Shown here one piece after another: positions 1 through 64,000 of a stretch of DNA of 64,000 bases. The translations under genes were made by a program, and so were the position numbers. The stretch lies in assembly GCA_000002435.2 (NCBI GenBank), contig CM018793.1, one strand, 5' to 3'. The stretch is from Giardia intestinalis (lineage: Eukaryota). How positions within the stretch are numbered: the stretch's first letter is position 1; each line of letters starts with the position of its first letter. The notes under the pieces were generated by a model, which ran no database searches, was not told the DNA's origin, and saw only the letters and a list, made by a program, of their open reading frames with translations.

Positions 1-514
1 TTTCTGGAGCTGCACATACTACACAATTCTCGATACCTTTATACGTGTTACCGCCATTAACCTGCACTCCAGTTGTATCACTGCACGATATGCAGGAATC
101 TGTCGTGTCGGCCGCCTCTGGGCTTTTGAAGAATCCCCCAGTAGCATTACATTCTGTGCAAACGCCAGCAACAGCATTACGCCCTCCAGGTGAAGCAGCT
201 TGATCGTTGCAGATGAGGAGTGCGACATCACTGCCAAGTTGATAGCATCCACCCTTGTACATGAAGTATGTGTTCTCACATTTTCCACATGTCTTATCGT
301 CAACAAGCTCATTACCGTTAACTTTCTTGCATTTATCAGCCGCATTACCTTTTGGTGTACACTCCCCATTGATAGGAACGTTTCCATTTGTCGCGCATTC
401 TGTACAAATTTCAGTGCCGCCAACCATCTCACACTTACCTGCTGCACAATTTTGTACTTGCTTACATTGTGCCGCAAGGGCGCTCAGCCCAAGATAGAAA
501 GCTATCAGCAACAT
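1..514 (-). CDS. Cysteine-rich secreted or surface protein, VSP/HCMP-like; 3' end lies beyond the window edge
   Basis: Manual reverse-complement translation from the ATG at 514-512 gives MLLIAFYLGLSALAAQCKQVQNCAAGKCEMVGGTEICTECATNG...YKGGCYQLGSD...CISCSDTTG...CVVCAAPE. This shows an N-terminal signal peptide, repeated CXXC motifs and a GGCY motif. These are the hallmarks of Giardia variant-specific surface proteins and high-cysteine membrane proteins. The frame stays open to position 1, so it is absent from the ORF track, which lists only closed ORFs. The track ORF at 19..477 (-) is an out-of-frame artefact of this gene. Confidence 0.6.
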   Translation of the reverse strand, partial: MLLIAFYLGLSALAAQCKQVQNCAAGKCEMVGGTEICTECATNGNVPINGECTPKGNAADKCKKVNGNELVDDKTCGKCENTYFMYKGGCYQLGSDVALLICNDQAASPGGRNAVAGVCTECNATGGFFKSPEAADTTDSCISCSDTTGVQVNGGNTYKGIENCVVCAAPE

Positions 515-3500
515 TGAGATTCTTCTTAATCCACTATCAAGAATCCTACTAGCAAAGATACCCAAAGCTAAAAAGCTCCATTCGGTTATTGCTATGCTGC
601 CAGCTTAAAGAAATCCCTTTTTGATAATATTGTTGTACAAGAGATAGTTGTTAATGCCGAAAGCATCTACTAACTATAGTCTAGCACCCACCGCGGACCC
701 CTGCACAACATGCAGGGAAACAGAAAATTCAAAAATAAGTAGCAATGCTGTCCCGCGCGCATGCTGCTCCTCTACCCTGTGGCCAATCAGGGGGCGGCCC
801 GGGTGACCTCCCTGTGTTATGGGCCCACTGCTGGTTCCTCTCTTAATGTCTCTGCATTCCTGGGGAATTGGCCTCTTACGCCTTCCCTGTGCGGGTCGGG
901 CCCCTGCGGACCCCCGTGCGCAGATGATCTCTTCTCCGCCTCTATAGTATTCTCATCCCTTTGGACTATGTCTGCGACTTCTGGTTGTCATGGAGGAATC
1001 GCGCTCAAGGACAGTCCCTTGCAAGATCCCGAGAGACGGTTACAGTGGTCGCTAGGGTCCGTGGAAGTGCGAATCAGTGTAGATTAGCCTATGAGACGCT
1101 CTGGTTTGTTGGGTGTGCATGGTGCTATTTCTGGCTTTTTGTAGTGGATACTATTAAGATTCCCCATCGCATGATAAGGCGTCAGATGGTCAGAGGGCGT
1201 AGGCTAGTACTCCCAAATTTAAACAAGGAGGAAACCCTGCTCAAACTGTGCCATTTCTTGAGCTAACGGGGCAGGATTTCTATCCCCCTTCTGGATCATC
1301 CTGGTGCTATCACTACCACCACTAATGGAAGCACCTAGGAGTGCAATACCTTGAGCCTGTTAGTGTAGGGCTCTAGGTCCTCAGAGCTTCCTACATGTAG
1401 ATGCCTGTGAGGAAAGAATGGAGATCCAAGGAGGTTGTGTTGATTTGCCAGCAATTGGCCGGATGCCTGGTCCAGTACCCTCTATAGCCTCTTGTGGATA
1501 CTAGAGCAGTTGACCCCCATCTGCTGATAAGGGAATCGAATAGCATTCGTTCATGACCTTTGGTCCTAGCTGTATTTGGTCCCGAGGAGACACGCCAATC
1601 AGCCCAAGCATCCTACCTTTTGACTCACGAATCATGCCACACTGTAGGACTTGTACTGGTGCACCTTAGCATGCGTTAAATAATCCATAGAAGACCGGTA
1701 TCCTCCTGTCATATAGCTACAGGAGTCAGATAAAGCCTTACTGAGGGAACCATATCTTGCGATCCCCCGTGACCCCACTAGAGATCAAAAGAACCGATGT
1801 CTACGAGCTGATGTGAAAAATAGCAGGGTCCGACAGCATGCACCTTGAGTTGGGGATTCTATAAGCATGCACCTCTAATAAAGCTCTCAAGATCTTGTAG
1901 GAAGCTGACCTAGGTCAGTGACTGGAAGATCTTCAATGGGCAGGCGACTGCTGTGGTCTACTAGTCGCTCACCCCCTTTGTCGTGAAGGATATCTGTTAA
2001 TGTCTAGTGCTGCGGGCTGGGTGGCCCTTGTTCATCTGTGAGATTCGACTGGTGTATGTTGTAGACGAGTGACGAGATTGATATCGCCCTCTATCAGGTG
2101 GCTTTACATGAGTGGACAGACTCTGTAGTTGACCGGTTATTCCAGAAAGTCCTGCGCCTATGAGGTCACAGCCACAACCTGTATACGACAAGTAAAAGGC
2201 TCATTGGGATGAATGCTCTCTGCAGATCCCGCCGACTGTGTGGCTCATCACTGCCAAGCCTTCAAGATGGTAGCCTTGCTTGGCTGAGGCTTGCAGGTAC
2301 GAGTACAGTACAGCATCTTTCGAATCTACGGAGTCAAGCATACCTCAGACAATAAGGACAGGTGGAGACCCGAAGACAGCTAATACTAACCATGAGCTGC
2401 TCTGATCCTGTTATTCAAGAGAATAGTAGGGCCGCAGAATGGCAGGGTCCACTTTTGTGCTCTGCTCAGGGAGGCTGTGCCTTGGTGAAGGTATGCGTTA
2501 TGGCCACTATTGACTGCCCGTTGGCGGGCTATCACCTACTCTTGAGCCATTAACTAGGTTGCTGGTTGAATCAAGAAGCAACAACAGTATCATACGGACA
2601 ACGAGCAGAAAAGGCCGATGCTGATTGTATACCTCCCACGCCGAGTATACTCATTGTACAAGGCAAAGGGTCTAACGCCCTAAGTGGCCAGATGAAGCTA
2701 AGGCGCTTGTCAATAACGATATGCATACGGGCTTTAGCTGAGGGCTTGCGAGGGAATGTTGGGGAGCACAAGACTTGCCAGACTATATGAGATGCACAAT
2801 GAATGCCTACGTGGTAAACTGGTTGGCCTTTTCTTTGGTAGACAGGACCCTAGACTGTAGTGATTATTTGTATGACGTATGCCTTTGTGGGACCGATAAG
2901 AGCATTTGCATGCTAATCTGGAAAGGCCATCAGCAATGGTTGTACGAGATAGACAAGTAGAGGATAAGGGGTAGCCACGCCACTCTGGCTGATGAGCAAT
3001 CTAAACTACACAACGCGTGTGTCAATCTTTGGTCAAAGGCAGAGATGCATCTAGAATGTCACGTGGGCCGAGGACGCTGCTGATGGCTACCCGTTATGAG
3101 AAGGTGCAAGTGAGACACCTGCTAATAGCAACCACGTCGATTGGTACTGGCCTGCACAGTATATCTCTACAGTAGATCCTTGCTTGTATACGGAGAAAAG
3201 ATAAACGTCTTCGGCCTCAGACGAAACAGGTCCCAATAAATATTACACTGCTATAAGCGCATAAATCAAAAACTAGCTTCACCTGTCTGCAGACCTCGCG
3301 ATTTTTCTACACTCGAAGGCCAGAGAGACACCACAGGCGTCCCCATTGCAATCCGGATCTACAGCTTGTCTCTATAACGTCAGGCTTACCTCACTGATCT
3401 GCTAGTCGCCTTTACAGTCTTTGTGCAAACTTGCTCTCCAGGAACCACCGTGCACAAATAGCCTTTTGCGTACCTACCTAACATCTTCCTTCGTTGAAAT

Positions 3501-4669
3501 GTGGTGCCAAGGGCTAAGCATTATGAGGGGAGTGTGACCAAAAGCAAACCTCCTTGTAGTCTTGTCAGTATTAGTAGTGAGCATCCAAATGAGTGCATAG
3601 ATGCTTATCAAGTGCACTGTGATCCAGACTGCTCAGTAAGCTAGGCTCGTAGTAGGTAGTTCATGGGCCTCCGTCGCTAGCCCATGCATGAGCCGTTAGT
3701 CTCCTTGAGAGACGGTGGAGAGTTCCGTAGTCTTTCTGAATATACGGTCGTCACTATAATTGGTAGAGGAGTAGGCACAAAGACTAGAGGCTTACTTAGA
3801 GGCATCTCTAACACGACTAACTGCTATTTTCCGCTAACAACAGACAGGTTAGGCATTATGGTATTTACGCCACCTACTAGGGCGGCGCATGGCCATACAT
3901 GCATCAGCAGAGAAGCTGCTGTAATCTATGCTCAGTCTGCCGGGCAGACGCAGCTTCTCATCGCAGCAAACACGGTGACGGACAAGTCGCCAATGTAAGC
4001 CGGTCAAACTGCCCATCTCGGTACATCCATATGCAGTCGGAAGCTGTAGTACACATCTATGAAGATAACGCACCGTCTGCATGCTGTTGCCTCACTCTGT
4101 GCTAGTTATAGGGTTTAATGCCTCAGAAGTCAGGGCTAGTGTAGAATGTTCTAGAGTGTTCGTCTAGGAGACCAAGGTCGATACTGTGTGTGATGCACTC
4201 TTCAAGGAGACAGCAGCTACTGTCGTCCTTTCGGATTTTTTGGTGTCAGACAATCGGCCCCGTGGTGAGTTTACTCTTCGCAGCCTCCGTCTTCATATTG
4301 AGCCTGGCATCTGGCTGCTCAGGCTGTGGATGAAGAGGACGGTGCAGAGTATCAGTCGCTGGGCCGCCTTCTATTCGCACATTGTTCTGAGAAACAAATA
4401 GGACAGTACAGCTTCCTCTTTTGCTCTGGATGTGATGCAACCTAGCCGAGACATCTGCGCTTCTAGGGAGTGGCTGGTCAGTACCTAGAGGCATTCTGAT
4501 GGGCATGCTCACTACCGCCTGACTCTGTCCCCTCCCCGGCTACCAGGGGATGATGTCTTGAATGCATGCCCACAGAGCACTGCATAGCGATAACAAGATG
4601 GTGCTATCGCCCCTCAGGCTTCTCCAGCCTGTCTAGCAGTGTACTTCTCAGAGTCCAGTGTGGGCCTAC

Positions 4670-4689
4670 TAGTTGTATCGATACAACTA
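4670..4689. repeat. 20-bp perfect palindrome tagttgtatc|gatacaacta, centred on an ATCGAT core
   Basis: Read directly: positions 4670-4679 are the exact reverse complement of 4680-4689, and the flanking bases break the symmetry. It lies in the ORF-free stretch. Confidence 0.8.
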
Positions 4690-5282
4690 TAGATACCTTA
4701 TAGTATCACACCCGTCCAGCTCACCGTGCCCTGTCCCATCTAGAGAGCAGCCCAGCCGTGCACAGGAGCCCTTAGCTCCTATCCAGGACCTGGTCCAATG
4801 CTCAGCTGGTTCGGATTCCCTGCTACATCTTGCTGAAAGCCATGCTGAAGCCATCGACCCGGCGATTGCTCTAGGTTTACAACCCCCACACTCAGCCACC
4901 ATACACCCTTCTCCATGACAGGGAGGTTCGCTAGAGGAAGATGCTAGAGCTCTCTTGTTCCTGTCTCCTGGCCCTCCTGCTCATTCTATTGGATGCTCTC
5001 TAGACTCTTTTCTTCGAGTCCCCGCAGGCCTTCCTCAGCGGCTCACTCGTGGGAGCAGCCGCGGGTTTGTTGTCTACTGGGGACGCAGAGGGCTAGGCGT
5101 TGGACCACCGACTTCCCCATTTGGGCTTCTTCTCCCGCTGAAGTGGACGACGTTTGACTTGCGAAGTCTGGATTTGGATTTCGGTTAGTGAGTAAGCAAG
5201 AGACCTGCCCAGGGCGGCGCTGGCTCGCATGGGAGATTTTCTTGGACAGCAGCTGGCAAACCGGTTTTAGTGACGAAAGTAA

Positions 5283-5720
5283 ACCATCATTCGTGATGCT
5301 GAACAATGCGTGAAGAACGGGGCTGCCTGCAACTGGACGCCCAAGGCGAGGGGCGGAACGTGTGTGCAGAACGCCACGGGCGCATGGACGTGTCAGTGCA
5401 ACCCGGGCTACGTTGGAAGGCATTACGACCTCTGCGACAAGGGCATGACGGCTGTCGATGGGACCTGTACGCCTCACAATCTGGTGAAACTATACGCTAG
5501 CAAGAAGTGCCTGAACACCCGTCTGGCCGCCAGCGTGTGCACAGGGCACGGGGAGTGCTACAAGGACGCCTGTGTCTGCGCCGAGGGCTACCACGGGGAT
5601 CTGTGTGACTGCCGTGTGAGGAACATCGGGGCCGTGGCGGGGGTGACGGCGAGCACGGCCGTCTTCTTCGGGCTCCTCTTCCTGTCTGTGGCCAGGTGTC
5701 ATAGGACGCCCGCCCGGTAG
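5283..5720 (+). pseudogene. Start-less EGF-like/HCMP-like C-terminal fragment: EGF modules, a transmembrane helix and a short tail
   Basis: The open frame runs from the stop at 5280-5282 to the stop at 5718-5720 and reads ...CVKNGAACNWTPKARGGTCVQNATGAWTCQCNPGYVGRHYDLCDKG...CTGHGECYKDACVCAEGYHGDLCDC, followed by the hydrophobic stretch AVAGVTASTAVFFGLLFLSVA and then RCHRTPAR. There is no in-frame ATG; the track start is a GTG. The fragment begins where GC content rises sharply. Confidence 0.45.
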
Positions 5721-5773
5721 GGTGTACAAGTCCCGCACACGGCTAACCTACCCGCAGCCCAAAAAAGGACCGG

Positions 5774-7687
5774 ATGTTGCTGCTTACCTTGTCTTTCCTC
5801 TGCGCGGCATCGGCCGAGCGGGACCCGTTCAGCATCCATATGGCGTGCGAGCATGCCTTCGAGCGCTTCGTCGGCCTCTACGGGAAGGCCTACGACACGC
5901 CCGGGGACCGGCTGGAGGCGGAGCGGAACTTCTGCATGCACCTCGAGCACCTCCGGAGGCTCCGCCGGGAGGGCCACGAGCACGTCACCTTCGGGATCAC
6001 GTCCCGGATGGACCGCCACCCGCGCGCCGGCCTCCTCCCGCCCCGGTCGCTGGGGGGCGGCGAGTGGGGCGCAGTCACGGGCACATGCACACGAGATGAT
6101 AAATCGAATAAGTACACCAACTGCAACGTCGATGCATACGAGCTGGGGCCGGACCTGAAGGGAGACACTCAAGCTAATTCACAGAGTGCCAACGCTGACG
6201 ATAAGAGCAAGAAGCAGGACAGCTTCTTCCTCGTCGACGTGCGGGACATGAACGTCAACGGCAGGCAGCGGACGCTCCCCCACTCCGTCGACCTCCGCGA
6301 GGTGGGCCTCGTGACCCGCGCGAAGGACCAGGGCCTGTGCGGCTCCTGCTACGAGTTCACGACCATCGAGGTCCTCGAGAACCTGATGCTCGTCGACGCA
6401 GACCTCTACACGAGGGGGAAGTACCTCGATCCTAAGCCCTTTCCGTCGAACTACTTCTGCAACTGCTCGGCCCCTGCGAGTCAGGACGGGGACCAGAAGA
6501 GTAATGACTGCACCACAGGACTGATAACTGTTACAAATCGCACCGAACAGGACTATACCGACATCCCCGAGAACTGGAAGTCCTACAGCGCGTCCACCCT
6601 GCGCCTCTCCGTCCAGTTCCTCCTCGACAACCTCATCGGCGGGAACTACTGCAACGGGGGGAACTACTTCCGCGCCATCGCAGACTTCGTCAACAAGCTG
6701 AGCAAGCTCGCGAAGGAGTCCGAGTGCATCTACAGGGAGTACGCGACGCCCGAGAAGGCCGCCCCAGACGATGGTACTAAGTGTCAGGACACCAACATAG
6801 GAGACTTCAACCCTGCCTTCGTCTCCATGCCGATGAAGAAGAAGGGCAGCTCTTCTAATTCTGGCGCTGCAGCTACCGACGAATATGAGTATGATGTCAA
6901 TGGTGGCTCAGGCACCCCCAAGAAGTTCGGCGTCTACCAGATCCTGCGGAACGAGGGCGTGCCGGCCTCGGGGCCCATAGTCGGGGAGATGGACAAGGGG
7001 AAGTTCGCCGAGTGGGAGCGGAACGTCATGAACGTCCTGGCCCGCGGGGTCGGGGTCGCGGCGGCCATGCACACAGAGTCCGGCGTCGACACGTCGATCG
7101 ACAAGGACTACGAGTCCGTCGTCGCCTCTGCGCTGACGTTCAACCTCTACAAAGGCGGCGTCTTCCCCGACGTCAAGTGCGTGCGCGCGACCACGAACCA
7201 CCAGGTCATGCTCGTCGGCTACGGGGCGTACAAGGGCCGGCCCGTCTGGATCCTGCGCAACTCGTGGGGGACCGGCTGGGGCGTCTCGGGCTACTACTAC
7301 ATCGGCCGCGGCTCCAACTCGCTCTGCCACGAGCTGACCGTCGAGTACACGATGCCCCGCTTCTACGGGCCCGACCGCGACGGCGTCCACCCGCTCTTCC
7401 TCTCCGCGCCCGACGAGGCCCAGAAGGTCGCCATCGCAGACGCCGTCCGCGCCTCCCCGTTCAACAGCAAGATCAAGCGGTGCGTGAACGGGCTGGACAC
7501 GGTCGACGCGCACGGGGGCACGATGTGCGAGGCCCTCGAGGTCAGCGCGTGGAACTACGTCCTGGTGGGGGCCCTGGCCATCGTCATCTTCTTCCTCGGC
7601 CGGTACTGCATGCAGTACTACTTCTGCGCGCCGGAGTACATCTTCCACAGCCCCCTCAACCTGAACCTTCCGCACAAGGGCGTGTAG
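5774..7687 (+). CDS. Papain-family (C1A) cathepsin L-like cysteine protease precursor with signal peptide, I29-like propeptide, long low-complexity insert and C-terminal transmembrane anchor
   Basis: The signal peptide is MLLLTLSFLCAASA. The propeptide segment is ERFVGLYGKAYDTPGDRLEAERNF. The catalytic-Cys motif is KDQGLCGSCYEF, with Y in place of the usual W. The His motif is NHQVMLVGYG and the Asn/Trp motif is NSWGTGWG. The C-terminal hydrophobic helix is WNYVLVGALAIVIFFLGRYCM. The gene is GC3-saturated. Confidence 0.8.
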   Translation: MLLLTLSFLCAASAERDPFSIHMACEHAFERFVGLYGKAYDTPGDRLEAERNFCMHLEHLRRLRREGHEHVTFGITSRMDRHPRAGLLPPRSLGGGEWGAVTGTCTRDDKSNKYTNCNVDAYELGPDLKGDTQANSQSANADDKSKKQDSFFLVDVRDMNVNGRQRTLPHSVDLREVGLVTRAKDQGLCGSCYEFTTIEVLENLMLVDADLYTRGKYLDPKPFPSNYFCNCSAPASQDGDQKSNDCTTGLITVTNRTEQDYTDIPENWKSYSASTLRLSVQFLLDNLIGGNYCNGGNYFRAIADFVNKLSKLAKESECIYREYATPEKAAPDDGTKCQDTNIGDFNPAFVSMPMKKKGSSSNSGAAATDEYEYDVNGGSGTPKKFGVYQILRNEGVPASGPIVGEMDKGKFAEWERNVMNVLARGVGVAAAMHTESGVDTSIDKDYESVVASALTFNLYKGGVFPDVKCVRATTNHQVMLVGYGAYKGRPVWILRNSWGTGWGVSGYYYIGRGSNSLCHELTVEYTMPRFYGPDRDGVHPLFLSAPDEAQKVAIADAVRASPFNSKIKRCVNGLDTVDAHGGTMCEALEVSAWNYVLVGALAIVIFFLGRYCMQYYFCAPEYIFHSPLNLNLPHKGV

Positions 7688-7690
7688 CGC

Positions 7691-8917
7691 CTAGCGCCCG
7701 AACTCCCCGTCGTAGAGGGTGGTCAGGTAGATGTCCATGTTCTCGCTGAACCTCCGTGAGATCTCCAGTACATCGCTGTCCCCGATGGAGAAGTCGGACA
7801 GCCGCGGCCCCTCTGTGCTCCGGTAGTCGCAGAGGCTCTCCTCGTCTATGGAGACGACCCGGCTTGGATCGAAATTGACCAGCGTGTCGAACTTGTACTC
7901 GACCTCGCTCCGCTGCACTGAGATGGCGACCCCGCTGTTCAGGCCGCGCGCGCACCTTCCCACGCGGTGGGTGAGGGTGGCCAGCGACTCTGGGAGCTCG
8001 AAGTTGACCACCGAGCGAACCGCAGGAAGGTCGAGCCCACGGGCGAAGTTATCAGTTGCCAGGACGATCGTTGCAGGGTGTTCCTCGAGGGACTCGTTGG
8101 AGATGGCCGGGACAGACTCGAAGTTCGGCCTCCGGAAGACGTGCCCCTGGGCCACCAGCGTTATCCTGTACCGAAGCTCCTTGTAAACCTTGATCATCAT
8201 CAGGAACAGCAGGTGGGCGATGCGCTGCGCGGTGTGCCTGGAGTTGACGAAGACGATGCAGGGCAGGAGGGTGGTCCTCGAGTTGGTGATGGACCCGGCG
8301 GGGCTGCAGAGGAACCTGAAGACCAGGTATACGATGTCTATCTTGGAGTAGGTCCGCTTGAGCTGGACGACGAAGTGTTCGACGTTGGGCGAGAGGGCAA
8401 GGCGCGCGTGGCCCTCGTCGAAGTCCACCATGCACCCGCCGTGGAGGCCCATGTTCTCGAGCAGACTTGCCCGGTACTTCATGGTCGCAGAGAGGAAGAC
8501 AAACCTGTCCGTCGGGAGCCCAAGGCGGTGTCGCTGGGCGAAGAAGAGAGGCACGCGGAAGACGGCCGTGGAGTTCCGTTGAGCGAAGAACTCCCTGATG
8601 AGCGCCAGGAAGGACGTGTTGTCGTTGAGGAGGATGTGGTCTGCCTCGTCTATCACCACGTGCCGCAGCTTCAGGAACGAGGTTGCTCCGCGGGAGGCGA
8701 TTCCTGTGCCCGAGGCCGGCTTGACTGCCGTAAGGAGAGCAGAGACGATCCAGGGGGTGCCGCAGATGATGTACGATGTCTTGTCCTCTCCATACTCAAT
8801 GATATTTCTGAAGTCGGGAAGTTCAGAGTGTCTGAGCAGAGGCACACAGCGAACGAGACCAAGGAGCAGATGATAGACTGGCTGGAAGAACAGTGTCGCC
8901 TTGTGGATAAATGGCAA
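7691..8917 (-). pseudogene. DEAD-box RNA helicase lacking the N-terminal Q, I and Ia motifs; truncated copy or pseudogene
   Basis: The motifs appear in canonical order: Ib (IICGTPWIV), II (VVIDEADHILL), III (FLSATMK), V (ARGLDLPAVRSVVNFELP) and VI (HRVGRCARG). The track start is a TTG, immediately preceded by an in-frame TGA at 8918-8920. No GSGKT or Q-motif was found in any frame of 8918-9275 by manual translation. Its stop lies 3 nt from the cathepsin stop, in convergent orientation. Confidence 0.55.
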
Positions 8918-9275
8918 TCACAGACACCGACTATCTGCCAATACTATCTCGTCCGACACCAGCTAGACACATATGAATATAACACGCCCTTCTGGTCAGT
9001 AACAGATACTATGGAGTATCCGAAGGTCTCACTTATCAACGAGCCTTCAGATTATTTTTCGGCAGGCGATTATCTTTCTCGATTCCCTGAGGACACGGTT
9101 CAGCTGGTCGACAACAGCTAGGTAAGCTTTTTATCTTAAGAGTAGACTCAAGTGCATCGGAAGCTATAATGTTATGCAGCAAGCATTACACGTAGCTCAG
9201 CGAGGACACAGCGCTGAAAAACCGATTACTGAAGGTGACAGAGGGCAAAGTAAATCTTCGACAAAATACAATTCA

Positions 9276-11054
9276 CTAAAGTGTTTTTACATTACAGTGC
9301 TTTCCAAAGTATCCAACAGAACAAACACAGTTATATCCATTGCACTTTCCATGACCACTGCACACCTCGTTAGTAGCTGAGTTGGTAATACACGACTCGT
9401 TAACGCACTCGCCATCAATGACCTTAGCATCTGAGCGACAAGAGCATTTGTAGCTGCCATCATCTTCTACGCAACGGCCATATCCTCCGCAAACAGACGT
9501 CGTCTGCGCCACATCATCGTAACTCGTCACACATTCTTCGTGGACACACAAGTTATTGACAAATGTTTGGCCAGTAGGACACTGGTACCACTCACAAAGA
9601 GCCCCGCTATATCCTTCGTTACACTTACAGACGCCATCAGTGCAAGTTCCACGATTGCTGCAGATTATAAGTGAAGCAGTCACGCAGCTATTTGGAACAC
9701 AGATCCCCCCTGGAACGGTTTCATAACCGGAATCACAACTGCACATGTAACACACGTCGAACACATCTCTTCCAGAATATGCAATACAGGTACCTTTGCC
9801 AGAGCAGACCGATAGAGCATCAGGGTTGCGTTCATCAATGCACGACCATGGCTGGCAAACCCCATCTATCAGTGTCGCCTCCGACGAGCATTCTTCGCAA
9901 GTAGGACCTGAGTTTGTTGGGTTACAGCTACACACACCGGTGTCAAAGTCGCATGATCCCGCACTGTGACATAGCTGAGGCGGATTCGTCTGACTATTGG
10001 TGACACACGAGGACGGGTAGCAGACAGAATTCCGACCAATGTAGTCAGTGGGACAAATACACCGGGGAGGGTTCATTGAAGCATCATATGTGCCATGAGG
10101 ACACACAATGCCATTCACGATGCAAGAGGCATAGATGCAGGTGTTTTCGTAGAAGACGAAACCGTCATTACATGCGCAAGCCGCTCCATCATTGTTCCAA
10201 ATACAGCGGCCGTGGCCACCACATACACTCTCGTCGGAAATGCAGGCCTCCGGATAGCATGTCTCTTGAGCAGACACGAACCCTGGTTCGCAATCGACGA
10301 CCTTGTACTCGCAAGTGGGCCCATTGTATCCGCTATCGCAAACACAGCGAGTGCCAGCACAGATACCTCTATCAGAGCAGACCTCCGTTATGCCATACAA
10401 GTTATACTCAGTAATGCAGCCATTATAAATGCAAGTGTTATTGTAGAAGGTACCATCATATGGGTAGCACGAGCAAACATAGTGAATGTTCGGGAAGGGC
10501 ATAATCATGCAGCGGCCCAATCCATTGCAGACCAGTGTCTCTCCAGGGACAAATTCCGTCAGGCAAGACTTGTGAACACACGCTCCATCAATAAGAACAG
10601 CCTCAGATGAGCACTCTGTGCACTTTTCGCCCGCGTTCGCAGGATAGCAGCGACAGTATGGCGCGCTCCCATCGGTTGGCTGAATGCACGTCCCGTAGCC
10701 AAAGCAGACGCCTTCCTCAGTGTAGCAAGCTTCTGGAACACAGACCTGGTAGTCGTTAATGTAGCCCTGGTCACAGCTACACTCATAGCTTCCGTGTTCC
10801 GACTCCACACATTTTCCATGGCCATTGCAAACATCATCAGACGCAAGGTAGCAGATCGACGGGTAGCATCCCTGATTTCCAAGACTGTAGCCAGAGTCGC
10901 ACCTACAGACCGAGGCTGTGCAAGTTCCATGATTGTTGCACACTGTGTCTTCAAAAACACAGCTGGATGGATAGCAAGCTCCATCAACTTCAACCTCTCC
11001 GTCTGGGCAATGGATTGCGGTGCAGAGAGCCACTAGCGTCAAGACGAAGATCAT
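9276..11054 (-). CDS. Secreted tenascin-like EGF-repeat protein with about 15 or more EGF-like modules and no transmembrane segment
   Basis: Repeated units of the form CxCxxGYxGxxC occur throughout, for example CRCDSGYSLGNQGC, CSCDQGYINDYQVC and CVCDSGYNGPTCE. The signal peptide is MIFVLTLVALCTAIHC. The start is re-set to the ATG at 11054-11052, preceded by the AT-rich tract aacttaaaaacttg. The longer track ORF begins at a TTG at 11138. Confidence 0.7.
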   Translation of the reverse strand: MIFVLTLVALCTAIHCPDGEVEVDGACYPSSCVFEDTVCNNHGTCTASVCRCDSGYSLGNQGCYPSICYLASDDVCNGHGKCVESEHGSYECSCDQGYINDYQVCVPEACYTEEGVCFGYGTCIQPTDGSAPYCRCYPANAGEKCTECSSEAVLIDGACVHKSCLTEFVPGETLVCNGLGRCMIMPFPNIHYVCSCYPYDGTFYNNTCIYNGCITEYNLYGITEVCSDRGICAGTRCVCDSGYNGPTCEYKVVDCEPGFVSAQETCYPEACISDESVCGGHGRCIWNNDGAACACNDGFVFYENTCIYASCIVNGIVCPHGTYDASMNPPRCICPTDYIGRNSVCYPSSCVTNSQTNPPQLCHSAGSCDFDTGVCSCNPTNSGPTCEECSSEATLIDGVCQPWSCIDERNPDALSVCSGKGTCIAYSGRDVFDVCYMCSCDSGYETVPGGICVPNSCVTASLIICSNRGTCTDGVCKCNEGYSGALCEWYQCPTGQTFVNNLCVHEECVTSYDDVAQTTSVCGGYGRCVEDDGSYKCSCRSDAKVIDGECVNESCITNSATNEVCSGHGKCNGYNCVCSVGYFGKHCNVKTL

Positions 11055-11137
11055 CCAAGTTTTTAAGTTAGTTGAAATTATTTCTCCATTGTGGAAAGTT
11101 TGCAATAACGAAATTGCAAATTTGCTTCCTACAAACA
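11055..11137. promoter_or_regulatory. 83-bp divergent intergenic spacer between the tenascin-like gene and the HECT ligase gene; candidate bidirectional AT-rich initiator region
   Basis: Both flanking ATGs are preceded by A/T-rich tracts, caagtttttaag on one side and aaattgcaaatttgcttcctacaaacaATG on the other. There is no room for a long 5' UTR. Confidence 0.4.
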
Positions 11138-14100
11138 ATGGAAGGAGAATACGACTCTGACGTCACACCATATGACTCGCCGCAACCAGAATCTATAAAA
11201 GACTTCCTCCTCAACTTTAACCCATCACGTTTCAGATTCGCCATGCCTCTACGTCGGCAAGATCTGGATCCACCGCTATTAGTCGCAGAGACATGCAACG
11301 TGGAATTGGCTTGTGGCCGGGAGGCCATCTTATCCATCAGCCGCTTTAAGACCAGACAGCACCGTTTAAGGTATACTTTAGCGCGGTTGCGAGAGCGTAC
11401 CTCATGCCCTTCTGCAGTTTGCAATTGTCCCTGTGATAACAGCATTTTTGTCAGTGCTTCTGATCATGTTTGTGACACCATGGAAGCACCTACCATTGTT
11501 CCCTTATCTCTCACTTCTGATGCACAAATAAACCCCCAGTCGTCTCGGCCATCATCTGCTGGTTCAGCTGAGGCACAGACATTCCTTCACAATTGCCTTA
11601 ATAATTTCGCCGATCCGGCTGCTCTGAAGCAATGCACACAAATGCTACGAGAGAATAATAACTTGCTGCCATCAGAGCTGGTTACGACATCTTTTGTTGG
11701 GAACGTCAGAGATTGCCTTGTAGAACTTGGTGCCATGTTGTCCACTAATTACTCTGTATCAAATGTCTTAACTATAGCCCAGAAACAGTTCCTTACAGAG
11801 CTTCTCCGACGCACGAATAAGTTTTTTCTTAGCAACTCTCGCAGATATGAATCTGCACTAAGCTTCGTCTGTGCACTCTGGCCGCTCTGGGTGTACCTTT
11901 CTCAAGTTTTTGATAAAGCAATCTGCGACGTGGTTTCTACTAACCTTAACACTATAACAAAGTTCTACAGCATCAATGTTTCAAAGCGAGTTGGAGAGTA
12001 TATCCAGGCAATGCAAAAGTTGGATTCTACACAGCAAGGATCGGAAAAAAGCATAGATGACCCTGGAGAGCCAGTCGGTAAGTCTGACGACTCCAAGGCG
12101 GTGGCTAAGCTGTCTGTTGACAATATCATTTCAAGCCTACCATCGCACTCCTTGCTTCGCCGCTTCTGTGATGCAGGATTTAAAAACCCTTTTCTTCAAG
12201 CTGCTAGCTGCAAACTTACTTGCCAGCTGTTCACTATATGTAATGACCTGGTCTCTTTTCATCCGGATTTACGCATGCTCATTCACGGGGGTGTTACTTT
12301 TGAGTCCCTTCAAAGTCTCCCCCTCTCAGTTGAGAGCGTGAAGATCGCTAGATATACCTCCTCCAAGGTTTTCTTGCTGCAGGCGCAGCGTGTGTATCGC
12401 AAGTATGGCGATGAGATAGCTGCTGATGCGGACCTGGATGACCTCACACTTCTTCTTCATGACTACTATTTCCATGTGATACACAGCATGACAGAGGACG
12501 GGGTGGAAGAGCCAAGGGATGCGCCCTGTGACGTGAACCATTCTGGCTATATGCAACACTCTTCACTGAACAATGTATCCAAAAGCGACGAGCCAGAGGA
12601 GACGCTCACAGATATGTTTTACAAGCGTGGAAAAGAGGTAGATAGAGCGGTTCTCAGCGCTATTAACCTCCTTAAAGAACGGGCCAGGGAAGATGCTGTT
12701 TCTCCTACATTTACTGGTGATGATGGGTCTTCGGATGAGGATGACGCTGCTGTTGCAACAGAATTGGCCCGCCTGATGGCCTCTCCACCATCAGACTCTG
12801 ATTCCGATGTAGCTGAATCGACTACTACTGCAACTACTGCCATAGACTCCAGTGAAGAAGAGAGCGGTCATGCTGCTGACCCCACTGATGAATTAGGCGT
12901 CGCGCTTCCTAGTAGCCTGTGCACGGCTGTAAACGTACCTAGCAACGCGACAGTAGCCACAGCAGAGCCTGTCATTGAAGGACCTGTCACTCAACTTGAC
13001 GATACTCCAAATGATCAAGAGCCGACACCTCAGCTGCCTGAGGGCAAACTCAATGAACAGGCTGATGAAGAGTCCAGAAAAGACGTTATGCAAAGTGATG
13101 TTTATGATATCAGACAGATGCGAGCGATCAGCGAGGACTACGTCTCTAATTGGCTGAGTCACAACTTCCTCGAAGACGAAATGGCCATGTCTTTAGAGAC
13201 TCAAATGCGGCATATGTGTATGTTCATTTCCTCTGTTTCCCTCGTTGTCTCAGAAGCCGACTCTGAGGCAATCAACACGGAACCTCAGCAGGGACAATCA
13301 TTCTCGGAACAAGAAGAATATTTGCTTAGCCAAGCAATTGAGAAGCTGGCTACGCGGTTTGTAGAAACTGTATCTCTGGATGGACCTCTCAATAGTGTGA
13401 GCATAGCACTTATTCACGAGTTTCTCTGCATTTTCCTGTACTGCACGAGCCTTGGATTTGTTGGAGAGTTCGAGTGCATCAATTTTGACACCTTTCTGCA
13501 AATACTTCAGCACGTAGACTTGTATTCTGAGACTATCCGTTCTGTGAACAGATATATAAAGTCTATGAGTCTGCTCCAGAACGAGGACATCCGAGAGTCT
13601 CTTGTTTCTTACGATAAGAAGATATTTGACTTTCTTCTCAAGAAGTTCAGTATCGTCGATGATGCGTATTACCTCAACGCAGAAAATCCTGCACTAGTTC
13701 GCGACACTAGATTGACAAACTTGCAGTCTAGGATCCAAAACGTTGATGCCTTGAGTGCGACAGTTCGTGATCTCCAGAGGCTGATCGAGAAGCAGTGCAA
13801 TATGACCACTTGTGAGTTCATTAGTTCTTGCTTGATAGAGCATCAGTGCCTGAATTGCATCATTATGGACCTTATTATCCGATCACAAAAGGACTTCTCA
13901 GCGTTCCTCGTTGCCAATCCTGACCAGCTTCTCCAGCTTTTACATGTCTGCAAGGATAATTTACTGAACGATGTGCCTGCTAAAGAACTGGCAACAGAGA
14001 ACATCGACGTAACTCTCAGAAACAGGCTTTCATACTTCCTGCTAATGCTTTTCATTCTTTCACTGCTGGATACAGATACGATTGTTCACTCCATGCAGCT

Positions 14101-17100
14101 CCTACTGAGTCCTGTAGCTAACCCAGAAGAGACATGTGCAGATGGAACCACGGCTGAAGATAGTACTGCAGGAATGGAAAAGCAACACATAACTTCAGAC
14201 CCTACTCGTGCTATGAGTACGTTTACGATTGACAACGTTGTTACCTTGATCTGTGCATACTTACAATCCATATGTAAGTACTCGCAACAATACTCCACCG
14301 ATCGGAGCATTACATATACACTCAATACAATCAACAAGCCGGCTCGGGGCAGTGGGAAGGCGATCAAAATTCCCTTTGAACTGTTCAGAAACAAGGTTGA
14401 TGGAAGCATATACTTTGTGGAGGGAACAAGCGTGGCAAAGCTTTTGACTGTTATTACGGAGCCCTGCTATGCTGGGCTATTTGAGAAGTCGTATGCTCTC
14501 ATACCAAAATTGAAGGTTCGGTCAGATGCCGGTGGAATCGCTAGGCGTCTACTAACGACTGGGCACCTACCACTGGTGGGCATGCGTACTTTGAATACTG
14601 ATCTCTACGATCGTATCAAGCTAATGACGGGAAGGGAGCGGAGTGAGGATCTGCGTTATGTGGATAAGGCCATTCCACGGATACTTCTTGCATCTCTCTT
14701 TTTGGATCGCGTCGCTAGAGCACGCATACCCATATCTGCGTCCCCATTAGAGTCGCTGTTGATGACCCTTGAATATCTTGTCCACAAAAAGCTAATTACG
14801 CACTTGGCTGACCCACCAGATGGAGACTCCGTTTTGGCACAAAGCCTTTTCTGCTTCCCCGCAGGAATTAAGCCAAAGGTGTCTTCATTTATTGTGTCGT
14901 TGTTCACGCTTTCAAAGCATCCCATCAGCATGACGCTTTCTTATGCCCTATTCCACTGGCTAGAACTGCCAGCTACTGAGCTAGCTTTGTTTTACAATAC
15001 TCTGGAAAAATTGCCCAATTTTGGTTTTATCAATTTGCCCACAGAAAGGATTGCGGCAGCTTTAGCGGCCAAAGATGACCCTGAATCGTTGGATATAGTT
15101 GATCCCCATAGTGCTGAGCAAGCACCTGCCTCTCTTTTAGCGCAGCAGGGATTGCCAGGGACACTTGCTGCCACCCAAGTTCAGGCAGAAGCATCGTCTT
15201 GCAGCCTTGCTTCCTTCGCCTCTACAGACCTTTTGGACCAATCACTTATACATTCCCCTGTTGATAAGCTATTGTCATCCATGGGAACGCAAAGTACGTG
15301 TGCCTTTCAGTATCAATCACAAGCTATACTAGAAGAGTATACCTCCTTGGCGCAACTTTTTTACAGGAGCTTCACGCACGTGATAGTAATATTGCTGTTT
15401 GCGTTAGGGAACTGGAGATGTTATCCTCTCGGCCAGTTCTTGTACCTACCTGCTGAGCGGATATCCCAATTGCAAGGCAAGACCTTTTCTATTCCTGATA
15501 GATTGACCATGCTGAATTCACTATCTATCATCTTAGGGGAGATAGAAGCCATAGTGGCGTTTATACCGTTCATTCAGCAAACACTTCCTGTAGTGACGCT
15601 CCTCAGTGGTTGCCTGGCACACATTGACGAGGCCATCTTCTTAGGCAATGAACCCATCATACGAACGCTACTCCGTATTCTATTACCAGGAGAATTATAC
15701 TTCTCGCTGATGCGACCTCCGTCGGCGCAGACAGGGCAGATGCACTCTCTCACTTCCTCGTTGGCAACCAAGCCCTTGTCGGCAGGCGGGTCCATACTTC
15801 CGGCCCGTCCGCTATCCTCATCGTTAACCACTAAGCCAGGATACTTTATGACTGGATCAATTAATCAATCGCGTGGAGGACTATCTGTATCTCTTAAAAC
15901 CAAGCAGATGGTTCTTGCATGTCTACGGACTACCCTCGCGAACGCAATTCAAATGTGTGCATTATCTACTCTACCCCAGACCTATCCCTTCTATAATATC
16001 TATACAAACGAGCTGCTTCAGCTCTCTCAACTAGAAATATGCTCTATTTACCTAATAGGATGGTTGAGGCTCACTCAAAACTTGACACTATGCTATGATG
16101 GTGCCCTCGTTGCTCAGCTTGTCACAATTCTCTCCTACTTTCCGCAATTGAGGTACGGTATTCAGCGAGACACCCCTGAAGAGCCGTCCGAATTAGAACA
16201 CGCCGCATCTTTTAATGCGTTCGGTTCGGTGACCTCTAACGCGACTCCACTGATGCATACCAATTCCCCGGCTTTGCGCCCCTCATCAAGAGCGTCCACA
16301 GCTTCCAAGGCAACCTTGAGAGGGATATCAGCGGGAGCATCTAGCCTGAACTTTAGGAGTATTCCTGGTCTCTTTTCTCCTAACTTTAATGTGGTCAGCA
16401 CTCCCTTTATTGCGCTGCTTTTTCCTGCCTTTACGTTTGATGGGGCTGTGAGTAACTTCGTCGGCTGGATGATATACCATTTTCTTCTAGGTTACGTTAA
16501 ATCTGGCGGTTTAGAGGGGATGCTGCATCAAATACATATATCAGAGGAGTCTGTACCTTTAGCTGGTGTGTCTGTACACGCTGACTTAGATTCAGGACCA
16601 GAAAAGTATATCGAGTCATTAACCAGCTACTTCTCCACGCAAATGGAGCTTGTTTCAGCATGCAAGAATATATGTTCGCTTGTCTCTGCTCTCACATCTG
16701 TGCTTCAGTACGACATGCTCCACCTTTCTGATTCTTCAATGCAGCTCGGACACAAGCTATCTGCACATGTCCTTCAGGGCATGCTCATGGCTCTGCCCGG
16801 AACTGTGTGCAACACAGGTGAGTCTATGTTTGATGACCCCAACTCTACCAGTCGAATGGCAAAGATACTGATTCCTCTCTCAGCACCTTTGGGAGCATTT
16901 TCAACAGCCGGTTGCTTCGCCATAGATTTACCAAGCACGCAGGTTATCAAAACGGATGCAGAAGAAACAGATACTGCAAAAGAGCAAACAGAGGAAACTA
17001 AAGAAGAGACAGAAAAACAGACACTTGGTACCAAGATGATAGATGTATACGTTCCAGCGCCAAAGGTGGCTGGAAGCTTATCAGAGACGCATTTTTCGTA

Positions 17101-19036
17101 TCTTTCGGCAGAATCCAGGTTGGCAGATGTATGGACAAGCTATCAAGTCTTCTTGACCTCTGAGTACAATGAATACTTCTTCCTACAATCTCACGCCATT
17201 GTAGATCCGGCCTGCCTTTATGGAGATCACCTAGGGATGTTCTTTGCACTATGTTCATACCACATTTGGTTCAGGATGTTGTTAGATCCGTTGTTTCGTA
17301 GAAGCACCCTAATTATGTCTGTCGATGATCAGACCGATCCCTATTACGCCCTCTATAGTGAGGTTCAACACGCCCATAGATGCTATTGCTTGGAAGCAGG
17401 CCATCTCTCTAGTGTGTGGTTTGGGGTTGATTTAATCGCAATCACTCGGATCTTACGGTATCCAAATGCGGAAACAGACGAAGCTGACATTGCCCATCGA
17501 AAGCAACTGTGCTTACTGAAACGTGCATGCATCTATATTGCTGAGCTCAAGGAGGCCCTTCACGTAAAATCACCGACAGAGGGATTGTATAGCCACTTGG
17601 TTGCTCAGCAGCACGCAATGAAGTCAGTGGAGGAGCATACTATTCTAGGCCTTACCCTACCCAGCTCTGGTGTTGATGACCATACTATTGCGCAGATTCT
17701 TATGGAAGACCTGGCTGCTCAATCTAAGCAAGAATATAATTCGATGGTGTTTTTGGGCGCTCTTGGCGATATCTATCTTAACGGGGCAGCACTCTTCATG
17801 CTTTCGTTCGACGACAAGCTGTTTATGTTTAGGCATCTTATGCGTCTAGGGAGTAACTGTTATCTTCCAGAGCAGACAATGAGCGAGACAATGGTCGAGG
17901 CAACGAAATATGTTCCAGCTCAGAGCACAACGCTAGAGATATCTGTGCGACGCGATGCTCCGCTGCAATCTCTCATTGAGTACCTTGATCAAAATGTGGC
18001 AGGGTCTCAAGCGGCTCTCCAGAAGCCGTGGCGGGTCGCTTTCTTAGATGAGAACGCTCTCGATTTGCATGGTCCACGACAGGAATACATGAACCTTGTT
18101 ACAAGCGATCTGATGAATCACTGTCAGGCATTCAGTCGTAAGAATTATCTGCCAAAGACATGCAAAACCAGTGCATCCCCCTTGAAGCGTCAATCAGGGT
18201 ATTTAGAGTATATCATTTTGGCATATCTGATATCTCGATCCATTACTGAATTTCTTTCTCTAAGCTTTGACATTCCCACGACCCTCCTACGAAGGATCTT
18301 AGGGCTATCCTTCAAGGCTCAGGACATCATGCTGTCGTCTCCAGAGATGTACTATGGCAATCTGATTGCTCTACTTAATGTGGATAGATCTAGATTTGAA
18401 GATTGTGTGGGACTCGATATTACTGATGTACCCTTTGATGACGCAATCGACACAGAGCACTCCACAATCAAGTACTCTGGAGACACCATGGACCACGTTA
18501 ATATGATGGTGGCGGAAATTACTAATCGCAGATCTGTGCCGATCAATGTCGTAGCCAAGCTTGTGCAAAGATCCCTTCCATCTGTGGATCTCCGCATATT
18601 CACCCCTGTAGAATTGGGACTTGTGATCTCAGGAATTAATGAGCTATCATCGAGCCAGCTAGTCTCGCTATTTAAATGGATTCACCCTCCTCCTGACGTG
18701 TCCTCTAGCCTTGTTTCACAAGCAACAGAGCTAGCGTTTTCAACTGTACTCAATGAGCTTACCTTTGAAGAGCGCGCTGACTTTCTATGCTTTGTTACAG
18801 GCTCAAGCAGAATCCCACCAATTGGATTTGAACCAGAGCTGAAGGTTCAACGGTTGGCTGCGGACGGTGAGACACCTGACACAAAACCAGAGGACATAGA
18901 TCCGAAGAAGCTACGGCTTCCATCTGCTAGTACCTGCTTCCACAGTCTGAAGCTACCTCCATATTGCAATCCTGCAGATCTGAAGAGGGTACTAAAGATT
19001 TCTGTAAGCGAAGGAAAGACCTTTGAGTTCGCATAA
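11138..19036 (+). CDS. Giant HECT-domain E3 ubiquitin-protein ligase, about 2,632 aa
   Basis: The C-terminal HECT signature includes FLCFVTGSSRIPPIGF, LPSASTCFHSLKLPPY and the terminal ...GKTFEFA. The 7.9-kb ORF is uninterrupted. The first ATG is at 11138; the track start at 11072 is a TTG. Confidence 0.85.
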   Translation: MEGEYDSDVTPYDSPQPESIKDFLLNFNPSRFRFAMPLRRQDLDPPLLVAETCNVELACGREAILSISRFKTRQHRLRYTLARLRERTSCPSAVCNCPCDNSIFVSASDHVCDTMEAPTIVPLSLTSDAQINPQSSRPSSAGSAEAQTFLHNCLNNFADPAALKQCTQMLRENNNLLPSELVTTSFVGNVRDCLVELGAMLSTNYSVSNVLTIAQKQFLTELLRRTNKFFLSNSRRYESALSFVCALWPLWVYLSQVFDKAICDVVSTNLNTITKFYSINVSKRVGEYIQAMQKLDSTQQGSEKSIDDPGEPVGKSDDSKAVAKLSVDNIISSLPSHSLLRRFCDAGFKNPFLQAASCKLTCQLFTICNDLVSFHPDLRMLIHGGVTFESLQSLPLSVESVKIARYTSSKVFLLQAQRVYRKYGDEIAADADLDDLTLLLHDYYFHVIHSMTEDGVEEPRDAPCDVNHSGYMQHSSLNNVSKSDEPEETLTDMFYKRGKEVDRAVLSAINLLKERAREDAVSPTFTGDDGSSDEDDAAVATELARLMASPPSDSDSDVAESTTTATTAIDSSEEESGHAADPTDELGVALPSSLCTAVNVPSNATVATAEPVIEGPVTQLDDTPNDQEPTPQLPEGKLNEQADEESRKDVMQSDVYDIRQMRAISEDYVSNWLSHNFLEDEMAMSLETQMRHMCMFISSVSLVVSEADSEAINTEPQQGQSFSEQEEYLLSQAIEKLATRFVETVSLDGPLNSVSIALIHEFLCIFLYCTSLGFVGEFECINFDTFLQILQHVDLYSETIRSVNRYIKSMSLLQNEDIRESLVSYDKKIFDFLLKKFSIVDDAYYLNAENPALVRDTRLTNLQSRIQNVDALSATVRDLQRLIEKQCNMTTCEFISSCLIEHQCLNCIIMDLIIRSQKDFSAFLVANPDQLLQLLHVCKDNLLNDVPAKELATENIDVTLRNRLSYFLLMLFILSLLDTDTIVHSMQLLLSPVANPEETCADGTTAEDSTAGMEKQHITSDPTRAMSTFTIDNVVTLICAYLQSICKYSQQYSTDRSITYTLNTINKPARGSGKAIKIPFELFRNKVDGSIYFVEGTSVAKLLTVITEPCYAGLFEKSYALIPKLKVRSDAGGIARRLLTTGHLPLVGMRTLNTDLYDRIKLMTGRERSEDLRYVDKAIPRILLASLFLDRVARARIPISASPLESLLMTLEYLVHKKLITHLADPPDGDSVLAQSLFCFPAGIKPKVSSFIVSLFTLSKHPISMTLSYALFHWLELPATELALFYNTLEKLPNFGFINLPTERIAAALAAKDDPESLDIVDPHSAEQAPASLLAQQGLPGTLAATQVQAEASSCSLASFASTDLLDQSLIHSPVDKLLSSMGTQSTCAFQYQSQAILEEYTSLAQLFYRSFTHVIVILLFALGNWRCYPLGQFLYLPAERISQLQGKTFSIPDRLTMLNSLSIILGEIEAIVAFIPFIQQTLPVVTLLSGCLAHIDEAIFLGNEPIIRTLLRILLPGELYFSLMRPPSAQTGQMHSLTSSLATKPLSAGGSILPARPLSSSLTTKPGYFMTGSINQSRGGLSVSLKTKQMVLACLRTTLANAIQMCALSTLPQTYPFYNIYTNELLQLSQLEICSIYLIGWLRLTQNLTLCYDGALVAQLVTILSYFPQLRYGIQRDTPEEPSELEHAASFNAFGSVTSNATPLMHTNSPALRPSSRASTASKATLRGISAGASSLNFRSIPGLFSPNFNVVSTPFIALLFPAFTFDGAVSNFVGWMIYHFLLGYVKSGGLEGMLHQIHISEESVPLAGVSVHADLDSGPEKYIESLTSYFSTQMELVSACKNICSLVSALTSVLQYDMLHLSDSSMQLGHKLSAHVLQGMLMALPGTVCNTGESMFDDPNSTSRMAKILIPLSAPLGAFSTAGCFAIDLPSTQVIKTDAEETDTAKEQTEETKEETEKQTLGTKMIDVYVPAPKVAGSLSETHFSYLSAESRLADVWTSYQVFLTSEYNEYFFLQSHAIVDPACLYGDHLGMFFALCSYHIWFRMLLDPLFRRSTLIMSVDDQTDPYYALYSEVQHAHRCYCLEAGHLSSVWFGVDLIAITRILRYPNAETDEADIAHRKQLCLLKRACIYIAELKEALHVKSPTEGLYSHLVAQQHAMKSVEEHTILGLTLPSSGVDDHTIAQILMEDLAAQSKQEYNSMVFLGALGDIYLNGAALFMLSFDDKLFMFRHLMRLGSNCYLPEQTMSETMVEATKYVPAQSTTLEISVRRDAPLQSLIEYLDQNVAGSQAALQKPWRVAFLDENALDLHGPRQEYMNLVTSDLMNHCQAFSRKNYLPKTCKTSASPLKRQSGYLEYIILAYLISRSITEFLSLSFDIPTTLLRRILGLSFKAQDIMLSSPEMYYGNLIALLNVDRSRFEDCVGLDITDVPFDDAIDTEHSTIKYSGDTMDHVNMMVAEITNRRSVPINVVAKLVQRSLPSVDLRIFTPVELGLVISGINELSSSQLVSLFKWIHPPPDVSSSLVSQATELAFSTVLNELTFEERADFLCFVTGSSRIPPIGFEPELKVQRLAADGETPDTKPEDIDPKKLRLPSASTCFHSLKLPPYCNPADLKRVLKISVSEGKTFEFA

Positions 19037-19142
19037 GTAGTAAAGAGCTGCATTACATTATAGAATGGGCTTGATACACTCTACTACTGAGCTCTAAAGC
19101 GCCTGCAGAGTGAGTCGGCCGTTCACAGTTCACAAAAACTTG

Positions 19143-19697
19143 ATGCCCCTGGGGGACGCCTTCCATTTGCCACAGATCCAGATGAGGCGGGGGTCTGTTA
19201 CTAAGCCACCACCCTCGATCCTCGGGGGTTCAAAGGAAAACAGCCCAGAGGAGCAGCTTCGGACTCGGCTCCCTGCCCTCCGATCAGCCGCGTATCAGCG
19301 GCCTATAGCCCACCAGAAGGACTCTTCCCCTGCTCTTGAAAAGAGCAGTCTGCGGCTGAGTGCAGGCCTCGGTGCATCGGGCCACGGACCCTTCGCACTG
19401 CCGCTATCGCCCTGTCTTTCTGCCGTATGCTCTACTAACGCGGGGTCAACTGGATCATCCTATGTAGCCACTCCTCTCCAACTATCTCAGACAGGCATGT
19501 GCGTAGGAAGCCCTATAGTCGAAGGTTTAGCCGGAATCCCCCCACGCGAAGTAGAGCCTAAGATTGTTTCCATGTTCAAGTACAAGGGCGGGGAGATGAC
19601 TATTATCAACCGCATGATACGAATGTATACGAGCCACAACTTAGGGAGCATCTACGAGCTGCGAAGACTAATACTTGGTGGTGAACGCCTTAGCTGA
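19143..19697 (+). CDS. Hypothetical Ser/Pro-rich protein of about 184 aa
   Basis: This is an open frame in the 680-bp gap between the HECT and Rab genes. The first ATG is at 19143; the track start is a GTG. No recognisable domain was found. Coding potential is judged only from length and composition. Confidence 0.3.
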   Translation: MPLGDAFHLPQIQMRRGSVTKPPPSILGGSKENSPEEQLRTRLPALRSAAYQRPIAHQKDSSPALEKSSLRLSAGLGASGHGPFALPLSPCLSAVCSTNAGSTGSSYVATPLQLSQTGMCVGSPIVEGLAGIPPREVEPKIVSMFKYKGGEMTIINRMIRMYTSHNLGSIYELRRLILGGERLS

Positions 19698-19718
19698 AAA
19701 AACTGTTAGCTATCATTT

Positions 19719-20333
19719 ATGTCAACACTCGGTGAGCGCTACAAACTCGTGGTCCTGGGGAACGCGCGCGTGGGCAAGACATCCTTGATTGTCCGCTTAA
19801 CGACTAATGTGTTCAAAGACGCATGCACCCCCACCTATGGAGTGGATTGGTTCTATAAGGATATTGAGGTTCCTGACGGAAATGCCAAGGTTTCTCTCCA
19901 TATCTGGGACACGGGTGGGACGGAACACTACTCTGGAATGCAGCCACTCTATCTAAGGGGAGCTGTAGTCGTTTTATTATGCTATGATATGACTAATCGG
20001 TTATCATTCGAGAATCTATTATACTGGAAGGACCTTGCAGCTAATGTCAAGTCCGCAGAATTCTATTATCTAGTGGCAACAAAAAGCGATCAGGCAGAGC
20101 ACCGGGCTGTAAAGCAACAAGATGCAGAGCGTCTTTCAGTCCTTCTGGGATGCAGAGCATACTTTGAAGTCAGTGCGGCAGATGGCACTAACATAGACAA
20201 TCTACTGGGTAAGCTTGCACAGGACCTAAAGGGACGGATGGAGCTTAGCAAGACTTCGCCTCAAGTGGGTCCGCCAACAGTTGATGTTCAAGCCCTGACA
20301 AACGAATCACGTACCAAGGGGTGTTACTGCTAA
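19719..20333 (+). CDS. Rab-like small GTPase with a C-terminal CXC prenylation motif
   Basis: G1 is GNARVGKTS, switch I is TPTYGVDWF, G3 is WDTGGTE, G4 is TKSD, G5 is EVSAADG, and the C-terminus is ...KGCYC. G3 carries Thr where the catalytic Gln normally sits in DTAGQE. Confidence 0.8.
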   Translation: MSTLGERYKLVVLGNARVGKTSLIVRLTTNVFKDACTPTYGVDWFYKDIEVPDGNAKVSLHIWDTGGTEHYSGMQPLYLRGAVVVLLCYDMTNRLSFENLLYWKDLAANVKSAEFYYLVATKSDQAEHRAVKQQDAERLSVLLGCRAYFEVSAADGTNIDNLLGKLAQDLKGRMELSKTSPQVGPPTVDVQALTNESRTKGCYC

Positions 20334-20465
20334 AATGTATTAGCCAGTAGTTTACACAGAGGTACTGCAGTGATCTGCTCTTACAAAGTAACGCTGACTG
20401 GCGCGAAGAGTACAAAGGGTATCACTCTATTATGCTTTACGCCTAATGTAAATGTATTAGGTCTA

Positions 20466-22166
20466 TCAATCTGCATCAGTATTAAATAGAAGATCTTCTT
20501 GGTATTGTAATTCTTGATACTGTAATGGGAATGAGACAGAGAGGTCGTCTGTGGACGCCGGGCCTGCTTCTAGCTGACTGCTGCTGTGAGTGGAGTATAA
20601 GTTGCTTCTTTGCAGAGCAAGCTCAAGTGCCTGATTACTGGTAGACGAGTTTAGGTGCTCAGCTGACACGGATGTACTGGACCAGACGGCAAAGTCTGGA
20701 TGACTGCTAGAACAGGTGTCAAAGCCACCCAAAGGTGTGCCAACACTCATGTGTGTGTTGGAAGAGTGTGTCGACGTGCTGAAGCAATCGATAGAATCTG
20801 CTTCAAAGTTCTGACAAAGTGGAGGCTCATCGTCGCAGCAGCTTACATGCATTCTTGAGGCAGGACCTTGAGATGCTGCAAAACCAAGCTGGTCTGCACC
20901 AGACGTGGGACATGCCGCTGCCGAGATTGATGATTCTGATGGTGTTTGGGGAGCCGCAGAATATCGTAGTTTCCATACATACTTACCTGCCTCTTTTATC
21001 AGCTCTGCAGACGTCGTGCAAACGGGGCATATGCAGACAATATTGTGAATTGGGCTGAGCGGGTTCGGTGCGGAGGGTCTTCCAGAATCTCCTTTATGTA
21101 CTGAGCTAAAGGTAAGAATGTCACCAGCTCTCATGATACGGAGCGTTTGAATGCTTCCGCATTGTCTGCACAATGCATTCAGGTATGAACCTTCTTCGAG
21201 CTTTACTAGCCCAACAGTAGTGAAGATGGGCTCCGGTGACTTCTGTTCTTCGCGATGCTGATGCAGGGGATGTACCATAGAAGGTACAGATCCGCCTAGC
21301 TCACTAAAAACGAAAGGCAGTGTTATAGAACCAAAGTAGTTGATGGGGAAGGAGAATAAGCACCCACTCTCCATGTAAAGCAGCGGCACCCCAGTGGATT
21401 CCATGGGAGAATCTTTTGAGATCGCACTAGTTTCTACAGGTGAACGATGTTGAGAAATATTTGGATGCACTGGGCGATTGTGTGAAGGTAATAACAAGGG
21501 GCTTGGACTAGGGAGCTCGCCCTGTCCTGGCAGAGGGCCTGTGGGTGATAGAGGCGGACAGGGAAGCTGGATGAGGTAGGGTGGCAGCTCATTTAATTGT
21601 ACTTTTGCAGGAGACAGGATTTTCAATGGATCGAGAAGGACAGGCACTAGATGGGGCTCTTTATGGGCAGCTTCGGAAGATTTGTCCTTGCGTGCTGCAC
21701 GAGGAGACGCGGGACCATGTACTTTTTGCTTGGTGTCAGATTGACCTCTCTTCACGTCGTCCTTCATGAGCTCCTGCGCCCGTTTTATCATAATGACAAT
21801 GTTCTGGTGACTCTTGCTATGTATCTTAGAACGCTTTCGGTGTGTAGCCCTCACTAGGTTATGAAACTTACTTTTAATGGAATCTACGGTACGTGTTGGA
21901 AAGAACTGACGATACTGCGCCCAGTCGTTGCCAAAGTACATCAGAAAAAGCTTTAGGAGAAGCTCCTCGTCCTTCGTATCCCAGGTTGATGTACGTTTCA
22001 CGAGAACATTGTTCAATCCACAGGCTACAACCCCATCTGACATTGAACTTAGTGTGAACTTTGCCGAATTAAGAGGACATGCTTCTTGCTTGCAAGTACA
22101 TTTATTGTCCTTCGGATGTCGTGACTGTATACCATGTGACATACTAGTTGAGTTGGTAGAATACAT
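20466..22166 (-). CDS. Myb/SANT-like DNA-binding protein of 566 aa with a Ser/Pro-rich C-terminal half
   Basis: The N-terminal segment WDTKDEELLLKLFLMYFGNDWAQYRQFFPTRTVDSIKSKFHNLVR matches a Myb/SANT repeat with W..EED..L and a conserved spacing of aromatic residues. The ATG is preceded by the AT-rich tract ttaattaataa. Confidence 0.6.
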   Translation of the reverse strand: MYSTNSTSMSHGIQSRHPKDNKCTCKQEACPLNSAKFTLSSMSDGVVACGLNNVLVKRTSTWDTKDEELLLKLFLMYFGNDWAQYRQFFPTRTVDSIKSKFHNLVRATHRKRSKIHSKSHQNIVIMIKRAQELMKDDVKRGQSDTKQKVHGPASPRAARKDKSSEAAHKEPHLVPVLLDPLKILSPAKVQLNELPPYLIQLPCPPLSPTGPLPGQGELPSPSPLLLPSHNRPVHPNISQHRSPVETSAISKDSPMESTGVPLLYMESGCLFSFPINYFGSITLPFVFSELGGSVPSMVHPLHQHREEQKSPEPIFTTVGLVKLEEGSYLNALCRQCGSIQTLRIMRAGDILTFSSVHKGDSGRPSAPNPLSPIHNIVCICPVCTTSAELIKEAGKYVWKLRYSAAPQTPSESSISAAACPTSGADQLGFAASQGPASRMHVSCCDDEPPLCQNFEADSIDCFSTSTHSSNTHMSVGTPLGGFDTCSSSHPDFAVWSSTSVSAEHLNSSTSNQALELALQRSNLYSTHSSSQLEAGPASTDDLSVSFPLQYQELQYQEDLLFNTDAD

Positions 22167-22574
22167 TTATTAATTAAGAACCCAAAAAATGAATTATAAT
22201 AACTTGAGAAACGGGAATCTTGGAAACTGCAGAGACAAGCTTAGCCGTCGTGCAGAAATGAATCAGGTCACTAACTAGCGGGAGGTGCTTTAAAGAATAT
22301 TTATATGGATTTTTAAAAAGATACTTAAACTTTTTAGGATTGAATATTGATCTGCTGAAACGTTGCGAATAAACTATTCGCATTCGTATATGTATGAGAA
22401 GAATGTGTTAGTATGCGTTGCGCTAATTGTTATAAACTTAAAACCCGCAACTTGGTTATGTCTGTGGCCGACGAAGAAGACCTCCTGAATTAACCTCTGG
22501 CGTTAACTTGCCTCTCCTTACCCCAGATTCCGGTTCCAGATTAATCAAACTTTTTCAATTGCAATTAAATCCTC

Positions 22575-22898
22575 TTAGAGTATATCCAGAGATATAACTT
22601 TGACTATATACGTTGCAGACTGGGGCGCGTTTCCACAATGAGCAAGACTAGTCGGTACAATGTAATGGAAAACGCTATGAAGAGATTGGAAGCGATCTTC
22701 ACATAATGTATGGAGCTTCGCTGATGGAGCCCTGGGGCTCACTGTTGTCTCGAGCCAGCATTTGTAGAGACCCACAGACTCAACGGCGTTGTAGAATACT
22801 GGGGGCTTTAGAGGCATTCGCCCGTTCTTTAAATATTCACCAAAAAAGTCCCTGTAGACCGTTGTAGCGTAGAAGACAGTAGCCAGTAGTCTCACCAT
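22575..22898 (-). CDS. Hypothetical small protein of 107 aa
   Basis: This is an isolated ORF in a 1.1-kb AT-rich intergenic region. Its ATG is preceded by the initiator-like tract gtaattaaATG. No homology was recognised. Confidence 0.25.
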   Translation of the reverse strand: MVRLLATVFYATTVYRDFFGEYLKNGRMPLKPPVFYNAVESVGLYKCWLETTVSPRAPSAKLHTLCEDRFQSLHSVFHYIVPTSLAHCGNAPQSATYIVKVISLDIL

Positions 22899-23322
22899 TT
22901 AATTACAAGCCCTTCCTTATCAAATGATACCATCACTGGGCACAATATATTTTTTTCTTGAACTAAGGATATAACAACTACTCTAGCCAGACTTTCCTGC
23001 TCCACGTTACCGATACTCACACCTGGGACGTACTTGTTTGTCTGGATAAGTAGTTTGCACTATTAACGGCCTGAATTGCGACCCGCAATTTCATTTTTAC
23101 CTTAGAATGAATGACTTATCACAACAACAAAACAGGAGAGTCCCCAAAAGTTGTTATTTACAATACTAGCAAGCAGAACCTAAGAGTATTGCATAATAAC
23201 GATCAGAGACAGAAACACGAGGCCGTCTTAAAAAGGCGGTTGTTCTTTTTGGGAAACAAGGCAATACACCCCCAGTGCACAGGAAGCTAGGTGCCGTTTG
23301 TCACGTGCATACCCTTTGTGTG

Positions 23323-24741
23323 CTACTTTTTAATGTGCAGCACCCTATTCGGCCGTTTTCGGGATGCTCCGTAGACCGTGTCTCCATAGGCCCTTGCTAT
23401 TTCGTTCCAGATGTCCAGCGTCATCTGATTTGTGGCAAATATATCCAGAACGTCCTTGTACTCATCTTCTGCACGAGGAATATACAGGCTTGTCAACGGT
23501 TTAATTGTTGGACAAAATAAGATGGAATTATCCTCGCGAAACGGACAAAGAACCCGTGTAGCTATGCACCAGCGTTCAGTATCTTCGTAATAGCGAAAGG
23601 TTTTTGACAGAGATTCGCGGGATTCGTCCGCAGGGGTGAGACAAAAGGGCAAACACCTCCAGTCAGTCGGGAATGCCTCATTCACGGTGTTTCGTGGCCC
23701 AAAATTGAACTCTATAGACCCATACAAGAATGAGGAGCCTGCTGCATAGTATCTATCATGGGGGAGGTTGTGAATAGTACACCTAGGTTTTCCATTGACG
23801 AAAAAAGTGGCAAAGGATCCCTTAGAAAGCGGCCTAAGGTCATCCTTTTGAGCTTCAGCATTCTTTTTTCTCGATGGTATACCGGATTCATCAGCACTGG
23901 ATAGCTGGGATGCTTCTAAAGTTATCTGCATGCTTGTATTCTGACTAGGTATGGTGGCCTTTGTTCCTGACTTAACAAGTGACTTTTCATGGCTCTTATC
24001 AATACCCAGCTCAACCTCTTTTGGTAACTCTGGCAAGTCTGGGTTTTTAGGCAGATGGAGCAGGACACCAATGGTGTCACCTGGCCCGTAGAAAAAGGGT
24101 CCTCGAGAGACGTTTTCGGCTAGTCCATCTGATGGGAAAAATTCTACGTATGTGTGCACGGCATTGCTATCTGACAATGTGTTGTCAAAGAGGGCAGCAT
24201 CCTTTGCATCCTCTTCAGCAAGCACCATAGAAAGTGTCTCGCCAGGCTTCCGGGCCCTCCGCGCCAATCTTGTGTTGCTGGTGTGTCTCTCCCTTAGATG
24301 GCAGAGGCTTCCGTCGACAGACCGAAGACCAAACCCATAGGAATCATATCCCACGGCCCAGCCCGTTTCAAGCTCAGAACATGCTATGCCGATACGCCAC
24401 TGTGGTCGATACTGTAGTTCAGAAATGGCGTTTATTTCCTCCTCTGTGATGTCCATCGGTGGATGGGGCATTGCTTCGAAGTAGAACGTCCCGCCCGAAA
24501 CGCCGTGGGTGGAGCGGCAGGACCGATATCCCTGGGTTCCATACATAGTAAGTTGGTCCTTACTGAGCTGTATGGCGTGATCTCTGCAGATCTCATTGAG
24601 ACACACATTACCCAGATTAATCGGATTGGTATCGCCGACGTACTCCTTCAGTCGTTTAAGAATATTGTAGGTCATCAGCTGGTCTTGTGTAAATGCTCCA
24701 AGGGCTGGGATTTGTGGTTGATCTAAGGGCTTCTCTGACAT
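23323..24741 (-). CDS. ASH2-like SPRY-domain protein, a candidate COMPASS/Set1 complex subunit
   Basis: SPRY blocks align with ASH2L/Bre2. GYRSCRSTHGVSGGTFYFEA matches GYSMVRASHGV..WYFEI. WRIGIACSE...GYDSYGFGLRSVDGSLCH and GDTIGVLLHLPKN also align. The split second half, FFVNGKPRCTIHNLPHDRYYAAGSSFLYGSIEFNFGPR, completes the domain. The start is set at the second Met, ATG at 24741-24739, which is preceded by tctcaaaatttaATG. The track ORF extends 72 nt further to 24813 and would overlap the neighbouring gene start. Confidence 0.6.
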   Translation of the reverse strand: MSEKPLDQPQIPALGAFTQDQLMTYNILKRLKEYVGDTNPINLGNVCLNEICRDHAIQLSKDQLTMYGTQGYRSCRSTHGVSGGTFYFEAMPHPPMDITEEEINAISELQYRPQWRIGIACSELETGWAVGYDSYGFGLRSVDGSLCHLRERHTSNTRLARRARKPGETLSMVLAEEDAKDAALFDNTLSDSNAVHTYVEFFPSDGLAENVSRGPFFYGPGDTIGVLLHLPKNPDLPELPKEVELGIDKSHEKSLVKSGTKATIPSQNTSMQITLEASQLSSADESGIPSRKKNAEAQKDDLRPLSKGSFATFFVNGKPRCTIHNLPHDRYYAAGSSFLYGSIEFNFGPRNTVNEAFPTDWRCLPFCLTPADESRESLSKTFRYYEDTERWCIATRVLCPFREDNSILFCPTIKPLTSLYIPRAEDEYKDVLDIFATNQMTLDIWNEIARAYGDTVYGASRKRPNRVLHIKK

Positions 24742-24797
24742 TAAATTTTGAGACGATGTTCTAATGGGAGTTTCAGACTGCAATAGACACCAGAGCG

Positions 24798-27203
24798 ATG
24801 ACGATAGAAGCATGGTGTAGCTCAGGCGAGGCTGGAACGAAACAAACTATGACTGATTGTGACTCTGTGTTATCTTTCTTAAGAATAAATATTCTCATGA
24901 AGGATACAGTCTATCCAGAAGATGCCGAAATCGCGCGGTTAGAACGCATCCTTGGCAAAGGTGCACAGTACGCTCTTCAGGAATATGGCTTCGAGGACCT
25001 TTTTGCGCCTGGACAGAGTTCTTTTATCTATAATGAATCTGGCGAATCTACAGGTAACGACAGCCTAGCGTCATCAGTCTACAGCGCAGACTCTGAAGAG
25101 CATCACCTCCCTGCATTTCTGCACCCTCCAGAGGATGCCCCTATCACGGAGACCGTCACTTGTGAAGCCCCCGGACCCAATATCCTTGGCATAGCGTCGT
25201 CTTCAATTACTAAGTATATGAATAAGCTAGTAGAAACCAATATAGAAGAGGTCGTTGATGGAATCCTTGCTTCGCGGCCTTTTTATGAAACAGATGGCTA
25301 TATGGGAGTTGACCTTGCAAACATTATTGTGGCCAGTATAGCAAACTCATATGATCAATCCTCAACAATGGGGGCACTTCTTGGCGCTTTTTTATATTGC
25401 TTGCACCTCAAGAACTCACAAGTTTGTCACGCATGCGTGAGTAACCTCTACGTGAACCTTCACGATACCATAGCAAATGCACCGATCTACTCTACAACTA
25501 CTGAACTCACTTTTATGCAGAGCCTTACAGAGGAAAGTGACTCTGAAGCCCTAGTCAGCAATCTTGTTGAGGCCCTGTCATACGCCATAGCGTTCCGTGG
25601 GGCTGCGGTAACCCCTCTGGGCAACCTCTTAGAGACCATGCTGCACTGCCAAGTAATCATCACTCTGGTGACTGAGGAAAGCACGACCGTCGTGGAGTTT
25701 CATGTGTTGAGCCCAGCGGTATACAAACTGCTGAGTAGGATTTTGCGAATAGCAGCATCTTTGCTGCTTAGTCTCTGCCCTCTCCAGTATAAAGCCTTAA
25801 GCAAACAAATTACACATGACTCTGGGGTGATGAAACAGATACTTCTCTCCCCGCACGCCTCGCTAGAACAACGGCGATTTGCCACAAGACTGCAGGTCTA
25901 TGAAGCAATGATCAAAGAAGCTAGATCTTTGGGGCTGCATACAAAGAAAGATGTGCCAGTCGCTCCCAATCTACGTGGTATCTACGAATTCATGCATAGC
26001 ATGAAGAGTGGAAAGCAGGCTACATTGCAAGAGCAAAGCCTCAACGACTGCTTTGCCATCGTCAGTCAGATAAAGAAATTCCCACATGACAAGCATATAG
26101 AGCCAAATCTGTTAGAGAAGGGCCAAGAGAGTAGTCTACGGTCTGTCGGCGCCATTATGTCGCTTCTATGGGATATGCTTTTAACTAAGGCGATAGCAGA
26201 GGAGTTCACCAGCGGTCCCTTACGACATAGACCTGTGAACTCAAATGGCCTTCGGTATTCTGAGGGAGAACTTATTGCTTGCAAATATTTCTGCTTCATA
26301 TTTGATGACATAGCGCAGAAACTTGTGGACCCAGAGAGATTCAGTGCTGCATGGAGGAATGCATACAGAACCGAGGGCCCTTCTAATACTATGTTGGACG
26401 CCTTCACTAACTATGTTTCTAAGCAACTCTCTTATCTCTCTTCGCAAGAGGGTATTGAACACAGTATAAAAACTTATCTGGATAAGCCGCTTCAAAAGCT
26501 CACCGTCCCCTCACTTTTTTCTATTATATTAACTGTTAATGCAGATCGTTCGTATACTGACCATACCTTGATACTATTATTACGAAGCATTATCGCTGCA
26601 CCAGGAAGACATGATTTCCGTTATCAGCTGGGACTTGCCATCTGGGATTATGTGGCCGGTCTTCAAAACAACAGCAGGCAGATCACCAACACGGCGCGCA
26701 TCGTAGGGTACCTTTTGGGATGCCCAACTGAATCGGGGATCCACGGAATATCTTATAGCATTCTAAAGAAGCACGTCCTATGTGACAGCAGCAGCATTCA
26801 GACTAAGTCTACTAGAAGTACATTACCTCTGGCCGTTCGCACTTTCTACGACTTTCTCTTTTGCTTCCTACTAACAGGAAAAACGCATAGACTTGAGAAC
26901 TCATCCGGGACTGACATCTATCATTCGCGGATGGCGTTTGGTCCCCTCATTGGCCACGTCGACCAGGGCTTATTAATATACAATAAGTATGAAGAGAAAG
27001 AAACAGATGGTATGGGCCGTGTACGCCGTGGCACATTACTGTATCTGGACGATCTTCTGGCCGCTTACACCCAAGGGGATAAAACCGTGCGTAAAATAGT
27101 AAGTCACTTGTATGCAGATGGAGCCGTTTTCGAGGAGCATTGCAAGAAGTTGGTGGGCCTCCTGCTCGAAAAGGTCGGGCTTGCAGTAACCAACAGGGTT
27201 TAG
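24798..27203 (+). CDS. Hypothetical protein of 801 aa
   Basis: This is a long uninterrupted ORF whose composition resembles its neighbours. No motif was recognised. The start could instead be the ATG at 24852. Confidence 0.5.
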   Translation: MTIEAWCSSGEAGTKQTMTDCDSVLSFLRINILMKDTVYPEDAEIARLERILGKGAQYALQEYGFEDLFAPGQSSFIYNESGESTGNDSLASSVYSADSEEHHLPAFLHPPEDAPITETVTCEAPGPNILGIASSSITKYMNKLVETNIEEVVDGILASRPFYETDGYMGVDLANIIVASIANSYDQSSTMGALLGAFLYCLHLKNSQVCHACVSNLYVNLHDTIANAPIYSTTTELTFMQSLTEESDSEALVSNLVEALSYAIAFRGAAVTPLGNLLETMLHCQVIITLVTEESTTVVEFHVLSPAVYKLLSRILRIAASLLLSLCPLQYKALSKQITHDSGVMKQILLSPHASLEQRRFATRLQVYEAMIKEARSLGLHTKKDVPVAPNLRGIYEFMHSMKSGKQATLQEQSLNDCFAIVSQIKKFPHDKHIEPNLLEKGQESSLRSVGAIMSLLWDMLLTKAIAEEFTSGPLRHRPVNSNGLRYSEGELIACKYFCFIFDDIAQKLVDPERFSAAWRNAYRTEGPSNTMLDAFTNYVSKQLSYLSSQEGIEHSIKTYLDKPLQKLTVPSLFSIILTVNADRSYTDHTLILLLRSIIAAPGRHDFRYQLGLAIWDYVAGLQNNSRQITNTARIVGYLLGCPTESGIHGISYSILKKHVLCDSSSIQTKSTRSTLPLAVRTFYDFLFCFLLTGKTHRLENSSGTDIYHSRMAFGPLIGHVDQGLLIYNKYEEKETDGMGRVRRGTLLYLDDLLAAYTQGDKTVRKIVSHLYADGAVFEEHCKKLVGLLLEKVGLAVTNRV

Positions 27204-27228
27204 TGCTGAATCAAAAAAAGAGAGAGAA

Positions 27229-29235
27229 ATGAAGAAGCAATATTTGAGGCAAGGGACCGTTGCCGTGAACTGGCTTCAGCTGTATGAACTAGATTTTCCT
27301 TCCATCCTGGCATCGGACGCGACTGATGAGCTTACAAAGATCAGCACGCAGCTTTTGTATGGGGACTTTCGGTCACTCAGCGACCCTCAGTACCACACTT
27401 ACTGCTATGCAGCCTTGCAGGCTCTGCAGATGTATGGCCAGTACCTTGCTGGAATATATCACGAACAAGCAGAGAAGCTAACAGAAGCCCAGAATTTTTA
27501 TCTTAAAGCAGAAGCGGCCCCGGAAACCCTAAAGAAACGCCTAGAGGAGTACCAAGCGGAGAACAAGCACCTTAAGGAGGTAATACGCAACATAACTCAG
27601 ATGAATGCGTCCCTACTGAAGAGGTTTGTGTGCCTTAGGGATCAGTTTAACTCTGTTGTTCCTCTCCTGCAATTGCTTCCCAAGTGCCGCTGTGGCAAGA
27701 CATTTATCAGTAAGGATACTCTTCTTCATCATATGAAGGTATCTCATCCCCATTGGCCGATTCCTCCAGAGTATGAGGAGAGGTATTTTGTCGCTCCTCA
27801 GAAGCCTAGGCGAATAGCGAAGACAAGATTGGTTGAGAGCGCAAGGAGCTACCAGCGTAGCGACAGTGGTAATGACGATGAAGCCTGTTACGAGAGTCAA
27901 GACTCTGATCCTGAGCCCCCGGGTAAGGCGGAAGCCTTTCACAGAGCCTCTAAAAGATCAAAGCGACAGACACGCGTGGTCACATCACCAGTCCCGCGAT
28001 CCTACTCAAATAACGGCGAGTATAGTTCTGCGCATGGAAAAATCCTAGAGAGCTCTTATGAGCCACCACGATCGTACTCTTCATATGTTCCGCAGTCTCA
28101 AGTTATAACTGCAAGATCCAACCATTCCTCAGCGCCAACTGCTGTGCACGTGGTCCCCGGACCCAAAGAACATGGCCAGTTGCAGTACATAATTCCGCAT
28201 AACGTCTCACCAGGACATGTGGCTGCGTCAGAGTCTACCCACAATAACCTCAAAAGTGATGAACTCGAGGCACTGGTCGAACGGGCCATTGCACGTAGCT
28301 TGAGCACTTATAAGGCCACTTTCCAACCCACTGGCTGCGCTGCTGATGACGATAGCCAAAGGGGCGCACCTCTCCCTCCCCCTATCATGACTTCGTGTGG
28401 GCCTCCCTACTTGAGCAGTCAGGTTGGAGAACAGCAGACACTGCTGTATCAACCAGAGGACTACGAAATATGCCCTACTAGCAAGACAGAGCTGAAATCT
28501 CCGATAGGCTTCCGACAGACTGCTGCGCCAGCCACTGATATGACTAGGACTGCTCGTCTAGAGCAAGCTTCCGAGGCGGCAAGTAGTGTGAAGCCACCGC
28601 CCTATGCACTCGTCCCAAACTATGTCTCCTCACAATTGGGCTCAGAGTCACTACAATCCTTACATGAAAGAGACCCATTTTCAGGACAAGCGAGCGTGCC
28701 CTCACAACACCAGACGAATCCGGCATCTAGTGTAGCGCCGATCAATCCTACAATACTCCAAGCCACAGCACCTGTAGTCACGCTAAATCCAAGTGCCACC
28801 TTTGTCCATCCTCCGGATAACATTCTTAGCCCGTTGCACAATAAGCAGAAGGTAGAGCAGCAGAATCAAGAGTCCCAGGCGCACGCTCCTGCAGCCATCA
28901 GCCAAGTAAGTAGAGAAAGCACCCTGTTCGCCGAAGACCCAGAGCCTCAGCCAGACACGTCTACAGCAGAAAATATTGCACATATAAATGACGCCTTGAC
29001 AGAGCATGTAAGGGAAACTTGGCCGGAGCTTTTTCAGAAGCCCGAGGCTCTTCCGTACAATCTGGACTTAACCGAGCCGGAGATTCTTCGTCGGATAAGT
29101 GTGCTGAATAGGAGCATTAACAACGCCGTCGCTGCAAACAATATTATGCACTCTAGCCTTTCGGGCTATCATTCCTCTCTCAGCACGTATGAAGAATTTG
29201 GAAGCACCATAAATGACCTCTCACATAGATCGTGA
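27229..29235 (+). CDS. Coiled-coil, Ser/Pro/Gln-rich protein with one C2H2-like zinc-finger element
   Basis: An N-terminal heptad-like region reads LKAEAAPETLKKRLEEYQAENKHLKEVIRNI. The zinc-finger-like element is CRCGKTFISKDTLLHHMKVSH. The ATG lies 25 nt after the upstream gene's stop, behind the tract aatcaaaaaaagagagagaaATG. Confidence 0.5.
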   Translation: MKKQYLRQGTVAVNWLQLYELDFPSILASDATDELTKISTQLLYGDFRSLSDPQYHTYCYAALQALQMYGQYLAGIYHEQAEKLTEAQNFYLKAEAAPETLKKRLEEYQAENKHLKEVIRNITQMNASLLKRFVCLRDQFNSVVPLLQLLPKCRCGKTFISKDTLLHHMKVSHPHWPIPPEYEERYFVAPQKPRRIAKTRLVESARSYQRSDSGNDDEACYESQDSDPEPPGKAEAFHRASKRSKRQTRVVTSPVPRSYSNNGEYSSAHGKILESSYEPPRSYSSYVPQSQVITARSNHSSAPTAVHVVPGPKEHGQLQYIIPHNVSPGHVAASESTHNNLKSDELEALVERAIARSLSTYKATFQPTGCAADDDSQRGAPLPPPIMTSCGPPYLSSQVGEQQTLLYQPEDYEICPTSKTELKSPIGFRQTAAPATDMTRTARLEQASEAASSVKPPPYALVPNYVSSQLGSESLQSLHERDPFSGQASVPSQHQTNPASSVAPINPTILQATAPVVTLNPSATFVHPPDNILSPLHNKQKVEQQNQESQAHAPAAISQVSRESTLFAEDPEPQPDTSTAENIAHINDALTEHVRETWPELFQKPEALPYNLDLTEPEILRRISVLNRSINNAVAANNIMHSSLSGYHSSLSTYEEFGSTINDLSHRS

Positions 29236-29347
29236 ATCAACGCTCTCATGGCTGCTTAGAATGGTGAGGAACATATGCTGAGTACTGACTAGCACATTCT
29301 CACTATGCAAATTGACGGTATGTAACGCAATCCCGATTTACTCTTTA

Positions 29348-30136
29348 TCACGCATCACTACTTGTACTGTAACTGTAGTCGCTGCTGTATGAATAGCCTG
29401 ATGCATTACCGCTTTCAGCTAACAGCTCACGATCTTGATCGTTCTCCTGGTCGTTTTCGCCTGTTGTTAGGGGAGCACTTGGCATGTCCAAGACGCTAGA
29501 TGGATCTACCTTACCTTGCACGACTTTGTAGTAGGTAGCCAAATCACTATACCAGCTGTTTTTTCTTTTGAGATACAATTCATAGATCAATCTTACTTTT
29601 TCTATTGGATTAACACTGTATTTTGTACCCCCAAACGAGCGTAAGATGGCATCAAGTCCTGTCATTCCCTTTACGTAAGACACAGAGCCGTAGTAGCTGT
29701 GATTTAAATCTAGTATTCGTCGGGAAGGGACGTGCACCCCAAGTTGGTTGAGAATTTTTTGCGTGTTGAATCCGAGGACTTTGTTGACCAGGAACTTCCG
29801 TACTTCGCTGCGCACGTCGGCAATGGATATAGCTCCTTCAAAGTCTGCTGCTGTTAAGGATGTTTCCGGGGTTCTATAGTCCGTTATGGGGGCGTAGGGA
29901 AGGAACACAGAATTATAAATGATCCGCTTCGAAGAATCTATAGCAATCAGCCTTGCAAGGCTGCTCCTAATGTGTGTGCCGGTGCCTGTCTGTATAAATA
30001 CTCCGTAAAGGGTCACGATGTTGAGGGAGTCTGACCGGATGGCAGTTTTAGTCTCTTGAGCCTCTGACGCAAACTTTTTGAGAGCTGGCGCTGCACCTTT
30101 CCGGGGTTTTTGCCAATTTTGGTCGACTATTCTCAT
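29348..30136 (-). CDS. ISG20/REXO4-like DEDDh exonuclease-fold protein with a degenerate active site; probable pseudo-exonuclease
   Basis: SSLARLIAIDSSKRIIYNSVFLPYAPITDYRT aligns with ISG20 [32 protein letters not shown]. At the Exo I position the protein has TLYGVFIQ where ISG20 has AMDCEMVG. At Exo II it has VLGFNTQ for VVGHDLK. At Exo III it has KYSVNPIEKVRLIYELY for GHSSVEDARATMELY. Every acidic or His catalytic position is replaced. The alignment was done from memory. Confidence 0.55.
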   Translation of the reverse strand: MRIVDQNWQKPRKGAAPALKKFASEAQETKTAIRSDSLNIVTLYGVFIQTGTGTHIRSSLARLIAIDSSKRIIYNSVFLPYAPITDYRTPETSLTAADFEGAISIADVRSEVRKFLVNKVLGFNTQKILNQLGVHVPSRRILDLNHSYYGSVSYVKGMTGLDAILRSFGGTKYSVNPIEKVRLIYELYLKRKNSWYSDLATYYKVVQGKVDPSSVLDMPSAPLTTGENDQENDQDRELLAESGNASGYSYSSDYSYSTSSDA

Positions 30137-30225
30137 TTGATTTAATTAGCAAAGTGTAAAGCGCTATGTAAATTTATCACCAAGACCCTCTTTTTAGGGT
30201 CAATTTTCCAGTTTGAATTTCTAAA

Positions 30226-33200
30226 ATGGAGACACGCGCCTACACCCACAGAGACTACGCATACAGAGCGCACCGTTTACTACAGGCGGCCCGAGTGTTC
30301 TCAGCGAATTCAGATCCCTCCTTTCTCCTCGTTGTCTACAGCAGGAACTTTGGCTTTGACCCTGTGTCAAAGGCGATCCTATCTTATTTGCTAGAAGGCA
30401 CCGCGGGGTATTCATCGTTCATTAGTGTGCAGGATTTTGACGACATCGCCCTCTGTATTGACGTTGTTCAGGGCACGTTCTTGTGGTATTTTCCTACGCA
30501 GGAGCTATTGGATCAATACAGACATATTATCTCTGGGGTGTTGAGCTCCTATGTCTATATTGGCTTTACAGATCCTCTGGTATCGAAGACAAACTCTCTG
30601 GAAGACGCTGGAGGCACCAAAAACACAAGCTCGCACGAAACTCCGTACCTTTCTCTCCGCGTGGTTGGATGCCGCCGTTATGCCTCCTTAGCTGAGGCAG
30701 CATGCACTAAAGGCTTCGCTAGCAAGGTGCTTGAGTATGAAGACAGCAGCAGTGTTTTAGATGTTCCCCTTCTTGCATTCTTGCGCGACGCACTCATCCC
30801 CGTCGACGTTTCTGCCGATACAACCCAGACAGCATCTCCGAAGGCCACGCATGGTAATACACAAATACGACAAGACAGCACCAACAAGAGTTGCTGCTCA
30901 CTCAACCAATCGGAGTGTGCATCGCATTTCACAGTATACAGTGCAATTGAGGGCCCAGCCCAGCCGGGGTCTGACCCTCGTTACAGAGAGTTTTTGGAGT
31001 CTATTCCGTCAATGGCTTTAAAAGCTTTGCCTATTGATGTGCTTTATCAGTGTTTATATCATGTAGACATGTGTTCGGCGCGCACGCTCTACCGCTCGAT
31101 GCACTTGCTCGAGCTGCAATGCTTAGAGTGCGTCAATAAGTCCAAAGACCTCGTGGCATCTATCCCTCCTGGCACGGCAGACATAGGACAAATGCTCTTG
31201 GCCTCCATCTCTGAACCGATGGTAGCAGAGTTCACGAACAAGAGGACTCATTATCTTGACATCTGTGCTGCCATGCGAGCGGCAAACGCTACAGATGATT
31301 TCTTTAACAGGACAACCACTGTTAAGTACTATCCACTGATGCTTCTAGCTGCAAAGACGGCTGGTGACGGCACTCGCGCGCTCACATGCGGTGGAATTAT
31401 TGATATAAACGTCGTCCATCCGCTATATCCTTTGCAAGTACGGAGATCACTTATTGTAGAGCCATATAAGTCCACGCAATCGGATGCAAAAGACATAGAT
31501 TGTGTGCCATCATCTGTTGTCAATGCATTTTATAGCATTGCAGGTGCCGTTGCCTCTCAGCTGCCCGAGCTCGTCACACTTCTCGCCGATGAGCTGGGCC
31601 TGGGAAGCAAGCTGTATGCAAAGAGTGATGACCTTGCAAAGGCAGTAGAGTCATCGTTAGGACCATTAAAGAATAAGATATCGGGCACCCTAACTACATC
31701 CATGCAAGCGGAGAACTTCTCTGTTAACGCAGCAACACTGAAACAGGCGATCAATCTTACAAGTAATGCTATAAAGATCTCCTGTGAGTACTACAATCTG
31801 GGGATGACAAAGGTAGTATATGGCCGCGTCCTGTACCACATCAACCTTGCTATTCAGGTACGCTTGCCCTACACATCTTCGCACGTCCTGGCCTTGACGA
31901 TTGTGCATGGGGATACACTGCTTACATATCCAGGGGGGTACTATTGCATGGGTTCGCAGCTACTGGCATCTAAGAACACGGTTACCCGGCTCCGTTGCAG
32001 CGACAAGTTTGTCTTCCGCGATCTGGCGATGCTCCCCGCGAAGCAGCATAATATGACTAATCTCGCCTGCGAGATGAGGCTTCTACACTATGTCGCCATT
32101 AATGGAAAGAAGTTTCTGCTGTCTCCTCTTACCAAGACGTCGTTTCCGTGCCTTCTGCACTTTGATCCCGGTTTCCATCTTAGTGTGTGCCTCCAGAATC
32201 TTGGTGACTGTATACTCAACATGACTCCCAACCCAAAGAGTCAGGCATTTTTGTCCACTAAATCTATGTACACGGATAACATGAAAGATCTTTTCAAATA
32301 TCGTCCTCTATTGACAACTGTAGATGGGCATATGTCGCTGATGCTTTTCACACGCATACTAACTTCTGAAGAGCGCCATGATGTGAGCACAGCTCAAGAG
32401 GAAGGCGCTGGTCTCGGTGGCTCACAGCTTTCAGGGCCCTCGGAGGAAAACTTATCTGTTTATATGGAGAACAGCCTGATGGACTTGTCTGCTGTTGTGG
32501 GACATAGTGTAGCAGGCGGATTTGCAGCAAGCATAGATCTCCTTGCCAGGAAGCTCAAGATAACTGTTACGACAGCTATCCGCTTATTGTTTGTTGATAG
32601 TATGCTCTCAAGTACCGATGCTCTTGGGAAACTACGCAACCTCTCTGCCCTGTACAACGACTGTTATGCTTCTTTGGGGCTTGTTCAGATTTATAAGCCC
32701 ACCGATGTCACTGCAGCCTACGGCTTCAAGGTATTCAAGCAAGAGCGCGGCGGGGACTTCCTGCTGAGCGAGGATGACTTGCCACAGGGCATCGTCTCTG
32801 GAGAGGATCTTCTTCAGCTCATATGGTCTATGGCCAAGTTTGCTTGCAAGGAGGCCGACCTTCCTGCAGAGCTGCAACGTACCACAATGAGTGCTGATTC
32901 TATGAAGAAGTTAACGCATGCATGCATTCTCAATGGGCTACTTGACGATGTCTTTTCATGTGGCTCTTCTGAGACGGTTGCAGGACCTGTAGACGCCCCT
33001 GATAGCACTACTAAAGCGCTCCTTGAGCAGTCCTCTAAGAACGTAGAGGCCCACAATGTACACTTTTACTCATCTAGTTTTGCCATGGGAGCAACTGGTG
33101 TGTACAGGGCAGGTCTCAGTAATATCTTTAGACAAGGTATTCAGGCCATGGAGACACAGGATACTCTGAAGCTACAGGCATCGATGGGAATACATGTAGC

Positions 33201-35211
33201 GGACAAGATTATCGCCCATACAGGGAGCCCACTTGACTGCCTAGATATGCTATGTTTGACAAAGGAACATGCACCTGTAAGCCCGGTCACGACTCGCTCC
33301 TGTGTCTTCGATAAGGATCTCAAGCTCAGTTCCAATAATCATGTGGTTATTATCAGTGGTTTCGGTGATCTGTCGAATACGCTCGTGGCTCTATTTTCGG
33401 CTGCGCTCCAATCTGAGCTTAACGGCTCAACCAGCTCAATCAACAAAATTATCACGCGCTCCCTTAATGAACGGGCATTCTTATCTGATCTGCTATCCGT
33501 CCTCCCCAATCTAACGAACACTGTCATCATCGGGCAGATAACTGCCGAAAGCAATCTGTCAGTCCTTTTAGAGTCCGTTGGTACCTTCGTAGCGAGCAAT
33601 TATGTGACTACTGTTCGACATATCTCTGTGTCCACGCCTGCTGTTTTCAACGTGCATTGCGCAGCTACAGAACCAAATGTATATCAACTTCCATTTAACA
33701 TGTCCTTTATTCCTACGTGGACTAAGAAACTGGTTGTTGTTACAGAGCCAGGAGTGGTTCCAGATAAGAATGCAATGTCTCACTTTGGCATCTATTCATT
33801 GTCGGGCCCAGAACTCTCCGCCATCTCAGCCTCTGCGGAATCATCCAAGGCAGCTCAGAGCGCAGCCAAGAAGGCACTCTTGTTGGACAGCCTATCTGCT
33901 AACCCACAGCCCCTGACTGATAAGACTGTTTACGAAATATCCAAGGGAAGCTTGTTTAGCAAAGAGCAAATGGTGATTCATAGTCTCACTCTTCCTGGTA
34001 ACCAAGTCACAGACATTTGCTCCGAAGTAGCCAGAGGCATCACTGATGATGTGTATGCCTGTAGGTGGGACTTTGCGACTCCAGATAAAGACTTGTTCGT
34101 GCTCTTTTCCGACCGGCCAAGCTATCTAAAGAGAGATTCTGGTGCAACGAAGCGACAGCTGCATTCCTCAAAACATCACATTATTCAGCAAATTGATAGC
34201 TCTTACACCGATACGATGCTCCGCAGGTCTCTGGGAGGACTCCGCCGCATTATCACGACAAGGCAATCGATAAAGGTAGGCCTCTTGCCAAAAATATTTA
34301 CCATGCTTTTAGGAGCGTGCGATGGTAACGAAACCCAGGGAAATGTGCAGGTAGTATTAAACCTCAGTAATGCACTCTTCTTGGAGCTTAGCACCCACAG
34401 GAACACGATATCCGTGGGGAGATATAATATTGATGACTACTCTTCGCGGCGGTTCTTCCCAAGCTTCCTAGGAAAGGTGACAGTCTTGAGCAGTGAGCCT
34501 GCCACGATCTTTGAGCAGCCCACTTTTAGCCGCCTATTCTCTAGTTTTATGGAAGAGATCTTCCGTGAGCTGTTTTTGGAATTGGCACCCACCAATCTTG
34601 AGATTAAAGAGTATGGGAAGACTGCAGACCCTCTCGCCGTCGTTGAGGATCTGAACACACTCAGTAAGGAGAACATTTCGTGGAGCCTCGTTAAGGAATA
34701 CTACAGCGACGAGAAACTACCGTCAGGCTGGTACTACGACGGTATAAAGTACATCTCCATGGATGGAGAGCGTTCTAGCGATAGACCTGATAAAGCAGAG
34801 CTTATGAAAAGGTTTGCTGAAGAATTGGAGGCTAAAACGCTTCGCCCAAAGGGTTCTAGCAAGGAAGAGAACCCCACGACGCGAGAGATAGAAAACGACA
34901 TACTTAAGCTTAATATCAGAGACGATTCAGAGCCAGAGAGCGATGCAGATGGCATGAATGTGCCATTCGTAGCAAACAAAGCCATTCCGGACCCTGTCAA
35001 CGTTGGCAGTTCTGAGGCATCGAGACCTTCAAGGAACCCAATTGGGTCCATTGCAACAGCCCTAAGAGATGAATCGGGGCAAGGCACAAAGAATGCAGTC
35101 TATACCAAAAACACCGTTCCTGCTTCGCGAAATGCGGCGATACTGCGCCCGTCGGGCTCCCGCACAACCCAGGCCCAAAATCAAAAATCTAAGCCTGGTG
35201 CCAGGCAATAG
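30226..35211 (+). CDS. Hypothetical large protein of 1,661 aa
   Basis: This is an uninterrupted 5-kb ORF. Its ATG is preceded by the tract tttgaatttctaaaATG. No recognisable domain was found. Confidence 0.55.
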   Translation: METRAYTHRDYAYRAHRLLQAARVFSANSDPSFLLVVYSRNFGFDPVSKAILSYLLEGTAGYSSFISVQDFDDIALCIDVVQGTFLWYFPTQELLDQYRHIISGVLSSYVYIGFTDPLVSKTNSLEDAGGTKNTSSHETPYLSLRVVGCRRYASLAEAACTKGFASKVLEYEDSSSVLDVPLLAFLRDALIPVDVSADTTQTASPKATHGNTQIRQDSTNKSCCSLNQSECASHFTVYSAIEGPAQPGSDPRYREFLESIPSMALKALPIDVLYQCLYHVDMCSARTLYRSMHLLELQCLECVNKSKDLVASIPPGTADIGQMLLASISEPMVAEFTNKRTHYLDICAAMRAANATDDFFNRTTTVKYYPLMLLAAKTAGDGTRALTCGGIIDINVVHPLYPLQVRRSLIVEPYKSTQSDAKDIDCVPSSVVNAFYSIAGAVASQLPELVTLLADELGLGSKLYAKSDDLAKAVESSLGPLKNKISGTLTTSMQAENFSVNAATLKQAINLTSNAIKISCEYYNLGMTKVVYGRVLYHINLAIQVRLPYTSSHVLALTIVHGDTLLTYPGGYYCMGSQLLASKNTVTRLRCSDKFVFRDLAMLPAKQHNMTNLACEMRLLHYVAINGKKFLLSPLTKTSFPCLLHFDPGFHLSVCLQNLGDCILNMTPNPKSQAFLSTKSMYTDNMKDLFKYRPLLTTVDGHMSLMLFTRILTSEERHDVSTAQEEGAGLGGSQLSGPSEENLSVYMENSLMDLSAVVGHSVAGGFAASIDLLARKLKITVTTAIRLLFVDSMLSSTDALGKLRNLSALYNDCYASLGLVQIYKPTDVTAAYGFKVFKQERGGDFLLSEDDLPQGIVSGEDLLQLIWSMAKFACKEADLPAELQRTTMSADSMKKLTHACILNGLLDDVFSCGSSETVAGPVDAPDSTTKALLEQSSKNVEAHNVHFYSSSFAMGATGVYRAGLSNIFRQGIQAMETQDTLKLQASMGIHVADKIIAHTGSPLDCLDMLCLTKEHAPVSPVTTRSCVFDKDLKLSSNNHVVIISGFGDLSNTLVALFSAALQSELNGSTSSINKIITRSLNERAFLSDLLSVLPNLTNTVIIGQITAESNLSVLLESVGTFVASNYVTTVRHISVSTPAVFNVHCAATEPNVYQLPFNMSFIPTWTKKLVVVTEPGVVPDKNAMSHFGIYSLSGPELSAISASAESSKAAQSAAKKALLLDSLSANPQPLTDKTVYEISKGSLFSKEQMVIHSLTLPGNQVTDICSEVARGITDDVYACRWDFATPDKDLFVLFSDRPSYLKRDSGATKRQLHSSKHHIIQQIDSSYTDTMLRRSLGGLRRIITTRQSIKVGLLPKIFTMLLGACDGNETQGNVQVVLNLSNALFLELSTHRNTISVGRYNIDDYSSRRFFPSFLGKVTVLSSEPATIFEQPTFSRLFSSFMEEIFRELFLELAPTNLEIKEYGKTADPLAVVEDLNTLSKENISWSLVKEYYSDEKLPSGWYYDGIKYISMDGERSSDRPDKAELMKRFAEELEAKTLRPKGSSKEENPTTREIENDILKLNIRDDSEPESDADGMNVPFVANKAIPDPVNVGSSEASRPSRNPIGSIATALRDESGQGTKNAVYTKNTVPASRNAAILRPSGSRTTQAQNQKSKPGARQ

Positions 35212-35229
35212 TAGGTGCATCTTTAGGTT

Positions 35230-35254
35230 AAAGTTGAAATTAAAATTGAAAGTG
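35230..35254. repeat. Short AT-rich tandem element, about three copies of aaRttgaaa
   Basis: Read directly as aaagttgaaattaaaattgaaagtg. It sits just downstream of the 1,661-aa gene's stop and upstream of a small ORF. Confidence 0.5.
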
Positions 35255-35305
35255 GCATTAAAATGATGAGAAGGGGATTTTAAAAATACAACACTACAAG
35301 ATCCA

Positions 35306-35602
35306 ATGACCAGCATGAATGCGCCCGATGATCGTAAGCAGGAGCTTTCAGGAGAGCTCAAGAATCTTCAGCCTATTCTAGAGATGATGCGCCTAGAGCA
35401 GATAATCGACTCTTGCAGTTCATCTCCAAGGTCCTCAGTATTTAAAATGGGCCGCCAGCCAAAGCGCCAGAGAGATATATTAGCAGAGGAGGACATCTTC
35501 ATGACCTCTACTGAGTGCTCGCTCAATAATTCGCGGGCCGAGTCTCCGAAGGAGGCCAGCGATGAAGATCTAATAGGAATCACATTCAAGAAGAATTTCT
35601 AG
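35306..35602 (+). CDS. Hypothetical small acidic protein of 98 aa
   Basis: The ORF sits in a 600-bp gap and starts at an ATG in the context caagatccaATG. It contains a KRQRD basic patch. There is no homology support. Confidence 0.3.
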   Translation: MTSMNAPDDRKQELSGELKNLQPILEMMRLEQIIDSCSSSPRSSVFKMGRQPKRQRDILAEEDIFMTSTECSLNNSRAESPKEASDEDLIGITFKKNF

Positions 35603-35817
35603 CGCGTCTATGTTCACCGTCGGTACCTCTAGATGCTTCAGTAATTAGTAGTTCGCTTCTTGTACGCGGTCTACTTGTTTTTTGTTCCGTCTGGGCTTGA
35701 CTCAGTGGTAACTTCTACTAGAATAGGGATGGAGTAAATCGCTCTGCTTCAAGGGGACAAAAACATGGTTAAAATTAATTTTTGCCCCTGGATTCCGGCT
35801 CGGAGCTGCTTGTAATC

Positions 35818-38007
35818 ATGAGTTCAGCCACTATTGCTACACCTGGGCCTTCTTTAGGCACGCATAATCCAGAGCCAGTGATGTCAGATGAGCTACAGCG
35901 TTGGTTTATGGCTGCTCGGCAAGGAGAAGAAGATTATATAAAGAGCCACATATCGGAGTTTGGACTGAAAAGAAATCACGAGGGGCATACAGCACTAATG
36001 ATAGCTGCTAAGTATGATGTGCCGGAGATTATTTCTATTCTGGTTAACAAGGAGGGCGGGGAGCAAACAGACGGTGGCTTAACGGCGCTCGCTTTACAGA
36101 TCACGTCTGGTCACCCGATCAACCTTGAATTGTTCCAGAAAGAGGGCAATATCCAGGTTCGTAGCCACGTCGAGCCAGCATTCCTCGCTGTCATGGTAGA
36201 CAACGTGGATGCGCTGCAATTTATCATCCAGAATATGGGCGATAGCACATCGGGCGAGTCTCTTTACTTATTAGACATTTGCATCGACAACAACTCTGTG
36301 TGTTGCTTTGAGCACCTTATGACTGCATTTACAAATATCCCCAACTCTTACATCAATAAGTTGATAAGCATAGTAGAAAAAAAGCTAGATGTGAACCCCA
36401 GGATCATTAGCATTCTTCGGCGATACAAGCCGTCGCTCACATCCGTGAGTAGAAGTGCTACGACACCTCCACGGACCAAGAAGAAGTCCGAACCTGTCCC
36501 ACTTGTGGGGAGCTCATTAAAGCGATCCGTCTCCGCGACAGTCGACCCTAACTCTCAAGGCAGTTCTTCTCCTGATCCTATGCTAGGTAAGTTGCAGTCT
36601 CCTCGAGAGGCACCTGTGGCCTCTCTGCCACCACCTCCCCAAACTACCTCACCCCTCACCATGACAGACATCGCTCCCCTGCGTGACCAAGACGATGTTC
36701 ACAATGTATCAAGGGGCCCGACCAAACGGTATACGGCCCAATGCTCTAGGGTAGATCCTGTGGCAGATATGATCTTGAGTACTACCCCCAATTTTCCACA
36801 GGATTCCAATGCGTACATGGACACAGGGGTGGGGACAGACACTCTAAGTAATGACCTATTAAAGCCTATGGCTGACCAGCTTGACGCAGATCTCGCCTAC
36901 AAAGCGGACTACGGGCTACTTCCAGGAAAGCTTCCTCTTGCGGAGGGGATTGATGACAACAATGGTTGCAGAGATAATCACAAATGCTGCATCGAATATG
37001 CCTGTCTACTGATGAAGTATGACGATCTGGAGGAAAATAACACATATTTGTATGAAAAAAATTCAGCCTTGCATTCAGAAATAGGAGAGTTAAAACAGAA
37101 CATCATTAAATTAAAAGCCCAGATTGAGCAGCAGAACGCAGATAACGAAGCGCTCAGAAAGTCGTTGGAGGACGCTAGGTCAGCACCCACTCTATCGGCC
37201 TTGCCAGGCCATACCAGCGGCCACCCTGAAATGGATGCTTCTACCTTACATAGTACAGAAGAGCCAGAGTTGGATGAGGGTAATATGATCGGGAAGCTCC
37301 AAATGTATATCATGAAGTCCAGAAGGCTTGAACAGGAGAATCGAGCTCTTAAGCAAAGGCTAGAGGACTGCGTAGCTAAGATTCATGCATTAGAGCGAGA
37401 GAATACGATGAAGGGCCGTCTCAATCAACTGCTTACAGAGGACAACAAGCGCTCAAGGGAGCAATCCAGGTGCACGTCCGTTATATCGCGCTCAGAAAGC
37501 GTCCTGTCGCCAAGCAATACATTCATGGATAGTATGACGGTTGGCCTGGAAGACAGCATAATGGACATGATTACAAGCAAACTTACGGATAGAACTAAGC
37601 TAGAAGCCAATGTATTGCGACGGAAGGTTGCAGAGCTCCGTGCCGATATGTCCCAAATGCTAGAAGATCTCATGATCATCAGTAGTTACTCTATGGATCT
37701 GCTTCCTCCATCCTGTGCTGGGGGCGTGTATACGGCCAACCTCAGAGAAAGAGCTATACGACTGGAGAAGCAAGCTAATACCGACTCCGTCAAGGTGCTG
37801 TTCAAGCGCCACGCAGACTTGGTCATAGACTGCCTGACTTATTTGAGATCCATCCGAGATGAGTCTCGTTCCTATGAAGAGGAGTTCCCGGAGAGCAGGA
37901 GCAAGAGCAGGAGTAGAAGCAAGAACAAGAGTAGGATGGGACGTGCATCCAGTAGATCGTTGTTTGGAACTATACTTCACAAGATTGGTCTGGGAGGAGA
38001 GGATTAG
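35818..38007 (+). CDS. Ankyrin-repeat plus coiled-coil protein, 'protein 21.1'-like
   Basis: The N-terminal half has ankyrin-like repeats, including GHTALMIAAKYDVPEIISILV and GGLTALALQITSGH. The C-terminal half has long heptad coiled coil, ELKQNIIKLKAQIEQQNADNEALRKSLEDA... The first ATG is at 35818; the track start at 35782 is a TTG. Confidence 0.65.
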   Translation: MSSATIATPGPSLGTHNPEPVMSDELQRWFMAARQGEEDYIKSHISEFGLKRNHEGHTALMIAAKYDVPEIISILVNKEGGEQTDGGLTALALQITSGHPINLELFQKEGNIQVRSHVEPAFLAVMVDNVDALQFIIQNMGDSTSGESLYLLDICIDNNSVCCFEHLMTAFTNIPNSYINKLISIVEKKLDVNPRIISILRRYKPSLTSVSRSATTPPRTKKKSEPVPLVGSSLKRSVSATVDPNSQGSSSPDPMLGKLQSPREAPVASLPPPPQTTSPLTMTDIAPLRDQDDVHNVSRGPTKRYTAQCSRVDPVADMILSTTPNFPQDSNAYMDTGVGTDTLSNDLLKPMADQLDADLAYKADYGLLPGKLPLAEGIDDNNGCRDNHKCCIEYACLLMKYDDLEENNTYLYEKNSALHSEIGELKQNIIKLKAQIEQQNADNEALRKSLEDARSAPTLSALPGHTSGHPEMDASTLHSTEEPELDEGNMIGKLQMYIMKSRRLEQENRALKQRLEDCVAKIHALERENTMKGRLNQLLTEDNKRSREQSRCTSVISRSESVLSPSNTFMDSMTVGLEDSIMDMITSKLTDRTKLEANVLRRKVAELRADMSQMLEDLMIISSYSMDLLPPSCAGGVYTANLRERAIRLEKQANTDSVKVLFKRHADLVIDCLTYLRSIRDESRSYEEEFPESRSKSRSRSKNKSRMGRASSRSLFGTILHKIGLGGED

Positions 38008-39469
38008 CGTCGAAGTCTTCTTTAGTTGCATTATCTTTGCTGCCTCTTCTGCAGCTTCCTCTGAATCTAGATACCAAAGCGACAAGCAATGATATAAGTA
38101 ATCCCGTTAACCCCAGCACTGCACACCACAGGTAGTGAGTCTGGTTGGCAGTAAATCCTTCGAATTCATTAGCCACGCTATTGAACACAGTCGCTTGAAC
38201 AATGAGTACAATGGCAGCCACGATAAGCGCCTGGCAAAGAAACACGGCCGGGTAGACTGAGAGCTGGCACGAGGCCGCAAGCTGCGCCCACATTACAGTT
38301 ATCGTCAGCTCCGCAGCAGCGAATTCGACAACGTTTGCTACAAAAAGCCAGATCAAGTGCTTCACAAAGGCAGGGATAATCAGAAGACAGGATAGGATGA
38401 AGAGAAGGAGGATCTGTAGGATCCCCGTTCGCTTAACCTTTTTACACGTTAGCGCAAGGACACTCCCAAGCACTCCACTAAGTCGCCCAATCATAACAAA
38501 CAGACCGTATAACTCGTCCTTGGTGCCCTGCTGAACATCGTAAAGAATGTTTGTTATATAATTCTGATAAAGTGTATGCCCCGACAGGCTGAAGATGCCA
38601 ATGTACAATGGAAGGACACCCGCGAGCCCTCCGCCCCAAACGTAAGACAGTCCTCGCAGGTAGAGTTTGCGTGACATCTTCTCTGTGCCGATAGATGACG
38701 CGCATAGATCGTTATTCTTTCCGTTCTCCGATGTCTCATCAGACACTTGATTCTTAGATACTTTAAAATAGCTAGTGGGGGTGTGTCGCTGAATACATGT
38801 AAGTATTGTCAGGGGCACAACTGAAGAAGACACCGAAATGGCGGTAATTATGAAGAGGAGACGCTTAGAAAAGTTCGTGATAAAGCTGACCATAAGCTGT
38901 CCAAAGAGATCGCTAATGACATGAGTAACTAGAAGAGTGGTTCTAGAAATTGTGGACGCACGAAGGTGACTGGTCATCACAGAGACAGTCCTATTTTTCA
39001 GAAAGTAAAACGTCGCGCAATACACCGTTTCAGAGGCGACTGCCAGGCCGTAGAAGACTTCGGCAAAAATAGCAACAATTAGCTTGTCGACGAATATGAG
39101 CAGCGTATAGCACACAACATAACCAACCCAGCCAAAATAAAGCAGTGCGTGATGGGATATCCCTATCGACGCCATGCTGAGCACGAGTAGAAAGCCAAAG
39201 TTGCTGTACCCGGACATGGGGAAAACAGTTTGATTTATCTGGTCCATCGAGATCCCATTGTCTATGTAATATGGCACTACGAACGGCTCAGCAGGTTTGA
39301 AGGCACAAAGAATACCTAGAAGGACTTGGAGAAACAACAAAGCATTGAACGAGCCTGCTCGAGGAGCATCACTGCGCGTATTACATTTATCGGACTCCTC
39401 TTTTAGATCTGTGTGTGGGTAATCATTCGATGTGCTATTTGTCACATCTGCTTCTGGTATTTCGGCCAT
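37970..39469 (-). CDS. Multi-pass membrane transporter of the SLC19 reduced-folate/thiamine carrier type
   Basis: It has about 12 hydrophobic segments. FAEVFYGLAVASETVYCATFYFLKNRTVSVMTSHLRASTISRTTLLVTHVISDLFGQ aligns with the reduced folate carrier block MEVFYSVTMAARIAYSSYIFSLV...YSRAAVLLGVFISSVLGQ. The comparison was made from memory. Its 3' end overlaps the convergent ankyrin gene by 38 nt. Confidence 0.55.
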   Translation of the reverse strand: MAEIPEADVTNSTSNDYPHTDLKEESDKCNTRSDAPRAGSFNALLFLQVLLGILCAFKPAEPFVVPYYIDNGISMDQINQTVFPMSGYSNFGFLLVLSMASIGISHHALLYFGWVGYVVCYTLLIFVDKLIVAIFAEVFYGLAVASETVYCATFYFLKNRTVSVMTSHLRASTISRTTLLVTHVISDLFGQLMVSFITNFSKRLLFIITAISVSSSVVPLTILTCIQRHTPTSYFKVSKNQVSDETSENGKNNDLCASSIGTEKMSRKLYLRGLSYVWGGGLAGVLPLYIGIFSLSGHTLYQNYITNILYDVQQGTKDELYGLFVMIGRLSGVLGSVLALTCKKVKRTGILQILLLFILSCLLIIPAFVKHLIWLFVANVVEFAAAELTITVMWAQLAASCQLSVYPAVFLCQALIVAAIVLIVQATVFNSVANEFEGFTANQTHYLWCAVLGLTGLLISLLVALVSRFRGSCRRGSKDNATKEDFDANPLLPDQSCEV

Positions 39470-40009
39470 TGAGTGGTTGTGCTGCTTGGAGACTATTTGA
39501 TTAAATTAAAGGGGTAAAAATTGCCCCGTGCGCTCAACCGAAGTACGTTACAATCGCCTGAGTAGAGCAGTATCCTAGTGCTGCTGTGCAGCGATACACG
39601 ACAGTTCGTGTAAGTGTAGAGATTGATCTTTGGTTGCAAACTGCACCAATGGGATGGAAAACGAAGTCTAGCAAAATCGGCACTCTGCTATATCGCCCCT
39701 GTGATTGATGGTTGGATGCTCTCACCTCTGCGGAAAATTGCCGTTCAGCTTTTGCTAGGATATGTTGAGATTAATCCCTTCAAAAATGTTCAAGAGCGTC
39801 TAAAAAATTATTGAAAAATCAAAAAATTCACAGGGCTATGGACTAATAACAATAAGTTGCATTTTTATCAACTTAAGATCAGCCAAACTTGAGTAAACAA
39901 AAACGATGCTCATCAGTTTACTGCTACTGAGAACACACTAATGCGTGGAAGGACACGAGTAGTTGAAGCTTGTACTCGATAGTCATCAATTTTAAATCGA
40001 TTTAAATAT

Positions 40010-41149
40010 ATGCGAGCCGTTAACCTTCCATCGTTTACCTTGCCTTCCCAATCCTACGCCATCATCTCTTACCCCACTCAGCAACCTCACCCTGTGCAAG
40101 ATATGATGACTCAACTCCGGTCTTCCAACACTGCGATCAACGATCAACCTCAGGAGATTGATCCTGCCTCCCAACTAACACAGATGAAAGTATGCGATTC
40201 AGTTGTCTCCTTGCCCATTAGTAACACCATAGAACCAGGCCTTCCCCTGTATAGCCTTGGATCTTCACAACCGTCCTCTCAAGTCCCACCTGCTTCTGTG
40301 GCGAACCGTGTATCCATTGTGCACCAACAACCGGGTGTTAATATAGGTGTTATAGATGCTAACGGGATGTGTTACTTGATTACAACTCCATCATCAACTC
40401 AGCCCGCGGGGCTAACGACACAGCCTAATCTTCAGCTTGGCACTGCTACTACTGCTTCAAGCAGCAGTGTACCCCACTTAATGCCCGCATCTGACAGGCC
40501 TGAGGTTGTACTGACCGACTCCCTTGCCGTTACAAATTCTACAAATATGCTAAATAACACGGCTCTAACGCAATCTGTTGCGCAGATTGCAGCCCTACTC
40601 AGTACTTGCCACGTTTCCATAATCCCTACTCAGAGTCTACCCACGGCAACTCCTCTCACGATCCCCACACAATCGCCCTCTTTGTCAGTACCCTATGCTC
40701 TTTCCGGACGGAACACCGCTGATATCATGCGCGGTGTGCAATCGTACATTGACCCTATCACACTACCCTCGTCATGTAGTGGAGACCCTGGGCCACTAAC
40801 ATTCGACAGCTTACTCCCCAGCAGTATGAATACGCGTGGGAGCGGGCTCTTTGATTATCCGGTATCCACAGACTCTCTATTTCAGAGACACAGGCATAGC
40901 TCAGTAAGACACAAGACCATAGCCGAGCGAACATACTCAAACGCGACGGTGCTCTGGACACCAGAAAAACACGAAGCATTTGTCACTGTTTACGAGAGCT
41001 TAGTGAATGCCAAGGAGAAGATCACACAGGGCGCCATTTTCAAGGAAATGAAGAAGCGCTATCCGAACTTTCAGCTGACTCTACGTCAAATACAATCCAA
41101 GCTACAGAAGTACAGGCTCCGCCTCAATACCCAAGCCGACGCACGCTAA
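40010..41149 (+). CDS. GARP/Myb-like (SHAQKYF/SHLQKYR-class) transcription factor with a long Ser/Thr/Pro/Gln-rich N-terminus
   Basis: The C-terminal domain reads VLWTPEKHEAFVTVYESLVNAKEKITQGAIFKEMKKRYPNFQLTLRQIQSKLQKYRLRL. It matches the plant-type GARP B-motif, W..E.H..F and L..I.SHLQKYRL. The ATG is preceded by the tract aatcgatttaaatatATG. Confidence 0.65.
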   Translation: MRAVNLPSFTLPSQSYAIISYPTQQPHPVQDMMTQLRSSNTAINDQPQEIDPASQLTQMKVCDSVVSLPISNTIEPGLPLYSLGSSQPSSQVPPASVANRVSIVHQQPGVNIGVIDANGMCYLITTPSSTQPAGLTTQPNLQLGTATTASSSSVPHLMPASDRPEVVLTDSLAVTNSTNMLNNTALTQSVAQIAALLSTCHVSIIPTQSLPTATPLTIPTQSPSLSVPYALSGRNTADIMRGVQSYIDPITLPSSCSGDPGPLTFDSLLPSSMNTRGSGLFDYPVSTDSLFQRHRHSSVRHKTIAERTYSNATVLWTPEKHEAFVTVYESLVNAKEKITQGAIFKEMKKRYPNFQLTLRQIQSKLQKYRLRLNTQADAR

Positions 41150-41194
41150 CCATCTAGTGCTAGCTGCCCTGCCCGTCAGCTAAATGCTTACAGG

Positions 41195-42493
41195 CTATCT
41201 ATCGTTATCCGTTTTTGCATAGCATTCGGCTAGTTTTAAGAATGCGCCGGGACACTCTTCGATCTTTTCTGATATTACATTTGTCTGGAAGCCCTCGTCT
41301 TGTGAGCCGAGCAACGCAGATCGCAGTATTAGTAAACCGGCTGATAGTCTATTTACCAACTTCTCCAGGCCGTGGGGCAGCGTGTAGAGCTCTGCATGCA
41401 AGTCGTGCCCAAAAGAAACTAGATTAGCGATCTTCTCCTCCTGACGTGCAATTTCAGAGGTTAGTGTAGTCGACTCCTCAACATTGGCAGAGAGCATGCT
41501 TTCGCTCAGTAGTGCCCTCTTCTCACGAAGCTCGGCGCTCAGTCCACTGACCTTCTTGATGAGTGCCTCATAGCCGCTATCTGTGACTGCAAGAGCAGAC
41601 AGCTTTGTAAACGACCAGTCCGCATCTTTGTCTGTGTCATGAACAGTACTATCAGAATCAAGACATGCGGCGAAGATCTCGCAGCAATCTTTAATCCGCC
41701 TGCTTTTCTTACAATCAGCCTCAATGTCGGCAGCCGTGCGCTCTGTGTGTGGTGCCCGGAGGTCGTTCGCACAAATAGTAGGGAGCAAGTCTTTCTCAGC
41801 TTCACGCGCGAACCAGTCTGCTGCCTTGGTCAGTACTGAAGAATGTTCAACGAGCGTCTTGATGGTGGTGAGGACGTTTTGTCTTTCTATGAGTACAAGC
41901 GTTGCAGAGTCCTGGTCGTCCTGCGCAAGGAGTTTAAGGCTTCGTTCCTTGGTGGCGACAGAAAATTTGTGAAGTGCAAATGCCAGTACAACGCAGTGAC
42001 TGACATATGCAGTGATTGCCGTAACAGCATCAAAGGCAGCAGACCTAGCCATGCAATTTGCAATGGGTGCTTTGCAAAGAATGCCGTCTCCCAGCATTGC
42101 CAAAGAGGAGCTGTCCACCGGCTGGCTCTCTAAGCCTTTCAGATCAGCCCTTGCCTGTTCAAGTGCTTCGGATATCTCTGCCTTGACCTGCAAGAGATGA
42201 TCGCGTGCGAGCCGACGTAACTGGATAAGTAGCATCAGCAAGCTGCTTAACTCTGTACTGCTTCTCCCAGCTTCTGTTCCTATGAGCGCCCTCAGGGACT
42301 CTATCTGATTGTTTAGATCGGACGCGCGCAACTCGTAGGCCTTTTCGGAGTCTTGGAGCTTGCTAATGAAAACGGCACAGATTCCTCGGATAATTGTCCT
42401 AGATGCGCCGTCATTTGGAAAGACTGACAAAACCTGTTTCAGAAACCCCTGCTCTTCAGCAGCCAGTGTGGAATAATCACAATCGGCCGCCAT
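41195..42493 (-). CDS. Coiled-coil protein of 432 aa
   Basis: Much of the length is heptad-like, EKAYELRASDLNNQIESLRALIG...LQVKAEISEALEQARADLKGLES. The ATG is preceded by a classic AT-rich initiator, aaaataaaatttaaATG. Confidence 0.5.
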   Translation of the reverse strand: MAADCDYSTLAAEEQGFLKQVLSVFPNDGASRTIIRGICAVFISKLQDSEKAYELRASDLNNQIESLRALIGTEAGRSSTELSSLLMLLIQLRRLARDHLLQVKAEISEALEQARADLKGLESQPVDSSSLAMLGDGILCKAPIANCMARSAAFDAVTAITAYVSHCVVLAFALHKFSVATKERSLKLLAQDDQDSATLVLIERQNVLTTIKTLVEHSSVLTKAADWFAREAEKDLLPTICANDLRAPHTERTAADIEADCKKSRRIKDCCEIFAACLDSDSTVHDTDKDADWSFTKLSALAVTDSGYEALIKKVSGLSAELREKRALLSESMLSANVEESTTLTSEIARQEEKIANLVSFGHDLHAELYTLPHGLEKLVNRLSAGLLILRSALLGSQDEGFQTNVISEKIEECPGAFLKLAECYAKTDNDR

Positions 42494-42810
42494 TTAAATT
42501 TTATTTTGGGTACAGGTGCAGTGCTAGGTAAGGGTGCTAGACAGCCACTGTAAGCCTGGGCACCACCACTAGTAGGGTGGCGGTGGGGCCAGTAGCTGAT
42601 GGATAGGATGCTGACCCCACTACGCGTGTCTGAGTGGCATAATCTCAGATCGAGCCTGAAGCCGGACCTCAACAGACAAAAGCTGCGGAATCGCTATAGA
42701 AAATTTACAATAGACCAATAAACAAAGAATCATACTTTCATAACACAAAATACACACACCCCGTTTGACTCGGAGTAAATACTTTTTAAGTTCTTTTATT
42801 TAATTTTAAA

Positions 42811-43104
42811 ATGACCGATGAGAGGACTACGGATCCCTTTCTCCCCATAGCAAACATTGGGAGCATAATGAAGGAGTGTCTTCCAGCCAACACGAAGTTG
42901 ACTCGCGGCGCCAAAGAGCTTGTTCAAGAAGCTGTGACAGAGCTCATCTGCTTCGTCGCACTGCAGGCACAGACTTACGCTGTGTCCCATAGAAGAAAGA
43001 CAGTCAATGGAAACGATATCATAACTGCTCTTCACGACCTCGGCTTTGTAAGATTTCATGCAATCTTACACAAATATTATTCATCTATGCTGCGAAAGAA
43101 TTGA
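42811..43104 (+). CDS. Histone-fold NF-YB-like (HAP3/NC2-beta family) protein, a minimal 97-aa form
   Basis: DPFLPIANIGSIMKECLPANTKLTRGAKELVQEAVTELICFVA...RKTVNGNDIITALHDLGF matches NF-YB FLPIANV..IMK..LP...KI.KDAKE.VQECVSEFISF...KRKTINGDD.L.AM..LGF. The ATG is preceded by the tract tttaattttaaaATG. Confidence 0.75.
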   Translation: MTDERTTDPFLPIANIGSIMKECLPANTKLTRGAKELVQEAVTELICFVALQAQTYAVSHRRKTVNGNDIITALHDLGFVRFHAILHKYYSSMLRKN

Positions 43105-43258
43105 GAAAGATGGCTTAGTTCGTTCTCGGTGATCGCTATTCCACTAGATGCTTATGCAAAGTTCCGACGTAGTTGCGGTACATAGGCACTCCTCACACTT
43201 GAGATGACAGTTCAAAGCTTTTATGGGGCAGGTTTAGCACGGGCGACCCAAGACTCGG

Positions 43259-44989
43259 CTAGAGCTTGGTCCTTGCGCGGGAACCGGACAAGTAGGATGG
43301 AGTGGGATCTTCGTTTAAGCTAAAAGGATCATTAACTACTATGCCTGCACTCGAACACGCTTCCTTGTCTTCTGGAATACCTTCAGAGGTATCGAATTTG
43401 ACAAAGGGGAGGTTCGAGAAGATATCCGAGGAGACAGAGGACAGCTCTGTATAGTTTTGCTGCGTAAATTGCGAATAGAACATCTGCTCGCTTTTAACGC
43501 CACCTTCCCCATTGTCTCCAGATGAAGCAGTCCATTGTGTGCCGCATGCCATCTCTTCCTGGGTGGGGGTTCTAGTACCCGAGGCCAATAACGAGGCAGG
43601 ATGAACAGGAAAGTCCAGACTGCATACTGACGCAGAACTGGACGCTGATGCCGATGCCGAGTAAACGCTAGCGGCACGAAAATGATCTACAACTTGGTTG
43701 GGAGTGACCGGGATTGGTGGTGGCTTGGTCCAGGCTGCCTGAGCTGGCATGCAGGGCAACGCGGAGTGAGAGCTGAACGGAGAAGGAGCCGACGATATGG
43801 CAGCTGGTTGATCATTAGACTCCCAAGAGGAAAAGGTGGAGCTATAGTACCCTCCAGAGTCACCAAAGATAGGCATTGTGTTGCCATGGACTTCACCATA
43901 TACAGGTGTTCTATCCGTTTTGGTGACGATATAATCGGGATCTTGCTCCAGGCCCAGCTCCAGACTAGAAGTTGTGGCTAGACCAGGGACACCACGCGAT
44001 AGCAGATTGGAAGACACACTGCCATGCGCTTGTGCAGGGTTGGGCACCCAGTATTGTTGCCCATCAGCTGTCAGGGGATGCTGCGACTGGGGCTGGGGCA
44101 GGGGAGCTATGGGGATAGACCTCATAACATTGTAGGACGAATCTATACTATACTGAGGAAGAGGAGAATCGGAAAGGTTGGCTAACACTGTAAAGCTTTG
44201 TGAGGGATTTTTGGAAGAAAGTGAGCCAGAGTACGTAGCTTTTGTTGATAGACTTGGTAAGCTACTTGACATAAACTTGGGATAATTCAAGGAGAGCTTC
44301 GGCATCAGAAGGCTCGAAGAACTGGAAGAGCTAGCAGCTCTGGGGCCTGTAGGTAGCGGGAGGTCTCTCCGCTGCAGAAGACAGGTTTGGTCTTGCTGGT
44401 CTGTGTCAGCCCCTGTGTATTTATTGCTGGTTCCAGCAAAGAGACTTGGCTGGAGAACGTCGTCCGACGGAGTTATAATTTTGAATTGCTCTTGCTCGCA
44501 GATCTGTGAACTCTGGAGTAGAAGATCGTTAAAGGTATACCCAAGATTAGTATAACAATCTTTCAGCATCCGACACTTCTTGATGTTATGGAATGCCCTG
44601 CGAAGTATAACTCGGCTATACTTACGACCGCTGGTGGGAGCGAATTTGGCTAGAACCTCTGCAGATGGATAGCATCGGCTAGAAAGGAGAGACGCAATAA
44701 ACATGGTGAACTCTGATCTGTCGGTGATGTCCATGATCGAGCCAGAGCTCTCATATCGCGGCTTGATAACCTCGTTGAAATGCTTGCGAGCTAGTTGTTT
44801 CTGAATGTTGCAGCTATTTCCTATGCGAGCCCAGTCTATTTGGTCTTTGTGTGCCTGAGCTGCAGAAATGATAGCGACAGGATCAGATGAGGGCACCCCG
44901 AGCTGGTGCGCCATGAGCATAAGGATTTTATCGGATGTTACCTGGCTGATATTTGGCCCACGATGGGATTTTCCAGTAAGACTTGGCAT
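43259..44989 (-). CDS. Ser-rich low-complexity protein of 576 aa with a possible degenerate Myb/SANT-like N-terminal repeat
   Basis: The N-terminal segment DWARIGNSCNIQKQLARKHF resembles a Myb repeat in which the last Trp is replaced by Phe. The remainder is S/P/Q-rich. The ATG is preceded by the tract cttaaaaaaataattgacaaATG. Confidence 0.45.
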   Translation of the reverse strand: MPSLTGKSHRGPNISQVTSDKILMLMAHQLGVPSSDPVAIISAAQAHKDQIDWARIGNSCNIQKQLARKHFNEVIKPRYESSGSIMDITDRSEFTMFIASLLSSRCYPSAEVLAKFAPTSGRKYSRVILRRAFHNIKKCRMLKDCYTNLGYTFNDLLLQSSQICEQEQFKIITPSDDVLQPSLFAGTSNKYTGADTDQQDQTCLLQRRDLPLPTGPRAASSSSSSSLLMPKLSLNYPKFMSSSLPSLSTKATYSGSLSSKNPSQSFTVLANLSDSPLPQYSIDSSYNVMRSIPIAPLPQPQSQHPLTADGQQYWVPNPAQAHGSVSSNLLSRGVPGLATTSSLELGLEQDPDYIVTKTDRTPVYGEVHGNTMPIFGDSGGYYSSTFSSWESNDQPAAISSAPSPFSSHSALPCMPAQAAWTKPPPIPVTPNQVVDHFRAASVYSASASASSSASVCSLDFPVHPASLLASGTRTPTQEEMACGTQWTASSGDNGEGGVKSEQMFYSQFTQQNYTELSSVSSDIFSNLPFVKFDTSEGIPEDKEACSSAGIVVNDPFSLNEDPTPSYLSGSRARTKL

Positions 44990-45673
44990 TTGTCAATTAT
45001 TTTTTTAAGTTTGGGCACATTCCTTGACGAATAATTAAACACCGAGATTTTCAAATGGATTTATACCAGCGCGACTTTTCTGTTGCTTAGTGGAGACACT
45101 TGCTCTTGAACGACCGCACCCGGTAACCACATACATGAAGCGTACTATCTGATGCTGCAGAGATTGGAGGCCATTATACGCCAATACACTTTTGCCCATT
45201 TTGTCGGATGGAGGCCTTTTCTCTCTATTATGTTTGTCGGCACTTACAACACGGAATACTACTATTGTGCCCATCTAGACCTACCTAAATATACTTAAAT
45301 CAGCTTAATTTACAAGCAATAAATTGTGAATAGAAATACACTAACATTAGCCTGGGCAAGCAAGACCGCCTCTGAAGCAGTTTCTCATGAGCCAGTTTGT
45401 CCCGCCAACGGAGTTTGACCCGACTATTTACATATATAAATACAAATAAGGATTAGAGGCACTAAGACACTAGGGTCACTATTATTGAAGAGCATAACAA
45501 TTGTATCAGCGGATGTAGTGTGACAATGTGGACACTTGAAGATAGCAGTATTCTTACAACTCTCAGGCACGCGACGAACACATTTATGCCTGCAGGTAAT
45601 AACATGACAACCCACTGACTAGACAAATATGCAATGCAATCTTAAGTAGTCTTCTCCAGAGAAGCAAAATAAT

Positions 45674-45964
45674 TCATCGGAATCTATAGTACTTCGTCAC
45701 ACTCACAGAATGGATAAGGTCTGTCCAGCTAGAGACACCATTCTCATGCTTCATCAGAAGCTTCACCGTCTCGTCCCTTCCGTTCTGGGCGGTGATGATG
45801 AGGGTGGTCAGACCCTGCCTGTCCTTCTTACCCTTTTCATCGAGGTGTTGAGACACCATGTCCGTGTCTTCGAGTGATGCGGTGTACATAGGCATTGTCC
45901 AGCCAGCGGCGTCCTTCTTGTGTGTCATGAGAAGCTTTGCAACATTGTGATGGCCGGCTCGCAA
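45674..45964 (-). pseudogene. Ankyrin-repeat gene remnant of about 96 codons with no proper start
   Basis: The translation GHHNVAKLLMTHKKDAAGWTMPMYTASLEDTDMVSQHL...GLTTLIITAQNGRDETVKLLMKHE shows two to three ankyrin-like repeats. The ORF begins at a TTG directly after a stop. It lies in a 1.9-kb gene-poor gap. Confidence 0.35.
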
Positions 45965-46929
45965 CCTCTAGTCCCTTCTCGTGCTAGGCAAGGGTTTGAC
46001 TGCTTCTAGGCCTCTACTCTGCGCCACTGTCACCAGAACAACAGAGTCAATATCAGTCAGAGCGTTATGGACTTAACGGCCTCTGCATGGATAAAAGGGA
46101 GGAAGGATGCCATCAATGTTGCTGTTTCCTGAACCGTAAAAATAGGTAAGAGCAGAAGTGATCTGCTTAGTGGTACAAAAGACGTCATTAGCAGGCATAG
46201 TCTCTCCTTGACTCTCTCCCCAGTGCAGATGCAGAGGTGAAGTAACACTTTGCGTAGCAAGGTAAAGAGTAGAACCCTTTCTAAGCATTCGCTGCACCTA
46301 GATACTCCCAGGATATGAGAGCGCACCAAGCATCCCAAATGGCACTGAGAGAACTAGGGGGTAAGTTCTCCAACTGGACCTTCAGAAGCACGTTAGTGAG
46401 GCTACCCTTTAAGGCGTAAGCAACCTAGTCAGGTTCCTTGTCAATAAGCCCATCGATATCCTGCAACGTCTTGTCAAAGCGGACATGGAGACCAGAAATG
46501 ACAGGCGGATTTTTAGTCCGGTCGCTAAAAAGTTGTTGAATCGATTAAAGCGCCGGCTTCTCATACGGGCTATAGGGCTACCATAATTGGCCAGCCTGTT
46601 GCGTAGTCACAAATAAATACGCGTCATGCTAGCATGTCTTTTCATTTTTGCTGAGAATGTGTCAACGCACTTGATTGCCACCTTCCTTTTCTTCTGTTTT
46701 GGGAAGCGATCATTCCACCGTTGCGGTAGGCGGCCAGCCGGCCGGCTTCTGTCCACCAGTACAGACCTGATTTAAAAACTGTTATTGAAGACTGCCATTG
46801 CAGACTACAAGTAGGATTGCTTCTTAATTATTTAAATACGATATCTGCAGTTTCCAACTTACGAACTTTCTTCCCTTGCAGAGCTAACAAACTTTAAATC
46901 TGATAGTATCAGGACTTTTTTTAAATAAA

Positions 46930-49900
46930 ATGTCACATCTCCCTGAAGACTTCCAATACATTGGAGAGCTTCTTTCTAGCATCATAAGGGTTCTCCCCAG
47001 AAAGTTAGGGGCTCTCCGTCCTCCTCTGAAGAACCTAGAGAGTATTTTCATCTCTTTCTTGACAGTCATCAATGAGGACACAGATCAAATTTCAATCAGC
47101 GCTAACGACTTCTTGGCGTCCGTTAAGCCGATACCCCACGACTCGTATCTTGCCGAGGGGGCAGAAGTTCTTAAAACAATAGCCAAGCTACTTTCCTCCC
47201 AACACCAGAAACTGATAAATCCACAAGACGAATGCACCCATCAGCAGCAAATGATTTATCTAGGGGACCTAGTGGAACTTTCTGCCACAGCCCCCTCCGA
47301 GGCTGTGTGTGCTGCCGATGGCGTCACGAAAAGCACGAAGAGTAAGAAAGCCAAGGCCATAGCGCGGGATAAGATGGTTTTACAGCTTTACTACGAGACC
47401 TTTTCCAACAGCAAAATGCTTCTTCCACTTCTAGGAATAGCACTAAAGATTCTCTCCCTGCAGATAGACTCTCATATCAATGCTGTGCCCTCAAAGCTCA
47501 TTGAGCTGTGCTATTGCTTGCTCACAGTTCTTCTAGCAAGTGGAGTACTTTATATGTCGTCTGCCCAACTCTGCTTGCAGGGTCTTCTTGCAGTAGAGTA
47601 CAGACGACTAGTTAAATATGATAGCAGGAAGAGTGTTTTTCACAACTTTCTGATGCTGGAGTCGTGCTTCAACTTTGACCGAGAGATTGTTGCTGTTCGA
47701 ACTCTCCTGCTCTGCCTTATTAATTGTGCTGCACTGCGAAACGTTTATTTAATTGAGCAGCAAGCTCAACTAGTGGACAACAGCCCTGAGCCCTCAGCGG
47801 CTGTGTCTGCTAACTGGATAACCGAACACACGCTTCTCCTGATCAAGTATGTGCTGTGTCGTTTGTTCACAATTATACTGGCACTGGACAAGAACTTTCC
47901 CTCGGTGTCAAAGCTGAAGCCGTCTGTTAGCACAAAGACTCTAGCCACTGATTCGAATATTTATGACTACGCCAGCCTAGTGTTTCTTCGTGTTCAGGCA
48001 TCTATAGAAACCCTTGAGATAACGCCCGAGCAGTTCTCTTGCATGAATCAACGGAAGTATGAGCAATTTTTGAATACTGTGCAACGATTAGACGTTTTAC
48101 ATCTTCATGAAGTGCTGAATGTTTCCCATTCCTCCTCGCTTCCCATTGGCCTTATGCCATCCACTACACGCATGTACTTCTACAATGCTGTGACAACCTC
48201 CATTGCTCAAGTATTTTCGTACGCCTTTCACTTGCGTTCTCTACACTTGAAAGGTGGCTTTTTAATTCCTCGGGTGCCCCCAGACCTTGACAAGTCTCGA
48301 ATAGCATGCATCGGAGAAGATAAAGAGGCAATGGTAAATCTGCAAGCACCCAGTAATAGCGAAGCTAGCCATAGGACTAATGCTTCCATGCACATGGATA
48401 CAGTAGAATCCTATATGTTGTCTATTACCGGCGAATTCATAAGGGTGTTATCGCGTCAGCCAGATGCTCTTGTTTCTCTTTCCTTAGAAATGTACTTGGC
48501 TTTCACCACTGTCATCAAGGCTATGCAGGCCCCATCCCAAATCTTCATGCTCACATATCGTCATGTTTCCCAGCTGCTGCACATCCTTATCGACACCATA
48601 AGCATAGGTCTAAGTGCAGACTCTAGCGAACTTTATCGCATCTCCTTGTACTTTCTTAGAAAACTGCTTGTAGTCGCACTACCCATGCCTGGCCTATTCG
48701 AGGTAATTAACTCAATATTGCAAAACTTTCTGATAATGCCTCTGAACGAAAGCGAATCTGCAGACATCCGCGGCCATGGATTGCTCTTCATAGACCTATT
48801 GCTCGGAACAACCTATGCTGGAAAGGATGCTACTTATACAGAGAAACAAATCAATCTCCTGAGCTTCTTGTACGATAGTCACATTGCCAGCAGTGATATC
48901 GTGTGTTCTGCTCTCCCAGGGCTATATCCAATGAAACCTATTGTTCTCAGCCTGCTTGACGCTGTGGCAAACAACCTCAACACTTATATGACGTTAACAG
49001 ACGCGTCACTCACAAGCATATCCCATAAGACTCTTTCGTTAGAAGCTCTTTTGTATAAATATATAGACCTATCGCACCGCGTAGACGCTACGACGCTCAC
49101 GGCCCAATACTCCTTGAGCCCGCAAGGCCCCAACAACACTGCAGTGTTCTTTTCAACTGTAGCCGATTGTGCGGTCCATGTTTTGGTGTCTATTATGCGG
49201 GGATTTAGGAGGTTCTTGATGGATAGAAAGTTAACGGAAGCGCAGCAGATGATAATTCTTTCTAATAAGCCGTTAGAGGACCACATAGTTTCGCTGCTCA
49301 ATGACTATCGCCGGAACACATTGATCTCTGAGTTTGCAACTGCCTCTAGGCCGAAGAAGGTTATTCAGAAAATGATTCAATGCGGCTACATCCGTAACGA
49401 CCACAGATCCATCATACGCTACATTGTTTCTCAGAATTTCAATAAGAAAGGATTTGGAGTACTCCTTGGCGATCCACACGAATCAGAGCTTCTGGAAGCC
49501 TTTGCAGATATTGTTTTCAGTGATCTGAGGCTCTTCATCGACTCAGTGCGCCAAGGAAAAACAGGATCGATGGTTTCAGTCCCCAACTCTGAAGATAGGT
49601 CGTGCTACGATAGAGTGGCTGCCATGGTTAATACCGAGTCCCTAGGCTCGTTATTCACATTAACTCAGAAGGAGATGCAGACTCTGCGAGCCCGGCAACG
49701 GCAACAACAGCAGCAGCAGCAACAAAAGTCATCATCTGAAGGTCGCCAGTCCGATCATACACCAATTATCCCGGTAATGTGTCGGTGGTCTGAGCAGAAG
49801 GAGATGCCGGAAAAATCAGAGAACATCTTCTTGATAGCTATAAGATACTACTTATCGTTCTTTCACATTCCTGGGGAAAGCCAGCAGATTGAGCGAATCA

Positions 49901-52900
49901 TGAAGGTCTTCTCGCAGCACTTTGTGCATCTCTTTTCTCTCTTGCCAGATGACATGAAGAATGGGACGACATTTACTCAGGAGTTAGCATACATACTATC
50001 GTATGCAGTGCTCATGCTAAATACAGACTTGCACAACTCATCTGTCAAAGAGAAAATGACCAAGGAAGTGTTCATCAAAAATACGAAGTGTGCAGACAAG
50101 CAGGACCTCATCCAAGTCCAATTCCTGGCAGAGCTATATGATGGCATCATCTCTTCGCCCTTTAGTATTAACGAGATCAGGACCAGGCAGTTTATCAGTA
50201 CCCACGGCTTCCCACAGTTATGCAAAAAGCTAGGAAAGTATATATCTATGGAACTTGACTGTGTCTATCGAGAGTCTGCCAATTGTCACAACACACTTAC
50301 TGTGAAGCTTGATGAATGCGACGACATTCTGATGGACATTCTTGAAGAAGATACCAACTTAGATCTGGTGTCCAAGCCTTCGCTAACAGCTTGCTCGTCG
50401 GAGTCTTGCATTAGGGGTACAGACGCATCACATACTCCACTCGCTTCTACCAGTACAGCATCGAAGGGTCGCGATGACCAGAACAGTGGAACAACCGAGC
50501 CTGATGCAGCTGCAGTTGAAGAGCACATAGAGGCAGGAAGCCTGGCAATGCCATTGCAGAAGATTGCATATAATCTGCAGCAAACCACACCACAGTCCAC
50601 TGCCACTCCCCGTGATCCAGAAGAATCTGGCCATGGCTCTGAGACCCTTGCCACAGCCGAACAAAAGTCACATAACAATGAACAGCCAACTCCGCAAGCT
50701 AGCCCGCCGAGTGGACCGATATCCATATCGGATATTCAGGCATTCAAGCAATATGAGCGGTTTCTTCGAATTAATATAGCACTGAACATGTTTATGAATC
50801 GCGCAGTTGACTCACTCACAGTCTATATGAAGGCTTTATGGTTCAAAGTTCCAGCTGAGTTCACTGGCGCCGTTCCAGAGCTTGTTTTCCACTTATATAG
50901 ACTTTGCGATTATTTGATTGTCTGTCAGACGAAGCAGAATATTGCAGAGGAACGTATCAGCGACATCATTTCCCGAGAAGAGACAATACTTCGCATCTTC
51001 CAGCACCGATCTCAGCTGCTTCGTAACCTTGTTATTTCGAGCTTATTCTATCTCAGGCGGCATGTCTGGCATGCCAATCTTATTATTCCACACTTGGAGC
51101 CTTCCGAGCTATCGACACAGCTAGCTTCTAGCTTAAGGCTGGGTAACAGCAAGGAGGACTTTACTCTCTTAGCCACGTTAGCTGGGCAGCACTGCGCTGT
51201 AGCCATAGTCCTCTTCGTGCTTGTATCCTCTCATGTCAATGAGGGCGCATATGAAGCCTTTGGGCATCTATACAATCTTTCTAGAATTCTGTACAAGCTC
51301 GTGAGCGACTCTAACCCAAAGGCACTGCGTCAAAGCTTTGTTCTTTCAAATCAAGAATTATCGCGTGGGATTGCTCTCCAGGAGTATACCTCGTTCCACA
51401 TTATTGAACACTTTATTAATCCATATCTTCACATCCTTATCATTGCCAATAAAGTTTTCCAGAAGTTGGGTCTACGCCTTGAAATCTTTAGCACCCTGGC
51501 ACTATCCTTTTCTGACAATATTTTGTACTTCTATAGGCACCTCCTAGATATTTTCACAGTGTCTCTTTTGGGCTCAGATAAGGTATGCGCCATTGTACTA
51601 GAGCAGCACGGAAAGGAGCTACATGCGTACAACATGATTCGGCTACCTATCAGTGTTGATTTCCTTACATTTACAATCAATATCTTTAAGCTCAGACTGC
51701 GAAAAGTTTATAATGCTACACCGGACAAGCAGTTGCCCGATGCAGGCACAGAGGTTCCGGCACTCATGACCCCTCGACGGGGGCTGCATACAGTAGATGT
51801 GGACATATACTCTCCAATAACGTGTCTAGATGCGTCGCGGTGTGATGCTAATGATGTTAATGATACTGCATCTAAGCCTACCACCCTTGACATGATCTTG
51901 GAGGAGTTCTCACTCGTATACAGTTCACTCATAGTCAGTATTCTCTATGGATATGTGTACTCGAACGACCCGCTAGAAAATGCTGCTACGTGCGCTACTC
52001 TCATACGGACTTTGAGTAGGTTTGTCAAGTACATGCTGCCTATTTTTAGGAACAACTTTGAATACTCTGATAACAGACTATCCAGGCTTTTCTTCCTTCC
52101 GCTAGCACACCTGAGCAAGCTGATACCGTATCCAACAGACTTGTCGCTGCTTTTTGCAATGGTCAATGAGCTCCTCACAGAGCTCCCTGATACTGATGAC
52201 CATGACGCTATCTTTTCTGTTATTCTTTCCTCATTGTACAGAATAACGAACAAGAGTCACAATACGTCTATTGAGAATGGTCTTGAAGAGCTTGCATGCA
52301 CAGAGTGCTTCCATGAGAACAGTGAGCCAGACTTTCCATATAGCTCAAGGTCCTGTTTATTTAGCACTGATTTTCTGGTACTGTACCGAAAGAGCACGCC
52401 TATTGACATGACTGCTTTACAGAACACGCTCATGGGCTCCACCATATTGGAACATGGAGCTTCTGTGGTATACCCTACAATCGCGCAGAAAAAGAAGAGC
52501 TTACTACAGGGCTCATCTGTTCTTTCATGCATTACACCTAACGCCTCTATCACCAGCTCCATTAGTGCCTCTGTCACATACTCCAATGAGTATAGCTGGT
52601 CAACGACCTATGAACAACTTGATGGGCTGCTAAACTTCTTGGGCTCCAAGGTCTCTGAATTGAATAACACAAATGCAAGCAGATTTTGTACTGCCATAGC
52701 TCACTTTACATGTCTTGGAGAGACTACCATCTCTAGGACTGCGCTAGGAATCCTCAAAGAAGCGCTGCCAACTATTTTGTCGCTTCACACGGAGCATACA
52801 CTCGTACTGCTGGAATGTTACCTTAAAACTTTGGAAGCTGCGACCCAGACGAGCAGAGCACTAGCGCTGAGGAACTTTGTATACTCTATCGCCACAGTCC

Positions 52901-54033
52901 TAATTAATAGCGAGCTCTCTTGCAACTCGGAGCTGTGGGGCTCAGTGTGGCAACGTTGTGTCTCCCCTATCCTTGTGTTCCAGTACACTAGAAACGAGTA
53001 CGATATCTTGCTCTTTGTGGCCCATACAATTTACTTGATGCTTTCACCGAATGCTCCATTGAACGCTCCATCAAATGAGTATAGCAGTACAGAGGTCGAA
53101 CTAACGCATCAGACCCTCCAGTCGGCATGCACTTCCTTCCTTTCTCCACTAGCCACAGATTGTTCTAGCATATCGTCATCCAAGCAGCATACCATTGTCT
53201 CAGCGTTCTTTGCATTGGTACTGCAATTAATGTTGCAAGGGCAACCCGGGGCCGAGGCAATCGCGCTCCTTTTTTCAGGCGTTATTGAGCCCATGCTCTT
53301 GGTGTCAAACATGTACCAGGTGAAGAGCTCCTTTAGCGCTAAGGAATATATTTATGATCCGCTTTTTGATTTACTAGTAGATAGGGTTGACACCACAACA
53401 TTTCTAAGTTCCACAAAAGAGCAGTCAGTGGCTCCACGCATCACAAGTGCAGCCACACTTCTCAGGTACACACTTGATACTTTGATTTCTGCTCAATTTG
53501 ATCTGCTTAACAATGATGCATTTGCTTTCTTCTGTTCTGTTCTAGAAGGACCTGTCTTAGAGCTCTTGAAGAACATATCTGAAACATACAGTTCTCATAA
53601 TAATTTACGAACCGAAGATTGTGAGGCAATTGCATCTGGGGCAGATTTAGTATTTGCGTTAGCAAGCTTACTGGCACCTGGTACAGAGAGCGAATGTTCC
53701 GCACCTGATCATTTCCTCAATAGATTGAAGCAATCGGATCACGATATTGGTAGAGTTCTTCGATTTACAGAACAAGGACTGGTTCAATGCATATCATTGC
53801 TCACCGTTCTCTCCCGCAAGCTTTCTCCAACGGACGAAACTATTTGCGCTGAATATCACCGCATATCTAACGAGCTCTTTTCAATACTAACCACCCTGCT
53901 AACCGCGGACCCATCTATAAAGACCATTTGCAAGGCTACTTTCAAGAAGCTTATAACGCTGGCAGTTCACAACGATTTAGAGATAAGAATGGCTCTAGTT
54001 TCATACTTGGACGCTTACGACGAAAAATTCTGA
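46930..54033 (+). CDS. Large Sec7-domain ARF guanine-nucleotide exchange factor, BIG/GBF-like, 2,367 aa
   Basis: The Sec7 core reads FLIAIRYYLSFFHIPGESQQIERIMKVFSQHF...ELAYILSYAVLMLNTDLHNSSVKEKMTKEVFIKNTKCADKQDLIQVQFLAELYDGI. The ATG is preceded by the tract ttttttaaataaaATG. An internal poly-Q tract is present. Confidence 0.85.
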   Translation: MSHLPEDFQYIGELLSSIIRVLPRKLGALRPPLKNLESIFISFLTVINEDTDQISISANDFLASVKPIPHDSYLAEGAEVLKTIAKLLSSQHQKLINPQDECTHQQQMIYLGDLVELSATAPSEAVCAADGVTKSTKSKKAKAIARDKMVLQLYYETFSNSKMLLPLLGIALKILSLQIDSHINAVPSKLIELCYCLLTVLLASGVLYMSSAQLCLQGLLAVEYRRLVKYDSRKSVFHNFLMLESCFNFDREIVAVRTLLLCLINCAALRNVYLIEQQAQLVDNSPEPSAAVSANWITEHTLLLIKYVLCRLFTIILALDKNFPSVSKLKPSVSTKTLATDSNIYDYASLVFLRVQASIETLEITPEQFSCMNQRKYEQFLNTVQRLDVLHLHEVLNVSHSSSLPIGLMPSTTRMYFYNAVTTSIAQVFSYAFHLRSLHLKGGFLIPRVPPDLDKSRIACIGEDKEAMVNLQAPSNSEASHRTNASMHMDTVESYMLSITGEFIRVLSRQPDALVSLSLEMYLAFTTVIKAMQAPSQIFMLTYRHVSQLLHILIDTISIGLSADSSELYRISLYFLRKLLVVALPMPGLFEVINSILQNFLIMPLNESESADIRGHGLLFIDLLLGTTYAGKDATYTEKQINLLSFLYDSHIASSDIVCSALPGLYPMKPIVLSLLDAVANNLNTYMTLTDASLTSISHKTLSLEALLYKYIDLSHRVDATTLTAQYSLSPQGPNNTAVFFSTVADCAVHVLVSIMRGFRRFLMDRKLTEAQQMIILSNKPLEDHIVSLLNDYRRNTLISEFATASRPKKVIQKMIQCGYIRNDHRSIIRYIVSQNFNKKGFGVLLGDPHESELLEAFADIVFSDLRLFIDSVRQGKTGSMVSVPNSEDRSCYDRVAAMVNTESLGSLFTLTQKEMQTLRARQRQQQQQQQQKSSSEGRQSDHTPIIPVMCRWSEQKEMPEKSENIFLIAIRYYLSFFHIPGESQQIERIMKVFSQHFVHLFSLLPDDMKNGTTFTQELAYILSYAVLMLNTDLHNSSVKEKMTKEVFIKNTKCADKQDLIQVQFLAELYDGIISSPFSINEIRTRQFISTHGFPQLCKKLGKYISMELDCVYRESANCHNTLTVKLDECDDILMDILEEDTNLDLVSKPSLTACSSESCIRGTDASHTPLASTSTASKGRDDQNSGTTEPDAAAVEEHIEAGSLAMPLQKIAYNLQQTTPQSTATPRDPEESGHGSETLATAEQKSHNNEQPTPQASPPSGPISISDIQAFKQYERFLRINIALNMFMNRAVDSLTVYMKALWFKVPAEFTGAVPELVFHLYRLCDYLIVCQTKQNIAEERISDIISREETILRIFQHRSQLLRNLVISSLFYLRRHVWHANLIIPHLEPSELSTQLASSLRLGNSKEDFTLLATLAGQHCAVAIVLFVLVSSHVNEGAYEAFGHLYNLSRILYKLVSDSNPKALRQSFVLSNQELSRGIALQEYTSFHIIEHFINPYLHILIIANKVFQKLGLRLEIFSTLALSFSDNILYFYRHLLDIFTVSLLGSDKVCAIVLEQHGKELHAYNMIRLPISVDFLTFTINIFKLRLRKVYNATPDKQLPDAGTEVPALMTPRRGLHTVDVDIYSPITCLDASRCDANDVNDTASKPTTLDMILEEFSLVYSSLIVSILYGYVYSNDPLENAATCATLIRTLSRFVKYMLPIFRNNFEYSDNRLSRLFFLPLAHLSKLIPYPTDLSLLFAMVNELLTELPDTDDHDAIFSVILSSLYRITNKSHNTSIENGLEELACTECFHENSEPDFPYSSRSCLFSTDFLVLYRKSTPIDMTALQNTLMGSTILEHGASVVYPTIAQKKKSLLQGSSVLSCITPNASITSSISASVTYSNEYSWSTTYEQLDGLLNFLGSKVSELNNTNASRFCTAIAHFTCLGETTISRTALGILKEALPTILSLHTEHTLVLLECYLKTLEAATQTSRALALRNFVYSIATVLINSELSCNSELWGSVWQRCVSPILVFQYTRNEYDILLFVAHTIYLMLSPNAPLNAPSNEYSSTEVELTHQTLQSACTSFLSPLATDCSSISSSKQHTIVSAFFALVLQLMLQGQPGAEAIALLFSGVIEPMLLVSNMYQVKSSFSAKEYIYDPLFDLLVDRVDTTTFLSSTKEQSVAPRITSAATLLRYTLDTLISAQFDLLNNDAFAFFCSVLEGPVLELLKNISETYSSHNNLRTEDCEAIASGADLVFALASLLAPGTESECSAPDHFLNRLKQSDHDIGRVLRFTEQGLVQCISLLTVLSRKLSPTDETICAEYHRISNELFSILTTLLTADPSIKTICKATFKKLITLAVHNDLEIRMALVSYLDAYDEKF
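49696..49725 (+). repeat. Coding CAR (Gln) microsatellite inside the ARF-GEF
   Basis: The sequence caacggcaacaacagcagcagcagcaacaa encodes QRQQQQQQQQ. Confidence 0.7.
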
Positions 54034-54045
54034 GCAGGCGTGACA

Positions 54046-54078
54046 ATTCACTACAACTAACAGAGAATCCCAGTAAAC
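54046..54078. terminator. Shared 46-bp convergent 3' spacer with AGTRAAY-type poly(A) motifs on both strands
   Basis: AGTAAAC lies at 54072-54078 on the plus strand, 39 nt after the ARF-GEF stop. AGTGAAT lies on the minus strand, the reverse complement of 54046-54052, 28 nt after the epsin stop. The motif identity rests on the Giardia consensus AGTRAAY. Confidence 0.4.
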
Positions 54079-54079
54079 C

Positions 54080-55297
54080 TTAAAAGAAGGACATGAGGTC
54101 GGCTATGTTGTTCGTCTGGGCTGGAGCTTGTGGTTGCATTTGGGGTTGGATTTGCTGAGTGGGCTGATGAACCGGTTGAGCGGGCATCGTTGAAGGGAAG
54201 GGTGCAGAACCCGGGGGCTGGTAGGACTGTGTCTGCATAGGCATCACTGCTTGTGGCTGCTGTTGTTGTTGTTGTTGTTGCTGCATCATGGCAAGCATCT
54301 GCTGCTGCTGAGCTATCATCTGCTGTTGATAAGCCTGGAGCTGCTCCGGGCTCATGGCCATCATCTGCTGTGGAGTGAGCATCTGAAGCTGCTGGATTGG
54401 AGCTGCTGGCTGAGCAGCAGGAGCCATCTGCTGGGTGGCAGGAGGCTGCTGCATACGCTGCATAGGGTTCGCGGGCATCGGAATCGCGCCCGCAGGCCTC
54501 GGCATGCCCATCGGCCTTTGCATGCCCATACCCATGCCCATGTTGGCGCCTGAACCCATTCCTGCTGTCATGGACGCCTGAGACATAGACTGCTGACTAG
54601 TATATGCAGAGATGGTGGCATTAGGGTCCTGAAGTCCCATAGTATGCATCGCCGGTTGCGATGTCATGGACATTGAGGCGTCAGCTGGTCTGGCCATGAA
54701 GCTTTCAGATTGTCCCTTTCCACGCATGGCAACGCTCTCTGACGAGGTGTAGATGGGAACCTTCTGCTTGACTGAAAAGTTGGCACCTATCCCGGAAGCA
54801 TTGTTCTGGACAACATCGGCATACCTTTGACGTGTATCTGCTGCATTACGACGCTTATCGTCGATATCGTCGGACATGGCCAACTCACGCACAGTTTCCG
54901 CGCGCTTCCTCACATTAATTCCACGATCAACGCCCTCCTCATCCTTGTACCGAAAGTCCTCGAGCGTCTGGATGACATTCAAGTGTGACTGAATGTCGCG
55001 GACGGTGTCAGGGCTGGCGTTGATGAGCAGGTGCTCAATGAGCAAAAGAGTCTTGTAGATCTGCTTCCAGCTCTTTGAGTTGGTGCTTGAAAGAAGTGAC
55101 CAGATAGTCTTCATCACGTTCGTTCGCGCAGAATGGTGCTCGCAATACCTCACGATGTCGTCCATATCTTCCGGGCTGGGTCCCCATGAAACCTTCGGGC
55201 TGGTGATTTGATTTACACGGTACTCCTCCTCTGACTGGCGCTTGAAGGTCCGATCAACCTTCCCAAAGAAGTTCTGCATGTTCTCCTTCGCAGGCAT
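54080..55297 (-). CDS. Epsin-like ENTH-domain protein with a Gln/Met/Pro-rich low-complexity tail
   Basis: The ENTH region reads ...YRVNQITSPKVSWGPSPEDMDDIVRYCEHHSARTNVMKTIWSLLSS..SKSWKQIYKTLLLIEHLLINASPDTVRDIQSHLNVIQTLEDFRYKDEEGVDRGINVRKRAETV. It aligns with epsin EIKVREATSNDPWGPS...IMSMIWKRLND.GKNWRHVYKAMTLMEYL...QTLKDFQYVDRDGKDQGVNVREKAK. The tail contains MQQQQQQQQQPQAV. Confidence 0.8.
   Translation of the reverse strand: MPAKENMQNFFGKVDRTFKRQSEEEYRVNQITSPKVSWGPSPEDMDDIVRYCEHHSARTNVMKTIWSLLSSTNSKSWKQIYKTLLLIEHLLINASPDTVRDIQSHLNVIQTLEDFRYKDEEGVDRGINVRKRAETVRELAMSDDIDDKRRNAADTRQRYADVVQNNASGIGANFSVKQKVPIYTSSESVAMRGKGQSESFMARPADASMSMTSQPAMHTMGLQDPNATISAYTSQQSMSQASMTAGMGSGANMGMGMGMQRPMGMPRPAGAIPMPANPMQRMQQPPATQQMAPAAQPAAPIQQLQMLTPQQMMAMSPEQLQAYQQQMIAQQQQMLAMMQQQQQQQQQPQAVMPMQTQSYQPPGSAPFPSTMPAQPVHQPTQQIQPQMQPQAPAQTNNIADLMSFF
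54257..54312 (-). repeat. (CAA/CAG)n coding microsatellite encoding the epsin poly-Q tract
   Basis: The plus strand reads ctgctgttgttgttgttgttgttgctgc...ctgctgctgctg. Confidence 0.7.
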
Positions 55298-55378
55298 TTT
55301 TTTTCAACCATATTTGTTTGCAATTATCGAAGGCAGGTATAATCATTCGCATGAGTGGTAGTCAGCGAAGGATATAAA

Positions 55379-56233
55379 ATGACATCTCGCGCCCCGCACT
55401 ATCATATAGTGAAACGTGACAGCGACCTTCGTGCTACTGCAAGGCGGCTTCTCTCGTCTGAAGCCGACAGTATAGGGCATTGCCCAGAGGGATATTCACT
55501 CTCTGAACTGGAGAAGTTATTGCAACAGATTACATTCCTCACCGAGGAACTTAACGCTAGCAGATTGAGCGCTGCAAGGGCGCAGGAGAGGCTTTCTCGG
55601 GCCGAAGAGCTTATATGGAGCTTTCTCCATGCCACTGATAGCGCGAGTCAAGAGAAAGCACCGGTGAACACATGCGATGTCAACACAAGTATGAGTGAGG
55701 TTACGGAGATACAGGAGAGCAGTGCGCAACACTGCCAACAGCTGCAGATGCAGTTTGAAGAATTGCAAATGCAGCATCATAACCTTCAAGCTGAGCACAA
55801 GGACTTATTGAAAAGACTAGAGCAACAACAGTCACACACTAAAGCAGAGGTTAATCAGGAAGAGAATCGCGCTACAATCATAAAATTAAATCAATCGTAC
55901 GGAGCAGCAGTAATAAAAAATAATACATTGGAACGACAACTGAAGGAGGCACGACACATGTTGATAGAGTCAGAGAGGCGCGCATCGAAGCAGCTGCAGG
56001 AGCTCAAAGATACCATGGAGACCCAGCTGGCGGCAAAAGAGCTAGAAATTCAACGCCTAGTCACTGCGGCCAATGAAGCTAAATGCGTTACCGATGGACA
56101 AAAACGAGTCCACTTCTTATCACCAATTCCCACTCAATCCGACGATAGCATATGTTTAAAACCTTTGCGAAAGGCCGGCATGTCCGTCAAACAGGTGACA
56201 GCGCACTTTCTGGATAGCGAGCTGATCCTTTAG
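55379..56233 (+). CDS. Coiled-coil protein of about 284 aa
   Basis: The frame is heptad-rich, LQMQFEELQMQHHNLQAEHKDLLKRLEQQQSH...LKEARHMLIESERRASKQLQELKD. The first ATG is at 55379, preceded by gatataaaATG; the track start is a GTG. Confidence 0.5.
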   Translation: MTSRAPHYHIVKRDSDLRATARRLLSSEADSIGHCPEGYSLSELEKLLQQITFLTEELNASRLSAARAQERLSRAEELIWSFLHATDSASQEKAPVNTCDVNTSMSEVTEIQESSAQHCQQLQMQFEELQMQHHNLQAEHKDLLKRLEQQQSHTKAEVNQEENRATIIKLNQSYGAAVIKNNTLERQLKEARHMLIESERRASKQLQELKDTMETQLAAKELEIQRLVTAANEAKCVTDGQKRVHFLSPIPTQSDDSICLKPLRKAGMSVKQVTAHFLDSELIL

Positions 56234-56238
56234 TCCTC

Positions 56239-59148
56239 TCAGTCTTGTGGCTCCAGTATCTTATCTCGCAGGGGTTGCCCAGTACATGCTGACCCTGCGC
56301 TTGTGCACCCTACTCCCAGAATAATGTTCTTCTCCAGTCTCCTCACATCCCGTGGCAATTCAGATGCTTCCTGGGCTCCGGCAACCTTGCTGGTGAAGCT
56401 TCTAAATGCGGCTGGAGAGCGAGCCATCATATATGGTATTCTAAACTCCGTGTAGTCGCAAAGCTTTATCTTGTCAGCAGAGATTCTCATTGTATGATGT
56501 CCAGTCATCTGGTGACCGACAATACTAAAATATATGATTATCTCATAACAGAGACTATCTCCAGGAGCTATCCCGTAGCGCTTGCTAAACAGTGCCTGGG
56601 AAATAGGGACTACAAATACCGATTTCTCTCCGCCACAGGCCCCCGTTCCAATTGGTATCCGAACCGAGCACTCTCCAACATTGTGGTGTGGAGAGTAATC
56701 AAACAAACCACAAGTGGCACTCGAAAATGTCTTTGTCTCGATGCAAAGACTCATCATTTCAGTTAGCTTGTCCTGTGGCTTGTGAATAGCATCAAATGCG
56801 GTGAATATTGTGGAGTCAGAGTCAAACGATTCTACCGCATCAGGACAGTCATCCCCATCGGATATGGCCACGGTCCCGGAAACATTAAGCAACGATTCAG
56901 CAGCAAGATTGTTTTTCACGGTCTTTAGTCTACTACCCTTTGATCCTACACTAGCAGGTGCTGTGATCCCTTTGTCCTTCTTTTCTGTGGGCCAATCATC
57001 AAGATAATCGGCACTCTTGTGGGTCTCGAGCCCTTCTGTATTAACTCCAGAATGCTCCGAAGAGTAGCAATGAAAAAGCAACTGCGCAGTGTTAAAGCAT
57101 CGCAGGAACAAGCTATCGACCAGAAAGCTTATATCCAGCTCTATAACGAACGACTCTGTTTTCGGCTCCACGACAAAGACCCGGGTACCCCGTCTCCCGG
57201 CGACTACAAGATATTCTGCCCTGAGGCTATCCTCTGAAAGCAAATTACAGGAGAACACTGGGACATTGGTAGCCATAGAGAGGCCCCTTAGCAGTCCCTT
57301 TTTAGTGTGCTCCAAGATGGATTGTTCTGTACCGTCCTTAGGGATCCTGGGAATAAAGATCAATGGATTGAAAGTCATCAGATACCTGGCAACTCTTGCA
57401 CTATAAATAGAGTACGTTTTAGCGGACATATCGAAGACGCGTGAGCTTATAACGGTGCACACTTCAATTATAGCCTTTATACTATACTCAGCTCCGTACA
57501 AAGAGACGCGTATGGCCGACTCCTGGGCTGGCCGTGAGCTGGAATTGGGCAGGGTGGGTACAGAGCGGGTAGAACTGGCAAGGTTTGACGCTGCTCTCGC
57601 TGGAGTCGGTTTGTCAGCTGGTTTGTGTGGCGGCTTCTCAGTCAAAGATGGGGTGCTTGCAGTCAAGAAATATCCTAGCAGCAAGTCATAGAGCTCCAGA
57701 TTGAAGACAGCTATTGGGTAGGGGTCATCTAAAAAGTCTTTAACATAGCTTGGAGTCTGTGCTCCGTCCTTGGCAGAGGGATCCTCTCCAAGATTGTACT
57801 TGTCTGTTGTGTATTGCAGGGTGCTGGGCTCTGTTAAAGTGATCAGCATATCCGAAGGATCAATGGTGGATCCGTCTGCTATCTTACTTGGTTTGTTGGC
57901 AGGTCCTGGGGTCATGGTTTTAGAATGTAACCCGGCATTGCTATGGTTGCTGTGCATACCGTTCGCAAAGCTTTGCGTCGTGTGTGGAGACTCACTTGCT
58001 GTTGCTGCTTCTTCGTTTGCTTTGTCTCGTATAGCTCGTGCATTAGTTGTGAGACCCCAACGGGTCTTCGGCGTTGTGGGGCCAATAAACCGCAGACAGT
58101 TAGACTCCATGTCAGCAACAAGGACGCCTGCTCTACATTCGGAAAGGCCCGCTGGCGCCCTAAAAGTAGATGCCCGTAGAGGACCGTCGAGGTTCCCCAA
58201 ACCAGGTGCCAAGTCATTGAGACAATGGACCATCTCGAAATGAGAGTCTAATGCATATATTCTACCAGAGCCGGCATCAGTAACAAGCAGAACATCGTCC
58301 ACGAATAAGAGGCCATATGGAAGCTCAAATCTAAAGGAAGCATAGTTACCAACGCCCGTGCGGCGCCTGGACAAATATTGCCGATTTGCTATTGAATTCC
58401 TGTATGAATAAGTACACATTGTTCTGATAATAGCACTGCTGGGTCTGCCCACTAGGGTGATAGTTTCTCCGTTCTCTCTAGAAACATACCTCAGGGCCCC
58501 ATTCTTAGAATCGCACACAATAACGTTGCCGTCCTCTGTTAAGACAAGGCCCAGGGGCTCGTTGAATAGGGGATTCAGTCCATCCTTATACCCAAACACA
58601 CCCGGTGTTCCGGCTAGAGTCTTTACCTTTCTAGTCATAAGGCTGAGGGTCCGTATGCAGTGGTTCTTCGCGTCAGTAAGATAGATAATGCCGTTCACTG
58701 GATCACTAACTATTGAATGGGGGAAGTTAAATGCTGCCTGTGAAAATCCTCCATCCAGGTGTGCAGCCTCACCCGTTCCAGCAAAATGTTCACAGTGGCC
58801 TGTCTCACCGTTGATAAACACCAAGCGATTATGGCCTGCATCTGCTAAAAGAACCCCGTTGACTCCGTTAATTACAATCCTGCACAATCCTCGAGGAGCC
58901 ATGATCGCTAGCTGAAATCCAGGGGCTCCAGATATATCAAGAGTAGAGACGGATCCGGAATCTAGATCCACGAGACGTAGGCAGTTGTTCAGCGAGTCTG
59001 AAACCATGACCACTTCATTGGCGAGCTGCTCCAATGCACACGGCCCGTTAAACGATGCCGCCAAAAGAGTACCGTCAGAAACGCCCTTGCAGCACGACCC
59101 CGCTACAGTTGCTGTAACATAGTAGGAAAATCGTGAACTGTGTTGCAT
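56239..59148 (-). CDS. NHL-repeat (beta-propeller) protein with a Pro/Ser-rich linker and an unassigned Cys/His-containing C-terminal domain
   Basis: The N-terminal NHL-like blades include IIYLTDAKNHCIRTLS, VIVCDSKNGALRYV, LLVTDAGSGRIYALD and VLVADMESNCLRFI. No match was recognised for the C-terminal 300 aa. Confidence 0.55.
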   Translation of the reverse strand: MQHSSRFSYYVTATVAGSCCKGVSDGTLLAASFNGPCALEQLANEVVMVSDSLNNCLRLVDLDSGSVSTLDISGAPGFQLAIMAPRGLCRIVINGVNGVLLADAGHNRLVFINGETGHCEHFAGTGEAAHLDGGFSQAAFNFPHSIVSDPVNGIIYLTDAKNHCIRTLSLMTRKVKTLAGTPGVFGYKDGLNPLFNEPLGLVLTEDGNVIVCDSKNGALRYVSRENGETITLVGRPSSAIIRTMCTYSYRNSIANRQYLSRRRTGVGNYASFRFELPYGLLFVDDVLLVTDAGSGRIYALDSHFEMVHCLNDLAPGLGNLDGPLRASTFRAPAGLSECRAGVLVADMESNCLRFIGPTTPKTRWGLTTNARAIRDKANEEAATASESPHTTQSFANGMHSNHSNAGLHSKTMTPGPANKPSKIADGSTIDPSDMLITLTEPSTLQYTTDKYNLGEDPSAKDGAQTPSYVKDFLDDPYPIAVFNLELYDLLLGYFLTASTPSLTEKPPHKPADKPTPARAASNLASSTRSVPTLPNSSSRPAQESAIRVSLYGAEYSIKAIIEVCTVISSRVFDMSAKTYSIYSARVARYLMTFNPLIFIPRIPKDGTEQSILEHTKKGLLRGLSMATNVPVFSCNLLSEDSLRAEYLVVAGRRGTRVFVVEPKTESFVIELDISFLVDSLFLRCFNTAQLLFHCYSSEHSGVNTEGLETHKSADYLDDWPTEKKDKGITAPASVGSKGSRLKTVKNNLAAESLLNVSGTVAISDGDDCPDAVESFDSDSTIFTAFDAIHKPQDKLTEMMSLCIETKTFSSATCGLFDYSPHHNVGECSVRIPIGTGACGGEKSVFVVPISQALFSKRYGIAPGDSLCYEIIIYFSIVGHQMTGHHTMRISADKIKLCDYTEFRIPYMMARSPAAFRSFTSKVAGAQEASELPRDVRRLEKNIILGVGCTSAGSACTGQPLRDKILEPQD

Positions 59149-59160
59149 GAGTTTTTTGCC

Positions 59161-62100
59161 TCAATAATCTACAAAGTCGGCAAAGTCTCGCACGGAATAA
59201 TTAACAACTTTGATAACAAGCTCAGGGACCTTGTTGCATGCGTCGACCCAGGTAAGGGCTCTATCAATAAATCTGTCAAAGAGAACTCCCCAAACATCTC
59301 TTCTGGCCACTGTATCTATCTCTACTGGCTTGTTCATTGGTGCTATGTACTCCTCTTCGACTTGCGAGACCATGGAATCGTCTACATCCGATGTAGCCTC
59401 TTCCTCACCTTCTTTGACCCCTTCTTGGAACTTGGACGAGCCAGCCAAGCCCTCCACGGCAGCATCAAGGAGGTTCTTGCCCTCTTGCGGAACCAGCTCT
59501 GACTTTGTAGGGAGCTTTTGATCTTTTTGAGGCGCATTAGACTTTGTTGGACTCGTCTTGGATTTCATATCCTTTTCCGGTTTTGGTGGCAAAATGCCCA
59601 GATTTCCTGCAAGGAGCAGTGCATTTTCCTCTGTGATATCAACAACGTACGCACACTTGGTGGCTGACGGTTGAACAATGGCATCTGCAAAGATAGTTCC
59701 AAAAGGGCCACTCGGAGTCAATAGAGATAGATATACGGGGAGACGCATTGCCTTGCTGGCCCCACTAGACACACCTGCTGTGTCAATGTGTGTAGAGAGG
59801 TAGGAGTATAGAGACTCGAAGGAACTCAGAGTCCTAACACCTATGTTCTCTATGAAAGATATGAGTGAGACGTCTATGGTCGAACAGCCAGGGGTGTCCT
59901 TGGCTTGAATGGCAGCAAGGGCCTGCGCCTTCATGGATTCTGCATCTGTCAAGGAGCTCGGCTTAATGCAAAAGAGAGCACAGAGCTTTTCGAGCGTTTC
60001 CACTGGCACCTGGAAAGATTTGGACAATTGCGGAGGCTCCTGATAGAACTGCGCATCATTACGCCATTCACCATCCTCGCCGGAGTCACCATTATCAATG
60101 CCCTCTTTGCTTCCCACTGCAGCGACTTCAGGTGCAACCATCTCCTTATCGAAAGGCGTGTCTTCACGGTGCGCTAGTGTATCATTAGTATTGGGAACCT
60201 CAACACAATCACTGGGCGGTCTTTTTGGAAACGCGGACATTGGCCCAGATAGCTCGTCTTCCACCTCATCGCTCAGGTATGTATAGGATGTAACTCTGTG
60301 CACGTCCTGGTTGCTAGATGGACTTTCAAGTCTGTCTGGAAGCGCATATCTCGCTTCTATTGCCTTGACATCAGATTCGGTGTAACCGCATGCACTTATA
60401 ATGCCCCAAACAGCATCATCAAACTTTCTGTCATATTCTTGAGTGTCGTACTCTAAGGGTGCTTGGCTTCTATACACGCGTTTAGCAATCTGAACCAACT
60501 CTAGCATAGTAAGGATGAGGCCCTCTACAAGGTACTCAAGAGACGTCTTCTGGTAGCTCGAGCTGTACGTAAACCCAATGTATTTGCGGATTGTAAAGCA
60601 ATCAGCATCGTTTTTGAGTTCAGGCTTTTGAAATGTTGGATAGAGTGTGACGTCAGGCTTAGCAGGTACGGGGAGCTCAGACGGATGAATTGCAGCATCA
60701 GGGTCTATACCGGCCTCTTCCGCAGTCAGCTCACCGTTAGCAATGCCCACCAGCTTCTGGTAGGTCAGCTCATATTCGTCTAGCTCATCATCATACAGGC
60801 GTAGACGATCACAGTGCTCTGCTATTAGATCATCTGTATAATGAGTGAATAGTGCGTCTATGAATGTATCAAACTCCCTCTGGAAGCTTGCCAGCTTTAG
60901 CTCATAAATGAGTGAGCCTATGTCAAGTGGTTCATTAAACTCTGGATCATAGTCTACTCTTTTCTTAGTGAAGCGATCAACGCTGGTGACGTCTTCGCCC
61001 AGCCCTTTATAGAACGCCTTTGCAAGCTGATATTCCTTGATCTGCTGTGAAGTTAGGCTTTCTAGATACAAGTCTTCTGTCTGTTCTGTTAGTCCCAAAT
61101 ACGGTCTCGGTCCATCCTCCATAATAGAGACACTGAGTGTGAGGTTGCCCCGATTACGCGACCGCTTGGCAATTCCCGGTTTTGCTATAGTACTGGAAAA
61201 GTTAGAGTGATTCAGATGGTGACCAGGGCTGTTTGTAGCCATGAGTTTTCCTTCCAGGTCTTCGTCGAGCTCCTCATCGATTTTATCGACATTTCTGATC
61301 AACTTTTCAGTAGTAAAAGGAGTGCAGTCTTCAATCCCGTAAGCATACAGAGACAGGTTCATATAATTTGTCATTTCGGAAAATATATTAGTGAGATGAG
61401 GCACATCTGGTAATGCCGGACATGAGCTTTCCATGATGAGCCGCCCTAAGTGGAGTAGTAGATTTGGGTCAAGGAATACAACCTCAGAATTGAAGTTCTG
61501 AGCAAGATAAATAGACATGCTGGTTTTGAATGAGTCTACTAACTGAATTAAGCTCAGCGTGGTTGCATCAGATCCCTTAGACTTGGAGGAAGAAGAGGAG
61601 CCCGTGCCTCCCAGTGCAGGCGGTTGCTGAAGTGGAAGAGATAGCCCAATACTCTTTGCAAATAAGCATGAACATATCTCTACAACATACTTGCAAAGTT
61701 GCGCGCGCGCACGATTGACTACCGCGCACTGCTTGTTGAAGACTGTCTTGGCATGTCTAAACCCAACCACACTGATGTAGTGCACCATATTGTCGATGGT
61801 CTCTGTCTTTGGAAAAGAAGATAGCTGAATGGCCGCAAAGACAGCATCAAGGAGTGCATAATTAAGCTGCATAGGACGGAAGGGTTGAAACGTTGTAATG
61901 GCAAGGCACTCGAAAGCGTCTGAGAGTGCCGCTGTCTGTGTCTCGCTAAGCGTTGCTGGTGTAGTAGCTGATGTCAAACCAGTTAAAAAGCATGCATTAG
62001 CTTCAAAGAACGATCGGGAAAACAGGCGTGAAGCAAGGGTGTTGGGGTCTGCATCTGCAAAGAAGATGCCTAAAAATGTCTTGGGCAGGGGAATGGCAGT

Positions 62101-63963
62101 CATCGATAGCAGGGGCTCCTCTTTGCCTTTCGTCCCCTTTTTCACTGGCTCCTGGACAGGAGGAGTCTTCAGCCTCTCATACGATGCCTTTAGAATAGAA
62201 GAAAGGCCCGTTAAGCAGGCCAATCTGTCGGATTCCACCGCTAATGTTGGTACTCCTGTGAGGCATCTGATTCTAATTGGATGCGACTCGATAGATGACA
62301 CTGCCCTGGGCTTCTCCGAGCTAATCGGTGGCCGCTTTAATAGACCTGACTGGGCGTCAGGCACAGGGAGTGGTGTTACTTTATCCAGAATAAGATAGTC
62401 TGAAATTGTGTATGGTTCCTCTTGACTTATCAAGTATAAGTTAGGTGGTGCTTGATCAGTTAAAGAAGCGTTAGAGGCGCTTCGTTGCGGAGTCAATGCA
62501 GGAGATTGGTCACCCATTCTTTTTTTGCTGAAAACACGACCCTTCTTGTGTAGTGTTGCATTGGCATATGGATGGGGTGGTGTTGCTTGGTCACTGAAAA
62601 GAACAACCTCATAATGTGCATATAGCATATTACGGTGGCTTTGGGACACATTCTCGGGGCAAAACGGAGTGTACTGATGTTCAGGATAGTAGCTCCAGTC
62701 AATCTGTTCCGGAGGAAATGATGCGCCACGTGTGACGGCATGCGGATCTATCAGGTTAATTTCGTGGAGTGCATAAATGAAGGGTATGTACATCCGTCCA
62801 GACATGGTGAGCAGGTATAACATCTCTCGGAGCATTAACTCTGCAACATCATGGACTATGGTTTCTATGGCAGTGTCAATTTTATCTTGTGGAATCCCTT
62901 GCTCCTCTACCAAAATGGGTGCACTGGGCGATGATCCATCAGCTGCTTGCTCCGCCTGCTCCACTGCTGAGAGGGCACAGGCTAATGACGTCCCATCATA
63001 TGGCTCTTTGGTCCCTGGATCAGCGTAGTACACATGCTTAAGAAATAGATGCTTGAATGAACGAAGTCCCTCCTGGTTGCCTCTGATATCTTTAGCTGTG
63101 TCTGTTGCCACAATTGGCTTTTGGGCTCCGGGAGGTTTCTTAACCTTTTCTGCCTCTAAGCGTGCGTGTTCTTCCTCTGCAACAGTCTGACACGTCAACT
63201 TCAGGCGATAATAGAAGACTGAGATCATAAAGGAGTCTGTCTTGGGTGCGAACGGTGCATCCTCCTCGCTGTTATGGTTATATGTCTGTAGGCTACGTCT
63301 GCGGTGTGCAAACTCCTTACAGACACTTTCCCAGAAGCAGGGCACAAAGCTCCCGACTCCTTCAGCAGCTTTAAGCTCAAGCAAGTGCCGTAGCTTAACC
63401 AGGTACACCAAGGCACCTCGTTGCTCAGTGTCAAAGGAAGACAAGTGGCCACCAAAAACGGTATTCAAGGGCCGGATTGATGAGGTCGCAGAGGCCATAG
63501 AAATAAGTGTAGACAGATTTTCTGCCCAAGAGGGGCGTGCAGACGCACTTATTAAACCGTTGGACATCAGCGAAAGGCGTTGCTTCGTTGCTCCCTTTCC
63601 CCTATTCATCACTTTAACAATCTGCTGTTCTAGAAGCATCTGACAATAAAAACCAATTCTTTCATAAAGAAATCTGGCTAGTGACGTGGGAACCACTGGG
63701 GCGGTTAAAGCTAGAAGCTCCTTACTCCTTGCAATGCCACGGCAAAAGACATCGTACTCTATAGACTCCAAGCTGGAAAGCACGACTAAGTCAGGCTCTT
63801 TGTCGGAGAAAGCGTCGACTACGACATGCTCCTGAATGAGAGCAAGACTGGACTGACGATACTTATCCAGCTGTCCTGCCTGAGAAGGGGGACCCACAGG
63901 ATTCTTGGAAAAAGGTGCTGGAGAGTCAGTAGGCACCTGCTCATTGCCTAATGGTGGTCTCAT
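59161..63963 (-). CDS. Hypothetical large protein of 1,600 aa; the 5' end may extend beyond the window
   Basis: The ORF is 4.8 kb and uninterrupted. The ATG at 63963 lacks an AT-rich initiator, and the frame stays open to the window edge. No domain was recognised. Confidence 0.55.
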   Translation of the reverse strand: MRPPLGNEQVPTDSPAPFSKNPVGPPSQAGQLDKYRQSSLALIQEHVVVDAFSDKEPDLVVLSSLESIEYDVFCRGIARSKELLALTAPVVPTSLARFLYERIGFYCQMLLEQQIVKVMNRGKGATKQRLSLMSNGLISASARPSWAENLSTLISMASATSSIRPLNTVFGGHLSSFDTEQRGALVYLVKLRHLLELKAAEGVGSFVPCFWESVCKEFAHRRRSLQTYNHNSEEDAPFAPKTDSFMISVFYYRLKLTCQTVAEEEHARLEAEKVKKPPGAQKPIVATDTAKDIRGNQEGLRSFKHLFLKHVYYADPGTKEPYDGTSLACALSAVEQAEQAADGSSPSAPILVEEQGIPQDKIDTAIETIVHDVAELMLREMLYLLTMSGRMYIPFIYALHEINLIDPHAVTRGASFPPEQIDWSYYPEHQYTPFCPENVSQSHRNMLYAHYEVVLFSDQATPPHPYANATLHKKGRVFSKKRMGDQSPALTPQRSASNASLTDQAPPNLYLISQEEPYTISDYLILDKVTPLPVPDAQSGLLKRPPISSEKPRAVSSIESHPIRIRCLTGVPTLAVESDRLACLTGLSSILKASYERLKTPPVQEPVKKGTKGKEEPLLSMTAIPLPKTFLGIFFADADPNTLASRLFSRSFFEANACFLTGLTSATTPATLSETQTAALSDAFECLAITTFQPFRPMQLNYALLDAVFAAIQLSSFPKTETIDNMVHYISVVGFRHAKTVFNKQCAVVNRARAQLCKYVVEICSCLFAKSIGLSLPLQQPPALGGTGSSSSSKSKGSDATTLSLIQLVDSFKTSMSIYLAQNFNSEVVFLDPNLLLHLGRLIMESSCPALPDVPHLTNIFSEMTNYMNLSLYAYGIEDCTPFTTEKLIRNVDKIDEELDEDLEGKLMATNSPGHHLNHSNFSSTIAKPGIAKRSRNRGNLTLSVSIMEDGPRPYLGLTEQTEDLYLESLTSQQIKEYQLAKAFYKGLGEDVTSVDRFTKKRVDYDPEFNEPLDIGSLIYELKLASFQREFDTFIDALFTHYTDDLIAEHCDRLRLYDDELDEYELTYQKLVGIANGELTAEEAGIDPDAAIHPSELPVPAKPDVTLYPTFQKPELKNDADCFTIRKYIGFTYSSSYQKTSLEYLVEGLILTMLELVQIAKRVYRSQAPLEYDTQEYDRKFDDAVWGIISACGYTESDVKAIEARYALPDRLESPSSNQDVHRVTSYTYLSDEVEDELSGPMSAFPKRPPSDCVEVPNTNDTLAHREDTPFDKEMVAPEVAAVGSKEGIDNGDSGEDGEWRNDAQFYQEPPQLSKSFQVPVETLEKLCALFCIKPSSLTDAESMKAQALAAIQAKDTPGCSTIDVSLISFIENIGVRTLSSFESLYSYLSTHIDTAGVSSGASKAMRLPVYLSLLTPSGPFGTIFADAIVQPSATKCAYVVDITEENALLLAGNLGILPPKPEKDMKSKTSPTKSNAPQKDQKLPTKSELVPQEGKNLLDAAVEGLAGSSKFQEGVKEGEEEATSDVDDSMVSQVEEEYIAPMNKPVEIDTVARRDVWGVLFDRFIDRALTWVDACNKVPELVIKVVNYSVRDFADFVDY

Positions 63964-64000
63964 GCTTCCATGCAGAGAGAGAGTTGGAGAAGAATCTGTT

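What the first reader, a model, noticed from the sequence alone, without database searches (positions are those of the whole stretch)
1..11054. Cluster of secretome-type genes: VSP-like, HCMP-like fragment, cathepsin and tenascin-like EGF protein
Within 11 kb there are four genes, or gene remnants, for signal-peptide-bearing, cysteine-rich or proteolytic products. They are a CXXC/GGCY protein, an EGF+TM fragment, a cathepsin and a secreted protein with about 15 EGF modules. In Giardia these same classes dominate the proteins released on host-cell contact. Their co-location with a gene desert and pseudogene fragments suggests a plastic surface-antigen or virulence locus.
Basis: partly seen in the sequence, partly recalled or inferred. 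Interest (0 to 1): 0.6.

Follow-up and report, generated by a model that had tools for sequence, protein, structure and literature searches.

The report
Giardia secretory genes around duplicated protease
The four secretory-type genes are real but already annotated in the Giardia WB reference genome; they sit together because a duplicated, GC-rich protease segment lies between a variable surface-antigen region and a conserved block, not because they form a functional secretome unit.

Summary
The window is Giardia intestinalis WB, chromosome 5. All four elements exist.

- **VSP:** a 5' part at 1-514(-).
- **HCMP stump:** a promoterless 3' stump of a 1374-aa EGF-type HCMP, 5304-5720(+).
- **Protease:** an intact 637-aa papain-family protease, 5774-7687(+).
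- **EGF protein:** a 592-aa protein, 9276-11054(-).

The EGF protein is EGFCP5 (GL50803_16322), a characterised cyst-wall protein also found in published secretomes. It heads a block syntenic in assemblages A, B and E.

The protease is a membrane-anchored cathepsin K/L type, not the secreted cathepsin B type. None of six of its predicted tryptic peptides occurs in the held supplementary tables of one secretome study.

The HCMP stump, protease and helicase stump form one copy of a 3.3-3.8 kb dispersed repeat. DH (A2) has four copies in different contexts, three P15 (E) loci were fetched, and WB, DH and P15 each have four protease paralogues.

The copies evolve in concert: 230 sites group them by assemblage and 3 by locus. 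GC3 is 0.82-0.89 inside the repeat and 0.39-0.63 elsewhere, changing within genes at the repeat boundaries. That suggests GC-biased gene conversion.

DNA left of about 9250 differs between isolates. The "plastic locus" idea is partly supported; a functional secretome cluster is not. Mostly known biology.

The parts
1..514 (-). 5' part (171 codons) of a VSP gene. The ATG is at 514-512 and the gene runs off the window start.
   Evidence: Translation; Pfam VSP 31.3 bits against a 31.4 cutoff; 96% identity over 188 aa to a 436-aa DH VSP ending in CRGKA; 5 CXXC motifs and GGCY.
515..5303 (.). Gene-poor spacer ('desert'), 47-57% GC.
   Evidence: No ORF longer than 108 aa; no Rfam hit; no tandem repeats; no VSP, HCMP or RT remnant by tblastn. 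Collinear with the left flank of DH L006 at 92% identity; DH carries an extra 3.1 kb with a reverse-transcriptase fragment at window 4903/4935.
5304..5720 (+). 3' stump of an EGF-type high-cysteine membrane protein (2 EGF units + TM + tail). It has no start codon and no signal peptide. This is the left end of the repeat.
   Evidence: Matches residues 1200-1374 of the 1374-aa protein of DH L005; nucleotide homology to L005 and L001 starts at 5304; EGF Pfam hits; no in-frame ATG; GC3 0.82.
5774..7687 (+). Intact 637-aa papain-family (cathepsin K/L-like) cysteine protease with a signal-like N-terminus and a C-terminal TM. This is the core of the repeat.
   Evidence: Exact match to KAE8305602.1; Peptidase_C1 E=1.7e-31; CGSC189, NHQV475, NSWG496 and TM at 587-615; nearest solved structures are cathepsin K/S/L/H; A-rich motif before the ATG; GC3 0.89.
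7691..8827 (-). 5'-truncated DEAD-box helicase stump. It keeps DEAD, SAT, HRVGR and Helicase_C but lacks the Walker A motif. The mechanical ORF runs on to 8917 and starts with TTG.
   Evidence: 96.8% identity to residues 184-561 of the 561-aa helicase of DH L006, whose GSGKT motif is at residue 68; Pfam Helicase_C; GC3 0.83; 45-bp segment at 8538-8582 shared only with the full-length copy.
8822..9146 (.). Non-helicase tail of the repeat, shared only by the copies next to EGFCP5 and next to the ankyrin/UTP20 genes. This is the right end of the repeat.
   Evidence: Homology with L006 ends at 8821; with L001, L004, L005 and L007 it ends at 9136-9146. Two Logan contigs at 98.6% identity both end at window 9080.
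9276..11054 (-). EGFCP5 (GL50803_16322, 'Neurogenic locus Notch protein'): a secreted 592-aa EGF-repeat cyst-wall protein.
   Evidence: Same 90%-identity protein cluster as KAE8305605.1/XP_001706880.1. The published cloning primers EGFCP5NF and EGFCP5MR match exactly at 11334-11354(-) and 9279-9299(+). A published secretome peptide, CDSGYSLGNQGCYPSICYLASDDVCNGHGK, occurs in the ORF.
11138..19036 (+). HECT ubiquitin ligase (2632 aa), divergent from EGFCP5 with 83 bp between the ATGs. It is the next gene after EGFCP5 in the conserved syntenic block and lies outside the finding.
   Evidence: Pfam HECT; same neighbour in DH, P15, GS and GS_B.

Best explanation
The first 11 kb is a junction, not a functional gene cluster. 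On the right is a conserved syntenic block that begins with EGFCP5 and the HECT ligase. On the left is a variable, gene-poor VSP neighbourhood.

Between them lies one copy of a dispersed segmental duplication of about 3.3-3.8 kb (5304/5521 to 8075/8821/9146, depending on the copy compared). Its cargo is an intact, membrane-anchored cathepsin K/L-like cysteine protease. When this gene was copied it took along the last ~175 codons of the upstream EGF-type HCMP, of which 136 remain here. It also took the last 378 codons of the downstream DEAD-box helicase. These two stumps are most likely non-functional.

The copies lie in different contexts, often next to VSP genes. DH has four, three P15 loci were fetched, and WB, DH and P15 each have four protease paralogues. 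The copies are kept alike by interlocus gene conversion.

Inferred: this conversion is GC-biased and has driven third-codon-position GC to about 0.85 strictly inside the repeat. Recombination between copies has probably also reshuffled which flanks are joined to which.

The apparent enrichment of secretory genes therefore comes from three sources: hitch-hiking in a duplication, the known habit of VSP/HCMP genes to occupy variable regions, and a conserved EGFCP5 gene that happens to border the region.
For: **Identity.** The window is WB chromosome 5. EGFCP5 is confirmed by exact primer matches and by the paper.

**Repeat.**
- The window aligns to P15 L001 only over 5304-9136.
- DH has four copies with different flanks (L005-L008).
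- P15 has at least three fetched loci (L001, L004, L011) and four proteins in one cluster.
- WB has four proteins on three contigs.
- Short-read contigs break at the repeat edge.

**Stumps.** The HCMP fragment equals residues 1200-1374 of the full protein, and the helicase fragment equals residues 184-561 and lacks GSGKT.

**Concerted evolution.**
- A copies are 95-98% alike, P15 copies about 97% overall (up to 100% in sub-regions), and A versus E is about 92%.
- The flanks prove positional orthology between A and E.
- Quartet sites: 230 group by lineage, 3 by locus, 3 support the third grouping.
- The WB copy is a mosaic. Its 45 bp at 8538-8582 are shared only with the full-length-helicase copy.

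**GC.**
- The region 4001-8000 holds the only 2-kb bins above 52.5% GC in the 64 kb.
- GC3 is 0.82-0.89 in the three repeat ORFs against 0.39-0.63 in the 21 other ORFs.
- Within the full-length DH helicase, GC3 goes from 0.43 to 0.85 at the repeat boundary (p=7e-24).
- Within the 1374-aa HCMP it goes from 0.41 (codons 1-700) to 0.79 (codons 1001-1374) (p=1e-33). It already rises from about codon 700, upstream of the repeat boundary at codon 1200.
- The short copy L008 shows 0.39 outside and 0.84 inside (p=5e-9).
- Derived W->S variants sit in more copies than S->W variants (means 2.45 and 1.72; p=3.6e-5).

**Variable left side, conserved right side.**
Against: - The other three WB copies could not be fetched. 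The flank pairings in WB are therefore known for this copy only.
- DH and P15 are 454-era drafts, and some flank pairings or near-identical stretches between copies could be assembly artefacts.
- The window's left flank is only 92% identical to DH L006, so true orthology of that flank is uncertain.
- The W->S spectrum uses parsimony polarisation with a close outgroup that is itself converting. Selection for G/C-ending codons would give the same skew.
- In the full 1374-aa HCMP, GC3 starts to rise about 500 codons upstream of the repeat boundary, so that step does not track the boundary as cleanly as the helicase one.
- No expression or localisation data for the protease or the stumps were examined.
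Confidence: 0.75

Rival explanations
1. One reading: a functional, plastic secretome or virulence island whose members (VSP, HCMP, cathepsin, tenascin-like protein) are grouped because they act or are regulated together at the host interface.
For: - These classes are the ones reported as abundant in Giardia secretomes (abstracts).
- EGFCP5 (16322) was detected in WB and GS secretomes.
- The left part is variable between isolates.
Against: - The HCMP element is a stump with no start codon and no signal peptide.
- The protease is TM-anchored and K/L-like, unlike the secreted cathepsin B enzymes 14019, 16160 and 16779. None of six of its predicted tryptic peptides occurs in the held secretome tables.
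- A helicase stump interrupts the group.
- The genes lie on both strands and are separated by 4.8 kb of non-coding DNA.
- EGFCP5 lies in a conserved block, whereas its left neighbours differ between A/E and B.
- The HCMP-protease adjacency is explained by co-duplication.
- The co-location is expected about twice per genome by chance (my estimate).
Confidence: 0.12
2. An assembly artefact: the WB reference joined the wrong left and right flanks through a 3.6-kb repeat that is more than 95% identical between copies, so the VSP/spacer side and the EGFCP5 side are not truly neighbours.
For: - DH joins the EGFCP5 side to a different left flank.
- Short-read contigs break at the repeat edge.
- The join of both junctions to the same repeat copy is not confirmed by any other assembly I could fetch.
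Against: - The WB reference is built from PacBio reads at 200X and checked against optical maps, and the repeat is only about 3.6 kb.
- Each junction is seen independently. The spacer-stump-protease junction is in DH L006. The helicase stump-EGFCP5 junction is in DH L005 and P15 L004.
- The window copy's 8538-8582 segment and its high identity to L006 up to 8821 form a coherent mosaic rather than a random chimera.
Confidence: 0.07
3. The GC richness of the repeat is not caused by biased gene conversion. It reflects either selection for G/C-ending codons in a highly expressed protease, or a foreign (horizontally acquired) origin of the segment.
For: [quoted passage not shown]
- Codon selection would also skew the W->S spectrum.
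- In the 1374-aa HCMP, GC3 rises well upstream of the repeat boundary, so repeat membership alone does not explain all of the GC shift.
- The weak hits beyond the diplomonads are mostly bacterial or metagenomic C1 peptidases.
Against: - GC3 changes from 0.43 to 0.85 inside one helicase mRNA exactly at the repeat boundary. It drops at a different boundary in the shorter copy L008. Expression-linked selection should act on the whole mRNA.
- The probably dead stumps are as GC3-rich as the protease.
- GC at codon positions 1 and 2 is unchanged.
- The bacterial hits cover only 6-14% of the protein, around a conserved catalytic stretch. The next relatives are Hexamita cathepsin L at 28% identity, so there is no sign of transfer.
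Confidence: 0.2

Closest known systems
EGFCP family of Giardia cyst proteins (Chiu et al. 2010, PMC2867935), also annotated as tenascin-like or Notch-like
   Same: The ORF at 9276-11054 is EGFCP5 itself. The cloning primers match exactly. It is 592 aa with 83 Cys, a signal peptide and no TM. The paper shows it in encystation vesicles and the cyst wall, and released into encystation medium.
   Different: Nothing differs. It is not a metazoan tenascin or Notch: Pfam finds only EGF-type modules.
Secreted cathepsin B proteases of Giardia (CP14019/giardipain-1, CP16160, CP16779)
   Same: Papain-family (C1A) fold with a Cys-His-Asn triad. Both belong to the 26-gene cysteine-protease repertoire of WB.
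   Different: The window protease is 637 aa, has long insertions and a C-terminal TM, and is nearest to cathepsin K/S/L/H rather than B. None of six of its predicted tryptic peptides occurs in the held secretome supplements.
VSP/HCMP-associated variable regions and synteny breaks in Giardia genomes (Jerlstrom-Hultqvist 2010, PMC3091692; Xu 2020, PMC7000408)
   Same: There is a VSP next to gene-poor DNA, HCMP-type sequence nearby, higher G+C and altered codon usage, breaks of synteny between isolates, a reverse-transcriptase remnant in the DH version, and duplicated segments.
   Different: Here the GC shift is confined to the repeat and not to the VSP (GC3 0.39) or the spacer. Its edges coincide with the repeat edges in the helicase, even inside that gene. 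The papers I read do not report that.
Concerted evolution with GC-biased gene conversion in multicopy genes (rDNA: Escobar et al. 2011, as cited in PMC10123126; mammalian histone and Hsp70 paralogues, from my own knowledge)
   Same: Paralogues are more alike within a lineage than positional orthologues are between lineages. GC3 is raised only in the converting segment. W->S variants are favoured.
   Different: The copies are dispersed over at least three chromosomes-scale contigs rather than tandem. For Giardia, the only mention of the mechanism that my literature search found was a suggestion for rDNA. The bias itself is inferred here, not measured.

Membership tests
VSP (Giardia variant-specific surface protein, PF03302) | N-terminal signal peptide, many CXXC motifs and a GGCY motif | tested here: met
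   MLLIAFYLGLSALAAQC at the N-terminus, 5 CXXC in 171 aa, and KGGCY present.
VSP (Giardia variant-specific surface protein, PF03302) | C-terminal TM followed by CRGKA | not testable with these tools
   The 3' end lies outside the window. The 96%-identical DH homologue ends in ...FLCWWFICRGKA.
VSP (Giardia variant-specific surface protein, PF03302) | Pfam model above the gathering score | tested here: inconclusive
   31.3 bits against a 31.4 cutoff on the truncated 171 aa.
HCMP (high-cysteine membrane protein) | Complete gene with a signal peptide, at least 20 CXXC/CXC motifs and one TM (criterion as quoted in PMC2867935) | tested here: not met
   Only 136 codons, no ATG or signal peptide, 3 CXC and 0 CXXC; the TM is present. 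It is the last ~175 residues of a 1374-aa protein.
Papain-family C1A protease, cathepsin K/L-like | Peptidase_C1 domain with catalytic Cys, His and Asn | tested here: met
   PF00112 E=1.7e-31; CGSC189, NHQV475, NSWG496; best solved-structure matches are cathepsin K/S/L/H.
Papain-family C1A protease, cathepsin K/L-like | I29-type propeptide (ERFNIN) | tested here: inconclusive
   No Pfam I29 hit at E<=0.01. By eye, residues 27-60 (FERFVGLYGKAY...EAERNFCMHLEHL) resemble it.
Secreted cathepsin B of Giardia | Cathepsin B-type sequence, soluble, detected in the secretome | tested here: not met
   K/L-type nearest structures; TM at 587-615; none of six predicted tryptic peptides in the held secretome tables, some of which are cut.
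EGFCP cyst proteins | Signal peptide, no TM, 70-83 Cys, EGF repeats, identity with ORF 16322 | tested here: met
   83 Cys, N-terminal hydrophobic segment only; EGF Pfam hits; exact primer matches; ORF 16322 is 592 aa on GLCHR05.
Metazoan tenascin / Notch | FN3 repeats and a fibrinogen globe (tenascin), or LNR, ankyrin and TM (Notch) | tested here: not met
   Pfam finds EGF-type modules only; no TM.
DEAD-box RNA helicase | Both RecA domains, including motif I (Walker A, GxGKT) | tested here: not met
   The window copy starts at residue 184 of the 561-aa protein. GSGKT at residue 68 is missing; DEAD, SAT and HRVGR are kept; the ORF starts with TTG.
Dispersed segmental duplication under concerted evolution | Several copies with different flanks; paralogues closer within a lineage than positional orthologues between lineages | tested here: met
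   Four DH loci and three P15 loci; identity matrix; quartet sites 230:3:3.
GC-biased gene conversion | GC3 excess confined to the converting tract, and W->S variants at higher frequency than S->W | tested here: met
   GC3 steps within the helicase at the repeat boundaries, p=7e-24 and 5e-9; a broader rise in the 1374-aa HCMP, p=1e-33. Copy-frequency spectrum p=3.6e-5. The bias in actual conversion events was not measured.

The most novel reading that the evidence does not exclude
The protease repeat is a clean natural marker of frequent, GC-biased ectopic gene conversion between chromosomes in Giardia, an organism with no observed meiosis. The same recombination between copies reshuffles chromosome arms between isolates: WB joins VSP/spacer to EGFCP5, DH joins tRNA-synthetase/HCMP to EGFCP5, and P15 joins tRNA-synthetase/HCMP to ankyrin/UTP20. 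If this is general, biased conversion would explain the published 'higher G+C and odd codon usage' of Giardia's variable gene families.
Probability: 0.4. Interest if true: 0.5.

Novelty: already known. Interest (0 to 1): 0.27.

Why it matters
As given, the finding restates annotated content of the Giardia WB reference genome and features of VSP neighbourhoods that are already published. Its practical value is a set of corrections.

- EGFCP5 is a cyst-wall or secreted protein in a conserved block.
- The protease is a membrane-bound K/L type present as four near-identical paralogues, so reads and peptides will map to several loci.
- Two of the five elements are dead stumps.

The by-product could be worth a genome-wide follow-up. 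Within one gene, GC3 steps at the repeat boundary, and the copies evolve in concert. Together these give a simple sequence signature for recombination activity in a parasite whose sexual cycle is unresolved.

Tried and rejected
1. **Other WB copies.** I tried to fetch the other three WB protease loci by exact protein look-up (P0043, P0045, P0047). None is on record, so WB flank pairings remain unknown.
2. **Hidden features in the 4.8-kb spacer.** Rfam gave no hit at E<=0.1. There are no tandem repeats and no ORF longer than 108 aa. tblastn found no VSP, HCMP or RT remnant.
3. **RIP-like hypermutation of the spacer.** WB and DH differences there are 313 transitions and 37 transversions, which looked unusual. 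I rejected the idea because unique Giardia DNA shows Ts/Tv of 7-18 in the same comparisons.
4. **Window from an unannotated assemblage.** The first homology tables showed only ENA and Logan sources. The cluster look-up showed exact WB accessions, so I rejected this.
5. **Horizontal origin of the GC-rich segment.** Rejected. The bacterial hits cover only 6-14% of the protein.
6. **EGF protein as EGFCP1.** This was my first recollection. The paper shows ORF 16322 is EGFCP5.
7. **Literature.** Searches by accession numbers found nothing. Searches for concerted evolution or gene conversion in Giardia paralogues found nothing specific.
8. **Protease peptides.** Six predicted tryptic peptides of the protease were searched in the Ma'ayeh 2017 supplements and none was found. 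Some of those files are truncated.
Full report
**Source and observation**

The window is Giardia intestinalis WB clone C6. The ORF at 5774-7687(+) is residue-for-residue KAE8305602.1/XP_001706883.1, carried on the 4,018,654-bp contig.

- **VSP, 1-514(-).** The minus strand encodes a VSP N-terminus, MLLIAFYLGLSALAAQC..., with 5 CXXC motifs and KGGCY. It runs off the window. Pfam VSP scores 31.3 bits against a 31.4 cutoff. A 436-aa DH homologue is 96% identical and ends in CRGKA.
- **EGF+TM fragment, 5310-5720(+).** It encodes 136 aa with two EGF-type hits and a C-terminal hydrophobic segment.
- **Protease, 5774-7687(+).** A Peptidase_C1 protein, E=1.7e-31.
- **EGF protein, 9276-11054(-).** A 592-aa protein with 83 cysteines, an N-terminal signal-like segment and no TM.

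It carries Helicase_C and part of a DEAD domain.

**What each element is**

*The EGF protein is EGFCP5.* It falls in the same 90%-identity cluster as the WB protein 'Neurogenic locus Notch protein' (KAE8305605.1) and the DH 'EGF-like cyst protein'. Chiu et al. 2010 (PMC2867935) list ORF 16322 as EGFCP5. Their cloning primers EGFCP5NF and EGFCP5MR match the window exactly. EGFCP5NF lies at 11334-11354(-), 280 bp upstream of the ATG. EGFCP5MR lies at 9279-9299(+), on the last codons.

That paper localises EGFCP5 to encystation vesicles and the cyst wall, and finds it released into encystation medium. The Ma'ayeh 2017 secretome supplements list GL50803_16322 (592 aa, GLCHR05:3220941-3222719(-)). 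Its listed peptides occur in the window ORF. The GS orthologue GL50581_31 is also listed. It is neither a tenascin nor a Notch: only EGF modules are found.

*The protease is a membrane-anchored K/L type.* It has the catalytic signatures CGSC189, NHQV475 and NSWG496. It has a hydrophobic segment at about 587-615 and an A-rich motif before the ATG. Its nearest solved structures are cathepsins K, S, L and H. This is not the cathepsin B type that the literature reports as the major secreted proteases. Six of its predicted tryptic peptides are absent from the held secretome supplements, some of which are truncated.

*The EGF+TM fragment is a stump.* It matches residues 1200-1374 of a 1374-aa EGF-type membrane protein of DH and P15, with an internal deletion. 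It has no in-frame ATG and no signal peptide.

*The helicase ORF is a stump.* It matches residues 184-561 of a 561-aa DEAD-box helicase of DH at 96.8% identity. It lacks the Walker A motif, GSGKT at residue 68 of the full protein. It begins with TTG.

*The spacer is empty.* The stretch 515-5303 has no ORF above 108 aa, no Rfam match, no tandem repeat, and no detectable VSP, HCMP or RT remnant.

**A dispersed repeat explains the core of the 'cluster'**

The P15 locus that holds the best named protease hit aligns to the window only over 5304-9136, at 87% identity. Its neighbours differ on both sides.

DH has four copies:

| Locus | Left flank | Right flank |
|---|---|---|
| L005 | tRNA synthetase + full 1374-aa HCMP | EGFCP5 + HECT |
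| L006 | VSP + gene-poor DNA, with an RT fragment | full-length helicase and other genes |
| L007 | VSP-like sequence | ankyrin protein ... UTP20 |
| L008 | VSP | other genes |

P15 has three fetched loci:

| Locus | Left flank | Right flank |
|---|---|---|
| L001 | tRNA synthetase + HCMP | ankyrin ... UTP20 |
| L004 | contig end | EGFCP5 + HECT |
| L011 | VSP | other genes |

WB, DH and P15 each have four protease proteins in one 90% cluster. Assemblage B has several, many of them 'partial' at contig ends.

All copies share 5521-8075. Homology extends to 8821 in the full-length-helicase copy and to 9136-9146 in the EGFCP5-side and ankyrin-side copies. On the left it reaches 5304 in the HCMP copy. 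Two Logan contigs that are 98.6% identical to the window both stop at window 9080, as expected at a repeat edge.

So the HCMP stump and the helicase stump are pieces of the neighbours that were copied along with the protease gene.

**Concerted evolution**

The flanks establish positional orthology between assemblages. P15 L004 is collinear with the window from 9252 to 21059. P15 L001 is collinear with DH L007 on the right and with DH L005 on the left.

Within the repeat, however, the A copies are 95-98% identical to each other. The P15 copies are about 97% identical overall and up to 100% in sub-regions. A versus E is about 92%.

In a quartet of two positional pairs, 230 informative sites group copies by assemblage, 3 by locus and 3 the third way.

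The WB copy is a mosaic. It carries 45 bp (8538-8582) otherwise found only in the full-length-helicase copy. Its right tail (8822-9146) is of the truncated type.

Against DH L005, the repeat is 94-97% identical in most 500-bp bins, while most of the adjoining unique DNA is 98-99.6% identical.

**The GC island**

The 2-kb bins covering 4001-8000 are 57-63% GC. The next bin, 8001-10000, is 52.5%, and all other bins of the 64 kb are 42-51%.

GC3 is 0.82, 0.89 and 0.83 for the three repeat ORFs. It is 0.39-0.63 for the 21 other ORFs, including the VSP (0.39), EGFCP5 (0.50) and HECT (0.47).

The shift follows the repeat edges even inside genes.

- In the full-length DH helicase, GC3 is 0.43 in the unique codons 1-185 and 0.85 in codons 186-561 (p=7e-24).
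- In the 1374-aa HCMP it is 0.41 in codons 1-700 and 0.79 in codons 1001-1374 (p=1e-33). It already rises from about codon 700, upstream of the repeat boundary at codon 1200.
- In the shorter copy L008 it drops at that copy's own boundary, 0.84 inside and 0.39 outside (p=5e-9).
- GC at codon positions 1 and 2 does not change.

Among variants polymorphic between the A copies and polarised by P15, derived W->S changes are present in more copies than S->W changes. Means are 2.45 and 1.72, singletons are 21% and 59%, and Mann-Whitney p=3.6e-5.

I infer GC-biased gene conversion. Codon selection could mimic the spectrum, but it cannot easily explain a step inside one mRNA or the same GC3 in dead stumps. 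The only Giardia-related mention of this mechanism that my search found is a suggestion for rDNA. The general statement that variable-family regions have higher G+C and different codon usage is published (PMC3091692).

**Is the locus plastic?**

The right side is not. EGFCP5-HECT-small GTPase is collinear in WB, DH, P15, GS and GS_B.

The left side is.

- In assemblage B, the 1.0-1.3 kb beyond EGFCP5 hold an ankyrin fragment and a VSP 3' end, and both contigs stop there. No helicase or protease sequence is present.
- In DH, the EGFCP5-side copy is joined to tRNA synthetase + full HCMP rather than to VSP + spacer.
- The WB spacer matches the left flank of DH L006 at only 92%, with a 3.1-kb indel. 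The EGFCP5/HECT block is 98.6% identical.

Whether the differing flank pairings are real exchanges between copies or draft-assembly chimeras cannot be decided here. Both window junctions are, however, seen independently in other assemblies. The WB reference is long-read based and checked against optical maps.

**Verdict**

The region left of EGFCP5 is a variable VSP-associated neighbourhood. There is no evidence for a functional secretome cluster, and simple counting suggests that such a run of family members is expected by chance about twice per genome (my estimate, from the family sizes).

All the genes are annotated. EGFCP5 is experimentally characterised. The general properties of such regions are published.

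The part that may be new is the tight coupling of GC3 to the repeat boundaries, together with strong concerted evolution of a dispersed protease repeat. It deserves a genome-wide test but rests on draft assemblies and inference.

Noticed in passing
window 8538-8582: A 45-bp (15-codon) segment of the helicase stump is present in the window and in the DH full-length-helicase copy (L006). It is absent from DH L005 and L007 and from P15 L001 and L004. This makes the WB copy a mosaic, through either a conversion tract or a crossover between 8582 and 8821.
   Followed up: partly
window 5521-8075 versus flanks: The transition/transversion ratio is 7-18 in unique Giardia DNA (WB-DH, WB-P15) but only 2.4-4.6 in the repeat core, which has relatively many C<->G changes. 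The cause is unknown.
   Followed up: no
window 4903/4935; L006 5937-9032: At this point of the spacer, DH carries an extra 3.1 kb with a reverse-transcriptase (RVT_1) fragment that the window lacks.
   Followed up: partly
window 5700-9121, both strands: There are many long overlapping ORFs, for example 6908-7675(-) of 255 aa, 7012-7749(+) of 245 aa and 7967-9121(+) of 384 aa. They are by-products of GC3 of about 0.85, which leaves few stop codons, and are not genes.
   Followed up: yes
window 11054-11138: The ATG of EGFCP5 (minus strand) and the ATG of the 2632-aa HECT ligase (plus strand) are divergent and only 83 bp apart. This is a shared, very short intergenic region.
   Followed up: no
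L009 and L010 (assemblage B), last 1.0-1.3 kb: Both assemblage B assemblies end just past EGFCP5, in an ankyrin fragment followed by a sequence like a conserved VSP 3' end. This region is therefore a repeat-associated assembly break in B too, but with different content from A and E.
   Followed up: partly
window 54080-55297(-): This is the only ORF outside the repeat with somewhat raised GC3 (0.63, against about 0.48 for its neighbours). I did not look into it.
   Followed up: no
L002, L003 (Logan SRR21529620, SRR18693200): These contigs are 98.6% identical to the window, the same distance as DH. They probably come from sub-assemblage AII-like isolates.
   Followed up: no

What the first reader, a model, noticed from the sequence alone, without database searches (positions are those of the whole stretch)
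515..5282. A 4.7-kb stretch with no credible ORF in an otherwise extremely compact locus
Elsewhere in the window, genes are separated by about 5-700 bp. Here nearly 5 kb carries only short overlapping ORFs of at most 157 codons, on both strands and in all frames, with no recognisable motif. The candidate explanations are a decayed gene, for example the lost 5' part of the HCMP-like fragment or a dead retroelement, a non-coding RNA locus, or spacer tied to antigen-gene silencing or recombination.
Basis: seen in the sequence. Interest (0 to 1): 0.5.

Follow-up and report, generated by a model that had tools for sequence, protein, structure and literature searches.

The report
Non-coding spacer upstream of Giardia VSP gene
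The 4.7-kb gene-free stretch is real, but it is the long, partly duplicated non-coding flank that typically lies upstream of Giardia surface-antigen (VSP) genes, a pattern already described, and not a decayed gene or an RNA gene.

Summary
The window is Giardia intestinalis WB. Positions 515-5282 have no coding signal. The longest open frame is 114 codons, as in shuffled sequence. There is no codon bias, no 3-base periodicity, no Pfam domain in any frame and no Rfam family. The stretch lies between the start of a VSP gene (ATG at 514, minus strand, canonical CAATGTT initiator) and a truncated HCMP tail (5283-5720). That tail opens a multi-copy block of HCMP tail, cysteine protease and helicase fragment. 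Similarity to the full-length HCMP of isolates P15 and DH stops abruptly at 5301-5304, so the missing 5' part did not decay here. Isolate DH has the same VSP, spacer and HCMP-tail layout at about 92% identity, also without ORFs. DH carries an extra 3.1-kb reverse-transcriptase relic at the site matching 4903/4904, which is empty in WB. Positions 2027-5239 recur at 100% identity next to a kinase gene in many WB-type assemblies. Much of that segment also lies upstream of a different VSP in a third strain. The small ORFs are broken in DH or evolve neutrally, and the one stable hairpin is not conserved. Published work already reports long, gene-poor, duplicated VSP flanks. Verdict: real but ordinary, and any regulatory role is untested.

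The parts
1..514 (-). 5' part of a VSP gene that runs off the window start. The ATG is at 514-512, followed by a signal peptide and CXXC motifs.
   Evidence: Translation begins MLLIAFYLGLSALAAQC.... Pfam PF03302 VSP scores E=1.3e-7 for this fragment, 31.3 bits against a cut-off of 31.4. The DH homologue in L006 is a 436-aa VSP.
508..517 (-). VSP initiator element PyAATGTT around the start codon. The minus strand reads TCAATGTTGC.
   Evidence: Read directly from the sequence. The motif is described in PMC2996952 and in bioRxiv 10.1101/2022.03.07.483299.
515..5282 (.). The ORF-free, non-coding stretch: 4768 bp, 50.1% GC, CpG observed/expected 0.57.
515..2026 (.). VSP-proximal part of the spacer. 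In the data at hand it is found only next to this VSP, in WB and DH.
   Evidence: It aligns to DH L006 at about 89-97%, except for the patch at 790-990. It is not part of the duplicated module. In L018 the corresponding part is unrelated.
790..990 (.). Hypervariable patch: about 27% divergence from DH, almost all transitions, no indels, with sharp edges.
   Evidence: There is no support for a conserved RNA structure.
2027..5239 (.). A 3.2-kb non-coding module present as a second, 100% identical copy elsewhere in WB-type genomes, where a protein-kinase gene follows it.
   Evidence: Logan contigs L008-L014 match 2027-5239 at 100% (L010 99.97%) and then continue into an AT-rich promoter and a Pkinase ORF. 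The 104-aa ORF at 3684-3998 has two identical entries in the WB proteome. Positions 2400-4903 are 99.5-100% identical upstream of a different VSP in SRR21529620.
4200..4420 (.). Long imperfect hairpin, the most stable local fold in the stretch. It is not conserved.
   Evidence: The WB fold has z=-3.4. The DH version folds at -55 and -59 kcal/mol on the two strands. That is weaker than random mutants carrying the same number of changes (-64 and -67).
4900..4903 (.). CATA at the empty site where DH carries a retroelement (RT) relic of about 3.1 kb. A contig from a third strain also ends here.
5283..5720 (+). Truncated HCMP tail: about the last 140 codons, with EGF-like repeats and a transmembrane end, and no start codon or signal peptide.
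   Evidence: Blastx matches P15 HCMP residues 1199-1374 at 64% identity. Pfam finds EGF_2 and EGF. An in-frame stop lies at 5280-5282.
5304..9140 (.). GC-rich multi-copy block: HCMP tail, cysteine protease (5774-7687, plus strand) and Helicase_C fragment (7691-8917, minus strand). Its left edge is the right border of the ORF-free stretch.
   Evidence: It is 87-97% identical to blocks in P15 L001 and in DH L002, L005, L006 and L007, each with different flanks. WB has four protease paralogues.

Best explanation
The stretch is the extended non-coding 5' flank of a variant-specific surface protein (VSP) gene of Giardia intestinalis WB. It lies head-to-head with a truncated HCMP relic. It has two parts. 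The first is a VSP-proximal segment (515-2026). The second is a 3.2-kb non-coding module (2027-5239) that is duplicated at 100% identity elsewhere in the genome, next to a kinase gene. Much of that module also sits upstream of a different VSP in another assemblage-A strain. The right border of the stretch is a rearrangement junction, at the edge of a multi-copy block of HCMP tail, protease and helicase fragment whose flanks differ between strains. The following steps are shown: the stretch has no coding capacity; it is present in independent assemblies; part of it is duplicated; it has a homologue in DH; it shows no detectable sequence or structure constraint; and it contains no recognisable transposon protein relic. 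The following steps are inferred. The stretch was probably built and is maintained by segmental duplication, ectopic recombination or gene conversion in the variable VSP/HCMP/NEK regions. It probably acts mainly as passive spacer and recombination substrate. At most it sets the chromatin context of the VSP promoter. It probably does not encode a product.
For: Organism and locus: the protease at 5774-7687 is 100% identical to the WB protein XP_001706883.1. There is no coding signal, no Pfam domain at E<=1 (positive control) and no Rfam family. A VSP with the Inr motif sits at 514. HCMP similarity ends at 5301-5304. DH L006 has the same layout: VSP, then 7.7 kb of gene-poor DNA, then HCMP tail and protease. 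Window 1-4903 aligns to it at 91.5% and 4935-5513 at 90.5%, and the DH stretch is also ORF-free, with a maximum of 129 codons. The identical second copy of 2027-5239 is shown. The window's own junction into the HCMP tail is confirmed by L022. The module lies upstream of another VSP in L018. Constraint is absent. Of 16 small ORFs, 9 are broken in DH. Seven of the eight ORFs that align to DH without gaps stay open there, and the eight pooled show 130 nonsynonymous against 47 synonymous codon changes. Non-coding divergence is 7.8%, against 1.2-2.0% in neighbouring single-copy genes. Literature: regions around VSPs are gene-poor (PMC7000408). VSP intergenic regions have a median of 1280 nt and a mean of 2131 nt, against 79 and 392 nt genome-wide, and head-to-head VSP/CRMP pairs share upstream sequences (bioRxiv 10.1101/2022.03.07.483299). 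An 'extended noncoding region upstream' is described as typical of vsp genes (PMC2996952).
Against: No expression, small-RNA or chromatin data could be examined, so a regulatory or RNA-producing role is not excluded. The complete WB genome could not be searched, so copy number and all contexts of the module are unknown. The 7.8% divergence from DH may reflect paralogy rather than neutral orthologous drift, which weakens the 'no constraint' argument. Several perfectly conserved runs of 103-118 bp exceed the 95th percentile (92 bp) of a uniform null. At 4.8 kb the spacer is in the upper tail even for VSP flanks.
Confidence: 0.8

Rival explanations
1. The stretch is a very old transposable-element relic, or a non-autonomous mobile element, degraded beyond recognition. 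The 2027-5239 module spread by transposition rather than by segmental duplication.
For: The module occurs in at least three contexts: HCMP tail, kinase gene, and another VSP. The preprint reports CENSOR hits to BEL, Gypsy and Mariner relics in VSP upstream regions. A retroelement relic sits inside the DH homologue.
Against: No RT, integrase or transposase domain appears in any frame at E<=1, although the same scan finds the DH relic. There are no terminal inverted or long direct repeats at 2027 or 5239, or anywhere in 1-9500. Copy boundaries differ between contexts: 2027 in WB copy B and about 2400 in L018. There is no poly(A) tail or target-site duplication at the module ends.
Confidence: 0.12
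2. The stretch is a non-coding RNA locus, either a long ncRNA or a hairpin small-RNA precursor such as 4200-4420, that regulates VSP expression.
For: The hairpin at 4200-4420 folds better than all 200 shuffles, with z=-3.4. RNAi and miRNA mechanisms have been proposed for VSP control (background in PMC7066823).
Against: No Rfam family passes threshold; the best hit is snoZ168 at E=3.7. The DH version of the hairpin is less stable than random mutants. The hypervariable patch shows no excess covariation. No segment is complementary to the VSP genes at hand.
Confidence: 0.06
3. The stretch is a decayed protein-coding gene, either the lost 5' part of the HCMP or another pseudogene, or the frames are broken by sequencing error.
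For: The adjacent HCMP is truncated and lacks about 1200 codons that are present in P15 and in DH L005. The old WB annotation placed small hypothetical ORFs here, GL50803_115734 and GL50803_117618.
Against: There is no similarity to HCMP upstream of 5301 by blastn or blastx, although the tail is 80-87% identical at DNA level. There is no codon bias or periodicity. There are no tblastx hits within the window. The annotated small ORFs are broken or neutral in DH. The sequence is 100% reproduced in independent Illumina assemblies.
Confidence: 0.02

Closest known systems
Extended non-coding, gene-poor flanks of Giardia vsp genes (Adam et al. 2010, PMC2996952; Xu et al. 2020, PMC7000408; bioRxiv 10.1101/2022.03.07.483299)
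   Same: The stretch lies directly 5' of a VSP that carries the PyAATGTT initiator. It spans kilobases without ORFs. It is head-to-head with a cysteine-rich membrane protein gene relic. It shares sequence with other VSP upstream regions, is partly duplicated in the genome, and has slightly raised GC (50.1%).
   Different: At 4.8 kb it is longer than the reported VSP mean of 2.1 kb. The partner gene is only a truncated HCMP tail at the edge of a multi-copy protease block. No TE-protein relic is detectable in the WB copy.
GilD, GilM and GilT non-LTR retrotransposons of Giardia (Arkhipova and Morrison 2001, from my own knowledge; GilM is mentioned in PMC7000408)
   Same: A dead RT-bearing element of about 3.1 kb is inserted in the DH homologue of this stretch, at the site matching window 4903/4904. 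Retroelement remnants between head-to-head VSP pairs are reported in the literature.
   Different: The WB stretch has no RT or endonuclease similarity in any frame. It is the empty site.
Conserved upstream (ups) flanks of Plasmodium var genes (from my own knowledge; an analogy, not homology)
   Same: Long non-coding 5' flanks shared among members of an antigen gene family, located in recombination-prone regions.
   Different: No sequence relationship exists. No evidence here links the flank type to expression control.

Membership tests
VSP-associated gene-poor or extended upstream non-coding region | Lies immediately 5' of a VSP gene with the PyAATGTT initiator | tested here: met
   The ATG is at 514 (minus strand) within TCAATGTTGC. 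VSP Pfam match and signal peptide.
VSP-associated gene-poor or extended upstream non-coding region | More than 1 kb with no credible ORF or coding signal | tested here: met
   The same holds in the homologous DH and SRR21529620 loci.
VSP-associated gene-poor or extended upstream non-coding region | Sequence shared with other VSP, CRMP or duplicated flanks in the genome | tested here: met
   An identical second copy of 2027-5239. Positions 2400-4903 lie upstream of a different VSP in L018. The whole WB genome was not searchable.
VSP-associated gene-poor or extended upstream non-coding region | Transcriptionally silent, or carrying special chromatin | not testable with these tools
   No RNA-seq or ChIP data were available.
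Non-LTR retrotransposon relic (GilD, GilM, GilT) | Reverse-transcriptase or endonuclease similarity in some frame | tested here: not met
   Six-frame Pfam scan finds nothing at E<=1. Positive control: the DH insert gives RVT_1 at E=2.7e-6.
Non-LTR retrotransposon relic (GilD, GilM, GilT) | DNA similarity to Gil consensus sequences | not testable with these tools
The window shows no similarity to the DH RT-relic insert.
HCMP (high cysteine membrane protein) pseudogene | Residual DNA or protein similarity to HCMP, or EGF/CXXC-rich frames | tested here: not met
   Blastn and blastx against the 1374-aa P15 HCMP give nothing upstream of 5292-5304. No EGF or VSP Pfam hits.
Known structured RNA families (Rfam 15) | Covariance-model match at gathering score | tested here: not met
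   No hits in the whole window. The best sub-threshold hit has E=3.7. No tRNA.
Real small protein genes (old annotation GL50803_117618 and GL50803_115734) | ORF kept open and under purifying selection in a related strain | tested here: not met
   The 104-aa and 108-aa ORFs are broken in DH. Pooled over the eight ORFs that align to DH without gaps, nonsynonymous to synonymous codon changes are 130 to 47. The 50-aa ORF shows 5 to 2.

The most novel reading that the evidence does not exclude
The 3.2-kb module (2027-5239) could be a dedicated non-coding element of antigen-gene regions. It is kept identical between copies within WB and nearly identical in a strain whose single-copy genes differ by 1.4%. 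It might act as a recombination or gene-conversion hub, or as an epigenetic boundary or small-RNA source (for example the 4200-4420 hairpin). In that role it would help control which VSP is expressed, or how VSP loci are reshuffled.
Probability: 0.08. Interest if true: 0.6.

Novelty: already known. Interest (0 to 1): 0.17.

Why it matters
The result removes a false lead. The gap is not a missed gene, a pseudogene or an RNA gene. It also gives a well-dissected example of a VSP flank. The example includes a duplicated non-coding module, an empty retroelement insertion site, and a multi-copy block whose flanks differ between WB, DH and P15. If such flanks prove to influence VSP switching or recombination, this locus has defined breakpoints (2026/2027, 4903/4904, 5239/5240 and about 5301) that would make experiments straightforward. 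As it stands, it confirms a published genome-wide pattern.

Tried and rejected
1. Decayed HCMP: rejected by blastn and blastx against the full P15 HCMP.
2. Dead retroelement: rejected for WB by the six-frame Pfam scan, with a positive control in DH.
3. Internal or tandem repeats: none of note.
4. Rfam and tRNA: nothing.
5. RIP-like or deaminase hypermutation. This was suggested by a transition/transversion ratio of 8.4 and low CpG. It was rejected because the four transition directions are balanced with no context bias. Single-copy genes show an equally high or higher ratio, 12 to 36.
6. Conserved RNA structure in the transition-rich patch 790-990. The fold z-scores are +0.7 and -0.3. Covariation is not beyond a position-shuffled null. 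The count of structure pairs result is biased, because the structure was derived from the same two sequences.
7. Hairpin 4200-4420 as a conserved element: rejected.
8. The concatenated-ORF search of the 5.8-billion-protein database returned nothing. This was a false negative, because exact look-ups later found two of the ORFs in that collection. It is not used as evidence.
9. Look-ups of WB proteins in the look-up of encoding contigs failed, because WB is not indexed.
11. A 24-mer scan of JGI metagenomes found nothing.
12. A literature search for the two old gene IDs found nothing.
Full report
**Identity of the window.** The ORF at 5774-7687 encodes a papain-family cysteine protease. It is 100% identical to the Giardia intestinalis WB C6 protein XP_001706883.1 / KAE8305602.1, which is recorded on a 4.02-Mb chromosome. 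The window is therefore Giardia WB (assemblage A1).

- In 515-5282 the longest stop-free run in any frame is 114 codons. Markov-1 shuffles of the same stretch give a mean maximum of 130 codons.
- Stop density is 4.3-5.4% per frame, essentially the random expectation.
- The region without any open frame of at least 180 codons is 605-5746. It is the largest in the window; the next two are 1.9 kb and 1.16 kb.
- A codon-usage log-odds score trained on the window's long genes is -0.10 in the stretch. That equals a shuffled copy; genes score +0.07 to +0.14.
- The 3-base periodicity signal is 0.3, against about 25 in genes.
- There are no tandem or dispersed internal repeats, and no tblastx similarity to the rest of the window.
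- CpG observed/expected is low, 0.50-0.57 at the left end against a window median of 0.72, but not far outside the window's range.

**Flanks.**
- Left flank. A VSP gene on the minus strand starts at 514 and runs off the window. Its translation begins MLLIAFYLGLSALAAQC and is rich in CXXC motifs. It matches Pfam VSP. Its start codon sits in TCAATGTTGC, the PyAATGTT initiator described for vsp genes.
- Right flank. An in-frame stop at 5280-5282 precedes an open frame at 5283-5720. This frame is the last 140 or so codons of an HCMP, with EGF-like repeats and a transmembrane end, and without a start codon or signal peptide.

**The stretch is not a decayed HCMP.**
- In P15 (L001) and in DH (L005) a full 1374-aa HCMP lies directly upstream of a paralogous or orthologous protease.
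- Blastn and blastx of the window against that HCMP match only from 5301-5304 onward, at 80-87% DNA identity. Nothing matches upstream.
- The border at about 5301 is therefore a rearrangement junction and not a gradual decay.
- Positions 5304-9140 form a GC-rich block of HCMP tail, protease and Helicase_C fragment. The block occurs in several copies: four protease paralogues in WB and four loci in DH.
- Its flanks differ from copy to copy and from strain to strain.
- The window combines a left side like DH L006 with a right side like DH L005, which carries the tenascin-like and HECT genes at 98-99% identity.

**The stretch is not a recognisable retroelement.** Six-frame translations of 500-5320, with stops written as X, give no Pfam family at E<=1. 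The method works: applied to the 3.1-kb DH-specific insert described below, it finds RVT_1 at E=2.7e-6.

**The stretch is not a known RNA.** No Rfam family reaches gathering score anywhere in the window. The best sub-threshold hit in the stretch has E=3.7. There is no tRNA.

**A homologue in DH (assemblage A2).**
- L006 carries a VSP (minus strand), then 7.7 kb of gene-poor DNA, then an HCMP tail and a protease.
- Window 1-4903 aligns to L006 1086-5937 at 91.5%, and window 4935-5513 aligns to L006 9032-9629 at 90.5%.
- Between these two segments DH has about 3.1 kb that WB lacks. The extra DNA is bounded by CATA on both sides and carries the RT relic. WB 4900-4903 is the empty site.
- The DH homologue is also ORF-free, with a maximum of 129 codons.

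**Evolution of the stretch.**
- Non-coding divergence between WB and DH is 7.8% (339 mismatches, 303 of them transitions). The HECT gene differs by 1.2%, the tenascin-like gene by 2.0%, and HECT third codon positions by 1.9%.
- The strong transition bias is genome-wide, with a ratio of 12-36 in those genes. The four transition directions are balanced, so there is no sign of directional hypermutation.
- Mismatches are patchy, with an index of dispersion of 3.0. One 200-bp patch (790-990) is 27% divergent without indels.
- This pattern fits a mosaic produced by gene conversion among diverged copies, or non-orthology of the DH copy.
- Of 16 small ORFs, 9 are broken in DH, including the two longest. 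The eight that align to DH without gaps (seven still open there) show 130 nonsynonymous against 47 synonymous codon changes, close to the neutral ratio.

**Structure tests.**
- The hypervariable patch has fold z-scores of +0.7 and -0.3. It has no more compensatory pairs than position-shuffled controls.
- The most stable local fold is a roughly 220-nt hairpin at 4200-4420, with z=-3.4. It is degraded in DH more than random mutation would predict.

**Part of the stretch is duplicated.**
- Exact look-ups show that the ORF at 3684-3998 is the old-annotation hypothetical protein GL50803_117618. It has two identical entries in the WB proteome. The ORF at 654-806 is GL50803_115734.
- Contigs from many independent sequencing runs (L008-L014) match window 2027-5239 at 100% (L010 99.97%). 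They then continue into an AT-rich promoter and a protein-kinase gene.
- Other contigs (L022, L023 and 15 or more similar places) match 2024-5336 at 100%. These confirm the window's own junction into the HCMP tail.
- In SRR21529620, single-copy genes are 98.6% identical to the window. There, contig L018 matches window 2400-4903 at 99.5-100%. It then continues through 1.9 kb of unrelated ORF-free DNA to a different VSP. The contig ends exactly at the 4903 site.
- The stretch therefore contains a non-coding module shared among different variable-region contexts.

**Literature.**
- Xu et al. 2020 state that regions around VSPs tend to be gene-poor and show more allelic variation (PMC7000408).
- Adam et al. 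2010 describe an extended non-coding upstream region and the Inr as typical of vsp genes. They also describe 2-4 kb of non-coding DNA between inverted vsp pairs (PMC2996952).
- The preprint 10.1101/2022.03.07.483299 gives VSP intergenic lengths with a median of 1280 nt and a mean of 2131 nt, against 79 and 392 nt genome-wide.
- The finding is an instance of this known pattern.

**Caveats.**
- The full WB genome, RNA-seq and chromatin data were not available.
-, a protein search with concatenated ORFs that returned no hits, was shown to be a false negative. It is not used as evidence.
- A regulatory or small-RNA role is not excluded, but nothing here supports it.

**Verdict.** The stretch is a real but ordinary VSP-flanking spacer of an already described kind. 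Interest is low.

Noticed in passing
window 5304-9140; L001, L002, L005, L006, L007: The block of HCMP tail, cysteine protease and helicase fragment is multi-copy, and its flanks differ in every copy. In P15 it joins tRNA-synthetase and full HCMP to Ank and UTP20. In DH L005 it joins tRNA-synthetase and full HCMP to tenascin and HECT. In DH L006 it joins VSP and spacer to a full DEAD helicase. In WB it joins VSP and spacer to tenascin and HECT. It looks like a hotspot of ectopic recombination with concerted evolution among copies.
   Followed up: partly
window 790-990 against L006 about 1875-2075: A 200-bp patch with about 27% divergence between WB and DH. Almost all changes are transitions, in all four directions, with no indels. 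The flanks are 95-100% identical. The cause is unknown; a gene-conversion tract from a diverged copy is the guess.
   Followed up: partly
window 515-17732 against DH L005 and L006: The transition/transversion ratio between WB (A1) and DH (A2) is very high everywhere: 8.4 in the spacer, 12 in HECT, and 36 to 0 in the tenascin-like gene.
   Followed up: partly
L006 5938-9015, site matching window 4903/4904; L018 position 1: DH carries a dead RT-bearing element of about 3.1 kb (RVT_1 E=2.7e-6) flanked by CATA. WB has the empty site. A contig from a third strain (SRR21529620) ends at exactly the same position, which suggests a repeat is inserted there too.
   Followed up: partly
window 7691-8917 (minus strand): The Helicase_C ORF (408 aa) lacks the DEAD/ResIII half that is present in the 561-aa DH L006 copy. 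It is probably a truncated paralogue at the right edge of the duplicated block.
   Followed up: no
window 44993-46887: The second-largest ORF-free gap (1.9 kb, 45% GC). It lies between a Ser/Pro-rich 576-aa ORF (minus strand) and a 2367-aa Sec7-domain gene (plus strand). No VSP is nearby. The coding score is weak and periodicity is 2.3.
   Followed up: no
window 654-806 and 3684-3998: These small ORFs were annotated as hypothetical proteins GL50803_115734 and GL50803_117618 in the old WB annotation. In DH the 104-aa ORF is broken by a frameshift, and the 50-aa ORF stays open but changes 5 nonsynonymous to 2 synonymous, so they are very probably spurious.
   Followed up: yes
A homologous-protein query made of 25 concatenated ORF translations returned no hits, although two of the ORFs are exact representatives in that collection. 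Long concatenated queries can miss short exact matches.
   Followed up: yes
L002 120-953: The DH contig end upstream of another block copy holds GC-rich tandem repeats, seen as a 277-aa repetitive open frame. This probably caused the assembly break.
   Followed up: no
window 1-3000: This region has the lowest CpG observed/expected in the window: 0.50-0.56 against a median of 0.72. The adjacent GC-rich block is about 1.05.
   Followed up: partly

What the first reader, a model, noticed from the sequence alone, without database searches (positions are those of the whole stretch)
5283..8917. GC-rich compositional island bounded by truncated genes
From about 5.3 to 8.8 kb, third codon positions are almost saturated with G/C. 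Here both strands produce long spurious antisense ORFs, whereas the rest of the window is near 45-50% GC. The block holds exactly one intact gene, a membrane-anchored cathepsin. It is flanked by a start-less EGF/HCMP-like 3' fragment on the left and a DEAD-box helicase missing its Q/I/Ia motifs on the right. The frame is closed by a TGA at 8918-8920. Truncation at both edges is the signature of a transposed, duplicated or horizontally acquired segment, or of a recombination scar in a variant-surface-protein neighbourhood. The alternative is a highly expressed local cluster with extreme GC3.
Basis: partly seen in the sequence, partly recalled or inferred. Interest (0 to 1): 0.7.

Follow-up and report, generated by a model that had tools for sequence, protein, structure and literature searches.

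The report
GC-rich dispersed gene duplication in Giardia
The GC-rich block is one of four scattered copies, in the Giardia genome, of a 3.5-kb segment carrying a membrane-bound protease gene and cut-off ends of its two original neighbours. The GC enrichment follows the edges of the copied DNA rather than gene boundaries, which points to repeated copy-to-copy correction (gene conversion) and not to foreign origin or high expression.

Summary
Window 5.2-8.8 kb has 58-66% GC against 45-50% elsewhere. GC3 is 0.89 (protease) and 0.88 (helicase piece) against 0.44-0.63 for 19 other long ORFs.

The window is Giardia intestinalis WB. The protease is XP_001706883.1, one of four 95-98% identical paralogues in WB; isolate DH also has four.

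The intact source locus lies on another WB chromosome: HCMP 1374 aa, protease, DBP6/DDX51-like helicase 561 aa (XP_001704954/53/52). The window copy keeps only the last ~145 codons of the HCMP and helicase codons 186-561. The same helicase junction occurs in DH and in P15 (assemblage E), so the duplication is old.

Within the intact helicase, GC3 jumps from 0.43 to 0.85 exactly at that junction. A distant Giardia relative shows only a slight rise (0.43 to 0.55). In assemblage B the copy starts at codon ~30 and GC3 is high throughout.

Paralogues resemble each other more within a lineage than across lineages. Best explanation: a segmental duplication kept similar by inter-copy gene conversion, probably GC-biased.

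Horizontal transfer, transposition and an expression-driven codon bias are not supported. This is a known kind of phenomenon, but I found no report of it in Giardia.

The parts
4200..5282 (.). Non-coding GC shoulder. It is part of the 'type II' left flank shared with DH locus L003.
   Evidence: GC is 0.544 here against 0.491 for 600-4200. There are no ORFs of 200 aa or more. Window 1-4903 and 4935-5513 align to L003 at 90-91.5%; L003 holds 3.1 kb extra with a reverse-transcriptase remnant.
5283..5720 (+). 3' fragment (last ~145 codons, with transmembrane tail) of the 1374-aa High Cysteine Membrane Protein group 2 gene. It has no start codon near its 5' end.
   Evidence: EGF Pfam hits. It aligns to the 3' end of the intact 1374-aa gene in DH L004 and P15 L001. 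Homology begins at 5290 (TTCGTGATGCTGAA). The window carries 19-nt and ~111-nt deletions relative to DH. The intact WB gene is XP_001704954.1.
5521..8075 (.). Core of the repeat, present in every copy examined (W, DH L002-L005, P15 L001).
   Evidence: blastn limits and alignments. Identity to the DH copies is 85-100% in a patchwork. The stretch 6932-7730 is 99-100% identical in all assemblage A copies.
5721..5773 (+). Intergenic spacer and promoter region of the protease gene, conserved in all copies.
   Evidence: Alignment A1. GC is 0.60 although it is non-coding.
5774..7687 (+). Intact membrane-anchored papain-family (cathepsin K/L/S-like) cysteine protease, 637 aa. It equals XP_001706883.1 / KAE8305602.1.
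   Evidence: 100% identity to P0041. PF00112 hit. Catalytic residues at 6338-6358, 7196-7213 and 7259-7282; transmembrane segment at 7541-7609. GC3 is 0.89. dN/dS between copies is 0.27-0.51.
7691..8821 (-). Codons 186-561 of a DBP6/DDX51-like DEAD-box helicase, lacking the Q, I and Ia motifs. WB annotates the part from the ATG at 8482 as a 263-aa 'Helicase conserved C-terminal domain-containing protein' (XP_001706882.1).
   Evidence: Pfam Helicase_C. Alignment to the intact 561-aa helicase of DH L003, with the junction at LPDFRN = residue 186 = window 8821. Annotation. GC3 is 0.88.
8822..9146 (.). 'Filler' DNA that is not helicase and not GC-rich. It follows the helicase junction in two loci and contains the annotated 83-aa orphan ORF GL50803_0016323 (8870-9121, +). 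The TGA closing the helicase frame is at 8918-8920 (-).
   Evidence: Shared by W, DH L004, DH L002 and P15 L001 but not by L003. GC is 0.465. The ORF matches P0202 at 100% and has Giardia-only homologues.

Best explanation
The island is the chromosome-5 copy of a dispersed segmental duplication of about 3.3-3.6 kb in Giardia intestinalis WB.

Origin. The source ('master') locus carries three intact genes in a row: HCMP group 2 (1374 aa), a membrane-anchored cysteine protease, and a DBP6/DDX51-like DEAD-box helicase (561 aa). When the middle of that locus was copied to other chromosomal sites, the copy took the whole protease gene but only the adjoining 3' ends of the two convergent or tandem neighbours. 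That is why the window has a start-less HCMP tail on the left and a helicase lacking residues 1-185 on the right. These steps are shown.

Maintenance. The copies have since been kept alike by repeated inter-locus gene conversion, and probably by occasional crossovers that swap flanks. This is shown by lineage-wise clustering of paralogues and by mosaic patterns.

GC enrichment. The extreme GC3 is best explained as a by-product of that conversion being GC-biased. Mismatches in heteroduplex DNA are repaired towards G/C. Silent sites in the stretch that is repeatedly converted therefore drift to ~85-90% GC, while amino-acid-changing positions are held by selection. This last step is inferred, not shown.

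Function. The protease copies appear functional: intact ORFs, conserved catalytic residues, dN/dS of 0.3-0.5. They diverge 3-6 times faster in protein sequence between isolates than flanking genes do. This fits a variable surface-protease repertoire sitting in the VSP/HCMP 'variome'.
For: Duplication:
- There are four WB paralogues on three chromosomes-scale contigs and four in DH.
- The WB master is intact, judged from consecutive accessions XP_001704952/53/54.
- An intact helicase lies next to the protease in DH L003 and P15 L007. An intact HCMP lies next to it in DH L004, P15 L001 and GS L008.
- The junctions are nested: 5290 and 5521 on the left; 8075, 8821 and 9146 on the right.

Ancestral state:
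- A distant Giardia relative (L006) has helicase, HCMP-like gene and tRNA synthetase adjacent, with no protease between them.

Concerted evolution:
- The 8821 junction plus filler is shared by assemblages A and E, so the copy predates their split.
- Even so, WB paralogues are 94.8-98.0% identical, against at most 91.5% for any A-E pair.
- The two P15 copies differ by dS 0.026, against 0.15-0.19 between A and E.
- No WB-DH pair reaches the 98-100% identity seen in the unique flank.
- There are 22 split patterns at 97 informative sites, Rm is 32, and a PHI-like test gives p = 0.0135.
- A 45-nt indel links the window copy to the master rather than to its positional orthologue.

GC tied to the copied tract rather than to genes or expression:
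- GC3 is 0.427 for codons 1-185 and 0.846 for codons 186-561 within the intact DH helicase (Fisher p ~1e-24).
- The values are 0.454 and 0.851 in P15, and 0.43 and 0.55 in the outgroup.
- In assemblage B, where the copy begins at codon ~30, they are 0.73 and 0.76.
- HCMP GC3 rises from ~0.4 to ~0.8 only towards the copied 3' end.
- The non-coding spacer (0.60) and the shoulder (0.544) are also enriched.
- A third flank type, shared by L002 and L005, is GC-rich too.
- Third-position substitution rates in assemblage A copies imply an equilibrium GC3 of about 0.8.
Against: - GC-biased conversion is not demonstrated directly. The derived-allele spectrum leans the expected way (W->S 20% singletons against S->W 45%) but is not significant (p = 0.11). 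Selection on silent sites would give the same trend.
- Other duplicated or converted DNA nearby is not GC-rich: the 8822-9146 filler shared by two loci (GC 0.465) and the neighbouring VSP (GC3 0.42).
- On the left, GC3 elevation in the intact HCMP extends ~0.5-1.4 kb beyond the longest copied tract I could see.
- The assemblage B argument rests on one frameshifted copy. The nucleotide sequence of the B master was not obtainable.
- DH and P15 are fragmented draft assemblies made of contigs (54-222 kb in the records used). The 800-bp stretch that is 99-100% identical in all copies could cause mis-joins. The flank swaps and part of the fine mosaic could therefore be assembly artefacts.
- Expression data were not examined.
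Confidence: 0.6

Rival explanations
1. A local recombination or double-strand-break hotspot centred on the protease gene came first. Allelic repair between the chromosome copies of this tetraploid cell enriched GC. The same fragility caused the segment to be copied elsewhere, so duplication limits coincide with the GC block by common cause.
For: GC declines in gradients at the edges: the HCMP 3' end and the 4.2-5.3 kb shoulder. GC enrichment in the HCMP extends beyond the copied tract. Flanks appear to have been exchanged in three genomes.
Against: The GC3 step in the helicase is abrupt (0.30-0.46 to 0.74-0.98 within ~150 nt) and sits exactly at the duplication junction in both A and E. In B both the junction and the GC limit are displaced together to codon ~30. 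A hotspot alone does not predict that lineage-specific match.
Confidence: 0.2
2. Selection for GC-ending 'optimal' codons acts because the protease family is highly expressed. High GC3 is the usual mark of highly expressed Giardia genes.
For: The published analysis reports GC3s of 26-99% across Giardia genes and a strong positive correlation with the codon adaptation index (PMC8393687). Silent divergence in the island is low for the A-B distance (dS 0.43), which fits constraint on silent sites.
Against: The enrichment crosses gene boundaries on both strands. It stops in the middle of the intact helicase (GC3 0.43 against 0.85 in one ORF). It covers start-less gene fragments and non-coding spacer. 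The DBP6-like ribosome-biogenesis helicase is not expected to be highly expressed in only two thirds of its length.
Confidence: 0.07
3. A horizontally acquired or transposon-borne GC-rich cassette inserted between native genes.
For: The composition differs sharply from the surroundings. The protease is absent from the equivalent position in the distant Giardia relative L006. Reverse-transcriptase remnants lie in the DH left flank.
Against: The GC-rich block includes parts of native genes (helicase, HCMP). The best non-Giardia hits for the protease are diplomonad cathepsins (28% identity, E 2e-27); bacterial hits cover only ~10% of the protein. There are no terminal inverted or direct repeats at the edges. 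The island is present in assemblages A, B and E.
Confidence: 0.03
4. An assembly artefact: a chimeric join of unrelated contigs at ~5280 and ~8920.
For: The particular pairing of left and right flanks seen in the window was not found in DH or P15.
Against: Each junction is reproduced in independent assemblies: 5290 in DH L003; 8821 and 9146 in DH L004 and L002 and in P15 L001. The right flank is collinear with DH L004 for 8.5 kb at 98-100%. The proteins match the WB long-read reference annotation (KAE83056xx; PMC7000408).
Confidence: 0.02

Closest known systems
Short, mostly one-gene segmental duplications of the Giardia WB genome (6.9% of the genome; Xu, Jex and Svard 2020, PMC7000408)
   Same: A dispersed copy of a few kb carrying one intact gene of a multigene family, sitting in a VSP/HCMP-rich, gene-poor neighbourhood.
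   Different: That paper does not discuss composition. Here the copy limits truncate two neighbouring genes, and the copied tract alone is GC-saturated at silent sites.
GC enrichment of multigene families by GC-biased gene conversion (mammalian histones and Hsp70, rDNA across eukaryotes; Escobar, Glemin and Galtier 2011, as cited in PMC10123126; the histone and Hsp70 cases from my own knowledge)
   Same: Paralogues evolve in concert, and silent sites are much more GC-rich than in single-copy genes of the same genome.
   Different: In Giardia this has only been suggested for rDNA. Here the signal is mapped to a breakpoint inside a single-copy essential gene, which gives an internal control. The bias itself is not measured here.
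Segmental gene conversion among Giardia VSP genes and pseudogenes (cited in PMC7641422)
   Same: The same genomic compartment and the same kind of patchwork exchange between dispersed copies.
   Different: The VSP beside this island has GC3 of 0.42, so conversion in VSPs has not produced GC enrichment. The cargo here is a protease, not a VSP.
Genomic islands acquired by horizontal transfer
   Same: A sharp compositional contrast with the flanks, and truncated genes at the edges.
   Different: The content is native (parts of resident genes), there is no foreign best hit, there are no mobility genes or repeats, and the island is conserved across assemblages.

Membership tests
Dispersed segmental duplication | Two or more copies at different loci with high nucleotide identity over kilobases | tested here: met
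   The window aligns over 2.5-3.6 kb to DH L002-L005 at 95-97% and to P15 L001 at 87%, with unrelated flanks. Four WB proteins lie on three large contigs.
Dispersed segmental duplication | A source locus where the genes truncated in the copy are intact | tested here: met
   In WB, XP_001704952 (561 aa), XP_001704953 and XP_001704954 (1374 aa) have consecutive accessions on one contig. Nucleotide evidence comes from DH L003 and L004, P15 L007 and GS L008. The WB master DNA itself could not be fetched.
Concerted evolution by inter-locus gene conversion | Paralogues older than a lineage split are more alike within lineages than between them | tested here: met
   The 8821 junction is shared by A and E. 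WB paralogues are 94.8-98% identical, against at most 91.5% between A and E. The two P15 copies have dS 0.026, against 0.15-0.19 between A and E.
Concerted evolution by inter-locus gene conversion | Mosaic tracts and incompatible sites | tested here: met
   The nearest neighbour changes along the island. Rm is 32, 51% of site pairs are incompatible, and a PHI-like test gives p = 0.0135. Caveat: the draft assemblies could contribute chimeras.
GC-biased gene conversion | GC enrichment follows the converted tract, not gene or expression units, and includes non-coding DNA | tested here: met
   The helicase GC3 step is 0.43/0.85 at the junction in A and E, with no step in B where the junction lies at codon ~30, and only a slight rise (0.43 to 0.55) in the outgroup. 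The spacer has GC 0.60 and the shoulder 0.544.
GC-biased gene conversion | W->S changes spread to more copies or individuals than S->W changes | tested here: inconclusive
   Mean derived copy number is 2.75 against 2.39, and singletons are 20% against 45%. Mann-Whitney p = 0.11 with 20 and 64 changes.
GC-biased gene conversion | Biased repair of heteroduplex mismatches measured directly | not testable with these tools
   This needs tetrad-like or reporter experiments, or population polymorphism data.
Horizontally transferred island | Closest relatives in a foreign lineage, and absence from sister lineages | tested here: not met
   The best non-Giardia hits are Hexamita cathepsin L. The island is present in assemblages A, B and E.
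Transposable element | Terminal repeats, target-site duplication, or a transposition enzyme | tested here: not met
   There are no flanking direct or inverted repeats. There are no such Pfam domains in the block.
DEAD-box RNA helicase (DBP6/DDX51-like) | A complete set of motifs Q, I, Ia, Ib, II (DEAD), III (SAT), IV-VI | tested here: not met
   The window fragment starts at residue 186 of 561. Q, I and Ia are absent; Ib (GTPW), DEAD, SAT and HRVGRCAR are present. The intact paralogue's best named hits are fungal DBP6/DDX51.
Papain-family (C1A) cysteine peptidase | Pfam PF00112 above threshold, with catalytic Gln/Cys/His/Asn | tested here: met
   110 bits against a cut-off of 20.7. The alignment to cathepsin K covers QGxCGSC, NH and NSWG. 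The domain is interrupted by extra sequence between residues ~204 and 447.

The most novel reading that the evidence does not exclude
Giardia, an organism with no observed meiosis, has strong GC-biased gene conversion. Dispersed repeats that exchange sequence become GC-saturated at silent sites. Abrupt within-gene GC3 steps would then mark the limits of conversion tracts. GC3 could serve as a genome-wide, sequence-only record of where and how much homologous recombination has acted. Part of the famous 26-99% GC3 spread of Giardia genes would then reflect recombination history rather than expression.
Probability: 0.4. Interest if true: 0.7.

Novelty: new member of a known kind. Interest (0 to 1): 0.5.

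Why it matters
The case bears on three questions.

1. It explains an eye-catching compositional island without invoking foreign DNA.

2. It gives an unusually clean internal control. One essential gene is half inside and half outside a repeat, and its silent-site GC doubles at the junction. This separates recombination-linked GC enrichment from expression-linked codon bias in Giardia. High GC3 in this organism is routinely read as high expression.

3. If the pattern is general, it offers a sequence-based handle on homologous recombination in a parasite whose sexual cycle is still debated.

It also flags a fast-evolving, four-copy family of membrane-anchored cysteine proteases in the variable compartment of the genome. 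Cysteine proteases are discussed in the literature as Giardia virulence factors (PMC10454693).

Tried and rejected
- Fetching the other three WB copies by exact protein look-up failed, because the WB assembly is not in the gene-position index. I used DH, P15 and GS loci instead.
- A first high-accuracy MAFFT run timed out and was repeated with --auto.
- I looked for remains of the helicase N-terminus in 8822-9275. Only a weak 'YHLLL' similarity appeared (tblastn E 0.025 in a 700-nt database; 41 nt at 73%). I do not treat it as evidence.
- I searched for a parent gene of the 8822-9146 filler. Only Giardia orphan ORFs turned up.
- Terminal repeats or target-site duplications: none.
- Polarised W->S against S->W spectrum: right direction but not significant.
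- Literature searches for GC-biased conversion, segmental duplication of cysteine proteases, and GC3 in Giardia found no description of this locus or of the phenomenon.
- Not tried: structure prediction, Rfam, and metagenome scans. I judged them irrelevant to the question.


Full report
**What is there**

The window averages 48.3% GC. Between about 5.2 and 8.8 kb, GC is 58-66% in 1-kb bins and reaches 73.5% in 200-nt windows. A weaker shoulder (52-58%) runs from ~4.2 kb, and GC drops sharply to 41-49% after ~8.85 kb.

Among ATG-initiated ORFs of at least 200 aa, the two in the block have GC3 of 0.89 (5774-7687, +) and 0.88 (7691-8482, -). The other 19 have 0.44-0.63. GC1 and GC2 are unremarkable.

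The left piece (5283-5720, +) is an EGF-type cysteine-rich frame without a start, ending in a transmembrane tail. The middle gene is a 637-aa papain-family protease with a C-terminal hydrophobic anchor and conserved catalytic residues. The right piece (7691-8917, -) has DEAD, SAT, HRVGRCAR and a Helicase_C domain but no Q, I or Ia motifs. Its frame is closed by TGA at 8920-8918.

**Identity of the sequence**

The protease is 100% identical to XP_001706883.1 / KAE8305602.1 of Giardia intestinalis WB C6, on a 4.02-Mb contig. Neighbouring annotated products are:
- a 263-aa 'Helicase conserved C-terminal domain-containing protein' (XP_001706882.1, from the ATG at 8482);
- an 83-aa orphan, GL50803_0016323 (8870-9121, +);
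- a 592-aa Notch-like EGF protein (XP_001706880.1, 9276-11054, -).

The rest of the window holds ordinary Giardia genes: a HECT ligase, a Rab GTPase, a Myb protein, a folate carrier, an ENTH protein and a Sec7 protein. A VSP gene starts at 514 on the minus strand and runs off the left end. Between it and the island lie ~4.7 kb without any sizeable ORF.

**It is a multi-copy segment**

The protease belongs to a cluster with four WB members: two on a 2.76-Mb contig, one on 1.97 Mb and this one on 4.02 Mb. There are also four members from isolate DH (assemblage A2), one named P15 (assemblage E) protein, and five ~80%-identical proteins that are probably assemblage B.

I fetched the DH loci (L002-L005), two P15 loci (L001, L007), one GS (assemblage B) locus (L008) and a distant relative (L006). 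The window aligns with them only across the island:
- 5521-9146 with L002;
- 4935-8821 with L003 (plus its left flank);
- 5304-17732 with L004;
- 5521-8075 with L005;
- 5304-9136 with P15 L001.

**Source locus and junctions**

DH L003 and P15 L007 carry an intact 561-aa helicase next to the protease. Its best named relatives are fungal DBP6/DDX51, which are ribosome-biogenesis helicases. DH L004, P15 L001 and GS L008 carry an intact 1374-1376-aa HCMP next to the protease, preceded by a class II tRNA synthetase.

In WB the three intact genes have consecutive accessions (XP_001704952/53/54) on the 1.97-Mb contig. WB therefore retains an intact 'master' locus.

In the distant relative L006, the helicase (42% identical), an HCMP-like gene and the same tRNA synthetase are adjacent. 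The helicase and HCMP-like gene even overlap by 4 nt, with no protease between them. The protease therefore entered or was retained at this locus only in the G. intestinalis lineage.

The junctions in window coordinates are as follows.
- Left, 5290: HCMP homology starts here, a junction shared with L003.
- Left, 5521: the left limit in L002 and L005, which share a different, also GC-rich, VSP-related flank.
- Right, 8821/8822: this corresponds to helicase residue 186 and is shared by the window, L004, L002 and P15 L001.
- Right, 8822-9146: 325 bp of non-helicase 'filler' that the same four loci share.
- Right, ~8075: the right limit in L005.

No terminal repeats or target-site duplications flank the block.

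**Concerted evolution**

The 8821 junction and filler occur in both A and E, so this copy arose before those assemblages split. Without exchange, a truncated copy in A should be closest to the truncated copy in E. Instead:
- WB paralogues are 94.8-98.0% identical to each other but at most 91.5% identical to P15;
- the two P15 copies differ by dS 0.026, against 0.15-0.19 for any A-E pair;
- no WB-DH pair is as similar (maximum 96.5% at the protein level) as the best within-genome pairs (98.0, 97.0, 97.6%), whereas the unique right flank is 98-100% identical between WB and DH.

Along the island the closest DH relative of the window copy changes from segment to segment, and divergent sites come in tight clusters. 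Six sequences show 22 different split patterns at 97 informative sites, a minimum of 32 recombination events, and a PHI-like permutation p of 0.0135. A 45-nt in-frame indel (8531-8575) links the window copy to the master rather than to its positional orthologue L004.

Caveat: DH and P15 are fragmented draft assemblies. An 800-bp stretch (6932-7730) is 99-100% identical in all assemblage A copies. Some fine mosaicism could therefore be assembly artefact. So could the different flank pairings: the window has the L003-type left flank and the L004-type right flank, DH looks like the reciprocal products of a master-by-chr5-copy crossover, and P15 pairs the master left flank with the L002 right flank. 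The lineage-clustering argument does not depend on these assemblies being correctly phased.

**Why it is GC-rich**

The decisive observation is inside the intact helicase.
- In DH, GC3 per 150 nt runs 0.60, 0.38, 0.30, 0.46, then 0.74, 0.84, 0.88, 0.98, 0.78, 0.88, 0.88.
- Split at residue 186, GC3 is 0.427 (185 codons) against 0.846 (376 codons).
- In P15 the values are 0.454 against 0.851. Fisher p is ~1e-24 and ~6e-23 (with the boundary within 9 codons).
- The outgroup orthologue shows 0.43 against 0.55.
- In assemblage B the extra copy begins at codon ~30 (L008, with two frameshifts), and an intact 561-aa helicase sits on another contig. There, GC3 is 0.73 upstream and 0.76 downstream of residue 186.

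GC enrichment therefore follows the extent of the copied tract, lineage by lineage, and cuts through a single translated gene. Other observations agree:
- the intact HCMP has GC3 of ~0.4 over its first 2 kb, rising to 0.77-0.80 at the copied 3' end in A (0.61-0.68 in E);
- the non-coding spacer (GC 0.60) and the non-coding shoulder at 4200-5282 (0.544 against 0.491) are enriched;
- the alternative left flank shared by L002 and L005 is GC-rich.

These facts are hard to reconcile with codon selection for expression, which is the usual reading of high GC3 in Giardia (PMC8393687). They are equally hard to reconcile with foreign origin.

They are what GC-biased gene conversion among repeats produces in other eukaryotes. 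In Giardia that process has so far only been floated for the rDNA (PMC10123126). Polarising changes in the assemblage A protease copies against E and B gave 64 S->W changes (45% singletons) and 20 W->S changes (20% singletons). At third positions the per-site rates are 0.068 and 0.28, which imply an equilibrium GC3 near 0.8. The direction is as expected, but the spectrum difference is not significant (p = 0.11).

**What does not fit**

- The 325-bp filler, shared by two loci, is not GC-rich (0.465).
- The adjacent VSP, from a family known for gene conversion (PMC7641422), has GC3 of 0.42.
- GC enrichment in the HCMP reaches further upstream than the copied tract I could document.

A recombination hotspot that both enriches GC and promotes duplication remains a serious rival. 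I give the full chain (duplication, concerted evolution, GC-biased conversion) 0.6. The duplication itself is near certain, and concerted evolution is very likely.

**Function of the cargo**

- All protease copies have intact ORFs and catalytic residues. dN/dS is 0.27-0.51. dN between WB and DH copies is 0.017-0.043, against ~0.007 in the flanking genes.
- The helicase fragments have no internal stops and a dN/dS of 0.18-0.40 relative to the master. This is expected if they are continually overwritten from the functional gene, and it does not show that the 263-aa product is functional.

**Comparison with what is known**

The WB reference paper states that 6.9% of the genome is duplicated, mostly as short one-gene stretches rich in multigene families (PMC7000408). 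The island is one of these, and its genes are already annotated.

Within the searches I could run, I found no report of the following: the source locus and nested junctions, concerted evolution of this protease family, and the coincidence of GC saturation with the copied tract, including the within-gene step. I therefore class it as a new member of a known kind, with moderate interest.

Noticed in passing
window 2-514 (-): The N-terminal part of a VSP gene (MLLIAFYLGLSALAAQCKQ...) starts at 514 and runs off the left end of the window. It is 97.8% identical at the nucleotide level over window 1-500 to the corresponding part of the DH L003 VSP.
   Followed up: partly
window ~600-5282; L003:5937-9032: About 4.7 kb has no ORF of 200 aa or more, in an otherwise gene-dense window. 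It is homologous (84-98%, patchy) to the DH L003 left flank. DH has 3.1 kb extra there with a reverse-transcriptase (RVT_1) remnant.
   Followed up: partly
window 8870-9121 (+): An annotated 83-aa orphan ORF (GL50803_0016323) lies in the 'filler' that follows the helicase junction at two different loci. Its homologues are found only in Giardia, and the origin of this DNA is unknown.
   Followed up: partly
window 8531-8575 (-): A 45-nt in-frame segment (NSTAVFRVPLFFAQR, which repeats FFAQR) is present in the window copy and in the intact helicase. It is absent from DH L004 and L002 and from P15 L001.
   Followed up: yes
window ~5303 and ~5495: The HCMP fragment in the window has a 19-nt and a ~111-nt deletion relative to DH L003, DH L004 and P15 L001.
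   Followed up: partly
L003, L004 (DH); L001, L007 (P15) versus window: The island's left and right flanks are paired differently in WB, DH and P15. DH looks like the reciprocal products of a crossover between the master locus and the chr5 copy. This is either a real translocation or a mis-join in the draft assemblies.
   Followed up: partly
L006:2716-9422 (Logan SRR30592944): A distant Giardia-like genome has helicase, HCMP-like gene and tRNA synthetase adjacent, with no protease gene between them, and only a slight rise in helicase GC3 (0.43 to 0.55). The species was not identified.
   Followed up: partly
L008:7920-9496 (GS, assemblage B): A nearly full-length helicase copy (from codon ~30) with two frameshifts lies next to the protease and HCMP. 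An intact 561-aa helicase (ESU42738.1) is on another contig.
   Followed up: partly
window 6386-7114 (protease residues ~204-447): The papain domain is interrupted by roughly 145 extra residues compared with cathepsin K. The active-site motif reads CGSCY instead of CGSCW.
   Followed up: no
window 54080-55297 (-): An ENTH-domain (epsin-like) gene has the highest GC3 outside the island (0.63). The bin 54-55 kb has 53.8% GC.
   Followed up: no
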